Shown here one piece after another: positions 1 to 64,000 of a stretch of DNA of 64,000 nt. This DNA is from Raillietiella orientalis (taxonomy: Eukaryota), in NCBI GenBank assembly GCA_036172245.1, contig JAYWIR010000070.1:124001-188000 (forward strand). Direction: 5' to 3'. The notes under the pieces are model-generated. The model was not told where the DNA came from, ran no database searches, and saw nothing but the letters and a program-made list of their open reading frames with translations. Within the stretch, counting starts at the first letter, position 1. Each line of letters begins with the position of its first letter. Made by a program: the position numbers and the translations under genes.

Positions 1-797
1 ATGTCATGCTTATTAAATGAGGTTAAATAGCAACAACATAGAATCCAATACTTCGTGATCAATAATGGCAAAATTACATCATCTGTTGATGCTGTGCTCT
101 GGAGCAATTGCGATTTGGATTACACATCAAGATAAACCTAAGTAAATAACAATGTGATTCAACTTGCTGCAGCTGCAAAAAAAAAATTGTAGTACTAATG
201 GATGCACCATTTCTTTTGAAATATAGACCAAACTCTTTAAAGTGATAAAATACAACAAGCACAGCAACATGCACTGACATCACTGAATATCTCTGAACAG
301 TGACTTATGAAGTTGCTATCAATATTGCTTCACTGACACTTCAAAATCAAAATCACCTAGCCATGAGAAAAATGCAAAATGATTCGTTGCATTTATATAT
401 TTCTTCATGAGTGATTCGATAAAAAGCAGTCCTTCGAGGATTTAATCATATTATGAGCAAAAATGGTCATCATAACTGTAATAAATATTAAATTGATTTT
501 GAAAAACAAAAACTAGTTTTATTTTAAAGAAAGTGCATACGTAAATAAGAGTTGCAATCGCAAATTTGCATCACAAAGTAATATGCTAATCCATATGTCA
601 CACTCAGATAAGGTAAGACAACACAAAAAAATCCAGCAAAATAACTCAAACTGCATTACTGTCAACTGCTATTTTCTCTACAATTCTATCATTAAATAAA
701 GCTTGCTTTATTCACAAATTAATAAAAAATTTTCAATTGATCACTTTTAAATCAAAATATGGCCATTTACATTTTTATGTCCTCAAATTTACCATAA

Positions 798-3486
798 TCA
801 CAGCAATATGTATATAAAAACATTCTTTGATGCCCTTCTCTCCTCAATCCTCTTACAATATCTCAATATGCCCAAACAGCCATAAACTGACTTTGCCATA
901 GTTAATTTCCCCAAATCATGAAGATCTTGAGAGGAACAGAAGAACTTCCCTTCATATTAAAAATACGTAGTCAGAAAATAATTAGAGAAAATATCCACCT
1001 TTTCCAGTGATGTCTTCCTGCTTGTTCCATTCTTCTATCTGCCTCTGCAATGGCATTCCAATTGTTGCTCTTGGTTTGCTAATGATTTTATATTTTTCCT
1101 GAAGAGTTACATTGAACTGAATTACTACCCGGTTAATAGCATCCAATGTTTGTCGAAGTTTCACATATCTAATAAAGAAAATTCATTATAGATTGCCACA
1201 TTGGACCATAAGCTAATAAATGTTTACTCAGGAACTTTTTGCAGCTCAGACTTGGTCATAAGGCTCATTTGAGGTATAACTTTTAGTTTTTTCTTATGGA
1301 GATGAATAGATTTTTTGTGAGAAAGACTTTGTGATACACTTGGTGGTAGGTTCTCTTTCAGATTTTCTGCAAGTGCCTAAAAAAATGCAATATATGAAAA
1401 TCCAAACAAGTTAATATTCTGTAATTTAGAAATCGGAATTTGCTACCAATGAAGAAAACTTTTCATTTTTATCAATCCACATGCATTCATGATTTGAAGT
1501 TTACACTTTCAGGAATGGAAAAAGCTTTTCGAAAACAAAAAAAAAAACAAAAAAAAAAAAAAAGAGAGAGAGAGAGAGAGATACTTTATGTATCTGCTTT
1601 GTTATACCTCCTTTCCATATTCACTCATGTTTCTGGAAAGAAACGCTAATACCTACTCTCAAAATCCCATATGCAATTCATATGATTAATCTGCTATATC
1701 CTGGTTAAACCAGCAAATACTAATGCCTAATTTTCTATTCTTAAGATCTGTCTCATTTAAAATCAATTAGCTCCCTAATAAAATCAACACAAGAAAGATC
1801 CAAAAAGAACCATTACCATTCTGTGCATAAAGAATGTTAATGGTTCTATTTATTCTATCTTCTGATTATATCTTTGAAAGATAATTTCTCTCAAAGCAAT
1901 GCATACTTTCCAACTAATAAGATGCATTACTAATCAAACATATTTAACATCACAATTTACTGTAAGACCAAGGCAATAAAAGATGATTCAAACAAAAACA
2001 AAACAAAAACACATTTCATCTTGACTAATGAATTTCTAATCAATAAATTAGCATGCTGAAAAAAATGCTTAATTAAGCATTTTTTTCATGCATGCTCTGG
2101 ACATTCTTGCCATATGTTGCTACTTCCTCACATTTCATTAGAATTCAAGCTGCACTAAATTGCCAATCTTTAGAATGACTAAGTGATTTGCAAACTCCAG
2201 GCTAATTTATGAGAAACTCTTGCTATATGATGCCAATCATATGTAAAAATAACTCAATACGTACATAAATTTACGTCAACAGGAATTCCAATGCTGCTGA
2301 ATAGGATACTTAGTGTCTTATCTTTAGGTAATTGTGGCTATAAATCAATATTCACACCATTAAGGCTTTTCATAATAAATCGTCATCTGAGATTAAATAT
2401 AAATTACTGGACTTTTTTGAATTTTGTTTATCAAAGTAAACAAAATGTGTCCCAACAATTTGAAAGTTTTGAACAAATCCACAAGTGAAATCACAATGCT
2501 TTCATGGTTGCTCTAAAAACTTCAGGGTATAAAGGCACTTAAATCAATCAGTCATAAAGCATATATTTCAATTGTTAGGGCAATTTGCAAACATGTATCA
2601 TCAAATCACACATTCAGAAAAAGAACTCAATTTTGGTTGGAAGAAATTCTGCTAACTGAGGAATACCAACTTTGTGGGGAATTATTTGCTACTTCATCCT
2701 GTACTTTGACAAGAATCATGCAGTATGCATTTTGCAATCACATTCATATGCATGGTCTCCCATTTCAATCTTAAATGTTTTCTTCATCCTACTCACACAC
2801 ATGTGCACATAAATTACAGATTACAAAAAATTCCTGGATATAAGTAAAGGCACCAATGATAAACAGAAGTATTTGAACTAGATACATAACATTAATAATT
2901 ACACTCATGAAATCAGGTATCCAAAGGTATTTTGGAGATTAATGAGGCAACTGTTCATAACAAAGTACCACACTTCGACAGTTCAGAATCATCATCAAGC
3001 AATCACTTCATGGATACTCACTTCAGCATGCAGCCTATATGAATGCTCCTCCTTTTCCTTTCTGCATTTTAATTTTGGAAGAATAGCAGGTAGATTGGAC
3101 TTCGTGTATTTGTAAATTTCGTTCACTTTCGTCAATTTCTCATTCGCATTCTCATTTGATACACACAAAAAAAAACTATTTCCGACTTAGTTCTTACTAC
3201 TTACTTGGTAACGGATCCTCAATGCATCCAATTTTTCTAACTCTTTTTGGCAGCTTTTCAATATGACGAGGGTCTCATTAATATCATCAAAACACGAGGA
3301 ATACCCAATCATCCCATGATCTTTGTTATTCATAAAATAATATACTTCATTGTTATCAATGAGTTTTGCTGTTTCATAACTACTATTAAGCTGGAGCAGG
3401 TTCGAAAGAAATTTGCAAAATTCTACAGCATTTAGCTTGTCTTCATAATAATTCACGACATTTTCCAAAGAACTTGTGAAATCCAT
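798..3486 (-). CDS. SKA1: Spindle and kinetochore-associated protein 1 (multi-exon)
   Basis: Manual splicing gives N-terminal MDFTSSLENVVNYYEDKLN... (3486-3205), a ~1.8 kb intron, then ALAENLKENLPP...IPQMSLMTKSELQKVPEYVKLRQTLDAINRVVIQFNVTLQEKYKIISKP...GKFFCSSQDLHDLGKL...GCLGILRYCKRIEERR...LL*. This matches the SKA1 microtubule-binding domain pattern (VP.Y.K.R.T...IN; KYKI..P; ILR.C.R+.E.R). GT-AG boundaries seen. Confidence 0.85.
1532..1581. repeat. poly(A)/(GA)n simple repeat in SKA1 intron
   Basis: Directly visible A-rich run followed by about 9 GA units. Confidence 0.9.
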
Positions 3487-6400
3487 CCTCACTTCAATTT
3501 CAAATTGAAAGCGCAGTCCGGAGGTACCAAGTGATACCAGACAAGGACGTTGAAATTAATTGCTGCTTTATATCGAATGGCAGATTTTCTTGATAAACAA
3601 AAAACAAACTTTACCTAATTTATTTTTCCAATAAAATCTTTATTTATCAGTAAAAATGTTTTTGAGATGAACATTAGAAAATTAAGCAATACTCACGATG
3701 AATAACTCACTCTGAAGGCGTTTCCATGTGAACAATTTCAAATTCGAATGAATGACTACTTTGGAATCATTTCATTAAAAAACATTTTGATGCTATGTTG
3801 CGAATGATAAAAGATTTCGATCTCCGTCTCAACTACACAACTTCCAGATAAAATAACTGGTCAGCGGCAGCTATAGAATTGTTGCAAGATATGTTCATGC
3901 GCTGTCTTTTTTGGTTAATGCATCACAGCTTTCCATCGCGGTTGAATCACATAGCTGGGATTTGAAACATTTGAAATATATTTGATCATTTTCTGAATAC
4001 ATCGTATGTGATGCAAATAGGTGATCCAAGAAACTCGAATCACCACTCTGCACAAGTATCCCCGAGCTTTCACTGTTGAAAATATTCCACATTTGAAGTA
4101 CTCAAGAAGATACTTCCAGTTTCAGAAACTCATTTGAACCGGATGAGAAGGTACAACTGCTAAGCACACAAAAGCGAAAAATGGATGGAGGAGCGAAAGA
4201 AAGAAGCGCGAGTGCAGATCTTAAGGAAAGACCTACGCACTCAACATTGGATTTGTTTGGAATCTCACGTTCATATGCCATGATTGGGAGAAATTATTGG
4301 AGATTAACTTTGATTTCTAGCCCAGAAGCATTAATTAATTAACTGATCAGAGCACAGTCTAGAAGTCCATACACAGGAATTCAGAAGAATTATGGTTATT
4401 CGATTTCTTTTGAGAGGTCGCATCTGAAAGTCTTACGGAGAGTCTCTTGAAGACTGAAGCAATTTCTAGAAAAAGCACGTTGGTATTAGCTTGCAAAATA
4501 GTTGACTATGACCAACAATGATGCAAATGACCAACTCATTCACTAATATACGGAAGCACAGTCCATTCAAGGCAACCTCAAACGACTGATCCCTTCAGCA
4601 TTCGCGATAACCAAAGAATTACGAAGCATACTGTTCTTCTCTCCGCACATATTGACGCCCTGTTCAGAAAACATTGAAAGAAAGCTTCCCATCGGAGTTA
4701 TTTCATGGATCTAAAGAATAGGTCTTCGATGCTGATACCTATTATATCCGATTTAATGACAAGTAGAATGGCTTGTCTTTAATAAATCTGCGTTGGTCAA
4801 ACAACGACTGTCAAATGATGTCCATTCTACGTCAACTAGCAACCATAAGAGCTAAAAACAAGAGCCCGAAGGGCATACGAGCAGAACAAAGGTGATTACT
4901 TTTCAGAATTATTGCTTAAAGCGATTGCTTAGTCAATCCAAGTGTATGAAACATGTGGATTTGCAATTACTTGTCATCAGGAGACTAGCCTGGACAAACT
5001 AGATAAAGAGAGAATCCTACGCAGTTACTCTGGGGCGCACTAATTTATCAAAGAAAAAAGAAAAAGTACAGGAAATTGGCTCATGTACTTATTCTTTGTA
5101 CTCAACTGTTCCTGGAAACAGTTGGAGCTGCTAAAAAGGGCTGAACTATTGACTCACGGTTCGGCAATGAGAAAGATCTTGACGTCAAGAAAGGGGCAAG
5201 GGCATGGAAGAAAAATAAAGGAAGAGTGAATGGTATGGGATCCTCCGCTCCTTCACTCCTCGTTCCAGATGTGACCACTTGAACACCAGTATGGTGGAGG
5301 AAAAATGTATAGCTTACCGCCGTTTCTGGTGCAGTACTTCCTCAGGAGAGGACCTCGCCGGTCTTAGCACCGGATCACGACAAGTCTTCAAGAGTGGTAG
5401 AACCAAGTGTTCTGCCACGACAGAAGATAACTAAAGACTTTATTATGTAATATTGTAAAAAATTATGATAATAAATGCTCCGGCATATCCGGGTGATAAA
5501 CTTCCACATGGAAAGTCGCCAATGTTCTTCGGATTGAACGCAGGATTGTGACTAGGGTCGCAGGTGAAAGTCCGTTGAGCATGAAGCATCGTCTCCAGCT
5601 GAACGATCCTGGAAATTTTAGGTCCCATGACCAATTCTTTTTTCTACTGTATCGTCTTTGAATTATTGAGCCTCTATTTCTACTTTTAAGACGGATGGTC
5701 AAAACTTTAGAAAGAGCTTTAAAATTTAATGGAATCTCGGTATGGTGAAGCCTCGTCCCTTGTTGAAGGTATTCCTTTTAAAAGGGGATTTCGAAGGAAA
5801 CTCAACTGTCTGAGGAACATTAAGTTGAAGACTCTTCCTTCTTACTTCTTGTGGTCGATGAACTTTAATAGTTTCAAGACTGTTTCGTCTTCTGATATAC
5901 ATGCTGACACTATGTTCATAGACAAGGCAGAACCTACAGTGAACAGAGTTGTATCTCTGACCCTTGACTGAGTCCATATTTGGTCGCGAGTGGTGAATTC
6001 AGCTTTCAACGTCTAGCTTTGGAGAAAGTAACCTAAGAGAAGTTGCCCTCCACGTCTTAAGATCCGTTCTTCTCCTTGTTTTTTTGCTCGCTTCCGTTGA
6101 GTCGCATCTGTGATTCCATCTAAGAGATCGCACGTGGATCTCTGCTGAGTTGCGTCTAAAGTAGCTTCCTCTGATTCTTTTTTTGCGGATGAGGGAGCAA
6201 TCGATATCCGTTGCTAGTTCAGGCTAGTCTGTCTCCCTTTTCCTCCCTAGGATGCAAATTGCCATGGTTGGTGGGGTTGGGGGTAAGGTGAGTAAAAAGG
6301 ATCCACTTACTGATTCCATGCAAGAGAATGGGATCAGCAATTCGGTTCGACTATCTTCGGTGCCAAGCGATCTTGCCACAGTGTCAACATTCTTGGAATG

Positions 6401-7669
6401 TGAATGTCTTGTCGACTGTGGGGTGCCCGTTTGGTCAGTGGGGATATTCGGTAACGAGCCAGAAGTCCTCGAAAGGTCATGCTCGTGGTGAGGACAGGGA
6501 GATGAGACAAGATGATTACTTTGCTTTGGATTTGCGCGCGTTCTGCCGTGGCCATGGTAGTGAGAGTACGAGATCACCCTGGGCAACATTTCGCATCAAG
6601 CGAAAGGCTAAAGCAAGGCGAAAAGCAAGGATGTTCATCGCCTCTTGATGCGGAACTCCCTGCCAGGTGCCGCGTGTGTTGCAGTTCTCTGCTGCATACG
6701 AGGAATAATGGACAAGTGGTACGCGTCGATAAGAGGTCACAGCAGTCGGAATGCCATCCACTGGGCGGTGATCTCCATGGAGAAGGCTGCCCGTTGGCGC
6801 CGGCTGAGAAAAATTCTGCCAGCACTTGTTAGCATACGGAACCAGATGCAGAGGCCTTCACTCAGCGATCAGTGATCCCCTCCCTTCCCTCCCCCTCCCC
6901 ATAAACAATGTCTCCCAGGCGTTTTTTTTTCGTTTTTTTGTTTTTTTTTTTCTTTTTTCCCGTCCTCTTCGCGAGTGGAGTAGGCCTTACCGGCACTCAA
7001 GTCGGTAAACAAGTGCCACACAAAACGAACAAGTGTTCCGAGAGGAACACAAATACAATTCAAACATCGACTAAAATTAGAAATTGCAAATTTGTATTTT
7101 TCAAAATGATAAAAGCCCCGGCTTACCCGGGTGAAAACATTCATTCTTGGACACCGCCTAGAGGCTCGAGTGCCTTTTTCCACTTTCCATCTTTCACATC
7201 AACGAATGTGGCAGCGATCAGACTTGCAGTCTCCTCGCGTTCGGATGTCCAAATGTCACAGTAAAAAGGCTGCAGGTCCATTCGCAATTCACGGCGCAGT
7301 GGCGGGATTTCGACCCCGGAATGTATGGGGCTTCGAACCACCATGCTGCCGTCGGTCGCGCTTGAAACCATCAGCAGAACCGTTCTCGTGCGCTTCCCCT
7401 CAGAGGAGCAGCATCTCCGTAGGACCATCTCTGAGCTCGAGGGTTGAACAGACTTCTGGAGGAGGGGTTCAGCAAGGGATCGCAGGTTCCTTGGCGAGAG
7501 CATTCCTAGCAAAATCCAACGAGTGTACTAGCCAAAGGACCTGTTCACGGTCGAAAACTGAACGGGTGAGGGAAGGCAGGTTGTGCTGGCATCGGCATCG
7601 TTGCGGACTCCCTCACGCACAACTTTTGCGGATCCACTGCCACTCTCCGCCAGAGTACACAGAGGTCAC

Positions 7670-9280
7670 AGCAGACCGTGAACAGGTCCGGGAACGATTC
7701 GCTCTCCCGCATCGGCGCCAGCAAGGGGGAAGCTCTATCCCTAGGGAGGGGATATCGCGGCTGACTGTACTCGAGTGCCGGTGAAGGAAATGCACCATTT
7801 CGTGACGCTGTTTGAGGGAAGCACTGACGCGTGGATGTCCAAGGAAGGGATAAAAGTTCCTTTAGTGGTCAAAGAACAGTTCATGACCGCCTAAGCGGAC
7901 GACTTGCTTCTCCTGCTGTCCATATCCACCCTGGCAGCGAGGCTCGAGGGCTTCTTCGAGCTGATCTGCCGTGGGCATCAGCGTCAACAGGACGAAGTTC
8001 ATGGTCGTACCGGTGGGTGTGTCGTGGGAGGGGCAGGCCGACTGGATTCACTGAGGATCCAACAAGCAGGTACTTCAAGTACCTCGGCGTACCGTTGGGC
8101 TACTTCTGTGCTGCAGAAGCGTGGTCGATCTGTCTTCAGTTGGCAGAGATGGCTCTCGTCCCGTTGCTCAACGACAGGTTCATCTTGACATAGTGAAACT
8201 CCATCTGGAGCACTTTTGTTGCCTCCTTCCTCCTTCTCTTGTTTTTTGTATGCCTGAGGCAGGCAAACAAAAAGCCCATTTAGTGAAGTTCCAGGCGCAG
8301 CGCCTTGAGAAAAGCCTTGTGGGGCGCTGCGAGCTCTCAGATCCGACTGAAAAACTTGGTGGTGCCGCGCCAGGATGCTAGCTTGGGCATCCTGACCATC
8401 CACAAGATCGGCCTGCAGGTGCAGTTCCGAGTCCTGTCCCTGTGTGGTAGATTGTGGACTTGTCACTGATGTGCTACGTCACGCCACATCCTCCGGCGAT
8501 GAGCTGAAAGCGAAGGACTTCTCTCCTTGCTATCACGCTGCCAGAACAGGATGTCGAGATTCGATTTTCTTCTGAGGCTACTGTCCTCATTGTTGGGATC
8601 CCACACTTGGATCGCTTGCCGCCCCAAAACTGGAATGCCTGGAGACAAGAGGCACTGGTGTACCGGGTTGCCACTTTGGAAGTGCTCCTAGGGGAACTTC
8701 GTCCGCTGCAGAAACTCCCATACAAACCTCTGGAAGATCTGCAGAGCCGGATGCAGTGGTCCCGGGTAGCTGTCACTCCCCTTGCTGCAGCACTGTCTGC
8801 CCTCAGGGCAAGAAATGACAGCAGCTAGCCAGCGGGGTGGGAGTTCTCCTGCAAAACTGCAGGAGGTAAGAGACTCGTCGACGGAGTGCAAGACGAGCGA
8901 ATTGGTGTACGCCGTCACTCGTTACCTGGCGAAGGGACTTCTTCGGTGAGCGACCTGCTCGATGTGCCCCCTGAAGAACTCGCGGTCCCTTCCCTGTGTG
9001 CGGACACCTCCGTGTTCCCGTTCCGCCGGCAATGTTCTGGATGTTCTGTTGTTTCTGCACTGGAGGGATCCCAGCGTGACCGAAGCAGACACCTGGTTTC
9101 CTGGGGAGTTGTCTCCCCGAAGTGTTCCAGGTGGGGGACGGTGCGATTGCTCCCGCACCTCTTGTTGGACTGCAGTGCCTTGGAGGAAACGTGGCGGCGA
9201 CTCGCTTCGATGCTCTGTCGACAGTGGGATCCTCTGCTTCGGACTCGCTGCGGCGCTTGGTCACTCAGGGCTGGCTGAAG
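7670..9280 (+). mobile_element. Decayed L1/Tx1-like non-LTR retrotransposon ORF2 fragment (RT and C-terminal region)
   Basis: Across frameshifts: MTA*ADDLLLL (YADD with TAC>TAA, ~7883-7915), GISVNRTKFMVVPVG, FKYLGVPLG (~8075-8100), LWGAASSQIRLKNLVVPRQDASLGIL (post-RT GGLG-like box, ~8317-8395), and a CSMCP remnant near 8955. Ends approximate. Confidence 0.75.
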
Positions 9281-9483
9281 ACGGGCACTGAGATCGCAGC
9301 CATCTATTGCGACCGCACCATAGTGACAGTCCGCCGTGTGTTGGAGTCACGTTCGCGGCGAAGGGAGGCCACCAGAATGGCAGAAGCCTTCATGAGTACA
9401 GCTGCAAGGTGACTCATGTGCTACTAGTCTCCAGACTTCGCTTCTCAGGTTCCTTTGACTTCAGATCTCCTCTCTGCAGGTTT

Positions 9484-10213
9484 GATCCAAAATCCCGAAA
9501 GATCTTAAAAATAAATACATGTGCTTATTATATATATTGATATATAAATTTATGTACAGATTAATGTATTTCATAAAGATTACAAAAAGAAATGTATATG
9601 CTTATTATGTACATTAATATATGAATTTATTTATAAATGTACAAATTTAAATTTTAAAATACATATTTATTCATATATATATTCTTAATACATGCAGTGA
9701 AGATTACAAAGAATAAGTGTATATGGTTGTTATATATATCGATATATATGTTCCCATATAATAGATATGCATGAACTGCGCAAACAAATATCGAATTTTC
9801 AAAAAATATTAAAAACAAATTAAGAAACCAAAAATGAATTCCGTATTTCATTTTCCTGTCATTGCCAACACAAAAAAAATGAGACTTCCTCAACGATTGA
9901 TGAATTCCGTTTTGGGGATTTTGATCGTTCGATAAATACATATTTATAATTCTATAGTTTCATAATATGTATTAATAATAATTATTATATGAAAACATAT
10001 GCATGTTAAAACTGACTTGTATATGTACATATTAATTTACATATATAGATATTCGTATACATAATAAGCACATATATTTATTTTTTATAATACTTATCAC
10101 GTATACATGTACAATCTTTATCATGTAGTCCATACATGAATCTATATATAAATTTATATACCGATTTATATAAGAGCATGTGTTTATTTTCAAGATCTCT
10201 CGGTATTCTGATC
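9484..10213. mobile_element. AT-rich foldback/MITE-like element with imperfect ~75-bp terminal inverted repeats
   Basis: Left arm ccgaaagatcttaaaaataaatacatgtgcttattatatatattgatatataaatttatgtacagattaatgtat (from 9495) matches the reverse complement of the right arm, ccgagagatcttgaaaataaacacatgctcttatataaatcggtatataaatttatatatagattcatgtat (ending 10203). Abrupt AT-rich island in GC-richer DNA, with no coding capacity. Confidence 0.75.
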
Positions 10214-13200
10214 GTTTGGGGTTTCGATTGGCATCTCCACTCTGCAAACCATGCGTTAATCTCTGCCCCGCGCCTTCCCTGTTCTCTTGAGCACTTCAAT
10301 AGCAAACGAGCACTCCCGTCAGCAGTGTTTATCTCTAACCTGAAGTTCTGGAAATTTTACCTGGATGCAGTCGAATGCCCAGATATGAGCAGTCACTCAT
10401 TTGCACGCGTGTCCCGTATAAGAGCCTATTTTTGATTCCTTCGTTTACCCTTTTTCGTGGCAGTGCCATGTGCCTTTCTTGAAATGAGATTCCCTTTGCT
10501 ATCCTCTCTTACGAACGTTGTTGGTTTTGAATGGGAAGAACCTCCAGTACAGTGAGCTTTGCTCTTTCAGCTTTTTCATCTTCATCCCTTCGTCCAACAA
10601 GTTCTTAACTAGGACTTCCTAATTTTTCGGTGCATTCATTCTTTTGATAATGGCGCACGTGTTGCTGAACCAGTGGAGACCGGCTGCAAGGTCGGTTCTT
10701 AGCTATCCCCCAAACGGCGGAGTCCTGGGCTTCGAGCTAGGAAGCCGAAGCTCCCTAGCGAAGCAATCACGGCTCTTTCGATGCAGAGTTCACCTGAGGT
10801 CGTCTCCGACTGCTCCCGAAAACCGCGAAAGCTCCTCCACCTGGTAATGGAACCACTTCGAGTCTGCTGGATGCAAAACCACAGTTTGGGAACTTCTGGA
10901 TGGATCTCAACTGGGAGCGTGTCAAGTTCGAATCCCATCTCTCGCAAGGGCTTCACTCGAGGAGTGAAAATTCAAGTGAGGGCCAGAGCCCAGCGTTGTT
11001 CGTATGCCCCGTTGACTTTGGATTGGCACTGTTAAACTGGAAGTTTTTTTTCCTTTTTTTACCTAGGAAACGGCTTTGTTTGTTCACGAAGCCAGCAGAA
11101 TTTTTCCGACATCCGCATGGCATTCGATGAGACTTGGAGGGAATTGGGCTCTTATCTAAGGTACTTCCGCGGCTTCTTAAGTCCTGTGTTTACCGTCTCT
11201 TCCCCCCAGGATTACTTGTAAACGCATACGTGATGAATTTACTAGAAAAACTCATTCTTTATTCTGAACGCTTGCACCTGATAAAACTCTGTCCGAGGTT
11301 TCTGAGGCATCGAAAGTTCCGGTTCATAAACGGGAGTGTAGTTGAGATGGAAGCTTGGATGGGACAAAATTCATTTTCCGAGTTCGGATTTTTGATTTGG
11401 GAAAGCGATCAGTGAGCTTTGTAGTTCCAGCTTACGAATGTTTGAATCTAGAGGCGCCACTTTGATGGGACTTTGATCCACGAGAAACGAAGTGAATATC
11501 TGCTTCAGATATGCATTTTCCCGCAAAAAGTAATTGCATTATCTCTATTGGAGACTGCTAATCGCAAAGCTTTGATGTCGCTCGTACAATCTTATCTCGA
11601 GATGTTGAGAACGATAACATCACTGTCAGATGGAAAGACATCTTTACTGAAGCAAGAAAAGCACTGAAGTTGTAGCGTAAGAGGGTGCAAGAAAGACAAG
11701 ATGGTAGCCGAGTCTCTGAAGACTCTATTGAGAAAAAACTCACCTCGAGACCTTAGAAAATCTAGAAAATTCAACCGAATTGTTTCGTTCGAATTTTCCT
11801 AGTTGGAAATGGGTCTAAGAATAGGGTCTCTTCCGTATACTGCGGGAATAGAACATGGCTAAGAAAGGACGTAAGACTTCCATTAACACACAGGGTATGC
11901 AGTCTCCAAGAAGCCATCTCCAAGAGAAGAGCGTGTGAATTCCTCGAATCCAAACTTTCGAGATGATGGACGATTAGATCATGTTGCTCTCTTACGGCTA
12001 CCGGTAGAGTGCCACGGCAACTGGCAGGGATTTGTGTAGATCCTGACCACGTCTTCAGAACTCTTGGACGGCTGCTCTGGGTCCAAGAAATCCTCCTGAC
12101 TCTTCTGCGAGTAGCTCGAGATATCTCTAGACGAGATGAAAATACTTTTAGTCAAAAAACCCTTTCGTATGTTCCGTCGTTAGAACTTTCAAACCCAGAG
12201 AGAGTTCCGATGGTGGAAGCCAGTTTCAAGCATCTACATGCAGATGCAAATGATGGAGGCACAGCATCCGGTTACAGTTCCATCTGGTTTTCTAACAAGC
12301 TCACAGGCATGCAAGGTGAAGCTCTTGTGCGAGAGAACTGACCTTTTCCTCTGCAGTTCTTTTGATACCACGGTGCACCCTACAGAAGGCAGTCAGAAGG
12401 GGGTGGCACATTCATGCAAAGATCTCCACTTTCTCAAATTTGTTTTGTGTATTTTCACAAATTTGCATCTTTTCTTATCTTTCCTTCAGCACCTCTCCAT
12501 CAGATGAAATAAATGAGAAAAGAAGGTCTGGATCTTCAGCTTTTCATGGTGTGCGACAACAAGATTGAAAGGGACTTTGTGGTCGTCTGCCCCGGGAGGA
12601 GAGCAGAGATCTCGGAATGCCCTCTTCATCTGTCACTGGAAACTTCATCACTTCTTCACTTGCACTTGAGGCTGTTGAGCTCAAGAGCAGAACATTTGCA
12701 ACATCTCCATCTCGCTGACGATATCGTTTTTGCTTAGCAAGCCTGCGAAGAGGTTCCTTGCAGTCGCGCCTCGATGCCCGGGTCGGTCAGCGAGGGACTT
12801 GAGCGGATTGAGGGAAGAAAGCGAGGAGGCAGGTGAGAAAATAAAAGAATTGGAGAGCTGATTCACGAAGAGGAGCCAGTATTGTCAGAATCTGGCCATC
12901 TATGAGACCAGATAGTTTGTGCGCGCGAGACTTTCTGCTCCTCTAACTCTGTTTCGTGCCTTGTGACACTTTTCTTCCGACAGATGCTTGATTTTCAGGC
13001 AGAGGAGGCGGGCATCGCTGAGACTCACCGGGAAAGACTCTGTCATTTCGCATCGTAAAAGGGACTGGGAGTGGGGGGCCGGGACCAAGGAAGTACGCTG
13101 CGGGAGGAGCTCTGAAAACAGTATGCTCGATTGGCATTTCTGGACACGGAGGAAGAGCCGATGAGTTATGAAGCGAATGGGTCCAGGGGCTCAGAAGGAA

Positions 13201-16200
13201 ATGCACATACTAATGGAGAAGAGTAAGGAAGCTGTATTTCCAATGTTCTTAATCGGTCCATCGATGGGTGGTCAGTGACAAACAAACCTTCCAGCTAAGA
13301 GATCCCAGCCAAATGGCGGGATTCCTACGGAAGCTGATCGTCGCCCAAAGAAAAAGAAACCAAAACGAAACGAAAAGGAAAACAATGCACGGAGAGGGCT
13401 ATTGGACAGTGGACTGAATCTTTGCGGAACACCTGACGTTTCTCATCATAGGAGAACAGCCCCAAAATTTTCGGGGAAAAATCGTGATCAGACTCCAAGA
13501 TAGCGCATTTCTCAGCAGCTCATTTCATGAGGACTGCTTCCTTATCGGGTGCGATTTTCAAGATCAACTTGGAAGACGTAGGAGGCGCATCCCTTTAGTG
13601 GAGGTTGCCACTTCTAGAGCGATCTTGCTACTGCGTCCTTGAACTCCTTAATTGCGAATCCTAGGAAGTCCAGGAGCTGGGAGGCAATCTTCCGCGGGAA
13701 ATGGCGGGATGCTGTATCACGTTAAAAACAAATGGCTTCCGTTGGTCGTCTGAGAGCCATCCGGCAATTAAGAAGCTGGGAGAGACGGACAGCAAGAATA
13801 CTCTGCCAGGTCCCTTCAACATATGAATGGGATCAGAAGAAAGCCAACGATGGAAAGAGTGCAAAGAGATTTGCTAGAAGTCGCACTAGAGCTCAAGAGC
13901 ACTAGAGTTACAAAACTGTGCTCTCCACTCATTATCTCCACCATCCATCATCATGTTTGAAAAAAGCACCGGTAGCGAAATCACCACCTCGGCCATCGTA
14001 GCCACTTCCAATGCGACGGTCAGGATTGCACTTCTAATGCCCCTTGGTTCCTTTGCTCTTCCTTGGCTTCTCTTGGAAGAGGCGTTGCGTGTATGGCGCA
14101 GAGGTAGCAGCAGACCGGGATACAGGGAGAAATATTAGAGATAGGTTCCCAGATCCTGGAGAAAATTCCTCTTCGCTTTGAGCTTGTTCGTGAGCTGCCA
14201 TGTTCTCCTCTTCGATCCCGATGAACTCTGAATTATGGAGGTTTCCTCGCGACCACAACCTTCTTGAGAATTTCGGAGCCATCTGACGTTTCTTTCGTTT
14301 TTTTCGTCTCTCTCTCCCTCGAAGACACGAATCTCCCTCTCTCTCTTCTCGAAGGTAGATGACTCTCCTATGAGAACGCTTTTTTCATAGGGCAATAAGA
14401 AAGAAACGGTAGGCTTTCGTCATCCTCTCTTTTCTGTTTTTGCTGTTTTTCTTCCAGCTTTTTTTTTTGGTTCGCAAAGAACTCGAGAACCGTTCGCCTG
14501 ACGGCTCACGAAACTCTTTCACACTGTCCACGTCACCCGAGGGTGCTCGTAGTAACTTTTCAAGCTAAAGAGTACCCCGAAAGGGGACTACCCTATGAAC
14601 CCGGGAATAGCTCTGGAGAAAAGAGCTCGTTCCTCTTACGCTTGGAAGGAAACCCCGAAAAAAACCCTCCATCTTCATTGTCTCCGTGGGGAACCTCGAA
14701 GGGAACTTCTTGCTTATCCTCTCCTGATGGACTCCCCGGATGGGTGCCTCTTCTTTGCCTTTTCCGTTCCCTTTGGAACCAGCAAGGAAACCGCTCCTCG
14801 TTACTCCTCTGGAGAGAATCCTGAAGGGACTATTCCAAATTTCTCTAAAGGCGCTCCCCGAAAAGAGCAGCACTCTTCTTCACACTCTGGAGAAAATCAA
14901 CCCACCGGCTGCATGGTTCGATATGGAAGGTCCCCCTCTGAAGGGGGTGGAGGCTCCATTTGCACAACCGGAGATGGATCTCGAAGGGAAACGGCTCCTT
15001 GATTCCTGGAAGGACTCTGGAGGATACACTTCCAATTCCGGACACTCAACACTCTTCATCCTCTCTTCGTTTGCTCGGCAGATTCTTTTTAGGAGTAGGT
15101 ATTGTGTCGGTCAAGAAGTCTCCGATTCTCCTTGCTTGTGGTACTCCTCCACCATCCTTCTCACCACCCACTTCCACTCCCCTTACTCCATTCTACCTCT
15201 TTTCATCACCATTACTATTGCTTCTCCTCCCCCCCCCATCCCCAACCATCCTCTCTTCCCTTGGACTTTTTGAAGCGAAGGACAAGGAGCCGATCCAGAC
15301 TGATCCAGAAGCCCAAGAAAGCGCGCCGCGTCGAACCACTTTCCTGCTCGCTGCAGCAGCAGCGCGTAGAGAATCACCAGGAAGCTTCTCAAGGAACTGA
15401 GAGAAAGAGTGGGGGGAGGAAGTGGTAAGTGGTATTCACAGCATGGGAGTATCACCCCGCCGCCCATGACCTGGCCTCTTGTTGGGCACCCTGTACGGCA
15501 GCGAAAGCGTCGCATCATCCCGAGTGCTGTTCTCCCAAGAAGGTGGAGAAGTGGCCTTCAGGACCTCGTTTCTACGGAGACAGAGGAGATTTGTTTGTTT
15601 GCTCGCTTTTTTTTCCTTTATTATTTCCTTTCTGTCCTGTCCTCTCACTGAAAGGGAGCTTCCGCTTTTTTCCCCAGAAGAGCGCTCTCTATTCGGGGAA
15701 GGAGAGGACTTGGATTGGAGCATCATCTTCTCCTAACGGCCATCATCTGCGCAGGTAGCTCAGCACCAGATCTATTGTGTAAACTATCCCGTTCACGATG
15801 AGCAGCGACTGAAATGACATAAGAAGTTCTTTGTGATAAGAGGAAGAATCAGAAAAGTCATCACTCTGGTGACGGCCTACTCCGCCCTGTGTGCAAGCGA
15901 ACCTCTCCCCGCATCTCGGTCACCTCACCCTTCTTTCTACCGCTCATGAACTCACCTTCCATCAGGAGCAGAGTGAGACTGGACAAAGGTGAGAAGAGAG
16001 CGAGCGCCAGAATGAGCGGATAGGGACGAAGGGGTGGGTTCGAAGCTCACCTCCTCGTCTCGGGAGTCTCCAAAAATCGTGAGGAGCCTGGGATCGGGCG
16101 CACTATGACCAGTTGCGTCCGATCCCAGGACCATGTCCGTTTCCAGAAACGATTGCAGTGTGCGAGCGCTCAACCGGCTTATCTACCACGAAACGAGAGA

Positions 16201-17299
16201 TAGGAGAAGCGATGGAAGGGAGGAATACTCCGAAACTCGAATCTGTCGCGCACGAGCACGATCTGAGAGCGATGCGCCGTCGCTGGCACCTCCGAAGGAC
16301 GTGCTCCCGAAGATAAGAGCTCCGAAACCACAAGGACGTTCCTCGGCTAGGAGTGGGCAGTGTCGCAAAAGGGCGCAAGCTCTCGGAAGTCACGGAAACG
16401 GCCCGGAAAAAAGGTGGGTTTTAGGATGGGGCATCCCTAGTCTGGACAGCTCCGCTTCGCCAGCGAGCTCGGGGCCGCCGGAACCGAGGACTGGCAATGG
16501 ACAAAGAGACTTCGAGCACAGAAGCACCCCAGTCTCCTCTGCGCCCGCCCCAGGCATTACGAGGGAGTTCGGAAAGAGATCCAAGGGAGAAGATGCAAAA
16601 GAGACGATGTGAAGAAGACGTGAGAGAAGAAAAGATACACGAATTCTTTCTTTTGCGTTTCGTTGTTGTTGATGATCGATGGAGAGATGTTGAAGTGACA
16701 AGCAGAACACGGAAGAGGTTCCTATCAAGGAGATAGAAGCGAAGAAACGAAAGCAGCGCTCCTAGACTGGCTATCCTGTTTTCAAGCTTGTTGTGCCCTC
16801 CTCAGGGTTGCCGGGGAACTAAGGGACAACATGAAGACACGAGCTGCTGCAGGTCTTCCGCCCCTCCACTCCTTCTCGAGTTCTTTTCGGGAAAGGCCAC
16901 CCCTCTCGTTGACTCTTCCCAATCCCTCAAGAAGGTAGGGATTTCTCGCGCTGTGTTCCCAAGGGCATGAAAAGAGACAACTCCTCTACGCTCAGGCGGC
17001 TCAGCGCTGCTCGCTTGCGAGGTAGCGCTGGCTTTCCCTACGTTTCCGAAGCTCTGCCGAAGGTTGGCATAGGGAACCGGAAGCCACCTAGGAGGTGGGG
17101 TTTCCACCTTCACCCCCCTTCCCTTCCCTACCCGGTTTGCTGCCTGGCTTCCGCTTTCCCTCCGAGGCAGCCCCCTACCTTCGGGAGGAGAAAAATCGCG
17201 CGCTGCTTGGGTCTTCGCCACTGGGGGAGCATGCAGGCAAATGCGCGTGCGCAGCATTCCCCCCCGAAAGCACTCCAGAGGCTTCTTGACTCTACTCAC

Positions 17300-18034
17300 G
17301 CCACAGGCGACATTCGATTTGCCCTTTTTGATGTCCTGGTTGTAGGAGATGAAGAGGATGCCATTCACTATCGACAAAACGGAACCCACGAGAAGGTGCA
17401 GCAGGATCTGGAAGAGGCGAGAGCCTTCGCATCCGCCTCTAAGGAGGAAGACCCGCGTTACCATCTTCGAAGCTCCGGAAAGATTATCCAGCACGATCCC
17501 GGCGATCACGAAGATGGCGCAGAAGATGAAGCCTCCAACGAAGACTACGGTGAAGAAGAAGTAGCTTTCCGCATACAGTGACAAAGGAGCGCTGTGGATT
17601 ATGATGATGCATATGATGAAGAGGACCTGCAAGTTGCGCCTTGTGAGATGCTCTAAGGGAACCCGGGGAGTCGGAGGAACGGAGCGGGAGTGAGAGTATT
17701 GGGAGAACTGGGAAGAGAGAGAAGAGAGAGAATCAGATGGAGGAACAGGAAATGGACGAGAAGGAGGAGACAAAGAGAGAAGGACTGAAACTCAAGGGTG
17801 AGGAGAAGGCGGGGAACGAAGGCTTCCCTCTCTTTCTCCTTTCCTCTGGCTCCGAAGAGTTGACCATCTCTTGCCTCATCCCGACCGAACCCTCTCCCTA
17901 TTCGGATGACCTTCCGGGATTCCCTTCTCCCGCGGAAGCATCTGTTTGTCCCCGAGTGCCCGCCGAGCCGCACTTACCAGTTCCACGACCTTCAGGCCAA
18001 ACTGGAGGTTCAGGAGCTCCTTGGGATCCTTCAT
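17300..18034 (-). CDS. Small multi-pass membrane protein, MARVEL-domain-like (last exon not resolved)
   Basis: Exons 18034-17978 (MKDPKELLNLQFGLKVVEL|gtaagt), 17626-17462 (VLFIICIIIIHSAP...FFFTVVFVGGFIFCAIFVIAGIV...KM) and 17407-17300 (ILLHLLVGSVLSIVNGILFISY...ACG|gtgagt), all with GT-AG ends in phase 0. Three hydrophobic helices and an LK..EL..I+C start typical of MARVEL proteins. Confidence 0.6.
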
Positions 18035-18699
18035 TTCTTCTGAGAAAGGCTTCCGTAGGAGGGAGGGAAGGAGGGAGGCAGGTAGTCTTTCACCGCACGC
18101 GATCGCACGAGCAGCCAAGCCTCGGGGCAACTGATGGGTAGTAGCCAACTGTGGGGTCTGAGCGCAATCAGGGATCTCTTCCCCAATGCCGTGATATGCG
18201 ACCTCTATGCTCGCTGACTCATGATCCCAGCGCAATAACCCGGCGGATCTCTGGAACCCGACGTGTTACGCAGGAAATCATCGCTCCGTGCTGATTGTAA
18301 GATCACGTGCCCTGAGTCAAACAACCTGCAATCACGATAAGCGCTGATCCGGAAAGCGGGGAGGTCTACCTTCGAGCACCTCTTTTGTTGGTTTTGGCGT
18401 TGCGGGATGGAAGGAACATGACGTTTCTTTGCTTCCTTTTTTTTTTTCTTCTTCTTTCTTCCTACCAAGAATCCCATATCTTCTGGGGAAGGAAACTCCA
18501 GCTCAGCTTGCAGTCTAAGTGACAGAGAACGCTGGAGAAATGAAAGCAGAAGTGCATCTCCGGGGGAGCAGTTTCACATTTTCGGTTTAAGGATGGGAGT
18601 GGCTTTCAGGCTCTGCCGGGGACGCAGGCGTTCCTCGTCGTGCGACGAGCTACACTTCTGTAAATCACGTCGTAACGTGATCTTTTCCCCCCGTGACAT

Positions 18700-19060
18700 C
18701 ATGGTCGCCCTCCAATAGCCGAAACGACCTCGGTGCTGGAGTGTTGGCAATGTCTTGCGTACAGTGGCCACGGGGACCGCAGTATCTAAGATCTTGGTGA
18801 GCGTCAGAAAGTGACAGGCCTCTAGATCCCTCTACGGGAGACTCTTCAAAGCTGCACGACGAAAGAAACACCGTCAAAGAAACAGCTGCTCATGAAGCAC
18901 CACGGCAACGGCCACCTCATGTGAAGTGACCTCGTCCGCCGAAACATCAGTAGCGATCGTAAGATGGGATGGCTGTTTGTAGGGGAATACGCATGCACAT
19001 CAGATCGCCTTGATGCTGTGGTATTCAGCAAGCACTTCCCTCTGGCCAGTAGCGACCCGA
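18700..19060 (-). mobile_element. Possible heavily decayed Ty3/Gypsy RNase H-like relic
   Basis: Minus-strand translation with stops gives FPYKQPSHLTIATDVS...AVVLH, resembling L.+ATDAS..G.GAVL. Weak support. Confidence 0.25.
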
Positions 19061-22000
19061 GCTTCTCGAAGGAGGTGCAACTGGTGTGCCGACCACAGAG
19101 TGCATCAAGGGAAACAGAGAGCGTTTCTTGGGGGTTTCTGCATTTTCCTGACGTCTGATGCACAAGTCAAGGACAGAGTGTAGGTGTATCCAGGTGTAGG
19201 TGATGTGTGAGAGCGCACCGAAAAGTGGACCTCAGAGATCTACTTGGATGTAACGCGAAGTGGTGGGGGTTTCCTATCAATCTTGAGGCGTAGAACTGTA
19301 GTGGGAAATCGCTTCTTGCATCTCCTGGATCTCTTCGTCAGTGTTTCAACGTCCCTTCGATTCTCTATCGAAAAAGTCACGCTTACCGGTCTCTATAGTT
19401 CGCCCCACTGTCTGTTATTAGCCATTTCGAGGGAAAAACCATGACAGCATCATCATCATAAGAGAAGTGTCGGTATCAGACAGCTGGAAAACTTACCGGT
19501 CGTGATGACAGTCATCTCTCTGTTAGGAATCGCATCTCAGGAACGTACATGAAAAAGCAGACTCCATTCGTTCCCATACATACCGTTTCGAAGGCATTTT
19601 CTTCGTCGGAGATGAAGTTGGGTTGCAGGCAGGATGCTGCCGGGAATCGCGATCTTCGAAGGAAAAAACTTGTTCCACGGACGCGAAGGGAGGTTCCCGA
19701 ATGGAACTTCTTGGATTAGACCGCTGTCAGCCTGAAGAGTGCGCAGAACACGAGGCAGTCAAGGCATGTTGTCTTGCTTCCCCTTTGGGTGGCAGCTTCC
19801 TTTGGAAACACAGGAACCGCTGCTGCGGTTGGTCTTCCGATCTAGAAAACCTATCACAAGCATGGGGAGCTCCCCTACTTTCGCCGTCATTTCCGAAGTT
19901 AGAGGCCCCACGGTGAATTCACGTTGTGGTTTTCTCGTTGTTGCATCTACAGCAGAAACAGCAGAGAGTCAACACTTCGGGTCCCACCCAACTTCCTCGA
20001 TGAAAATTCTTCCCAGACGCCGGATGGGCACAAGCAGCCCACGTCCGGTCTTCGTGATCTACGCTTAAGTGTTGGCTGCCTCCATGCAGTGTAGTTCATG
20101 GGGCGATGGGAGAGCTGATGCGAAGGACATGCACTGAACTTACAAGGTGTAAGTGCACAGGAACCCTTTTTCTGAGAACTAGTCCCAGGAAAGACTTGCC
20201 GAAATGGAACTGCAGAGAAAAGTTGAGGACTCGTTTAATGCAAAACAGAACTCCAGTAAGGAAGATTTGGCATAGCTGGTAAACTGCTGCAGCTATTGGA
20301 CGGAGCAGAGCTCGAGGCTATACTCTGGAGCACCAGAAAGGGGTTTCTGGAATATACAGGGAGAGGTGTTGTCATCATCAGAGGTGTCAGACATCCTGCA
20401 TTGAGGTACTTTTGAGTGTTCTATCTCTCCTCTTATTAGGCACCAGAGAAAATAAAGAAAGGTAGATACTTTGGCGATCACTTCTGTTAGCTCGTGAAAG
20501 GACCTGGCTACTCAGTAAAAGTCAGACGGGCCTCAGAACTCCAGATGGAATCACTCCTGTTCCTCTGGACTCGAGAAAGTCATGAATCGCGAAGATGATT
20601 ATCACGCAAGGTTGGGCTTGCACGCGTTCTTTATCTCTGATAATTACTTTTTAAGATAAATATGTACTGTCAGCAGCTACAAGAAGCAGCTTGGGTACTT
20701 CCAAGCGGGGATTTCTCCGATTTCTTTCTTCTGTTTCTTCAGCATAAGGGGCTGCCCTGAGTTTCCGGCGGGTAGCTTTTTTATTGTGCACATTCTTGAA
20801 AGACGGTGCGAAGTGATACGAAGACTTGTTGGATTGAGGAGCAAACCATGGATCCAGGAGCAAAGAAAGAAAGAGAATTCACCAGGAGAGCAATCAAGGA
20901 ACGAATTTGCTTTGCTCCCACGGGAAAGAACAGCGATGGTTCCTTGATAAGGACAAAGCCATACTAAATGCAAACAGATATTAGCTGTACCCGAACTCGT
21001 ATGCATTCGTCATGCACTCCAATAGCATTGATCCTCAATACGCAGGTATGTGTGAGCATGTAGTCTACGCAGGTGCAACTGTCGTCGTCGTCGTGGGGCG
21101 TGCGCAGTGAACACCCACCCCTACAAGAGCAACGGTCACAAACTTGGTGTTGCATTTCGTGTATGGCTGCAGGAGCCTGTGCGATGTCACAGATGCTACA
21201 CTTTGGTATTAGATGCCGTAGATGCTGGTGCGCGTAGTGAATGCGTTTGCCTGTAGCGAAAACGAAAGCAAAAGTTCTCTCACCTGTCGACCGGCGGGCA
21301 GAGCGGGTCAAGGAAGCAGGGAGGTAGAGAAAACGACTGAAAACACGGTAGGAAAGGAGCCGAAAACAAACGGGTAGGCGAACGGGAAGAGCCTTCGCTG
21401 ACGACCTCACGTGAACGCTGGACGCCAGAGATGTCATCCTCATCGTGTCTTGCCGCTCATCTGCCATCTCTCGGAGGGTAAAGGAGGTTTCCGCTTCCGT
21501 TCGGGAACATCTCTCTCGAAACCGAAACTGAGTCTGGCGCTTACAACTACGTCCCGAAACTTCGCTCCTTATAGCACCGATGAAAATCGCGGAAAACAAC
21601 CCACTTGTCCCATTTTCGGGCGGAAAGCAGAAGAGCAAAGGCGAGAAAGGATCCAGTGCAGTAGAGAAACTGCAAAGATGCTGCAGATTCTGTATTGCTT
21701 TTTTCTTCAGTAATTCCACCTCAGGGCCATGAGGCGCTAGATCTCTACACCTCGGAGAGTGGCAGGAGATTTTGAAGTGGAGGAGGATGAAGCAAAGGAA
21801 GGGAGCCTGGCTGCTTGCTACAGCCGAGTTCACAGGTTCAGACAAGAGGTTTCCTCGAAGAAGGAGCCTTCTCTTTATGCAAGAATGCATTGTGCAATGT
21901 GCCACGGTTCTTTCCAGCCCTCAGCCGAAGCTCACAAAGAGGAACTCAAGCTGCTTCACACTACTCCTAGTCTAATTTTCTGCATTGCCTTTCCTTCCAC

Positions 22001-23299
22001 TCCACTTCAAGGTCCCTATCTCTTGCCAGAAGGTTTCCAATTTGTGACTCGACGTCCATGTCGATCGCAAACACGAATCGTCACCTAATGATCTGTTGTG
22101 GGTCAATACAGTTCTTCCTTATTCTTCTTTCCGTAGGTTCATGCAGAAAATAGCTTTCGATCCTTCTTTTGACCCTGAACGTGCTGGAATATTGAAGCCA
22201 CTGAATAAACCATTAAGATTGTTTTTCAAGAAACATGCGCCATCTACACCCATCCCATTGCCTGTTGGACGAATTTATTTCAAATATAAAACCAAAGCTC
22301 GAAGTAAGGAAGAAAGAAAGAAAGAAAATAAGAGACGGAAGAAGGATCCTGACCTCGATGGGAAACAAAGGACGTTCCGAGATGGAGGCTTGCGTGCCAA
22401 GGAATCCCTGCGGATGGGTTTGCTATGTCCTCAGTGTCCAGGTCCCAGTCGATCGGTGAGTGGCTTGCAATCCACCATTCGGAGTTGAGATCCCGCCATA
22501 TGAGAACACATGTTCGCTCCTTCCTCGTCCTGATGCCTACCGCTGTTCAGATCTGTGCTGGGATCTCCCACGAAGAAGAGGATATCCTCGGGAGCGCTTT
22601 CCGTTTTCAGCAGCTGTCTTGGAACTAGTGAGCGTTGCACCTGACTATACATGCTTGCCAACAACTAGTGGACGTTTCCTGATTACAATATGTTCAGGTG
22701 AAGAACTCGGCAGACTCCGGATGGCTATCGCTCCCACGGTGGGCGGCAGGTACTTCTTTACTGGAACTGTCACACCCTTGTTCTTCCTGGCTCTCTGGAT
22801 GAAGAGGAGCTGACTGTTTGATTTTCGGCATTAGCTAGGCACGGCATACACCGCGATGGCCGCACTTGCCTAGTTCGGCATTGTCCTATCAGACACTGAA
22901 TTGTCCTAATCAGACACCTAAAACCACACGCCACTGCCCTGTCGAAGTATCCAGTAGTTTGGCAGCCGTACAGATGACAGTGCGAAAGAAGTCGGTCGTC
23001 CCACAGGAACTACGAATCGATAACGACACCATTCTTATCCAGTTTACGTTGAGGCGTTTCCTTTCCAAAGAAAGAAAGATAAACAGGGCATATGGATCAG
23101 TAAATCAACTAAAATTTCAAGAGGGAAGGAAAAGCAACAACAATAACCGATTCGTACACCGGCCTAGTAGATAATGAATTAAAAAAAATAGGAGGAAAGG
23201 AGAGACAACGATCACTGGTCACATCCGAGTCTTCCGTATCTTAGGTGTGCCGCCTAAGATACGGATGTACTGTCAAACGATGTCCTCCTCAAGTCCGTT

Positions 23300-24600
23300 A
23301 TTTGCTAAAGGTCATTTTGTCACAATACTGAGAGGTGAGGCGTGTGGTCCTTCCCCCTTCCTGATGCGCTCTCCTTGCCTGCTCCAGGACGAGGAACAGG
23401 TGAGGCGACGAAGACCACGTCTCGCCTAAAGCAGTGCTGCGGCAGCTCTTTGGGAGTGTCTTCCATGCGCTCCGATGGTCACCGTATCTCAGCAGGAGGC
23501 GCGTTTCGACGTTTCGACCTGCGCAGTTCGTAGAGGTGCCGTCCCACGTCCAGCTATGCCGCCGCTGATCGCACGGAACGCCCCAGTGCACGAACGGAGC
23601 TGTCCAAGTGGGTGAAAGGGGTTAAAATCTCTGATGACGAAATTTCCAGTCATTCTGCCCAACATTCATCCTTTAGAGCGGGCTCTGGATGCCCCCGCGT
23701 CAGCCAACCGGCGTGCCTTTCAGCCGGCTCACCAGCTTCGTCGCTCCTGCTACGGAGCACGAGACCACCAGACAGAGTCGGTTGACATCTGTCTTTGCCC
23801 TCCAGCAGGGAACACAGAACTGGGGTTAGGGGAGTTCCAGTGGACAGGATCCACTTCTCCTGGGTTTCTTTCCATTTCCTCCAGGGAGACCGCTCCCAGG
23901 TTGTGGATGGGACACATCAACTCTGCATCAGCACACTTGATGCGCAGGCAGGTGCTCACTGTCTCGCAATGCAGAGGTCTGTAGTTTGAGGGAAGACAGA
24001 TCCACGTATGTCCCTTCCATGAGATAGAGATCTGTCTCAGTGGGGACTTAGGCGACACTCGGTTGCGAGGTAGAAACGACGTCATTCCCTCACAACCGAC
24101 CGCGCTCCTCAGAATTTCGCGCACAGGCAGATACCGATGATGTATCCACTTCTTAGCCATTAAGACCAACATACTAAACTGGAACTGTCGCTTCATCTTA
24201 TTCAGTGTTAGGATGCCGAGTCCTGCATCCCTCCGTGGTGCAACAAGGTCTTTGAGGCCAACTTTGACAGTGAGAGACTCCATAGTGCTTTCGGCAGGGG
24301 GTCGTCTGTCCTACGTTCTGCCTCGTATGGAGGGAGCAAAACAACAAAAAAAGAGGAAGGGGGGATGAGAAAGGAGGCAGCTGAAACGTTCCAAATGGAT
24401 TCCCTCTCCGGAATGCAAAACTTGCCATTTCGGAACGGTGTTAGCGTCAATTCTGCCTTATGAAGGCAACTGGACCAAACCTCTGAGGGACAGAAGTCTC
24501 CCAAGGTATTTCATGGTATTTCGTGGTGCTGTACATGGGAATACCCAGGGACGAAAGGGTAATCAGGGTTTTCCTGCAGCCAACTCGAAGTAGCTGCTAG
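23300..24600 (-). mobile_element. Decayed L1/Tx1-like non-LTR retrotransposon 3' ORF2 fragment
   Basis: MKYLG near 24500-24515, KVGLKDLVAPRRDAGLGILTLNK (post-RT box), and a degenerate C-terminal FVHWGVPC...NCAGRNVETRLLL region. Many stops and frameshifts; ends approximate. Confidence 0.65.
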
Positions 24601-27600
24601 ACAACATAGTTGCTCAGGCTGTCACTTGCCAGATCCCTCTCCTCACTGGCACAGGGAACACGTGACAGCCCGTGCCGACAATCATGTCGGTCCCGGAGGC
24701 ATCGCTTGAGACGTTCCTCGAGTTGATCCGTCGCGGCGCTGGCATGAACAGTTCTGTTCCGTTGGTGCGGCGTGGCCTAGACTGAATCCGCTTGGGGATC
24801 TCCATAGTTCGGTATTCAAGTCCCTCGATGTGCTGTTGGGCGATTTCTCCCCGTCGGAGGCGTGGCTCAGCTGTCTTTAGAAGGCAAAGTCGTCTCTCGT
24901 CTAGTTCCAGGAATGCAAGTTTCTCTTTCCGGAAAGGACCACGATCTGGATTACTCTTGGGATGTATCCTCCACCTCCTGCCTTCCATTTGGTCCCAGCC
25001 CAGTAGTATCAAGAAGAGAACAGAGGACCTTCTGCGGAAAGACTTTTGGGGAGACTCGGAGGTCTTGGGTTTCTTTGGAGGGCTTGGACTACGAAACGGC
25101 CCCATCAGAGCAAGGAGAAACTTGCCGGCATCTTGCAAAGGGTACAGAACACTCCAGGGAGTTCTTGATGGTCATTTCCCTTGCCTCCAATACAATTATC
25201 TACGATTTTTCTTTGTCATTCATTTAATTTTTGTGTTGGGTCCTTCTTATTTTTTTCTGCGCAGAATTCCGGCGCAAGCAACTCTTGAGCATCACAGCCG
25301 CCAGGTTCATTTCGAAGTAGAGAGATGTCAATCCCACAGTAAAACACAGAATTTGTTTCACTTTTTCCATAGTAAATAATCGAACAAGGTCACGAGGAAC
25401 ACCCGGCCTGACCTGGTGTGGAAACACATGACTCCCGCTGAGAACAGCCACGGTCGTGCTGCGATAAAGCGAGCTCAGGTAAGACAAGGGTTTGCAGGAG
25501 GTCTAAGCGTTCCTGGTGCTCCAGATGGAGCTCCTGGTTTTCGGATCTTTTCGGGATCAACTTCTATCATCAAGATCACCGGCGTTTTCTTGGCTTTTTT
25601 GATCTGTTGGCTTGGTGTCTTATGGTTTTGCAGCACTCAGTCGCTACGACGATGCCATTGGACCGGGAGGAGTATGTATCCCCGAACTGAGCCAGCTGCG
25701 GGAAGATTCGAGTCTTTTCCTCAGCAGAGTTTTCCTCAGTCCTTTCCAGTGGGCAGCTCATTTGGGAACGTTTCGAGACAGCTCTTCGGTTCCCAGTGAG
25801 CACACCCAGAGACGTGATCGGGCGCTTCTTCGTGTTCGTGTGGGACGCGTTGTGGCCAGCCGCATCGAAAGCAGCTGCTTGCGGTCTTCGCGAGAGAGAA
25901 GAGTCCTGGGGATCTGACCTCGCGGAGAGGTAAGGTCGGAACGACAGGGGGGCTCCATCTGCTTCGCGAGGGATAGCGACGAGATGGCTTCACCAGGAGG
26001 CAATAAAGAGGCATTTTCAGGCATCCTTCGGAAGGTGCAGAGGACGCAACTGAACGGACTGAGACTGCTTCCCGCACCCTTTATTCGTGAAAAAAAAAAT
26101 GCACTTTTATTTTTCTCTTCTTTATCCTTGTCACTGTTTCGGAGACGGACCTTGCCGGTCAACGTTCCGGCCCCTGGGCATTTTTCCCCTGGACATTTGG
26201 ACATCGTGCGCAGTGCAGTCCCACTGCCACGACTACTTGAATGCTTACTTAAATGCTACTTGAATGCTCGGTAGCCTCTCTATGGCGCAACTGAGTGGCA
26301 GCAAAAAGACAGCTTGTCCGAAACCAGCTGCTAAGAGATCCAGAGGGCGCCGTTCACAAAGCTACCTCGAGTTTGAATCTTCAGCGTTTCCTGGTCTCCG
26401 GATCAGATAATTCCGCCGTCTCGGGGAGCCTCGACCACTCTCCCGACATCCTCCACGCACTGACAAGAGGTCCCATGCCTGCAGGCAGCAACTCGAACTC
26501 GAGTATGGGATGGCTGGACGGAACCGACGCCACTCTCCCTATACTGCTCCGCCCAAGAGAACAGTTGTTCGTCGAAAAAGACTCCTATCGCCTCCTCCTG
26601 CACCCCAGGTCCGCCGGTCAACAAGTTGCATGCATGCACGGATGTACACGGCTCGTTGATCTGCATGCGACGTAAATGAACCTCTTCGTTTGCTGGACAG
26701 CTTCCAGACTTTCGATTCTTCGGATGTTGGGTGAACGACGCTGGGGCTTCTGGAGGTTCAACCACTGGCGTTCGAGGTCGCTGAAGAATCTGCCGTTCGG
26801 CGTGCGAATGTTTGCGATTGACGAGGAGGTCCGAGTGGGATCTGGAGCACCTCAGCAGTAGATGCCTCCCGGCGGGAGCACCGCATAGGAAACAGCTTCT
26901 GCAGGATCGAACTCGTTCTCATTCCGGAGTTTCCCACGACCTTCCACGGGGATGGAATACATCGAACGCGAGGCGCCGGCTTTGGAGTTGCAGTACCGCG
27001 CCAAATGTGTGCTGTGGTTTTCCTGCCAAAGGGAGGAGGCATTGCCGGAGAGGTGAGTAGCGTTCTCTTCAACGAAGATCGAGTTCGTTGACTGGTACTC
27101 AATTGGTGCAACCCTGATCGACCTCGTTGGAAGCGAGCGTCCACGCACTCGGGAAAGCATAACGGAGAGGGTTGACCGGACGCAGTTCATCGGCCTGGTT
27201 GGAAGTGCCAGAGGCTCACCGTACCTCAGTGCCCAGCCGCGCATCTGGTAGCGGGAGATTTTTGAAATCCCCCCCTCCCGCTAGATTTGCCAGCAGTTGC
27301 CAGACGAGAGCCGGATCCAGGGTCATCTTTAGCAGGTCAGAGAGTTGTGCGCATGCGTGCAAGCGACGAACCTTGAATGAGGGGACTTCCTCGACCGCAC
27401 TTCCTTGGGCAACTACCTCACGTGTGGGAGGAAAGAAGGAAAAGAGTGCGATCGGCTCCGTCAGACCTCTCGAGTATCGGGAATGAGCTGCTTCCTTCTA
27501 AAGGGGGCCCTCTATCGGACTTCTGGCAGCTACTAAGAGATTGACTGAGGAACCTGGAAACAGCAGAGAGGCTGCGCAGGTTTCTCCACGGTCTTTTCGT

Positions 27601-30600
27601 TGAGGAGTACGGAGATTGGAACCACCTGAATACCTCGATCTGATAGTTAGGTCTTCGGTATCGGACCTGCAGACTTCGGGTGGGGTATCGGAAGAGAGAA
27701 GCACTCCAGACTTTACACACCATGCTTTACACTCCAGACTTCATTTAAGCATAAACAGGAAAAATAAAAAAGGAAGCCATTCCTTTGTAGTGGATATTTA
27801 AATCCCACTGCATCGTTCGGAGTCCAGGAGGCGTCTCTGCTCTCAATCAGACTGCCTAGTGAGGTCCTCACATGGATGAATGAGGAGGGAGCTACTGGAA
27901 GATTACTGGAAGAAATGGATTGTTTTCGTACCGTGAGGGGGGCAGGGCGAAGGATCACAGCAGCTTTTCTGCCATCCTCTCAAAAATGCTGGAGAGTTCC
28001 TCCTGGCACAGGAGGCACATCAGGCGCGACCATCATTCTGCCATCGTCACCCTGAGGAAAGAAGATGTGACGAGCCATGGCATCCCTGTTGAATGGAGTT
28101 TCGTTCTAGGACCTCGTGGAAGGGGTGAAAGCCCTTCTGCTGCAGAAAGGTGCTTTCATCATGTGGTGGATTCATTACAGACAGGTAATGCAGCACTTAT
28201 CTATCTGTAATGAATCCACCGCACTTCTAGTTTTAAATAAATGCTCTCCCTTGCTATAAGCATTACCACTACCACTTCCATTTATTAAACAAGAATACCA
28301 GCTAATGTCTTCCTCATTTCCAGGAAAACTCCAGAATGATACGGAGTTATAGCTGCTCAAAAACAGGAAAAAAGAACCGTTCCACGAATCCAAAAGGAAT
28401 AGGCTTGGCCACTTGTTTAGCATCTAATTCCACCAATGGTATCACAACATTACCTACAAGAATTTCATGAAACCACGCCAATTGTCACAACTGGCTCACT
28501 AACCCAGGAACATAAAGATTCGTCTTCAAAACTTTCAGAGTCTTCAAAGCGAAAGCAATCAGACTTTTCCCATTCCAATGGATGACTGTTCTGGAGCATA
28601 GAGAAGCTGCCCATGGAAAAACTCATGAGACTCAAGACAGCAATGGACAGTCTCATCAGACAAGCCCAATACCACCTAGTTGTCGCTGTTTTTGTTTTCT
28701 GTTTTTTTCAGAACATTCAAAGAGAAAATATAATACGAAAATAAAAAAAATGCAGAAATAAGAGCCAGAATGAAACAAGCATAATCGACGTGTGCATTCT
28801 TCAGTTGAGATTGGTTGTTTATCCGAATCCTTCAACCTTTGAAAGAGACGACTCAAGGATTAAAATGGTTTTTCGTTGCTTTCATTTCCGGTTTTTTTCT
28901 GCTCATCTCCGGGAAAATGCTGAAGATTATGTAAGCATCTAGGCTTCCAAATCTACGAATTTCCATCCATCCTGTTTATGTGGCACCATCATACTCAGAG
29001 GAGGAGCCCTACTCTGTTCAGGATTCTTGCGCCCTCTTCAGTCTCAGAGAGCATCACATCTGTCGGGGGGATGGGATCCTGCTCGCCATCCTCCCATTTC
29101 CAGAGTGGGTTTATTTTAACCGTGAATTCAGACATATTAATAGGACTCTATTTCACAGAATTTGGGATCAGAACATGTCATTGGGTCGCAGTACACGAGG
29201 GAAACTACCCTTCTCTTCCGAAAATTCGGATGGAGCATCTTTTCTTTTTTCTTTTCACGCTAGCTGACTTCAGTTGACTTGACTTCAGAGAAACCGACAA
29301 GAACAAGTGTCAGGACTCGAGAGGGCTTACAAATTGATGTTCAGGGACCTCAACTGGAAAGTACAGTATGTGTCATTGTATCACACACCGTGAACATCTT
29401 TGTCCTCCGTGCTTAGCCAGCAGCTCAGTAACATCTGTACTCGCTACATGTGTAAATGTCAGGAGCAATTTGGCCTTAATTGTCATCAGCACCAGCAGAT
29501 TTTGTCCACTTTGGAGGTCGGATGTGGGCACCTTCCGTATTACCTTCATGTCGGATGGAACCGTAAAGATAAAATGTCAAAGCGTTTTCTGGGAACTCAG
29601 AGAAAACGTTAAATTGTTCATGAATACGAAAGGTAATGTTGCCCTTGGAATGTAAAGAATTATTAATTTTGTGATCTAGCATATTTCGTGTATTTCCCTG
29701 GTGGTTTAACCGAACTGGACATCGAGCTCTAGGGTCCACGCAGCCAATCAATTGAGCCCACTTTAAGATCATTGATTCGCAAGAAAACTTGAATTCTGGG
29801 CACTTAAAAACTACTTAAGGCTCATTTCTCTACATCACAAGCAATGGAATCCAGTTTACAATAGGGAAGAACGTCAAAAACTAGAATCTTAGAACTTTCC
29901 AGCTTAGGAAAGAATTTCACCACAGGTTCGGAGTATATGATGAAATAAAGATGGAACGGTGGTTCCTTTCGCGATGCAATCGCAGATGACTCTGAACTTT
30001 CAGCTCGAATCAGTTATTTTACAAGTTTTACAGGACGACTCTATTTGACTAAAAAAAGAGTTCACTTTTACTGACTCAGTTTGCTAAAATGTAATATTTT
30101 TAATCTAAAGAAATTGAGACAAAAAAAATAGCAACGCCATGTTTAAAAACTCGAAGATCTGATTCAATAAAAAAATGTGATTATCAGGATTTTGTTTGAA
30201 GTTCCAAACTCTTTACTTTCTTTCTATAATTCTCCAATTGATGTTTGATTGATATAATTGTTCTTTAACAGGGAAAAATCATTTGTTGGTCTCTTCTATT
30301 CATTCTCTTTTGACCCATTTAGAACTGATGAGTCGAGAGTAACTCGAGATACGTCACCTAACAGTTATATCGGCCAACATAGGTGGCTCTTAAATAACTT
30401 AAAAAAAGAAATTAAACAAAAAGCTGCATATTCCAAATTTTAGACCTAAGGAATCGACATTTCTTGTGTGAGAAATTGTGTCAGCAATATGTTTCCTAAA
30501 CGGACTGCCATGAGTTGCATATTTCTGGGGCGGATATGTGTCCCGTTGAGGCAAGTTTCCCTATGGTTTGTGTATTAATGTCCGGGCGAGGCACTGATCA

Positions 30601-32610
30601 CAGAATGGCGGCTGCCTCACTTCGCAGTATGCAGTTGCTACGCCCAGAACGGAGTTGTGCTGAAGGATGACATCGTACGTTTAGACAAGGCTTTCGTCAG
30701 CCTCTAGTGATTTCGCAATCGCAAAGTGATGTTGCATTTTGTAAACTCACTCGAGGCTTAATATTATATTCCACTTTAGGGTCAGCACTTTACCTTTATC
30801 GGTTGAGAGGGACCCGTCTGACCTGCCAGCTGTTGTAACAGTTGATGAGGCTAATTGTTCTTCGATTGCATGGTTCTTACACCGAAAGCGTTGTCTTTCG
30901 TTTATACTAAACAGAATAAGTGATACTTCCATTTTGTCTCGTATCTTCGAAATCAGCAATCACCGAATTGCAAGACATGCTGAAAATCCCGATGCAAAGT
31001 TTCTACTGAAGTAACAGGGTAGCTACCGAAAACACTCGTTTGTGTTTTGGAGTCTCTTGAAATGACTTGCTAGCATATTTACCGACATCTCCAGTGTTCC
31101 TGTTAGAAATTAGTAATCAAATATGAATGCTATATCAGTTGAATTTGAAATTCACAAAGGAAATGGCAGCAATCCACGAGATATATGATGTGGATACTCC
31201 TAACGTTAGAACAGAGTCAGTTCAGTTCAATGTATCATTGTCCTGATATGGATGGTTGAGCATGGAAAATTGTAGTGGTCTTATACATTAACGAGATCAT
31301 AGGAGTTATATATTACGAAGGTAAATTTTCTTGAAGCCTTGAAGGGAAAACGTAGCAAGGAAGGCCTCGATCTCGAAAGAGATAAGTTGGGCTACGCATA
31401 CTCTCTATGCACTCAAATCAGTTTCTTCAATTCCAAGTTTCAATAGAACCAAGCATGGATCTTTCCCTGTGTAAGCACTGTAGTGCTCCCTTTTGTGAAC
31501 ACATCCGAACAGACTCTCCAGTACGTGTGTCGTATTAATTGCCGGGTGCTGTTGATATACATAGTAAATAGCCTCATTCCTCTTGGGAAACAGGAAAACA
31601 GTATAGTGTGAAAGTGATTGTGATTTCTAGATAATAGAATTCTTCATGTTTTCCTGTTAACAAGCTGAAACTTAGAAACATACTCTGTAGCAAAAAGCAC
31701 TGAGTGAGCACCAAGTGCTATTTAAACTCCGGATATAAACTACTTTCAAATTTAGCAGTTTTCAGGCGGAGTAAACTTAATGTCTTATTTCTAATTCGTT
31801 CTTGGAAACAGTTAATGTGCACATACGGTTTCTTTATATTCTTTCGAAACACGACTTCGAAACACGACTTCTTATTTGGGTTCTTTGTACAATGTATCCA
31901 CCAAGGAAACACTCATACATTCACGTTCCTTAGTTGAAATTGATTTCCTTTTAAGTTCATGCCAAATCCTTCTAAAATCAGGAAATATCATTTGCTAAAA
32001 TTCTGTATGAAAACATAGAGCAATGCAATGGTTAATAATATTTCTGCTATTAGGTTCCATAATTACTTATAAAAGGCTACTTATTATTCAGTTAACCTGT
32101 TAATTACTTACCTAATTTGGTATTTCAAACTATCTATGCCGTTATTCTATGCGAATAATTAACAAGATGAAGCAAATGCCCGATCATTCTCTGTGGTTAT
32201 TTGTTTTGGTGAATAACACTTGGTAAAATTCAAAAAGTCCTCATGTCTTCCCATGTGTAAACCGATCAGTTCTCTGACGTTGGAAGTTACGTGTGATCGA
32301 AGATGTCGTTCTTGATGGTATTTTTATGGGGCAAAGTATTGTAATTTCCAGTGGAATCCCAATGTTACACAGACATTGGGTACGACATAATCGACTGCCC
32401 TATTATCATTGGTACATCGTTTACATAAGAACGAGGGACTCAAGCTCCGAATTCAAGCTAGAAAGCTAGAACATGTTCAGTATCAAATAAAGCTTAACGT
32501 GATGGTGCAGGAAACTTATCTTAGTTCGAGAATAAGCTATTTCTAAATCTTTGCATTTAGGTAATTTCACTTGTTCTGATGTACCGAAGATTGGCATGCG
32601 TTTTTGTTAG

Positions 32611-34109
32611 TTTACCGCTTAACCAAAGAATATGTGTAAAGGTACGTGTGTACCTTCTGGGATGAAAAAATAATGCATGCTAATGTTCATTAGGGATGGG
32701 TTCAATCTGTGCGGAAACACAAGAAGCATGTTTTTATTGATATTAGCGATGGAACCTGCAGCAATTCCTTGCAATTAGTACTTCAGGCAGCCAATTTTAA
32801 ACCCGAAATACATTTCAATTGCAGTGTGGAGGCAATTGGTGTATTGGTAGCAGCTAAAGCCCAACCAGAATTACAGTGTCAGGAGATAAGAGTTATACAG
32901 CCTTGTCACCCCAGTGATGGCTATCCATTCCAACCTGTTACCCATGATCTTCAGTACTTACGTCAGTTTCCTCATTTGCGTTCACGTGTTAGCCCTTTCA
33001 ATGAGATTCTTCGTGTTCGACATGCAGTGTTCCACGCTTTACATGCCTATTTTTTAAAACAAGGTTTTATTCACATAGATACACCAGTTCTTACTGGCAA
33101 TGATTGTGAAGGAAGTGGAAAAGTATTTGCAGTCCAGGTATTTGAATTTTCTGTAAAGCACCTATTACTATATATTTTGTTGCTAGAATGTAACAAATGA
33201 TTCAGAAAGTTCTGGTTTGTTCTTTTCTAGTCCTGTATATTTAACAGTGTCTGGTCAGTTGCATTTGGAGTCTTCCATCAAGTAAGTATTTTATATCGTG
33301 GTTACTTTTACTGGTGGAATTATTAGTGGATTTTCTCAAGTGTATCATATTGGTCCAGTATTCAGAGGTGAAACTGGCTTATCCACTTTGCATTTAGCTG
33401 AGTTTCATATGGTGGAAGCAGAGATAGCATTTTTAGATCAGTTAACAATGTTAATACAGGCTATGGATTCAGTATTTAGGGAGGTGATTCAGAGAGTAAT
33501 GGACACTGATGAAATGAACTTACAATGTATTTGGAAGTATGCTTCTGCAAAACACAAAGTAAGTATCCTACTTGAAGTGTGTCATGTATTCATTCATTTG
33601 TTAAGGAACTAATTAATAGCATTTTAAAGCACTCTTCAGTAATTATGAGTTATGAGGAAGCCATTGCAGTATTGCAAAAGCATAATGACAAGCTGAATAG
33701 TTCAATCTGTTTGGGAGAATCTCTGAGAAGAGAACATGAGTTTTTCTTAGTAGAGTATTCTGGAAATAGACCTGTATTTATTGTAGAGTGGCCACAACAT
33801 TTGAAACCTTTCTACACAAAAGTATCAAGTGATTCACACGCACAAGCAGTTGATTTGCTAGTTGCTAATGTTGGAGAATTAATAGGTGGAACACTCAGAG
33901 AAGATGACCCCAAAGTGCTCTTTTCCAACCTTGAAAGTTTGGGATCACAAGATTCATTAGAATGGTACTATAAGCAACGTGTTTTTGGTGGTGTACCAAC
34001 AGGAGGCTTTGGAATGGGATTAGAACGTTTTCTTTTATTTTTTTTGGGTCTTAAAAATATTCGTGATGTGATACCATTCCCAAGGTGGCCTCATCATTGT
34101 AAGGCGTAG
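32611..34109 (+). CDS. NARS2: Asparaginyl-tRNA synthetase, mitochondrial/bacterial type (5' exon and start not resolved)
   Basis: Spliced translation contains GWVQSVRKHKKHVFIDISDG (OB fold), YLRQFPHLRSR, TPVLTGNDCEG, YLTVSGQLHLE, GPVFRGE...HLAEFHMVEAE (motif 2), GELIGGTLRED and GGFGMGLERF...NIRDVIPFPRW (motif 3); stop at 34107-34109. Confidence 0.92.
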
Positions 34110-35397
34110 TCCTTGTGACCCGAATGATGCACTAGCTGGCAATTTTACATAGATTCAAAGAAAGGATTGCACTAATAAAAATTGTCCTTAAGAGGCAAGG
34201 CTCAATAAGAGATGCGATGATAGAATTACATATTTAATGTATAAATGAATTTTTATAATTTGGATTAAAATTGGATCTAAATGACTGTTATATTTAGTTT
34301 TAAGTATACCTATGCTCAATGCCGATTATCAGGAAACTAAGATGCTTGGAAGTCTGCATGCTAATGCAAATCAAACGAACCTCATAAATGGATTTTCTTT
34401 CAATTTCAATAAGTGTACAGATCATAAGTAAAGTTCACTGTCCGTAAAAAATCATGGATCAGGAAAGAAATTTTTCAGAAAAACAGAGGTACATGGAAAT
34501 CTTGGAGTTAGGAAGAATGAAGCTATGAATAATTTTTGCATTTTGGAGGATCGTCCATGATAATGTTTTCTTCCGTGGAGGGAAATTTTCGTTGTTGTGC
34601 AGTTGGAACAATTCATTCTTTAACTCCTTAAGAACCGACTAAATATCATCGGTTATATGCATATGCTTTTCAAGTTCTCCACTAAAGACAGTTAACAGTT
34701 AAACAAAAAAGGATGCGATTTAAGCATTTTCATAGTTTAAGGAATTAGATAATGTTATGTTGCAATCACTTCTGTTTTCATTGAGAATGTCAATTCTTTT
34801 GAAAGTTTTCATCCCCTATTTGAAACAGCTGTATGTCCAATTCTTATATGCATGCATGTTCTGTTTGCATACTGCTTTTTGTTCCATTTCTTGAAAACAT
34901 GGTATCATAACTGGTGTATCGTTTGTTATAATTAATAGGTAATTGCATTATATTTAAGTTAGGGGCAGATGCTCTCATTCAACGATGAACATATGAAAAT
35001 ATGAAACTCACTGCTTGTTCAGACAGTTTATTACGTGAGATAATAGTAAATGAACTTTGTGAAAAGTTTTTCTTCACTTCAATGCTTTCGACACACTTTC
35101 AATTCTTCGAGAAACTTCATTTAAAATTACATGTTTGTCCATAAAAAGCAGGAATTTCCCAAGATTTTTTCCAATTTTTTTCCATTCCATTTTTCGTTCA
35201 CTTTAAAGAAAGAAAGGTTTAAAAATGAGTCAGCATCATCATTAGTATCCATAGCATTCAAGATTTAATTTCCTAAATAATCAAAAATCCAAGAAATTGC
35301 TGAGTTTCCTTCTGGAAATATCAGGTCGAAAAATTTAATACTTTTAAGCTATAAATTACCTCAACTCGGATTCGCAGTTACCTATTGTGTGATGTTG

Positions 35398-35415
35398 AAA
35401 TTGAATTTCGAGAAA
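35398..35415 (+). repeat. Left 18-bp target-site duplication AAATTGAATTTCGAGAAA
   Basis: Identical copy at 41063-41080. Confidence 0.92.
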
Positions 35416-35446
35416 GGACCGCAGCCTTTAAGGACTTAGTCAAAAA

Positions 35447-35586
35447 GGAGAAGGGCACGGGCAGTATCATAGGCGAGGAAGGCGACTGAGCCGTGATTAT
35501 TGCTAGTTGAAAACTTTTCCCAATACCCCGCCAAGGCAGTGAGTAACATCACTGCCGCGGCAATTTTTGCGTGCCCCGAGAGGGCA
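35447..35586 (+). ncRNA. U4 snRNA-like sequence (divergent) forming the retrotransposon 5' UTR
   Basis: GGCAGTATC...GATTATTGCTAGTTGAAAACTTTTCCCAATACCCCGCC matches the conserved metazoan U4 core almost exactly. Sm site AATTTTTG at 35562-35569 and 3' hairpin TGCCC-CGAGA-GGGCA at 35572-35586, similar to insect U4 3' ends. Confidence 0.9.
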
Positions 35587-35722
35587 AGTGCTGAGTGAAA
35601 AGACAGTGAGTGCGCAACCAAGGACGTCCCACAGCGACTGCAGCAGCAGAAGCAGCGAAAGGGAGTCCAAGGTGGAGGACTCGCGACCCTCCCTGGCGGC
35701 GGTGCAGCAGCACCCCGTCAAA

Positions 35723-37394
35723 ATGCAAGAGCAGCGGTGGATGGGAGCCACGGAGAAGCCACAGCCCATGGAGGTAGGGCAATCGTGTGTTTCTTCCGGC
35801 GCGACTCCGATGGAAGCGGTGGAGACGACGATGGCGGTGGCGGCGACCCCGGAGACGGCGGTCGCCGGAGCGATGGGAGGGCCCGTAGGCCCCACCGTTG
35901 CTAGTGACGCGACGCCATCTTGCGCGGTGGCTGCGACCGTGGGGCGGCCACCGGCAGCGGCGGCAGCTTTTTCCTATGCGGCGGTGGCGGCTGGGACGGC
36001 GACCACCCAGCCGCAGAGGAAATTCGGGAAGCCAGAGTCTGGGCCGATACGAGACATCGACGAGCCCATAATTAAACTAGGACCGAACGTGACGACGGTC
36101 ACGTTCAAGACTGGACTTATAAAAATGAACAACATCAAAGAGGTATACCTGGCTCTCTACAAACAGCAAGTGGACTTTGACCGCCTGCAGGCGATCGTCC
36201 CGAACACCTTGGGATTCACAGTGTACACCGACTGTGAAGAAATAAGGGAATCCCTAATTGAAAAAGGGATCAACATCCAGGGCAGGATAATGTGTGGCGT
36301 CGGCGAAATGCCGTACACCACCCTATTCCTGAGCGGACTCGGGCCGTTCGTCACCCAAAGGGCTGTGTAGAGGAAACTCGCAGTACGGCGAGGTACTGGA
36401 CAGCAACTTCCACAATATATCGGGAAAGATCTTTTCGGGGGAGGCGACGGTGAAGATGAAGTTGAAGGAGGAAGCCCATGTTCCTGGGATGATCTACTTC
36501 GACGGGGACGACATGGGAGTCTCCGTTCCATATAGGGCGCAGCCAGTTTTCTGCAACGGCTGCAAAACCTTTGGACACCGGCAGCGAGTCTGCCCGAGGG
36601 CCAAGTGCTTCCGCTGTGGGAAGCAGGGCCACCAGGTGCGGGACTGCAGCATGCCAGAGGTGTGTTCGTTCTGCAAGTCTCCGGGACACGCAAAGTGGTG
36701 CTGCCCGGAGTTTGCAAACTACAGAACGATGCGGGATCAATCCCCAGTTAGGACACGGGTGTTGGAGGAGGTAATCAAACCTCAAAGGGCGATGAAGCAG
36801 AGGAAGGCGAAGGAGGCAGCCCCAGTTTCGGCGGACGGCTTCACCACGGTGGGGAAGGGCGGCAAGAGGAGGATGCTCGTGAAGGAGCAAGAATCCTCTG
36901 CTGCGCAGGTCGAGGAGCAGGTTGGCGAGAAGGCCGAAGTAGAGCAGGTTGGCGAGAAGCAGGGTGTGCCGGGAGGCGAGGTGATGGAAATCACCGAAAC
37001 CGTTCTGACATCGCAGGAGGCGGTGCAGCTCACCGAGGAGGTGGTGAAGCTTCCGGAAGAAGTGCAGGGGGAGAAAAGTGAGGTGCAGCAGGAGCAACTC
37101 CTGACTCGCATCAATGAAACCCAACAGGGAATCAACACCCTGGTGATCCAAGAAGAGCGCGAAAAGCTAGAGAACCAGCTTTTCGAAGTGAAAGCGGCGT
37201 ACTGCGCGAAGGTCTCCCTTGAGACACTTCCGCGCAAGGCGATCGCCAGGGCAGAACGCACAATGGAGACAGACCGGGAGTCCACAGACCACACCGGCAT
37301 GGAGAGCGATGCCGGGAGTGAGAAGCCAGCTTCCTCGACGGTGAGACGCGAAAGGTCTCCCCGTCAGAAGAAGCTGAGGAAAGCGAAGCATTAG
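35723..37394 (+). pseudogene. LINE ORF1, gag-like zinc-knuckle nucleic-acid-binding protein (stop/frameshift at ~36368-36381)
   Basis: FSYAAVAAG motif; CNGCKTFGHRQRVC, CFRCGKQGHQVRDC and CSFCKSPGHAKWCC knuckles. The reading continues as QYGEVLDSNFHNISGKIFSGEATVKM after a frame change. First ATG at 35723. Confidence 0.88.
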
Positions 37395-37409
37395 ACTTCG
37401 AACCCTTTC

Positions 37410-40400
37410 ATGTCCTGGTCGCTAGCGAACGCCAGGAGGCTAAACATCGCCTCCTGGAACATCAATGGATTGACAGACCAAGGCAAAAGGAAGACAATCT
37501 TGCGGACCATCGCAAGACAAGACGTAGTGTGCCTACAGGAAACCCACCGTCTCGGGCAACAAAACGCCCAGGAGATGGAACGCCGGTTCAACGGGCAACT
37601 GTTTGTCAGCGAGGGACAAAGGAAGACCATGGGTGTGGCGATCCTCATCAAGAACGAGCTCGTCCACACCCTTCTGGAAACCTTCTGTCCACTCGCTGGA
37701 AGGATAATCGGCGTGCGACTGTCCCGGTCCGACAACGTTCACCTGTTTCTGGTGAACGTTTACGGACCGCACAAGAACAAGCATCGGTGCGCGGAGGCTC
37801 TCCACGAGGCACTCCGCCAACGTGTAGCACCGAAGGACATGGTCATCGTCGCGGGTGACCTGAATATTCAAGACCACATCAAGTACCGTCAAGACATCAG
37901 AGGAAGAGAGGCGTATCGACGGTTGTCCGACGACTTCGGACTCGTGTGGCGAACAGCCAGCCACAAACCGATCGATCACGTCCTTCATAGCGTGGAGATC
38001 GACAACCGAATCCAGGGTTTTCGCGACATTCCTCACCTGCTGTCCGATCACCCTTTGGTTCGGTTCTCCCTCCGCATGGAAAATCCGCGACGGCGAAAAG
38101 CCACTAGGGCGGCGCTCATCTGCATGCCCGCCTGGTTTGAGATGCTTCCCTGTCACCAGGAGGTGATCGAGGCGATTCTGCGGGACACCACCATCCGCAG
38201 AGTCGCCGACTGGGACAGGTTGAAGCATCGGATCCACCTGTTCTGCAACATGCAGTACTTTTGCAAGCGACTGAGGCAAGAAGCGTACCAGGAGCTCAAC
38301 ATCCAAGACCGCTCCCTCTCCAAGTTATATGATCAGTACGAGAGTCGGTACGTCTTCAATAATGTGAAAGGGGAGGTCGGCGTGCTGGAAAAGAAGAATC
38401 TGGCGACAGACATCTTCTGCATCCAGTACGGCGGCCAGAAACGGCACACGTCGGAAGACATCGTGGGAGCATTCCATCAGCACTACGAAGAACACTTCCG
38501 ACGGCAACACACGTGCAAGTCTATGCAGAAAACTTTCCTGAGCTACCTCGAGAAGAACACAAGCGATCTCCAGAGAGACAAACTGGAGGAGGATTTCTCC
38601 GAAGATGAGGTGAAAACGGCTTTTGGGCAACTGCGGAAGGACGTGGCAGCGGGCCCTGATAGTGTACCCATCACGCACTATCAGCGGTACCTGCACGCCT
38701 ACCTGCGCTTGTTCCACCAGTTGACCCTCTGCATCCGTGAAGAAGGAAGACTACCCGAGTCCTTCTACGAGAGTCGGATGAGATTGTTGCCGAAAGGAGG
38801 CGACCTCACGCAGGTCGCCCAATGAAGGCCAATCTCCGTCCTAAACTCCGATGCCAAGTGGTTGGCGAAAATCTGGTCCAACCGCTTAGGCAAGGTCATG
38901 CCGAAGCTCATCTCCGGTCCAAACATGTGCGGTGCCCGGACGCCACATATTGGACAATGTCAAGTGTGCCCATGCCACCGTGGGACTCAGCCGGTACGTC
39001 GGCGAGGACCTGGTGCTGGTGTTCACTGACATGGAGAAGGCTTTCGACTCCATCGACCATGGGATGCTGCTGAAGATTCTGGACAAGCTGGGCCTTCCGG
39101 AATACTTCAGCACCTTCGTGAGATTGGAACTCGAGAACCAGTACTGCCGAATCAAGATCAACGGCGAAGACACGACAGCAATTAGGATGGAACGAGGAGT
39201 CCGCCAGGGCGACTCGCTAAGCCCTATGCTGTTCGTTATTTACATGGAGGCGCTGTCCTCGTGCATCGAGAAGAGTGGACGCCTCCAAGGCATCCAGATC
39301 AACGACCAGCAGCTCACCCACCTGGCGTACGCTGATGACCTTCTCTTCTTCATCAAAGGAGAACGAAATCAGCGTGCATTCCTGGAAGTGGTGACGCTCA
39401 TGGAAGAAGGACTAGGATTAAAGATCAATGCAAGGAAAAGCCAACTTTTGCCCGTCGGAATCCTGGACCTCTCCGTCCTCATGGGGAGAGGATTCCGAAC
39501 GGTGGACACAGCCAAATACCTGGGAGTCCACATTGGCGACGGCCCTGCGTCGAAGCTTTTGTGGGATGAAACCCTGGGGAAAACGGCGAAAGAGGCAGCG
39601 AAGTACACCCGACAGGACCTTGGAATGAAACGCAAGGCCAACCTCTGGAATGGAGTCCTCCTTCCTAAGGTGCTCTTCGGGGCGGCCTTTGCGAGAGTGA
39701 AAAGGGGACACCTCGAGGGAGCTGGAAAAACTGCAAAGGAAGACATTATGGGGCCAATATCGCCCAAGAGTTCGTTTGAAACCCCTATGTCGTCCCAAAG
39801 AAGAAGGTGGAACCGGGATGAAGTCGCTTGCACACTCCATGGCAATCATGGACACCCGACACATCCTGGATATCGCCGAACAATGGGACGACTGGCCGTA
39901 CGCGGCGCATAGGGCCTACTCGATGTTGCTTAACAACTCGAAAGGTCTGATGACTGCGCTGCTAGGCCGAGTAGGGGAGTGGATGACCATCGACCCGACC
40001 TGGAGGAGGAAACAACTGCTGGTACGAAAGTACAAGATCAAGATCGTGCCAAGAAGCAGGGAACTCTGGCAACAGGAGTCCATCCTTGTGATCCCTTGGA
40101 TGCTTCCGGTCCCGGACGATACCCGAGGATGGATCTACCGGCGGCACAGAGTTACCTTGCAACGAATCCAGGAATGGAGAAAAGGAGGCCACCTACATCA
40201 TGCTCGTATACTTCAGTATATCGAGAAGATGCTAGGTAGGTTCACCCACCGGACCCGCGAAGTGTGGATAAACCACGATGACTTTGCGTGGTCCAGGGTA
40301 ACCAAAACAAACCTCCGAAGAATGATAAAGGATCAAGATGAAGACACCAGTGCCCTCCAGGAAGCGTCCAATCGCTACGGAAGCAACAGGATCAACCTGT

Positions 40401-40830
40401 TGGCGATCGGCACGATCCTATGGAGGAGTGACCTTCCTCCGGACAGCCAGGACAACCTCCTGATGTTTTATCACGGAGGAATCCTGAGCGGGTCCAGACT
40501 AAAGTACTTCACAAGAAGAAAAGGAGACGAAGACTGCCCAGCATGTGAAGACACGGATACCAGACTTCACATCCTGACGTGTCCCACATTGCTCCACGAC
40601 TGGCTGATCCTTAAACGGATCATTGGACGCACCACCAGTTCCAGATGGAGATCCTAGCCGGAATGTTTCAGGGGGATGGTAATGTTCCCTGTTACAATCC
40701 CATGGTGAGGACGACCATTGCCCTCTTCATCACTGCGATTCTGGTGCGGTGGTGGAAGATGAGGAAAGCCAGGAGAGCCGCACCTCCGTTGGAGATCCTG
40801 CGAAGACTCCTGAAGAAGGAAATCGGATAA
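37410..40830 (+). pseudogene. LINE ORF2: APE endonuclease, reverse transcriptase and C-terminal zinc finger (disrupted)
   Basis: IASWNINGL, VVCLQETH, VNVYGP, AGDLN, IDHVL, SDH (endonuclease); GPD, *RPISVLNSDAK, DMEKAFDSIDH, GVRQGDSLSPMLF, AYADD, KYLGV (RT); CPACEDTDTRLHILTC. Lesions: TGA at 38823 (expected Trp) and frameshifts near 38915, 39718 and 40640. Confidence 0.93.
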
Positions 40831-41062
40831 GAAATTGTGGAAGACGAGCAGCCTGGACGTACAGACTCATCCTTAAGAGGATTGAAGACGACGCCCGGGA
40901 CCAAACATCCGCATACCCACCCTAAGTGCAGAACTTCAGTGAATCCCAAGGACTTCCAGTGAATACAGAACAAGGAGTGTATTGTATGAATGTGACTGTA
41001 GTGTGAAGGATATTAAAAAAAAAATGAAAATAAATTTACTCCACCCCTTGTGGGACTTGGGA

Positions 41063-41080
41063 AAATTGAATTTCGAGAAA
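41063..41080 (+). repeat. Right 18-bp target-site duplication AAATTGAATTTCGAGAAA
   Basis: Identical to 35398-35415. Confidence 0.92.
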
Positions 41081-42240
41081 TCATAGAAATATAAAGGGAA
41101 GATCTTTGTATTTGTAAGCATTCTCATTCACTCTGAAACTAGATTCTGTGCTCTTACATTAAACTGATATAAAATATGAAGCAGTGTCAACTCATTGAAA
41201 ATCTTACTGAAAACGATAACGTGCTCTTTATCCGTTAGCTATTTACGTCCACTATACGATTTACTAGTCCTTAAATTATTTGTTAAAAACGTGAAGCGTT
41301 CGGAGTAATGTAATCTTAAAACTGAGTTTCTTTTGCTGTGATTGCTGGATACATTTCGAGTGATTGTAATTCTTTTGCCAAGCTTGTTAAGGACGAAAAA
41401 TTTCAGGAAAAGATGCTGATGATAATTTCTTGTGAAAATTTCCGAAATGCTGCATCCCCTCTGACTGGATGAGTCTGGTCACTCTGGCGAACGCCGAGCA
41501 CCAGTACTCTCCCGAATGGGTAGATTGGCTCTAGGAGCAGTGTTGTAGTTTTACATGTTCAAAGTCTTTTTAAAATTTGAATTCTCAGGGAATGAAGTAT
41601 CTTGTGTTTACATCTGTGTCAAGCAATCAGAAATGAAAAGGGAAGTGATGCAAGTCGAATTGTGATTTACACCCATACGTGCCTTCATTCTTATTTGGAA
41701 TAATGTTTCGTTCTGAATTAATCCCCGAACTTTTAAAGAATCATGTTTTCCCCACTTGTGAATGCACAGCCAAATGGCAGTAATTCTGTTTAGTAGTTAA
41801 GTAATATCGTATTGCAACGATTCTATAGTGTTTCTAATGCACGAAAATATAAAGGTGAGGATTAACGAATTTGCGATGAAAGTGCGGCATCGCAAGCTTC
41901 TAAACAATATGGAAAATAATGAAACGATAGTGTTGCATCCGTTTCGAAAGCTCCCTATTTACCTCACTGCAACGTGGAGCCTTGCTGTAATTGCTAGAAT
42001 TGTGCAGTTGTGTTTCAAATAAATCATCATATCTTCAGTATTTGAGATTTTTTGTGCTATCTGTGTCTCATCAAATCACAAGTTTTTGTTCTCAATGCGC
42101 AAGTAATTGTTGACTGCATGTACACATCTTGTTTTTTCAGTTTAAGCTATTCATTAGTAGCAAATGAACATTTGGTGACCAGAATATCGTAATTTTGAGT
42201 GTTGATGCCATTCTGGTATCAAAGCCAATTGTTTACATAG

Positions 42241-43872
42241 GTTTCCTCGATATCAGCAATCTGGGGCGAAGAGGAAAGGGACAACAGTCCCATTCAATCT
42301 CCAACAAAAATAATGATGAGAAAAAAGATCCAAAGGTAAAAAGCCAATTAAACCCTTAACACCAAAGGAATTTTGCTGTAGATTCAGGAGTTCAAATTGG
42401 AAGCTGATTCAGAGCTTCGTTTTGAAATTGAGGGCAAAACAGATAGTGCTGCTTTAGAGGTATATGTGATTGTTCAGAATGTGCAGTTTCTTGTAGTTAC
42501 GTTCAGGGATGGCAGAAATCTTTGGTACGGAGTTAGTAAGAGGAAAACAATACAATTTTGGACCAGGGAGCAAAGTGGCTGTTTTTACATGGCAGGGTTG
42601 TACTCTCCTTTTGCGTGGTCGAACAGAAGTAGCCTATGTTGCACGCGAGACCCCTATGGTGCTTTATTTGAATGTTCATGCACAGCTGGAGAAACTAAGG
42701 AGGCAGGCAGAACTCAACAGAGCTCATCCACAAGCAGATGAGGGTCATTCAAAAGGACCAATTAGTCTTGTAGTTGGTCCTACTGATGTTGGCAAATCAA
42801 GTTTTTGTCGCATGCTATTGAATTGGGCTGTTCGTGTTGGCCGGCGACCTGTATATGTTGATCTGGATGTTGGCCAAGGCCATATCTCAGTACCTGGAAC
42901 TATTGGTATTTTCGTGTTGAGATGTTCTGTGCTTCCTTGATGTGTTTAAAATAGGAGCATTGCTTGTTGAAAGACCAGCATCCATAGAAGAAGGTTTCTC
43001 TGCTCAGGCACCATTAATTTATCACTATGGTCACAAAGGTCCTGCTCATAATCCAGCATTGTACAACATGATTGTTTCTCGGTTGGCTGATAATGTTCAG
43101 GAACGTTTGCAAGCTAATCGCAAAGGTATAGAATTACATGATTATAAAAACTGGCAGTGTTTTAATAGCAAGTGTTTCTGGTGTTGTTATCAACACATGT
43201 GGCTGGGTCAAAGGAGAAGGATATCGACAGCTTACTCATGTAGCACAAGCATTTGAAGTAGATTTAATTTTTGTTCTGGATCAGGAAAGATTGTATAGTG
43301 AACTTCTCCGTGATATGCCACAGTTTGTCCATGTTGTGTTGCTTCCTAAAAGTGGTGGTGTTGTGGAACGTAGTCCTACAGCACGTGCTGATGCTCGAGA
43401 TTCAGCTGTAAGGACTTACTTCTATGGCAGTCGAGGACAACTATACCCTCATTCCTTTGAAGTGCGCTTTGCTGATGTTCAACTATATAAAATTGGGGCA
43501 CCTGCACTTCCTGACTCATGCATGCCATTAGGCATGAAAGCAGAGGATAACATGACTAAACTGGTTCCAGTTACACCAGGTTTGAGACAGAATTTAATCT
43601 TACATTATAAAACCTTGTTTGCAGGGCCTCCTCTGTTACATCATTTGCTAGCAGTAAGTTTTGCAGCATCAATAGAAGAAAATGTCATTAATACAAATGT
43701 GGCAGGTTTTGTTTGTGTGTAAGTAGTCAGTTTGTGTGTTTACTAGCCTTCCTGCTGTAGAACTGGTATTGACATGGAACGCCAGACTTTTACGGTGCTT
43801 TCTCCACAGCCACGACCTTTGCCTCAAACTTTGCTGTTGCTCAGTGATGTACAATTTATGGATGAACATTAA
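42241..43872 (+). CDS. CLP1: Polyribonucleotide 5'-hydroxyl kinase CLP1 (multi-exon; start codon not resolved, conserved part from 42382)
   Basis: [36 protein letters not shown]-loop [56 protein letters not shown]...QFMDEH*. Confidence 0.95.
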
Positions 43873-46800
43873 TTCTTATGGAAAATGTCAGAAAAATTCT
43901 GTTATGCTGTTTGGAAAGAATGTGATTGACTTTGAAATTCCAGCTATTGCTGTCGTTAATTACACTAAAAATTGTAATAAAAAAAAATTTAAAAAAGATG
44001 TCTTTTCTGAATTTTGTATTTAATAATTTCGGTTGCAGTTTTCCGAATTTCTTTTTGAAACTTGTACATTCCAGTGGGATTAGTACTCGGAACTGTATTT
44101 TTTGTTTTTTGATATTGAACTCTTTAATTCAGGACATTATGATTATTGTGGAACGAATCAAATAATGCTTTTGGGTAACCGACGATTAGACATTTGTTGG
44201 TGTTGTGTTTTGTTTCGGCTTATTTCGATATTGACACGTTCAAAGTTTTTCATTTTGTTTTTTTAACGGAATACTGTGGTGCATACTACTGTTGGTGAAC
44301 CAGGAAATTTTACTTGATAGAGCAGAAAAACTTCACTGTCTTCCACTTTTCTTTTACCTTCATTTGGCCATCTTATTAAAAGTTGCGCACCTCATATCAA
44401 AGGAACTCACATAAGGATGAGTACGTGAACATAAACCAGTTTCTCATTTAATACTCAATCATCCTATTTCATTTTTTCAAATATTTCAAACGTGACCATG
44501 GTCATGTCTCAAAATTTTGCCATGTTTACAAGAAAGATGGCAGTTATAGACTGATCGCACTTTCGTCGTCCAAGGTGGGCGTCTTATGGTTATTGCATGT
44601 CATCCATCGTTTTAACACCATTTTTACACAGAGATTGTGGTAAACTGGGTTTGCAATCACCCAAAAAGAAGACTTTTCCTTTCAAAGACTTTCCTTTTTC
44701 TTTCAAGCTGATAGAATTTCATGAATGCTGCTAAGATTTTTCTAGTCTTAACAGTTCTTTTTTGGCACAATGGCTCTCCTTCTATACTTATAGTTTCATT
44801 GATAGAATTTTTGGAATGCAACTAAAGCGAGGACACGATTACAGTGAAAGCAGAAATGAAAACAACCCAATCTACCCTGAATCCGGCTAAATTATGCTCA
44901 ATGAGAGGATTTGCTCACATAAAGTCAGTACATTCAATCAGTCAGAGGGTACCATGGCATTTGCACGCTTACCTAGGACCGAAAGATGAAAGATCCGACC
45001 GAAAAAGGCTGAATGCCAGCCGATGATGAAGATCATGTTGTGTTGTGGTGAATTTTTACGGATTACTATGCCAAAGATTAAAGTTTAATACCCCCCAAAC
45101 AGCTGGGAGCTGCGTGTGGCCTGGGACTCCATATCTCCATGGCTGATAGAGACTATGAACATCAACCTACTAGTTTAATTAACAGAGATATTAAAGGAAA
45201 ATGAAATAAGGCAATAGGAATCTTGACAAGAAAGCGAATAACATCAAGCACATGCTTTGGAGACTTTGTAAGCATCTTTAGTAAAGAGTAGACAATGTCT
45301 GACAGTTAGCTCTATGAAACCTATATGGGACTTCGGATCAACTTCAGGTCGTTGAAGCATGAAGTATCTCACATCGGCGTCAATATTACGATAATTTAGT
45401 ACACTTAGTTTTTCTCTATGAAACCTGGCATATTAAATTATGAGACTCTGAACAGTTAAGCCCATTAAGTTTTAGATGTAAGATTGGAAATGTTACTCTT
45501 AAGATTCTGTCTCGGTATAAGGAACCATGGAAGATATGAAGATGCAGAGAATGTCTAATTTGACGAGCATACACACTGTAGTAATCAGTCGGTATTTCGA
45601 AGCTGGAGTGTCCTGTGTTAATGGATTAGAATTCCATTTTATCGCAAGATTCTTGTTTGAGATATTCCAGAGATGTAACTCATAAACGGAAATTTTTATT
45701 TCTCACCATTTCGTAAAAATCTGAGCATGAACTAGATTCCATCAGGCAACTCCATACTTTAAAGATTCTAGAATGGATTGCTAACTAAAGACATCATATT
45801 GTTTAAAAAATGATTTTTAATACTGTTGATCACTTTGTTGGGATATTCCTATGACAGAAGCTCGAGTACATCTCCAGATGAAACAGCAAACGAGATGCAT
45901 TTGTTCAATACCCTCGACCTTGTTGAGGTTCCTCAAACTTTGTTCAATAATGGAACAGAATTAAAGCGTTTTATAGTTAAAAGAATGTTCCAAAGGAAGA
46001 GGAGAAGGACTACAACTGAGATTAAAGAATCGCAACCTTGGTGATAGCGAAGCACGCAATGAAACGATTTAAAGAGTTGAAGGAAACAACTATGGTATTT
46101 GGGAAACAACTTGGTACAACTATGGAAAATGCTAAAATTGGTAGTCTAAAAGTACACGGTTTTACTTAAAATTGTGTCTTCATTGCAAAACAAGGGACAG
46201 CAATATTAACGAATAAGTTTAGAAGTAAACAGCAACTACCTAACGACATGAAGGTGTGTTCGCAAGTTTTTGGATTTTTCGAATTTGGGCTGTGTCCTTT
46301 TTCTGCAAAGGATCACGTCGCAAATAGCGGAAACTTCTGACGCCCGAAGTAGAAAACTACATTGCGTCATCAGCTGCCACCTTTGTTACATTATTCGCGT
46401 CTTGCCGTGTCTTTTTGACATGGTTCTGGGAGTTCGTGTTCCTGTCACTACGGAGGAGGAATGACCACACCGTTTAAGTGTGTGGCAGGCACTCGAATGT
46501 ATGTGGGATGCGTTCCTAATGCGATCCGAGTGTTGTGCAACTACAAAGAAAATTTCCGTCAGGTATCCCAACATAGCTGAATACACCAAACCTGATGCAA
46601 TAAACCCTTTAGGTGCTGCCATAATTCCAGTGACCAATGGTGAAATCATAACCGGTGTTTTTTTATTTCGAAAAAAGGAATCCAAAAATGCCAACATAGA
46701 TCAACGGTAACGCGTCCGTTCTCGCCGCCAAGCAGCACCGCCCCAGGCCTCCGCTGCGCAGCGACGCCGAGCTGGAGCCCATCCAGGTGACCATCAAGAG

Positions 46801-46942
46801 CCTGCTGGAGAAGCAGCAGGAGCTGAACCGCTCAAACCATCCGTCTCATCAATAAAGTTCCCACTTCAACACATCACTGCTGAAGACGCAGTCGTTTCGT
46901 TATAATCAGATCGCGGCTCCCGTAAAATCAACAAAATAAGCA

Positions 46943-47330
46943 GCCAGTGTCGTAGGCCTTGTGGTTAAGGCTTCCGCGTGTGGTACCACGCGTCGCGGGT
47001 TCGAATACTTCGGCAGAAACTCTGACGCCACTGAGTCGTCGAGTTCCGAGTTTCTCCTGTAATGGCGCTGGTTGGCCGAGACATTCGGGCGTGGCACCGG
47101 CGGTGGATTAAGCAGGAGGCCCCCGATGAAGGCCGAAACCATGGGAGTTGACCTTCGGATCTTACCAGGAATCCAGGAGTGGGGAGTTCCCTCTCCTGTC
47201 GTGCAACGGAGAGCAGACCCCCCACCGGGGGACCCCTTCGGCTTAAAGATGGAGCAGGAGCCCTCACTGGCACCTCTCCAGCTGTTCAAAGGAGCGGACC
47301 CTCCCCGTTGCAGGGGGGACCTTCCGTTTT
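46943..47330 (+). mobile_element. tRNA-derived SINE-like element (tRNA-His-like head, structured GC-rich body)
   Basis: D-arm/A-box-like GCCTTGTGGTTAAGGC (46956-46971) and B-box GGTTCGAATAC (46998-47008), but no intact cloverleaf. Followed by ~320 nt of GC-rich hairpin-prone sequence ending in a T-rich run. No clear TSD. Confidence 0.55.
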
Positions 47331-49484
47331 TCTTTCATTGGGGTTCTCAAAGCATTTTTTGCAGGCGCTCAGGGGAATGTGTGGGTCTGTCACGTGCCTT
47401 GAGGCGGCTTTCCTGCCGATGAAGGAACGGGACAGTTGAGACCATGTTAATGCCAAGATCGATATGGTAGGTCTTTCTCAGATGCACCCCCTTGCCGTGG
47501 GAGGGGTGACGCTCTGTGCATTCAGAATCCGTGGTACGAGGTCACATAAGGGACTCACGAGCCTCGAGCAGTTCTGTTCTTCAAGAACCAGCCGCAGGGT
47601 GATGACTCTGCATCCCTGGATCAGGAGGAGGATAGACACCTGAGCTCTGTCCCTCCCTCTCCATGGCTGTGCAGAGAAGCCAACGCTCGTCCGCAGACGC
47701 AGGAGGCAGAGACGAGACAATAAATGCCATAGGCTTCCAAAAAAGTGATCATAGGAAAAACGCTGTTGCTCTTTGTGGCCCTGGTGCAAGGATGCGTTTT
47801 TCTTCTTCTTCCAACATGTTGCCTCATCTGCTCACCTCCTATTCCATTATGGACCTTCTTTCTTAAATAGAGTCAAGGCATGACCCACCGAGGGATCACA
47901 GTAGTGAGTGCTGCAAGCCATTCGATGTCGCTCGAGTATTTGCCGCCTTCTGTGCTACGTTAATTACTTTGGCAGTTCCCTTGGAGTTAAGTGCTATCTA
48001 ATGTAAGAAGAAACCGAAGCGCAAGATGAACTAGAGGATGAGCAACAATTGAAGATTTAGGAATGTAAACATTTCTGTTTTTTCAGTTCAACAAAATTCC
48101 TCTATATTCTTCTGTGCTGCATGGTTTGAAGGAATATACTAGTAACTTGATACTGATTCAAAGTACAAACAATTCTCGTATTGTTGTGAGTCCAATTGAT
48201 CTAAAAGAAAGAGGAATACCTTAATTTGTTTTTTATACTTCTGCTGGATGAGAATAAAGTAGATACATCTCATCACCTTCAAAATGAAATATATGTCGAC
48301 AAAAGGTTAAAAAATCACTGAAGATCCTTCCCATAAATTTATGCTTTCCTTCCAATCATAAGCAAGTAGTTAATTTTGAAACAGACGTGAAACTAACTCC
48401 GATGCCACAAGAGGCAGTTTTTCAGATGTTTAGTTCAGTGTAATCGTGGATCACAAAACCTTTTGCTAAATGAGATTGGAATCTGCTAATTGTTGCACTA
48501 TTTTAATGCTATGAAAACGTATGAGATATCATTGATGTCACAGGGCAGCTGAGACCAGGGAAACGAATGTTTTTTTATGTGTTGTATTTCTACATTTGAC
48601 ATATTCGACATTTGACATTTCAGAATGATTCTAACAATCAGTGATCTGAAATACATTTTGCAAATGTGCTTGCACAGTTACACGGACATAATTTATGAAT
48701 TTAACATTAAGATTGTATTTGAAGTTCATTAAAAACATAGGTGTGTAATAGCTTCTGGCTTTGTGCTGTATTTGTTCAATATTTAGAATCTTTGAAACCA
48801 ATCTTGATTCTCAACATAAAGGGAAAAAAAACGGGAAAAACAAAATCTGTATCATCATGGGCTAAGCATTTCAATTAATTTTCTAGATGTTTCCTCCTCT
48901 TAATTTCCTTTGATCAGTGAATAAACAATTTCAAGGGGTTCTTGCAGTAAGAGTTCGCAAAATTTTAAATGATTTGCAAATGCAAATTTCAGATTATAAA
49001 TTAAGAAATGAAACTATTTATCATTATCTGATTTGTGTTTATGTATGTGAAGTTTTTTAAAAATTGTTCATTACTTTACGCTTTCGTTAAAATCAGAAGT
49101 GCATATTTTTGAACTCGAGACGGTTTATGTTTTTAAAGCTGACCATTTTTCACGAATAACGAAGTTGTCCATTTTCATGATGGACTTCGGTATTGTAAAT
49201 ATGAGGAAATTGTAGAAAATCTTGAAGCCTTTGCTTGCCACCAAGTAAAGGATGTTCCTGAAATATTCAGAAATTCATTTAAGGAATACGAGTGTGACTT
49301 GCTTATCCTGAACAGCTTACTTTATTTACCTTGTGATGTGTGTTCGCTTGCGTGCGTGAACACATGTAGCATAACATACCGTGGTATACCTGGTGTTTAC
49401 CTCCGTGATGTGTACAAGGATATATAGTGTGTTGTTTGTGTAATAAAATATGTTCAAAATGCGAGTTTAGGTTGAGTGTTCACA

Positions 49485-52400
49485 ATGGAAGGAACCATCG
49501 AAATCCCTCTTAGGGATACAGATGAGGTAAAGTTGTGTTTGATATTTTACATTGAAGAATTGATCCATGTTTACTTATTTTTTGAAATTATAGTAACTAC
49601 TGAATTGATATATATCTGAAGCAGATTGATGTTGCACGCATCTGTCGTAAGCTTAGAAGGGTTATTTATAGTCAATAGTGTAGAAATGAAATAATACATC
49701 CATTGTGGATAGTTATTGTAGTTCATAAGTGATTCTCTAAGATACTCGAAAAGAGTATGTACTTCATAGGGATTTGTACGAAATTCTATAATTTCAAGTA
49801 AATTTTTCATGAATTTATGGGTATTCTTTTAAATATTAATTACTCATCCAGAGGAATTCAATCTCTTGCAGTATGTTTTAATTCATGACTGTGAAGATTC
49901 GGTACAGTGCAGTTTTTTTTCTTTTTTCCCTAAAACCAGTGTTACCTTGACTGATCGTGTCAATAATTTTTAACGAGTTGAGTTTTTAGCATACTAGGAA
50001 AAGGGAGTGAAAATAAATCAACTCGTGGAAGTTGTGAAATAACTTGTAAATAAAACAATGTTTAATACATTTTATTGTTTCATGGTATGCATTTTGAATA
50101 TTGGTTTGCTTCCTTTTAGAAGAAACCTATGTTATCCAATTTTGTTTAGGCGTTTTGGGTTGCATATTTTGTTGTAGGACTTGCATGCATAATATGCATC
50201 TGATAGTTGCATGAAACATAAAATTATATTGAAAATGAAAATTGTTATTGAAAGTAAGTATCCTTGGAATTAACTTTTAACTAATTTGTTATTCTTTATA
50301 TGCAGATGTCAATCATAATTCTGAATCCATTCTTAAAAAACAAACAAACAAGGAAAGCAATACTGTAGTGCTAAAAATTGGGTACTTGGACACCCAATTT
50401 TAAGTCTCAAATGCTGGGTAATCCGCTGTTAAAAAATCAGAAATAAAAAAATTCTCTTCTGGAATCAGTTTTCCAAGTTTCATTTAGCATGGTATTTTTA
50501 ATTTGAATACAGAAATCACAAGAAACCTTTATGTAATTTCTGCATGTGACATACACCTAATCTGGTACATTTTGCTGAAATCTATCTGAGAACGACAAAA
50601 AAGTTTTGTGAATGAAAATTTCGTGATCTGATTTAGACAATTTGCGTAAAACTTGTAAGTTCAGCAAGAAGTTTTACATCCCCTTCTACCAACAGCAAAA
50701 ATGTGTGCTTTGAAGCAGCAAATAAGATTCATATGAATTGAGTAATTTTGCCGAGTACTCTTTGGTTCCTGTGAAAGTATTCCATTTTGAAACAGAAACA
50801 ACAACAAAAGAAATATTTTTATATGAGCAAGTGCAGTGTTTAAATGAATTGCAATGTTGAATTGTCTTTGTTTGCTTTTGATTGTTTCAGAAGGTTGTGA
50901 ATTGTTGTATAATTCTTATTTGGAAGTCCAGAAGTACAGGGTTCAGTTAATATGATGGCATATTATGTATTTCATGAACTATTTTTCCAATAGTTTTTAC
51001 AATTTTACAATTACTATGATCAGGGCTGAAATAATCTCATGGCTCATTGGATGCTACATGAGCACTGACTTACAGGTTCCATGCTCTGTAGTTGTATGCT
51101 TTGATGTGCACATTTTAGTTTCCCAAATTTCAGACTGCTTGGTGAACAGTCAAACAGTCAGTTTGATTTTCTAGAGTGTAAAGAAAATCTGCAACCAGAA
51201 ATTTGTATGTGCTCAATAAGAACTGTAAAGGGAAGACAAGGCATTTGAAAAGTACATTTTAGTTGAAAATTATGTTGCATTGTCAATGACAATGCACGAA
51301 TTTTGGTGGTCATAGCATGGTGATTAGGAGCATGAAAAAATGAGATACCATTTTTGTTTGGTACTTAAATTTCAGTTTAGTTTCAAAAGGTTACAGAGTT
51401 TTATGACTGTTTTCATTTTTTCGTAATTAATTTCTTTTATTCTTTTAGTTTGTTGAATTCATATTGGAAGTATTCATGTATTTATGTGTTTGCCTATGTG
51501 TATAGTTTAACTGTACACATAAGCAAACAATAGATGTTCTTGTTGTTTGTCTTGATCCATTTTTAATTTGCTCATTTTCTTGGTAAATTATTTACACTTG
51601 AAGATCTGGTTTCAAATAGTTAAATCAAATAAAAATCACACTTCAACAGATAATTATCATTGATTGAAACCTTCAGAATGTTAAGCTTAATGCTGCTGTG
51701 TTTCTCTTGGTGCTTATATTAGTAATTTAGGTCCCATCTATTTTTGTTTAAAATATGTACTTTTCATTCTGCACATTTGGTGAAAGTTTGCACTCTAGGA
51801 AAACTCTTTAGAATTCAACAATTTGGTATCTTGCCAAAAAACTTTTGATTTTCTCAAATAATTGATTCAAACAACGTAAAGCATTTCATGTAATCAAGCT
51901 TTTTGATGGAAAACAAAAATTCTTATTTTCACTGTTTAGTTTCAAGCATTTTGGGATCATTTTTTGTTCATTTCTTTTGCACAAACAAAAATTGTTTTCA
52001 TATACCTCGTTTTGTTTCTTATCTCGTATCTTTTCTTTTCAGGTGTGCTTTTCTTTACTTTTTTCTGTTTCGTGTCTGTGACAAATGTTATTGATTGTTC
52101 CAATATTCTATGAAGCAACTCTATATCTCACTATAGAATTGCAATGGAAAGTTCATTTAAATCATATTAGAAGTTGCCAGTTGTTGCCTAATCATTGAAG
52201 ATTGAATCAGGAAGGAGGACTTGTTGGAAACGGATTAATGTGCAGTTTTCATCTCAAAAACTCCAAAAATAAATTGAAAATTCCAAAATCAATGCAGATT
52301 CATGAAATGTGTTTAAACATATAAAAGAAACCATAACATGCTTAAACAATGAAGTGATTTGCAAAAAACTTTTCCATTTTTTACACACATTTTGCTTATC

Positions 52401-55400
52401 TATAAAAAGACAATTAAGAAGGATATACAACCCAATTATAAGCAAAATGGGAAAAAATAGGACACTAAATAAACCTAATGCTTGAGTACTCAGAATATGA
52501 TGGCTATGGAAGTTGTTGTGCCATTAAATAAATAAGTTCTCTTTAATTTGACTTTTTAATTTGTGTTGAAAGGTCAGTGGGGGGAAGGAAGTGGTTTCAC
52601 AAAGAATGTCATGACAAAAATCAGTCTTTGAAAGATTCTTTGAAAACTCTAATTCTTTTAAATAAAAAAGACCATAGAAATGCAGACTTGCAAAATCAAA
52701 AAAATGTAAATAATAAATGATGCAATGCAATCTCAGTAATGAAAATTAATTGGTGAGAATGATATATATTGTCAAATTTGACTGACTATGCAGTTCATTT
52801 AGATGGAAATAAAAAAAAAAAAATTAATTCCCTAACTCAACAAAATGACATGCACATGTAGGATTGCTTTAATGTACACAATTGTTCAACATGGCTTTCT
52901 TTAGAGGACCCCCTTTAAAAAGAAACTAAAACTGCAAATTCTCTTGTGTTTCCAATATTTCAAAGAAATCAGTTTTAATTACTGAATTCGATTTTCCAAT
53001 GTTTTGACAAGGAAAAAAGTTGACTTTTTTTATTCACTAACTTTAATTTGGGTGTACTTTCAGAAGTTTTAAAATTTTCAGGAAGGATGTGGTAAAAAGT
53101 CTTTTAACCAATTTTAGTTTAAATGTTTGTTCTATTGTAGAATTCGTTACTGTTGCTTATATTGGGAATAATTCATATTTACTCCTGTTTTTTTCTTGCA
53201 GTTTGTATTATTTTTGCTTATGTGCTTGATTTTCTTATGTAGAATTTCATTCTGGAGATAAAATTTCTTTTATTTAAGAGCGAGTTGCTTGATTTTTCTG
53301 CTTATGTTTTCCATACTTTTTTCTATCTGTATTCTGATTGTTAAAACAGAATGCCTTACTAACTATATGAAACTGAATAATTCAAGCTAAATGCTCCCCC
53401 AAAAAAGAGATCATATAGTTTATCTTCCTACAAAACTTTGCACTTATTGGAATGCTCATATGTCTTTTCTTGGTCTGTTATATAAAACATTGGCTTAAAG
53501 ATCATGATCAAACAATCAATGCTGTGTTCTAGGTGATTGAATTGGATATCGATCAATTGCCTGATGGCAATGAAGTGATTGGTATACTTCAGCAGGAACA
53601 AGCAGTGCTCAGCTTATGGATCACCTTAGCGGTAATCTTTTTTGTTGAATTGGTTTATCTGAAAATTTTTAAGAGAATGCAAAGCAGAATGATATAGCAA
53701 TGCAAAAGTTTTATATAATTTCAAGGACTATGTTTTCTTGTTAATTTTGGGAGTTAACTTTGTGTTGCTACCATTGTATCCAAGTTTAGCAGCTTTGTGA
53801 TAGCAACACCATTATCATTGAGACATTATTTTAGTTGGAATATTACAAGCAAGGAAAAGAAGACGATTTTGTGAAAATCCTGGAAGCATCTCGAACAGAC
53901 GCTTTTCTTGAATATCGGGATTTTGAACGGGATCAAATGCGTGTATTAGATACACTGGCTGCTTATTATGTACAGAAGGCTAACCGGCACAAAAACAAAG
54001 ATAAGCGCCGTGATTTATTCACCAAAGCCACTTTATTATATACTACAGCTGATAAGATCATCATGTACGATCAAGTATGTCTTAACAGCACTTGTATGTC
54101 TGCATAGCTTTTTGAAAGAATCATTTGCTAGGGCGTGCTTACTTCTGTCTCTTGGAAGGAGACAAAATGGAGCAAGCAGACACACAGTTTAATTTTGTGC
54201 TCAATCAGAATTCAACAAGCATCCCTGCTCTTTTGGGAAAAGCATGCATTGCATTTAACAAAAAAGATTATCGTGCCTCGTTAGCATTATATAAGAAAGC
54301 TCTGCGGACCAATCCAGGTTGTCCAGCAGCAGTTCGACTTGGTATGGGGCACTGTTTTCTGAAATTGGGCAACCAAGAGAAAGCCAGGTTTGCCTGAAAG
54401 CTTATTTCTATTTGGATAACTTACTGGTACTGCAGGTTAGCATTTGAGCGGGCATTAGAACTGGATGGAAAATGTGTAGGTGCCCTTGTAGGCTTAGCAG
54501 TACTTGAGCTGAATTGCCGTACTGTGGAGTCGATTCGCAATGGTGTGCAGATGTTGTCTCGTGCTTACACCATCGATCCCACTAATCCCATGGTTCTCAA
54601 TCATCTTGCTAATCATTTCTTTTTCAAAAAAGATTTTGAAAAAGTGAAACATTTAGCTTTGCATGCATTTCACAATACTGAAAATGAGACAATGCGTGCA
54701 GAGAGCTGTTACCAACTAGCCCGTGCTTTTCATGTGCAAGGCGATCATGATCAGGCATTTCAATACTATTACCAGGCTACCCAGTTTGCCCTTCCCTCTT
54801 TTGTGCTACCGCATTTTGGTCTTGGCCAAATGTATATTCATCGTGGGGATGCAGAAAATGCAGCACAATGTTTTGAGAAAGTACTGAAGGCTCAACCAGG
54901 AAATTACGAGACCATGAAGATTCTTGGCTCACTTTACGCAGGCAGTGGTTCCAGTAACCAACCTAAACGTGATATTGCCCGTCAACACTTGCGTAAAGTT
55001 ACTGAACAGTTTCCTGATGATGTGGAGGCCTGGATTGAACTGGCCCAGATTCTTGAACAGAACGATTTGCAAGGCTCCCTGCAAGCATACAACACAGCTA
55101 GCACCATTTTACGTGAGAAAGTCCAAGCTGAAGTGCCACCAGAAATACTAAACAATGTGGGAGCGCTATACTTTCGGTAGGCATGATAGTTTATATATCT
55201 GTTTACCTTTATTGTCTGTAGTTTGGGAGATTTGCCGAAGGCAGAGCAGAATTTCCTAGAGGCGCTGGAAAGATGCCAACAGGAGGCAAACCATGATCAA
55301 CAATATTACAGTGCAATTTCAGTGACCATTACTTACAATACAGCACGTCTTCAGGAAGCCCTTTATCAGCATGATAAGGCTGAACGCATGTACAAGGATA

Positions 55401-57550
55401 TCCTGCGGGAGCATCCAAACTACGTGGACTGCTATCTGCGTTTGGGCTGCATGGCTCGCGATCTGGGACAGATTTATGATGCTTCAGACTGGTTTAAGGA
55501 AGCATTGCAAATTAATACGGAGCATCCAGATACATGGTCACTTATAGGAAATCTGCACTTGGCGAAAATGGAATGGGGTCCAGGGCAGAAGAAATTTGAG
55601 CGTATCATCAAGGTAGGCTAAGCATAAAAAGAACTAAGTTTTGTTATTTTTTGTTATTGCTGCAGAACACAGAAACTTCTAATGATGCCTATTCCTTGAT
55701 TGCACTTGGCAATGTGTGGCTGCAGACTTTACATCAGCCTTGCAAAGATAAGGAAAAGGAGAAACGTCATCAAGATCGTGCCTTGACCCTTTATAAGCAA
55801 GTTTTACGCGATGACCCGCGGAATATTTGGGCAGCTAATGGTATTGGTGCTGTGTTAGCACACAAAGGTTACATAGCAGAGGCACGTGATGTATTTGCAC
55901 AAGTTAGGGAAGCAACTGCTGATTTCTGCGATGTGTGGCTAAATATTGCTCATGTATACGTTGAGCAGCATCAGTTGGTGTCGGCTGTGCAAATGTATGA
56001 AAACTGTTTGCGGAAATTCTTCCGCCATCATAATGTAGAGGTTCTCCAATACTTAGCACGTGCCCACTACAAGGCAGGCAACCTGAGTCAGGCGAAATCT
56101 GCCCTGCTGCGTGCTTGTCGTGTAGCACCACATGACCTCTTGCTCCTTTATAATTTAGCGCTGGTTTTATTACGCTTAGCTCGCTGTGCTCTCGAAGACA
56201 GTAAATCCACACTTCCCTTAGTGTTGCAATCTGTCCATGAATTGGGAGTGGCACACCGCACTTTCCAGTATTTGGCCAACCTAGGTGTTGATCGCCCCAA
56301 GTATGATCCAGCACAAGCAGCTGCAGAGGCCCGCCTGGCACAAGATGTTCTTTCTCAGGCACAGTACCATGTTGCTCGGGCTAGACGTTTGGATGAAGAA
56401 GAAAGAAGATTGCGCAAAAAACAAGAAGAAGAACGAGAGGCATTTAAACTGAAACAAATTGAAGAACAAAAAAAATTGGAAGAGGCACGCCGAATACAGC
56501 AGGAGGAGTTACTTCGCCGAAGAGAAGAGTACAAAGAGAAGATGAAAAATGCCATCATTTTACGGGATGTGTCCCCTGAAAAGAGTCACAGAAAAAGCAA
56601 GTTGAAGAAACGTGAAGATGATGACATGATCACTGATGGTTCTGGAAGTGAGGATGTGGTTGTGTCACGTGAACCCAAGCCTAGGAAAAAGCGATCTAAA
56701 GAAAAGCCTGACAGAAAAAAGAAGAAGAAAGTCATAAAGAAACCATCTGTTGAGAGTGAAGATGAGGATAGGCGCCGCCAGTTAGAGAGTATCAAGAAGA
56801 AGGTAAGTACATTTACAATGAGGACAGTAAGACCTGCTGTGTGGGTGACCAGGAGAAAATATATTCTGCACCTGATGAAAGAATGAGTAAGGCAAGAAGA
56901 AAGGTTGTCTCTAAAGCAGTTATCTCTTCGTCTAGTGACACTTCTGACAATGGTCAACAATCTTCTAGGTATGTAGACACATTATCTGTCATATAGTGAT
57001 GTGCTTTCCAGAATGGCAAATCAAAAGGCGGGTTCTAGTCGTTTAGTGCAATCCGACAGTGAAAAGTCCAGGTATCTGAAGTGAAAGTTATTCATGTTTT
57101 CAGTTCTTGTGTTTTGCAGGTCCCCATCTGTTTCATCTTCTAACTCACCCAGGTAAACATGATTTTTATAAAATAAGTTTAAAGCCAAACATTTACAGAT
57201 CCCCATCTAGAGTTCAGAAGAATTCAAACCTAAGCCAATCCACACCCAGGTAGGAAAGTCCGAATTTCAAGAGAGTATGCTTTTTTTGTAGCCAATCAGC
57301 ATCACCAGAGAGCCATGTGGTTTCAGCATCCCATTCTCCTGCAAATAGTGCAGATGAAGAAGAGCATCATGGCAATGTTACTCCACGCTCCACATCCAGG
57401 TCTCCTTCTATCGACAGAAATGCTTCCCCATTCGAAAATTCATTGCCTGCAGATGATTCAGAACATGAAACCATGCAGCCAGAATGGGGTAGGGCTTGAC
57501 TGTTGTTCAATTATTTATGTATGCTTCTAGGAGATAGTGGAAGTGATTGA
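49485..57550 (+). CDS. CTR9: RNA polymerase-associated protein CTR9 homolog (PAF1 complex, TPR repeats), multi-exon
   Basis: Exon 1 [14 protein letters not shown] (49485-49526), ~4 kb intron, then [92 protein letters not shown], and a Lys/Ser-rich tail ending GDSGSD*. Exact 3' micro-exon structure is less certain. Confidence 0.95.
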
Positions 57551-59639
57551 TGAACTCTCTGTCATTGAGGTCAATGCCATCTACAAGTTTAAATTGGAAG
57601 CCTCTTCATTTCAGTGAACTGGTTGTTGCTTTAGAAGAGTACTTTCTGCTCAATGCATCTCCTGAGTATCTGTTACTCATCTAGTACATCTAGATGGCTT
57701 AAGGGAGAAACATGCACCCTGATTGTTACTTTGTTCTTACTGTTTATCACTGATCCGATTCAGTTCAGTAACGTTATTATAGTACTCTTGAATTTCTCAT
57801 GGTATACATTTCAAGTGCACGTCTTTGAAATCTGTAAGGTAGAATTCTATTTTTAGTATAATTAAACAAATCCTTGCGAGCATCATTGATTTTGTATTTT
57901 GCTTGGAAAGAAAATTTTCCTAATTCATGTGATCCCGAACATCAATAAAAACTTGTTAATCCTCACTCGGCCATGTGTACATAGAATGTAATGGTGCACA
58001 GAACGTGCCCTCTTTACAAACACCTAATTCATTTGGAAGATTCTAATGGAGAAGGAAGCCTTAGATGGAGGTCGAAAGCGAAGCGTTCAGCACAAACACC
58101 CTAAGAAAGTATGGGTATTCGAAAGCAGCCGTTCAGCTTGCGAGTGAATTATTGAACTGAGTTAAGTGCTACCAAATTGGTGAAGGCGACCTTAGGCTTG
58201 TAATTCCTGAAACGTCATGAGGTGAAAACTCCCTCTTAACCGAAGTTGCGACAGTTTGGAAAGGTGTATGAACAGGTCTCACGAAGCAAAAAGATGCTGA
58301 CTTGCGATCGGGAAACAGCGAAGATGCCCCGCAGGCTTTTTGGTGGTTAAGCAAGATGCGTGTGGAATCTGTGGCCCACTGTTCTTTCTCTTTCCCGCTT
58401 GAGCGCATCATTCCTTTTCCCCCTTCTATTTGGCTTGATTGAGTAAAAGTTTTTGGAAGCCGAAACGAAGATGAGCAAAGAGACCTCTCGATTTTTTCAG
58501 AAGAGCAGCAAAAGTGCTCGTATGGGAAGTGCAACACAACGGATGAATGAGATACGAAAACATGAAGAACTATCCCTCCATCCAGTATTACTGCAACGAG
58601 CAGGATGTGGTGAAACTGCCAGCGTGCTACTGGAAATCAACGGAAATGGGATTACCTAGAAAATCCGAAACAAATGGATGCCCCGTTATCTGCTGGTTTC
58701 AGGAAGCAAGGGCGGAGTTTCTGCTGCCGTCTTTGGTGACTCAGGGTAAAGTTTTCCACGCTTCGTTACGTTAGGATAACGTCAGTTAGGGCTCGACGTT
58801 TGCCGACAGGTTTGAAAGTTACCTGACGTCGAACTAGGAGATGTTGCATGCAAGTGGTATCATAGCAGATCGCGGCATCTGAGCAAAGATGCCGAGCAAG
58901 GGAATGAACTACGGGAGCGTTTCGAGAAAAAGGGGCGGGTAACCGGTTATGAGAAGTCTTGTGATAGGAAGTCTGTGCTTCACTTCGGGATGCTTTCAAA
59001 ATATCTCCTTTCCCATCCGCCTTGTTTTGAGATTACGCAGATTTAAACGATTTATATGATGTTGATGTATGGCAATTTGCTGCTCGCGATCACAAACCAT
59101 CACCAGTGATCGCCACCGCAACGTCTCCAAAACATGGCCTTGCAGAATCAGGCAACTGGTCTCTCAACTGTAAACATGCCGCAGGCATCTAGGATTTGCA
59201 TGCACCATGCCAGGAAAAAGATTCAATCTGTCCTGTGTCCAACAGCGACGCACAAAAATGTCGCGGCCGCTAGCGCTTGCTTTTCCTTGCGTGTGGCTTC
59301 ACTTGCGTGGGTCCAAGTCTTCCTGCATTTCGCTGCCTGGAAGACAATTATCTTGAGTCACAAGGCGTTAACGAGAAAGCTGCCTGTCGTAGTCAAACCT
59401 GTTTTCGTTTCAGCACTACTCTGAATTGACAGGAGTGTATGGATGTGCTTTTCTATGCTGCGCAGACAGGTGTCAGACCACCTGTTTTACCGCCACCGGG
59501 AGAAGCTCCTAACCTCCCAAGAAAGTCTCCGTCCCCTCGGAAAGTGTTGAAGACTCGCTCTCACACCTGGCTCGGACTTCCATAAAAGGGTCTCGCGTTG
59601 GGTGTGGTGATACGCTGGAAATACTCGGACGAGAGGGAA

Positions 59640-59960
59640 GCTGGGCACGGACGTTGGCAGACGCAGGCTATTTCCTCCAGAAGGTGCAGCATGTTAACTG
59701 CAGCGGCAAGACTCTCTGTATGGCGTCCTCTTGTTGGCAACCAGCTGTTGAGGGATCAGTGATCTCCCCATGAGCTGGGTCTGCACACCCTTTGGAAACC
59801 TCTTAAAGAAATTCGAGGACTGACCTCATGCTACAGTCTGACTTGATACGTCACCGTGTACCTCATATGCCTAAGCTCGTCTTGGCATTTAAGAATCTGC
59901 AGCCAGAAGCCGATCCTCGTAGGGATGGTATGCAGGTGTTCTTTAATATTCGTTCTTCAG
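59640..59960 (-). mobile_element. Decayed Ty3/Gypsy-like integrase relic
   Basis: Minus-strand RTPAYHP (compare RT.AYHPQ.NG) followed downstream by KRTPYRESCRCS*...GNSLRLP (compare RT...E...CSP..++G..LRLP); stops present. Confidence 0.4.
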
Positions 59961-60992
59961 CATCTGCAAATTTCCATTCGCGTGTTCCTTCCCAGTCTGC
60001 TGCCTTTCATCTTTCTGATCCATGTGTTCCACCAGATCCATTCTCCTCCACCTCAAATTTTGTTACTCGAGCCGCTTGCCTGCTCTACTTTTCCTTCGAC
60101 TGAACCTGCCTAATCTCTCGGGAAAAGGAGCAGCAGCGTAGTGAAGATCTCTAAGGAAAAAAAGAGGGGTGTAGAATGAGCAGAAAAGAGCGAGTCTGTG
60201 TGCTTACACGCTCTGAATAATAATAATAACGATAACTGATAATAATGAAAGGGTTGAGAGGAAGGAAAGAGTGGAGTCGAAAGGGAACCTTGTTCAGCGG
60301 AACGAATCGTCATTACTTTTTCTTGGACAGAGCAAACAGTGACTAGGATGAGCGTTCCTCTCGTATGCTGTTCTTATCCAGAGAATCCACAGAGCAGGTG
60401 CTTAGCGTGAATTTGTTGGCCCTTCTGCATGATCTCAGCGTCGCTCCCGTTCGATTGCGGTCGTGATTTAAGGGACGCTAGGGTTTCAAAGATGAGCGCT
60501 GCCCAATGAGCAATGAGCGTTGGAACTTTCGGCTGAAGTGATGCAGGCCGCCTGAAACCTTCCATTCTGAAATTCGGAATCCAAAAGGTATAACTAGGCA
60601 GAGAGTACCGAAGAAGATGGTCTTTTGGGTTCACCTTGGAACAAATCAATTCACGCACCGGCAGTGCAGCGGCTGCTCCTCGGAAGCTCTGTCGAAAACT
60701 CCTCGAGTCACGAAACTGATAGAATACAGCCGGAAGTAGCGTCGAGTGCCAATGGGAGAGGTCGTAACACACCTTCAAGGTTGTGAACATGCTGCCCCTA
60801 ACATCCTTTTGGAAGAGAGGGAAGAGGTTGGCGATGCTGTAGATATTTAAGAAGTCTCTGGCAGGTCAACAAAGAAGTTTCCCATTGTTCATTGTTTTGC
60901 TTTGTATCCAGACAACCACAAGTTGACTGTTTTTAACAAAAGACCTATCTGAAACTGTTAGAATTGGAAAAAGACATCACCGCAGGCAACGC

Positions 60993-61100
60993 TTGCACCT
61001 CTGCAAGAGTTGGCTCTCCGACAGGCGTAGCTTGCTAGTAGGTGGCAGGGAACTCGGGGAATCTGCCGTTCCTTCAGGAATGATCCCGAGGTATCTCTGG
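60993..61100 (+). mobile_element. Short non-LTR RT relic
   Basis: CKSWLSDRRSLLVGGRELGESAVPSGMIP resembles the S+LS.R.Q.V..G..S....V.SGVPQG segment of LINE RTs; isolated. Confidence 0.35.
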
Positions 61101-61559
61101 CAACCTTGTTTCTCCAGTCGAAAGAGGGAACCGTTTCCCGAAGTGTGGTTCTTCTGCGAATGGACCCGAGATGTTTTTTCCATCGGGCGTTTCAGCATCG
61201 AAAGAGAATTTTCGTTCCCTTGCTGTGCCGCCGAGCTGCTGTCACACCTGTCTTTGCGCTGTCACTGGGAACCCGGCCTTCCTCTCCTTTCAACACCAGG
61301 AGGAGCCTTCTTGCAAATGGAGTTGGTTGCCGCGGAGGAAGCAGAGCTGAGGCAGGCGGAGCGTCGGTTGGAAACGGAAGCAGTTCGAACGACAGAACTG
61401 GTCGAAAGCGGGCGGGGTCAAGCAGCAGGGACACGCTGGCAAGAAAGCGCAGTTCTCCCGACTCCTCGACGGTCCTGATTTCGAATACACATGGAAAGTA
61501 CGTCGAGGCTCTTGGAGCAGCACGCGCATTTCTTTATTTGAACTTTTGGGCAGAATTGT

Positions 61560-63843
61560 CTAGAACCCTGCCGTGCTCCCTGGCTTTCTGTAGTCGGCCA
61601 CAGCTTCCCAGGAGCTATTCTTTTGTTTCTTTATGCTGCACAGGTTTGATCCCGCCACCAGCGGCTTCGTGGAGTGCCCGTAGTCCTGCAGGTAGCTCAA
61701 GGTCTCCTGGAACGGCATCCCTTTCTAAGCGAGGCTCGGAGGGGTGTCATTCCGCTGCTTGCGTATCCCTCACGCAGGGCCACTCGCGCTCCGAAACGGA
61801 GGGTGCACTCCGCGTGATGGCAGCGCCAGCTGCTGCAGCCGCGGAGGCACCTGGCACATTAGCAGGCTTTCTGTGGCATCAGGAGAGGTGAGCGAGCGAC
61901 TCCTCCCTTTCTGGCGCAGGGACCGCGTCCTGCGACGACACGACCTCCCCTCTCCCCTTTCTCCCGGCACTGCTGCCCCTCCCGAACCGCGCACGGAACT
62001 TCCTTACGGGGTCAAAGCCCTCGTCGTAGTAGAGGATCATCGGCTCCAGCTGGTGATGCAACCGCGGATAGTCGGTGGCCTCGCGCAAATCCAGACCGGC
62101 CCAGAGAGATAAGCAGGACACCTGGGGAGGCGCCCGATGAGTCGATAGGACGAGGAGGAAGCAAGCCTCTCCTCTCACCCAGGCGACCGACGAGATGATG
62201 CGCACGCCGCCGGCCGCTCCGGTCACTAAGCGGACGTTCCCAGATCCATCCACGTAGATGCTGGCGGCGGTGGACGACAGGGGCATCCTCCCGGGATGGA
62301 TGTAGTTTGCCTGGGAGGGAGGCAGGTCGAAGTAGTTGGCGCTGCCCTCGATGGAGAAGTCATCCATCTCGTCGTTCAGCACGATCCCCGTCGACTGCGA
62401 CCACTCCCCCGAGCCGAAGCTGGATAGGGGCAATGGCTGGAAAGGAGCACGAAGACCCCCCGCCTCACTAGAGGTTGATCGTGCTCGTCATAGAGACCGC
62501 GTCTCCGTTAGGCGCGACGACTGAGAGGTGAGACGTGCCGCTGTCATTGGGAGCTTTGGAGGAGACGACTCCGTAGTCGCTCGGATCCGTGGACGTGCGC
62601 TCCTTGTCAAGGTTCTGCAGGATCCTCGCGACATTCTCGTCTGAGATGATGCTGGACTCGATCTGCAGCGAAAAGGGTCTAACTGCTAGAGGCGCTGTCG
62701 GGAGAAGGCACGACCCTACGTGCTTCACTCCGGGAAAGTCTCCCAGATCGAGGCGCCTGGCGTACGCGTACTTCATGCTCTCCACGAAGCGCCTCGCGAA
62801 CAGCTGGCGGCTAACTGGGTCCTCCTTCCACTGCTTTTCGGTCAACTGGAAGTAGCTCATCAGCTTCATGATTAGGGTGAGGATAGCTCCGCTCGCAGGG
62901 CTCGGTGCCGTGAGCAACCTCAGATCACCGTGGAGGTCCTCCTCGATCGCATCGTCCCAACGGGGTCTAAGGAATCACGGGATTCAAGAGGTGGGGAAGC
63001 AAAGGAGGAAGGGAAGAAGAAAGGGGAAGGAATGGAGCAAGAGGAAGGGAGGAAGGAAGGGAGGAGCGAGGAGGAAAGGTAGAAGAGGAGGAGGAAGAGA
63101 AAGGAGGCATATACGCACTTGTAGCTCCTTAGGTCCTCGGCCGTGATGATGCCTCCTATATCCTGGATGTCCCGGAGAAATCCTTCGCTGAGGCGTCCCT
63201 CGTAGAGCGCCTTGGCTCCATCTGCGGCCACGATCTCCAACGTCTGGCAGTAGACTCTGGGCGTGAATGTGCTCCCAAGGGTAAGGTTGGAGAGGAAGTT
63301 CCTGGTGATGGTGGCAGCAACGAAGGTCTTCCTCGTGCCAGATCGGAGCCGACCCGGACTGTCAATACCTCAGACCGTCTCCTAAGCGGTCCTCCTTGTG
63401 AGTGACCTCGATGGCCTTCCACATGTGCTTGTGCACGCGGATCCCTCTCCAGCACAGATCAATCGAGGGCTGCACCAGCTGCGACCAGGGAAGTCTTCCG
63501 TACATCCGGTGAGCTTCCTGAAGACCCTTCAGCTCCCCAGGGACGGCTATGGACATCCCGCCTGTGCGGAACGCGGCGTCAGAGAGGGCAGAGAAGAAGG
63601 GTCGCCGAAGAAGCGGGCTGACCTTTCATGGAGGAACTCCCCTCTCTCTTGAACATGTCACGTGTGGCCGCCGCTGGGGCAGTTTCCCTGGCGAAGAGCG
63701 TCCGGGCCTTTCGTTCTTCCTTCAGGTAGACGACCATGATGAATCCACCCCCAAGGCCTTTGCTGTGCATGTTGGCTAGGCTGAGGCAGAAGGACGCTCC
63801 GATAGCGGCGTCCACGGCCGTCCCGTTCCTCAGCAACAGATCT
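61560..63843 (-). CDS. Gamma-glutamyltranspeptidase / glutathione hydrolase family protein (5' end beyond window)
   Basis: NGTAVDAAI, GLGGGFIMVVY, ARETAP, SIAVPGELKG, YGRLPWSQLVQPSI, ESMKYAYARR, catalytic GTSHLSVVAPNGDAVSMTSTIN, GIVLNDEMDDFS, PLSS, PRLHHQL, last exon ...AVADYRKPGSTAGF*; minus-strand AATAAA at 61538-61533. Confidence 0.93.
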
Positions 63844-64000
63844 CTGGAGAAAACAGGTTTCCGAGATAGCATCGACAATGCATGACCACCCTAGGCAACG
63901 AGCGCGCCACCGGTGGACCCTTTCCTTTTCTTGAAGGAAGGGTGAGAGAGAACCTTCCACCCTATGTGGGCCTTTAGAGAGCAAGCAGGGGGCGAATGGC

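Follow-up and report, generated by a model that had tools for sequence, protein, structure and literature searches.

A full-length but defective non-LTR retrotransposon of the LINE type carries a segment derived from the U4 spliceosomal RNA in its 5' UTR, and this U4 piece and the LINE were inserted jointly as a single unit. In the window (the whole 64-kb stretch of DNA that was analysed) both sit within one pair of target-site duplications (TSDs), and it is for this reason that we treat them as one unit. The reading that we favour, to which we give a probability of roughly 0.5, is that a template switch would have joined the LINE RNA to a U4 snRNA, that the present copy would have received the resulting head from a chimeric parent, and that the head would now be carried along as 5'-UTR cargo.

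The element is delimited by a perfect 18-nt direct repeat, and the sequence between the two repeats (35416-41062) measures 5,647 bp (Table 1). Its 3' end has no long poly(A) tail: the element closes on GGG and is followed at once by the AAA that opens the TSD. The insertion site is AT-rich intergenic DNA, flanked on one side by a gene for asparaginyl-tRNA synthetase and on the other by a CLP1 gene, an exon of which matches human CLP1 (chain 8hmy_E) with an E-value of 9.3e-68. By eye, the element's final 12 nt agree at 8 of 12 positions with the 12 nt that precede its 5' TSD, a resemblance that we treated as chance.

Table 1 Features of the U4-headed LINE and its flanking repeats, in coordinates of the 64-kb window.
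Feature	Position	Strand	Basis or remarks
5' target-site duplication, AAATTGAATTTCGAGAAA	35398-35415	+	18/18 repeat with 41063-41080
Leader	35416-35452	+	31 nt before the Rfam match plus 6 nt aligned to U4 positions 1-6 without match
U4 snRNA-derived segment	35447-35585	+	RF00015; 5' stem-loop, central region, 3' stem-loop, Sm site AAUUUUUG, terminal hairpin
Rest of the 5' UTR, probably the native 5' end of the LINE	35586-35722	+	From the end of the U4 match to the start codon of ORF1
ORF1	35723-37394	+	Frameshifted once near 36350-36370; carries three CCHC zinc knuckles; Pfam zf-CCHC
ORF2	37410-40657	+	APE endonuclease and reverse transcriptase; in-frame TGA, two frameshifts
APE endonuclease domain of ORF2	~37449-38051	+	Exo_endo_phos, PF03372, E 2.8e-18
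Reverse transcriptase domain of ORF2	~38826-39680	+	RVT_1, PF00078, E 8.6e-21
ORF2 C-terminal CX2CX8HX3C motif	40535	+	Translation
3' UTR	40658-41062	+	AATAAA at 41029, terminal ...CTTGGG
3' target-site duplication	41063-41080	+	Pairs with 35398-35415

The U4-derived segment was identified with cmscan, which aligned it to the complete Rfam model RF00015 (positions 1-138 of 138) at 83.4 bits (E 4.6e-17), against a gathering score of 46 bits. No other Rfam match across the 64 kb reached its gathering score, and a permissive scan yielded three matches, among which U4 alone exceeded its family's gathering score, the other two being sub-threshold, miRNA-like and located at 1793-1859. The match starts 31 nt into the element and ends 137 nt upstream of the ORF1 ATG (35723), in good agreement with a preliminary description of this DNA, which had put a U4-like RNA about 30 nt from the 5' end of the element and about 135 nt before ORF1, inside perfect 18-bp TSDs, and had held it to be mobilised with ORF1 and ORF2; the RF00015 match in this head region, enclosed by the repeat pair at 35398-41080, bears out each of these points. 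The accompanying label of a near-complete U4 is apt for the coverage of the model but not for its first six positions, which belong to the end that pairs with U6: reading of the alignment leaves them unmatched and sets the start of true U4 homology at about 35453.

The segment also differs at model positions 8, 12 and 18 of this end, which are lower-case, that is variable, in the consensus. The K-turn retains its G.A pairs (G32 A33 and G43 A44) and its stems are compensated, whereas G occupies both conserved loop positions, 29 and 31, in place of the A and U of the Rfam consensus, from which the U4 of the host may itself differ. The human K-turn loop is described as A29 A30 U31 (PMC2952850), and compared with that description the loop change abolishes the AUG that human U4 contains as A30 U31 G32. 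The Sm site, which separates the 3' stem-loop from the terminal hairpin, is identical to the model, the hairpins on either side of it are exact or have compensated pairs (all three U4 hairpins are retained), and the central single-stranded region is off consensus at one position, so that the departures cluster at the 5' end and in the K-turn loop. Given the altered U6-pairing 5' end and the substitutions at two conserved bases of the K-turn loop, the segment would be no faithful copy, nor a faithful mimic, of U4 as far as its alignment can tell. The minimum free energy that RNAfold gave for 35416-35722 was -118 kcal/mol (z -3.65, with 0 of 100 shuffles equally stable); in this predicted structure the 3' and terminal hairpins form cleanly, and the bases of the 5' stem-loop are paired inside a larger structure.

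When the leader was compared with the rest of the 64-kb window in search of its source, only chance-level short matches emerged, and upstream of its first 31 nt lie the TSD and then AT-rich host DNA. Because just these 31 nt of the element precede the U4 match, and because the work that describes snRNA-derived SINEs mentions snRNA genes as having no reported internal promoter (PMC4494074), the U4 head most probably cannot supply a promoter, a view already taken in the preliminary description. On the downstream side, an alignment of 35586-35722 for a second, degenerate U4 copy reached a local score of 19, which 81 of 500 shuffles equalled or surpassed, and a comparison of the leader with the sequence after U4, made for a nested TSD around the U4 part, reached 14 (166 of 500 shuffles as high or higher). 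As neither a nested TSD nor a second U4 fragment was seen, we rejected a separate, later insertion of the U4 part. About 10 nt past the end of U4 there is a purine-rich stretch with a weak likeness to a 3' box, which we set aside; if genuine, such a box would suggest a genomic template, not an RNA one. The entire 307-nt 5' UTR (35416-35722) contains no ATG, where 2.5 to 4.0 would be expected (P 0.04 or 0.0135), which hints faintly at a long service of these 307 nt as UTR.

The coding part points to an APE-type non-LTR retrotransposon, as judged from its predicted domains. ORF1 contains three CX2CX4HX4C knuckles, starting at 36552, 36606 and 36663 (Pfam zf-CCHC, E 5e-05), and the best match of ORF2 among solved structures is human LINE-1 ORF2p, both for the reverse transcriptase piece (E 1.6e-20, a distant relation to L1) and for the APE piece (E 6.8e-15). 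The copy is defective, with one in-frame TGA and three frameshifts in total: the stop lies at 38823-38825 and the two frameshifts of ORF2 near 38905-38925 and 39700-39715, and tblastn with distant relatives aligned ORF2 across frames 3, 1 and 2. The term autonomous-type, used previously for this element, therefore suits its architecture (ORF1 plus an ORF2 with APE and reverse transcriptase) but not the copy itself, which is broken. The decay is nevertheless slight. There is a single in-frame stop in 1,635 codons and, given that 4.1% of single substitutions produce stops, the stop count corresponds to a decay of about 0.5%; the probability of finding one stop or fewer is 0.09 at 2% decay and 0.0005 at 5%, and the coding part has thus decayed by 2% or less. 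At such a level, with which the identity of the TSDs at 18 of 18 positions agrees, the number of changes that the head is expected to have accumulated after its last functional ancestor is about 0.7 and does not exceed about 3.

It is this disparity that bears on the age of the head. The head is altered at positions conserved in U4, yet the coding part shows a decay of 2% or less, and from this one copy we infer that the head probably came down from a parent that was already chimeric. According to the favoured reading, the LINE reverse transcriptase, on arriving at the 5' end of the LINE RNA, would have continued on a new template, the 3' end of a U4 snRNA, a join made at least one generation before the present insertion. 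Transcription of the full-length chimeric parent would then have begun ahead of the U4 piece, which would account for the leader, and the parent would have handed the head to its copy; a single retrotransposition event would have inserted one RNA copy comprising the 31-37-nt leader, the U4 segment minus its first six bases and the full-length LINE. In the resulting lineage the head would be 5'-UTR cargo that supplies no promoter and presumably travels as a passenger. The U4 match is complete to the last position of the model, which fits copying from the 3' end of the U4 RNA. The argument from age also depends on the U4 of the host: the CLP1 match to human identifies the host as an animal, and in an animal a canonical U4 is expected, but if the host U4, or an expressed variant, shared this K-turn loop and resembled the head in its 5' bases, the argument would fall and a chimera formed only once would be simpler.

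Chimeric retrocopies of snRNAs and LINE-1, formed by template switching, have been described in human, mostly as U6/L1 and more rarely with U1, U2, U4, U5, U3 or 5S, so that U4 itself figures among the partners of L1 (bioRxiv 10.1101/2025.02.02.635956). A sense U4 placed 5' of the LINE, with a complete 3' end and one TSD pair round both, is the layout of these chimeras as they are presented there. Unlike them, in which the snRNA is joined to the 3' end of a 5'-truncated LINE, the present LINE is full length, with UTR, ORF1 and ORF2, and its U4 part lacks the first six bases, is off at conserved positions and is separated from the TSD by the 31-37-nt leader instead of touching it directly. The element is accordingly an unusual full-length case of the known snRNA/LINE chimera type. 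A template switch alone does not explain the leader and the six missing U4 bases. A precedent for a leader before an snRNA head is offered by SINEU, a group of crocodilian SINEs with U1- or U2-derived heads and a proposed origin by template switching, where the 5' extensions of SINEU-2 are traced to the flank of the master copy (Kojima 2015, PMC4494074). Like the present element, SINEU are described as retroposons with an snRNA-derived head and no internal promoter, some subfamilies having such extensions from the master-copy flank; they are, in contrast, short, non-coding, multi-copy and headed by U1 or U2, whereas here a coding LINE body bears a U4 head and one copy is known.

The chimera could instead have arisen once, in the present insertion itself, an alternative that we consider possible, if on balance doubtful. 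The reverse transcriptase would have jumped from the LINE RNA to U4 (or to the transcript of a variant or pseudogene), stopped at U4 position 7 and then made a second jump or added bases, and the head would be unique. This is the only behaviour documented for the human snRNA/L1 chimeras in the report cited above, where each is a unique event (bioRxiv 10.1101/2025.02.02.635956), and double template jumps are documented in a fungal LINE (PMC2104539). The TSDs are perfect, and our searches of the window, a protein set, metagenome contigs and prokaryote contigs found no second copy. Within the 64-kb window, BLASTN with the element returned its self match only and tblastn with five ORF pieces returned 5 HSPs, all self. 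Among longer proteins, a word-based search gave 3 matches at 22-31% identity, and an exhaustive comparison of the reverse transcriptase piece with 1.84 billion protein representatives gave 45,384 matches at E ≤0.001; as the best 150 of these 45,384 are just 26-38% identical, no member of this LINE family is among the representatives. In the metagenome contigs, the N-terminal part of ORF1 gave 312 pattern stretches, of which 0 were confirmed, and a 24-nt head-specific pattern gave 0 matches; the head pattern and a U4 core pattern had 0 matches each in prokaryote genome contigs, as did the U4 core pattern in viral contigs. Against a unique event, the head is off at conserved positions 1-6, 29 and 31, far beyond a decay of 2% or less unless the template was a non-canonical U4, and two unusual features, a truncated snRNA and an extra leader, would be required together. 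The U6 part of U6/L1 chimeras is, moreover, reported as consistently full-length (bioRxiv 10.1101/2025.02.02.635956).

We regard as unlikely a 5' transduction, or read-through from a target site, in which a source LINE would have had a U4 gene or pseudogene immediately upstream, either by chance or through a preference of its family for U4 loci, and a transcript started upstream would have taken up the flank. Both the leader and the diverged U4 would be accounted for as genomic flank, and targeting of snRNA genes is known for some LINE lineages: Keno (Tx1 clade, APE) and Utopia (NeSL, restriction-like endonuclease) are described as inserting in U2 genes (PMC4494074, PMC4640811). These share with the present element a physical tie between a LINE and a spliceosomal snRNA sequence, and Keno shares the APE as well. 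However, in the accounts of Keno and Utopia the U2 gene is interrupted and U2 is found on both flanks, while here U4 is complete on one side and lies inside the TSDs; the insertion site is unrelated AT-rich DNA and the 3' flank, which opens with the AT-rich TSD, is not U4, placing this copy outside any U4 gene. Because positions 1-6 do not resemble U4, the flank would need to have been a pseudogene and not a gene, and for the 5' end of a LINE to lie beside a 140-nt U4 pseudogene by chance would be very unlikely. The survey of transposon targets that we consulted names U2, U1 and U6 as the only ones among snRNAs, as of 2015 (PMC4640811), and in the literature that we searched we met neither a U4-headed LINE nor a transposon that targets U4.

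Functional mimicry of U4, which the preliminary description had put forward (an Sm ring, a trimethyl cap and snRNP-type import), is in our judgement improbable. Selection would keep the head, and the Sm site and hairpins would equip the LINE RNA with an Sm ring, leading to cap hypermethylation, stability or nuclear import. In keeping with this, the Sm site and the hairpins on its two sides match the model exactly or through compensated pairs, the central region is one position off, the changes are largely confined to the 5' end and the K-turn loop, and the loop change removes an AUG in a UTR that is otherwise devoid of ATG. On the other side, the head is known from a single copy, that LINE copy is dead, the uneven changes may mirror a host U4 that differs from the Rfam consensus, and we found no such mechanism in the literature searched. 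The proposal is unsupported by the segment as it stands, in which the Sm site and hairpins are intact but the U6-pairing end and two loop bases are changed. We give equally little credence to the related notion that a LINE lineage of an animal retains the U4 module in its 5' UTR, with the Sm site intact, the U6-pairing end lost and the upstream AUG gone, so that an Sm ring would assemble on the LINE mRNA and confer snRNP-type cap modification, stability or nuclear re-import. An assembly artefact fusing a U4 pseudogene locus to a LINE is hardly credible, as a false join would not yield matching 18-bp TSDs outside both the U4 part and the 3' end of the LINE.

Chimeras between snRNAs and LINEs are known as dead-end by-products, and the snRNA heads known to us are confined to short SINEs (SINEU). 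In principle, a coding LINE of full length that holds a U4 head within its TSDs could transmit that head. If the U4 head is common to other copies, the element would be a direct example of a LINE gaining 5'-UTR material by template switching and would represent the first LINE lineage to bear a head of snRNA origin, making the effect of an Sm site on retrotransposon RNA testable; if, in addition, the head did act by mimicry of U4, this would be the first coding retrotransposon with a functional snRNA-derived head. If it stems from a single event, it would be an unusual, yet ordinary, by-product of reverse transcription.

The element is a full-length LINE copy, flanked by TSDs, whose 5' UTR holds a diverged U4-derived segment (hereafter the head). 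The TSD pair encloses a 5,647-bp GC-rich block (55% GC versus 31% and 36% in the flanks), and the closest solved relative of ORF2 is human LINE-1 ORF2p (reverse transcriptase piece, E 1.6e-20; endonuclease piece, E 6.8e-15). A perfect 18-nt repeat at a spacing of 5.6 kb cannot be a product of chance. With one half placed beyond the U4 part and the other beyond the LINE 3' end, it shows that U4 and LINE were mobilised together and also speaks against a misassembled junction of the two. The preliminary description, which had placed a U4-like RNA inside 18-bp TSDs and upstream of ORF1 and ORF2, is borne out in all its coordinates by the Rfam, TSD and domain evidence. A separate, later insertion of U4 into the UTR was considered and rejected (local alignment of the sequences before and after U4 scores 14, a value equalled or exceeded in 166 of 500 shuffles), as was an apparent second U4 fragment 3' of the head (score 19, equalled or exceeded in 81 of 500 shuffles).

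Features of the element and of its surroundings in the window
Feature	Position or length	Strand	Details
Class II aminoacyl-tRNA synthetase, two large exons	32694-34109	+	OB anticodon-binding and tRNA-synt_2 domains
5' TSD	35398-35415		AAATTGAATTTCGAGAAA; 18/18 identical to 3' TSD
Leader	31 nt		first part inside the TSD-bracketed block
U4 match	35447-35585	+	Rfam
Further 5' UTR	137 nt		between U4 match and ORF1
ORF1	from ATG at 35723		three CX2CX4HX4C knuckles
ORF2	from 37410		AP-endonuclease PF03372, E 2.8e-18; reverse transcriptase (RT) PF00078, E 8.6e-21
C-terminal cysteine-histidine motif	40535		3' of the ORF2 RT domain
3' UTR	405 nt		AATAAA at 41029; without long A tail
3' TSD	41063-41080		AAATTGAATTTCGAGAAA; second occurrence of the same 18-mer
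CLP1 exon (polyribonucleotide 5'-hydroxyl-kinase)	43132-43722	+	Pfam CLP1_P and Clp1
Long open frames with TPR repeats; two gamma-glutamyltranspeptidase exons	54398-56886 and 61879-62974	+ and -	ordinary host genes

The head matches the Rfam U4 model (RF00015) with 83.4 bits and E 4.6e-17 (gathering score 46) and spans 138 of 138 model positions; it is the sole Rfam match at gathering score within the window. When read position by position from the printed Rfam alignment, model positions 1-6 are unmatched, so that the U4 homology begins at about 35453, and three variable positions (8, 12 and 18) differ after this 5' end. The stems of the 5' stem-loop are preserved through compensated pairs, as are the K-turn's tandem G.A pairs. 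In the loop, conserved positions 29 and 31 both carry G in the head versus A and U in the model (the human loop is given as A29 A30 U31 in PMC2952850). Between the 5' and the 3' stem-loop, the head departs from the consensus at a single position, and its Sm site, AAUUUUUG, is an exact match to the model. The RNAfold structure of 35416-35722 has -118 kcal/mol (z -3.65), a stability that none of 100 shuffles reached; it cleanly shows the 3' stem-loop and terminal hairpin, with the bases of the 5' stem-loop paired inside a larger structure. A purine-rich stretch at 35595-35611, about 10 nt past the U4 3' end, loosely resembles the snRNA 3' box; if it is a real one, a gene or primary transcript, and not the mature snRNA, would have been the template of the U4 part. 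Judged by its sequence, the head is U4-derived and not a U4 gene. With just 31 nt of the element upstream there is no space for an external promoter, and the T5 run within the Sm site would halt Pol III, for which oligo-T is described as a terminator (PMC4494074).

The LINE copy is not intact. ORF1 carries a frameshift near 36350-36370, and ORF2 an in-frame TGA at 38823-38825, immediately 5' of an RT motif reading RPISVLN, together with two frameshifts (near 38905-38925 and near 39700-39715). One stop in the 1,635 codons of the coding part, where 4.1% of single substitutions create stops, points to a decay of about 0.5% since the last working ancestor; the probability of one stop or fewer would be 0.09 with 2% decay and 0.0005 with 5%. 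The absence of any mismatch between the TSDs fits a young insertion.

Had the chimera been made in this insertion from mature host U4, which in an animal is expected to be canonical, the head would share the age of the insertion and about one, at most three, differences from host U4 would be expected. The six missing 5' bases, the foreign leader and the two changed loop positions exceed that expectation. Given these departures at conserved positions, set against the expected youth, an earlier chimeric parent is the simplest reading, to which we assign a probability of about 0.5. A parent joining LINE and U4 head would have formed before this insertion and been transcribed from a start upstream of the head, which is the proposed source of the leader; an analogue is found in SINEU-2, whose 5' extensions are described as derived from the flank of the master copy (PMC4494074). 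A one-off event that used a variant U4 template is a less probable alternative, and 5' transduction out of a U4 locus an unlikely one.

The 307-nt 5' UTR contains no ATG, against an expectation of 2.5 in dinucleotide shuffles (P 0.04) and of 4.0 in mononucleotide shuffles (P 0.0135), and the loop change in the head abolishes the AUG of human U4 (human loop as in PMC2952850). Both features are weakly compatible with service as a UTR, the loop point hinging on the host U4 sequence. The interpretation in the preliminary description is supported in part, namely for the joint mobilisation of U4 and LINE. Its proposal that through U4 mimicry the LINE RNA may receive an Sm ring, a trimethyl cap and snRNP-type nuclear import or stabilisation is kept alive, at low odds, by the intact Sm site and hairpins. 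In snRNPs, Sm rings and trimethyl caps serve as import signals; transfer of this route to a 5.6-kb mRNA is speculation, and we consider mimicry very improbable.

Human L1 chimeras are known with U1, U2, U4, U5, U6, U3 and 5S, and the snRNA/L1 chimeras are described as unique, non-propagating events, typically with a full-length U6 and a 5'-truncated L1 (bioRxiv 10.1101/2025.02.02.635956). The element behaves like such template-switch chimeras, but departs from two features typical of them: its snRNA is set back from the TSD, and its LINE is full-length. The SINEU elements are SINEs bearing U1 or U2 heads (PMC4494074). Among transposons that target snRNA genes, the account in PMC4640811 lists, as of 2015, only those of U2 (Keno, Utopia) and of U1 and U6 (Dada); the element is not an insertion of the Keno/Utopia type. 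The term 'U4 snRNA' has zero occurrences in PMC8869645, and the tandem repeat described from a frog that resembles U5 and U4 in Dfam (PMC12054243) bears no relation to LINEs. Full-text searches of literature other than subscription journals and Repbase reports turned up no LINE whose head derives from U4 or from another snRNA.

The aminoacyl-tRNA synthetase exons lie immediately upstream of the LINE insertion; among solved structures they best match an asparagine-tRNA ligase of bacterial type (E 4.1e-31), and they may encode the organellar AsnRS. The CLP1 exon, with matches to chain 8hmy_E of human CLP1 (E 9.3e-68) and to a C. elegans chain (6.9e-46), points to an animal host that has long exons and short AT-rich spacers. 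In a 22-kb stretch at 6000-28000 (43-56% GC), both strands carry numerous open frames 150-330 codons long that overlap one another; of the nine tested, none gave a Pfam match, and their translations do not look like proteins. The window is free of tRNA genes and of tandem repeats scoring at least 80. The permissive Rfam scan returned three matches in total, U4 and two sub-threshold miRNA precursor matches, one on each strand of a hairpin at 1793-1859 (mir-4766, 31.5 bits versus a gathering score of 72; mir-451, 23.9 versus 66.5), which are probably due to chance.

No second copy of the element is present within the window at the DNA or protein level. An exhaustive protein-library search with the RT piece (E 0.001 or better) recovered 45,384 relatives; the best 150 show only 26-38% identity, which leaves that library without a family member; a word-based search among longer proteins gave three matches at 22-31% identity. 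Neither ORF1 nor a head-specific pattern nor the U4 core gave a match in scans of metagenome, prokaryote-genome and viral contigs. The importance of the element would be much greater if the host assembly has several independent copies with the same head.

Follow-up and report, generated by a model that had tools for sequence, protein, structure and literature searches.

A U4 snRNA-like segment in the 5' untranslated region of an arthropod non-LTR retrotransposon may be a heritable RNA module

RESULTS

A non-LTR retrotransposon bounded by a perfect target-site duplication

The 64-kb stretch of DNA analyzed here (the window) contains a 5,647-bp non-LTR retrotransposon of the AP endonuclease (APE) plus reverse transcriptase (RT) type at positions 35416 to 41062. 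Base composition marked both of its ends, the A+T-rich host DNA turning G+C-rich at 35416 and reverting at 41062, and the element was flanked by an 18-bp target-site duplication (AAATTGAATTTCGAGAAA), the 5' copy of which lies at 35398..35415 and the 3' copy at 41063..41080. The duplication was perfect; its two copies were the only exact matches to this sequence in the window (chance expectation, 0.01), and none of 100 shuffles gave two. The trinucleotide GGA adjoins the duplication at both element ends.

The plus strand of the element begins with a 37-nt leader of non-U4 sequence (35416..35452), followed by a U4 snRNA-like segment (35453..35586) and by the remaining 136 nt of the 5' untranslated region (UTR), which extend to the first ATG of ORF1 (35587..35722). 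Neither the leader nor the UTR downstream of the U4 part had informative or significant similarity elsewhere in the window, and no RNA family match rose above chance in the rest of the 5' UTR. A near match to an initiator/DPE-type promoter, seen by eye just 3' of the U4 part, was dropped because its spacing was off by one. ORF1 (35723..37394, plus strand) is interrupted near 36333-36370 by a frameshift, which divides it between two frames, and encodes CCHC zinc knuckles (zf-CCHC, E = 5e-5) with nucleocapsid-type knuckle matches in the PDB. ORF2 (37395..40657, plus strand) encodes an AP-type endonuclease (Exo_endo_phos, E = 2.8e-18) and a reverse transcriptase (RVT_1, E = 1.5e-24), the closest solved structures being LINE-1 ORF2p and R2 proteins. 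An in-frame stop (38823-38825) and two frameshifts (~38900 and 39701-39912) break ORF2 and, together with the one frameshift in ORF1, make this copy of the element a dead one. The two ORFs share a frame and are separated by a single stop codon, the first ATG of ORF2 lying 16 nt downstream (37392-37410). The 3' UTR (40658..41062, plus strand) terminates in A10, then an A-rich stretch, and finally a tail of 27 nt that is richer in G+C; the 3' end of the element (41005-41062) lacks a long poly(A). With an endonuclease and an RT in ORF2, a nucleic-acid-binding ORF1, and a target-site duplication, the element belongs to the APE-type LINEs.

Protein searches placed the element far from its nearest known relatives. 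The best match of the RT among 1.84 billion representative proteins was 38% identical, the N-terminal part of ORF2 gave nine protein matches of at most 35% identity, and the ESM Atlas returned generic LINE endonuclease clusters only. No relative of the RT protein was found in viral contigs, and a protein search with the N-terminal part of ORF1 and the in-frame translation of the UTR, in which U4-encoded extensions in relatives were sought, gave no homologues.

As neighbors in the host DNA, the element has an exon of a class II aminoacyl-tRNA synthetase gene and Clp1. The latter was 74% identical to that of a termite, and the best 120 of its 511 matches were all arthropod or unnamed, which points to an arthropod host, most likely an insect. 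Other G+C-rich blocks (50 to 60% against a background of 30 to 38%) occur at 6000-9000, 12000-28000, 46000-48000, and 58000-64000; the first two contain long ORFs without a Pfam match, and the last also contains a gamma-glutamyltranspeptidase exon (61879-62487, minus strand). These blocks may be further transposons, and none is related to the U4-bearing element. A hairpin at 1793-1859 gave weak microRNA-family matches on both strands, to mir-4766 (31.5 bits, E = 0.03) and mir-451 (23.9 bits, E = 0.95), both scores being far below the gathering scores.

The U4-like segment and its fold

A cmscan search matched the Rfam U4 model RF00015 to positions 35447-35585 of the plus strand with 83.4 bits (E = 4.6e-17). 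The match covered model positions 1 to 138 of 138 and exceeded the gathering score of 46, which assigns the segment to the U4 sequence family; relaxing the threshold to E <= 1 brought up no second U4 match in the 64-kb window. The segment lies within the 5' UTR in the same (sense) orientation as ORF1 and ORF2, and since the segment and the rest of the element are enclosed in one 18-bp duplication, they were inserted as one retrotransposed unit. The 144-nt stretch folded at -55.2 kcal/mol (z = -3.9), and none of 200 shuffles was as stable.

The initial annotation had described a U4 secondary structure kept through compensatory-looking substitutions, and every helix and motif that it listed was located on the sequence where it had been placed. 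The 5' stem-loop, which carries a K-turn-like motif (35466-35497, plus strand), is built from ATCAT (35466-70) paired with GTGAT (35493-97), GGC (35472-74) paired with GCC (35490-92), a GAG bulge (35475-77), tandem GA (35478-79) facing GA (35488-89), and AG (35480-81) paired with CT (35486-87) and closed by GCGA (35482-85). It is followed on the same strand by the stem-I strand and linker (35498-35529), in which the U6 stem-I strand TGCTAGTT is retained at 35501-08; by the central stem-loop (35530-35561), whose stem is formed by GGCAGTGA (35535-42) and TCACTGCC (35549-56); by an intact Sm site, AATTTTTG (35562-35569); and by an intact 3' hairpin (35572-35586) with a 5-bp stem, TGCCC (35572-76) with GGGCA (35582-86). 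Standard pairs occupied 24 of the 28 pairs of the RF00015 model structure. The nonstandard pairs were 36-40 and 96-101, which close loops, the internal pair 87-110, and 127-138, the outer pair of the 3' hairpin, a position that becomes paired in the shifted 5-bp register of the hairpin proposed in the initial annotation.

By eye, a direct repeat that is short and imperfect, AGTCAAAAAG (35438-35447) and AGTGAAAAG (35594-35602), was noticed on the two sides of a 146-nt stretch, approximately the full length of a U4. Such a repeat could be the trace of a nested later event, in which a U4 retropseudogene entered the 5' UTR of a resident copy of the element and never travelled with it. This is the least probable of the explanations that we considered: the repeat, 9 to 10 nt long, imperfect, and A-rich, may be a chance occurrence; the 3' side of the U4 part has no A-tail; and a recent U4 retrocopy should resemble the host's U4, so that the divergence of the segment described below would be as much of a problem as for any other recent copy.

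Uneven divergence with preserved pairing

Divergence from U4 was distributed very unevenly along the segment, as judged from column counts made by hand in cmscan alignments to the single model RF00015. The first six model columns, the 5' terminus (35447-35452, within the leader), had no match to the consensus (0/6), and columns 7-19 matched at 10 of 13, with a difference at column 8. In the 5' stem-loop (columns 20-52), 17 of 33 columns differed, and 10 of 11 pairs were nevertheless standard. The following 34 columns (53-86), which include the stem-I strand, the linker, and the start of the central stem, contained one mismatch and one inserted base, and the Sm site (AAUUUUUG) matched at all 8 positions. 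Among the strongly conserved (upper-case) consensus positions, 45 of 54 matched; the 9 that had changed comprised five at the 5' terminus, A29 and U31 of the bulge, and positions 71 and 124.

In the 5' stem-loop, relative to the consensus, four pairs had changed on both sides, and one single change preserved a wobble pair. Relative to the human K-turn strands, taken as printed in PMC2952850, the six changed paired nucleotides formed exactly three compensated pairs (G-C to A-U, C-G to G-C, and G-C to A-U), with no uncompensated stem change; two further changes fell in the bulge. When six random substitutions were placed on 20 paired nucleotides, all 10 pairs remained standard in 0.12% of 400,000 trials, and with 24 changed paired positions, the number that differ from the consensus, four or fewer nonstandard pairs were obtained in 1e-5 of 200,000 trials (mean, 14.4). 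In these comparisons, "compensatory" is defined relative to the Rfam consensus and the human K-turn strands, not to the U4 of the host.

Together, the random-substitution trials and the unevenness of the divergence (17 of 33 columns beside 34 that are nearly unchanged) indicate that the RNA lineage behind the segment was under constraint, and the pattern is not the one that uniform neutral decay would leave in a canonical U4. The initial annotation had gone further and read it as selection on RNA structure rather than neutral pseudogene decay. The uneven divergence, the three compensated pairs with no uncompensated stem change, and the 0.12% expected by chance bear out part of that reading. 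The remainder is weakened in that any natural U4 from a diverged lineage would show compensated stems relative to the consensus and that the fold of a young copy is uninformative about the time after insertion. The copy appears to be young, given its perfect 18/18 duplication, and its intact fold thus reflects the source RNA and says nothing on selection at this locus. The constraint would have acted on the RNA lineage, whether this was the lineage of the element, a variant of the host's U4, or the host's U4 itself.

A natural U4 served as the control for these comparisons (n = 1; 99.7 bits). It was the one real eukaryotic U4 among five loci found in prokaryote genome contigs by a stem-I-to-Sm-site pattern, and it sits beside U2 and U5. 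The locus (L007; JAYXXU010000075.1, positions 1089-1772) lies on a 2-kb contig filed under a Pseudomonadota metagenome-assembled genome (MAG), on which eukaryotic U2, U4, and U5 stand in a row; the contig is eukaryotic contamination of the MAG. In the 5' stem-loop of the control U4, 10 columns carried compensated changes, all of them paired, and the control retained the 5' terminus and the A-G-U bulge.

The behavior of the control bears on the possibility that the segment was copied recently and faithfully from the host's normal U4, its differences being those of the lineage's own U4 under spliceosomal selection. Natural U4s do depart from the consensus by compensated stem changes, as the control illustrates, and the central strand and the Sm site of the segment are consensus-perfect. 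We nevertheless regard this origin as highly improbable. The U4 5' stem-loop generally varies little between flies and humans, those of insects being canonical, and the host is an arthropod, most likely an insect, by its Clp1. Moreover, the upper-case positions that are broken in the segment (5' AUC.UU and A29 and U31 of the bulge) are kept in the control, and the change of U31 to G is function-depleted in human U4 (PMC13253345). The broken conserved positions thus argue against a fresh copy of the host's normal U4 as the source of the sequence.

Loss of positions specific to a working U4

The same positions suggest that the segment is probably no longer a working spliceosomal U4. In the stem-I strand, the Sm site, and the 3' hairpin, it agrees with a working U4. 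The conserved 5' terminus required for U4/U6 stem II is missing (none of the first six columns matches, and column 8 differs), in contrast to the control, which keeps these positions. Likewise, the K-turn of a working U4 has an A-N-U bulge and tandem G.A/A.G pairs; the segment has the tandem GA/GA and a GAG bulge, both conserved bulge letters, A29 and U31, having been altered (AgU to GAG). Saturation editing of human U4 identified nucleotides 6-11, 27-33, 42-46, and 118-126 and part of the terminal stem as function-critical and reported n.31T>G in RNU4-2, the same change as in the segment, as a depleted variant (PMC13253345). It is the conjunction of the unmatched columns 1-6, the change of both bulge letters, and the depletion of U31G in human U4 that points to a nonworking U4.

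The altered bulge also affects the expected protein binding. The sequence fits a kink-turn motif, and the kinked fold itself is a prediction. The stem-II length of the motif equals that of the U4 model, and its loop is the 4-nt GCGA as opposed to three loop columns in the Rfam U4 model. With the change of the bulge to GAG, a second, bulge-less register becomes possible, in which the tandem G.A pairs lie in a symmetric 2x2 loop; this register was calculated at -8.3 kcal/mol and the K-turn register at -7.2 kcal/mol, by a nearest-neighbor energy model that leaves the tertiary contacts of the K-turn unscored. The third bulge nucleotide occupies a protein pocket, and its mutation is described as deleterious for binding by 15.5K/Snu13p and L7Ae (PMC1874613). 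Binding of Snu13 to the segment, which has G at this position, is doubtful on account of that dependence (PMC1874613) and of the depletion of U31G in human RNU4-2 (PMC13253345).

The sequence that replaces the U4 5' terminus, GGAGAAG (35447-35453), paired with CUUUUCC (35514-35520) in both the minimum-free-energy and the centroid folds. CUUUUCC lies in the conserved central strand, and the pairing closes the whole 5' domain, a closure absent from the single control U4. So closed, the 75-nt 5' domain was unusually stable (z = -3.2), and that of the control was not (z = -0.8; n = 1 control).

The position of the segment within the element also differs from that of a gene. The segment begins 37 nt from the element start, leaving no room for an upstream promoter of its own inside the element, and a promoter located ~55 nt upstream would therefore fall in the host flank. 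Since snRNA genes are described as having no internal promoter (PMC4494074), the U4 head alone cannot secure transcription from the first base of the element.

Searches for further copies

No second copy or fragment of the element was found in the window by blastn with the element or by tblastn with the five ORF pieces, which returned nothing but self-matches and a single antisense match of 45 nt (80%) inside the element; a repeat-family search of the window gave no families. In metagenome contigs, the 21-nt K-turn stretch occurred at three loci, none of them a U4 by Rfam and hence chance matches, and in viral contigs a generic 18-nt U4 motif occurred at three loci, none of them a U4. No report of a U4-headed autonomous LINE was found in the literature searched, a limited collection. 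With only one copy seen, "heritable" is an inference wherever it is used of the segment below.

DISCUSSION

A U4-derived module or a one-off chimera

The anatomy of the locus is plain: the U4 segment and the retrotransposon form one unit, the segment is in sense orientation, its fold is intact, and its U4-specific positions are broken. The explanation that we consider best, at a probability of roughly 40%, is that the segment is a heritable U4-derived module of the 5' UTR of the element, with a fold shaped by selection, and that it is no longer a spliceosomal U4. According to this explanation, a U4 snRNA sequence would have been captured at the RNA level, the homology ending, as it does, at a mature-type 3' hairpin, and would now be part of both the transcript and the insertion unit of an APE-plus-RT non-LTR retrotransposon. 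The source element would already have carried the U4 sequence as a heritable module of its 5' UTR, and selection would have kept the helices, the Sm site, and the central strand while the sequence of the 5' stem-loop changed. The spliceosomal role would have been lost with the replacement of the 5' terminus that pairs in U6 stem II and the change of two bulge letters. As a further speculation, the module could act as a compact, self-closed, Sm-site-bearing 5' domain on the long element RNA, and its service might be RNA stability, or Sm-core assembly with its consequences for the cap and for nuclear import, rather than that of a promoter.

Nearly as likely is a one-off chimera. Here the RT, having copied a full-length element RNA to its 5' end, would have switched templates to a diverged, expressed U4 variant RNA, either at the present insertion or at that of the immediate parent, perhaps followed by another switch, to a third RNA from which the 37-nt leader derives; the U4 part would then lack a function and look intact only because it is young. 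Documented snRNA/LINE-1 chimeras, among them some with U4, have the same layout (bioRxiv 10.1101/2025.02.02.635956; PMC4494074). The homology to U4 ends just beyond the 3' hairpin, where that of a mature RNA template would be expected to end; the copy is young, as judged from its 18/18 duplication, and needs no selection for an intact fold; and a second copy was not seen within the window. On the other hand, a freshly copied normal U4 would be expected to agree with its source, and the head lacks its first 6 nt, has a changed bulge, and differs at 17 of 33 columns beside 34 nearly unchanged ones. A chimera thus presupposes, as its template, an expressed U4 variant that had diverged strongly without losing its structure, and such a variant is itself unexplained, which counts against this origin. 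In addition, the known L1 chimeras combine a 5'-truncated LINE with a mostly full-length snRNA (bioRxiv 10.1101/2025.02.02.635956), and here the LINE is full length and the snRNA is 5' truncated behind a leader.

Several points weigh against the module. If the host's U4 or an expressed variant of it carries the same changes, then selection within the element is unnecessary. The near-perfect central region, furthermore, is more easily reconciled with a recent capture than with a long stay in the element and sits awkwardly beside the many compensated changes of the 5' stem-loop. The single copy seen, the lack of an internal promoter in snRNA genes, the weaker Snu13 binding expected with G in the bulge, the competing register, and the comparison of folds with one control also count on this side. 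A small share of the probability was assigned to none of the four explanations considered (module, chimera, host U4 copy, and nested insertion).

The heritable-module explanation can be extended to a U4 domesticated by a lineage of autonomous arthropod LINEs. The U4 would act in cis as a domain of the 5' UTR, with a selected fold, a self-closing 5' end, and a K-turn retuned away from Snu13, and through it the element RNA could acquire an Sm core and draw on snRNP biogenesis (cap hypermethylation, nuclear import, and stability) for retrotransposition. We regard this fuller scenario as unlikely in its entirety. If it were true, a protein-coding LINE that maintains a U4-derived Sm-site domain would be a transposon imitating a host RNA in a novel manner and would offer a direct handle on the stabilization or import of LINE RNA. 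If the locus is instead a one-off chimera, its lesson would be narrower: arthropod LINEs, too, switch templates onto U4, and the host expresses a U4 variant RNA that has diverged strongly and preserved its structure.

Comparison with known systems

The segment shares the architecture of genuine U4 genes (RF00015), with a 5' stem-loop containing tandem G.A pairs, a stem-I strand, a central stem-loop, an Sm site, and a 3' hairpin. It differs from them in its replaced 5' terminus, in the change of the bulge from AgU to GAG, and in being embedded 37 nt inside a transposon instead of standing behind an snRNA promoter. The kink-turns bound by L7Ae-family proteins, such as those of the U4 5' stem-loop and box C/D RNAs, likewise have a C stem with, in the segment, three Watson-Crick pairs, a 3-nt bulge, and tandem G.A/A.G pairs followed by two Watson-Crick pairs; the segment differs in having G instead of U as the third bulge nucleotide and in the competition from a bulge-less register.

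Fusions of snRNAs with LINEs are known from mammals as dead-end by-products, and snRNA-derived heads are known only from short, nonautonomous retroposons. The snRNA/LINE-1 chimeras (of the U6/L1 type and also with U1 to U5) arise, by the accepted view, when the template is switched or RNAs are ligated in the course of target-primed reverse transcription, and the mammalian ones are described as nonpropagating by-products (bioRxiv 10.1101/2025.02.02.635956). As in those chimeras, the snRNA at the present locus lies in sense orientation directly 5' of a LINE and within one target-site duplication. The LINE part of the chimeras is 5' truncated in that account, whereas here it is complete, its own UTR and both ORFs included; the snRNA, for its part, lacks the first 6 nt, stands behind a 37-nt leader, and has a strongly diverged 5' stem-loop. 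The LINE itself is an arthropod one without a long poly(A), and its RT is at most 38% identical to any of the 1.84 billion representatives.

The SINEU retroposons of crocodilians carry heads derived from U1 or U2 as a family trait and were probably born by template switching (PMC4494074). They are short and nonautonomous, whereas the present element is a protein-coding LINE with a U4 head, and their family status has been shown, whereas the present element is known from one copy. In the SINEUs, as described in the same report, an snRNA-derived 5' head is heritable without an internal promoter, and they thereby provide a precedent for reading the U4 segment as a module of its element.
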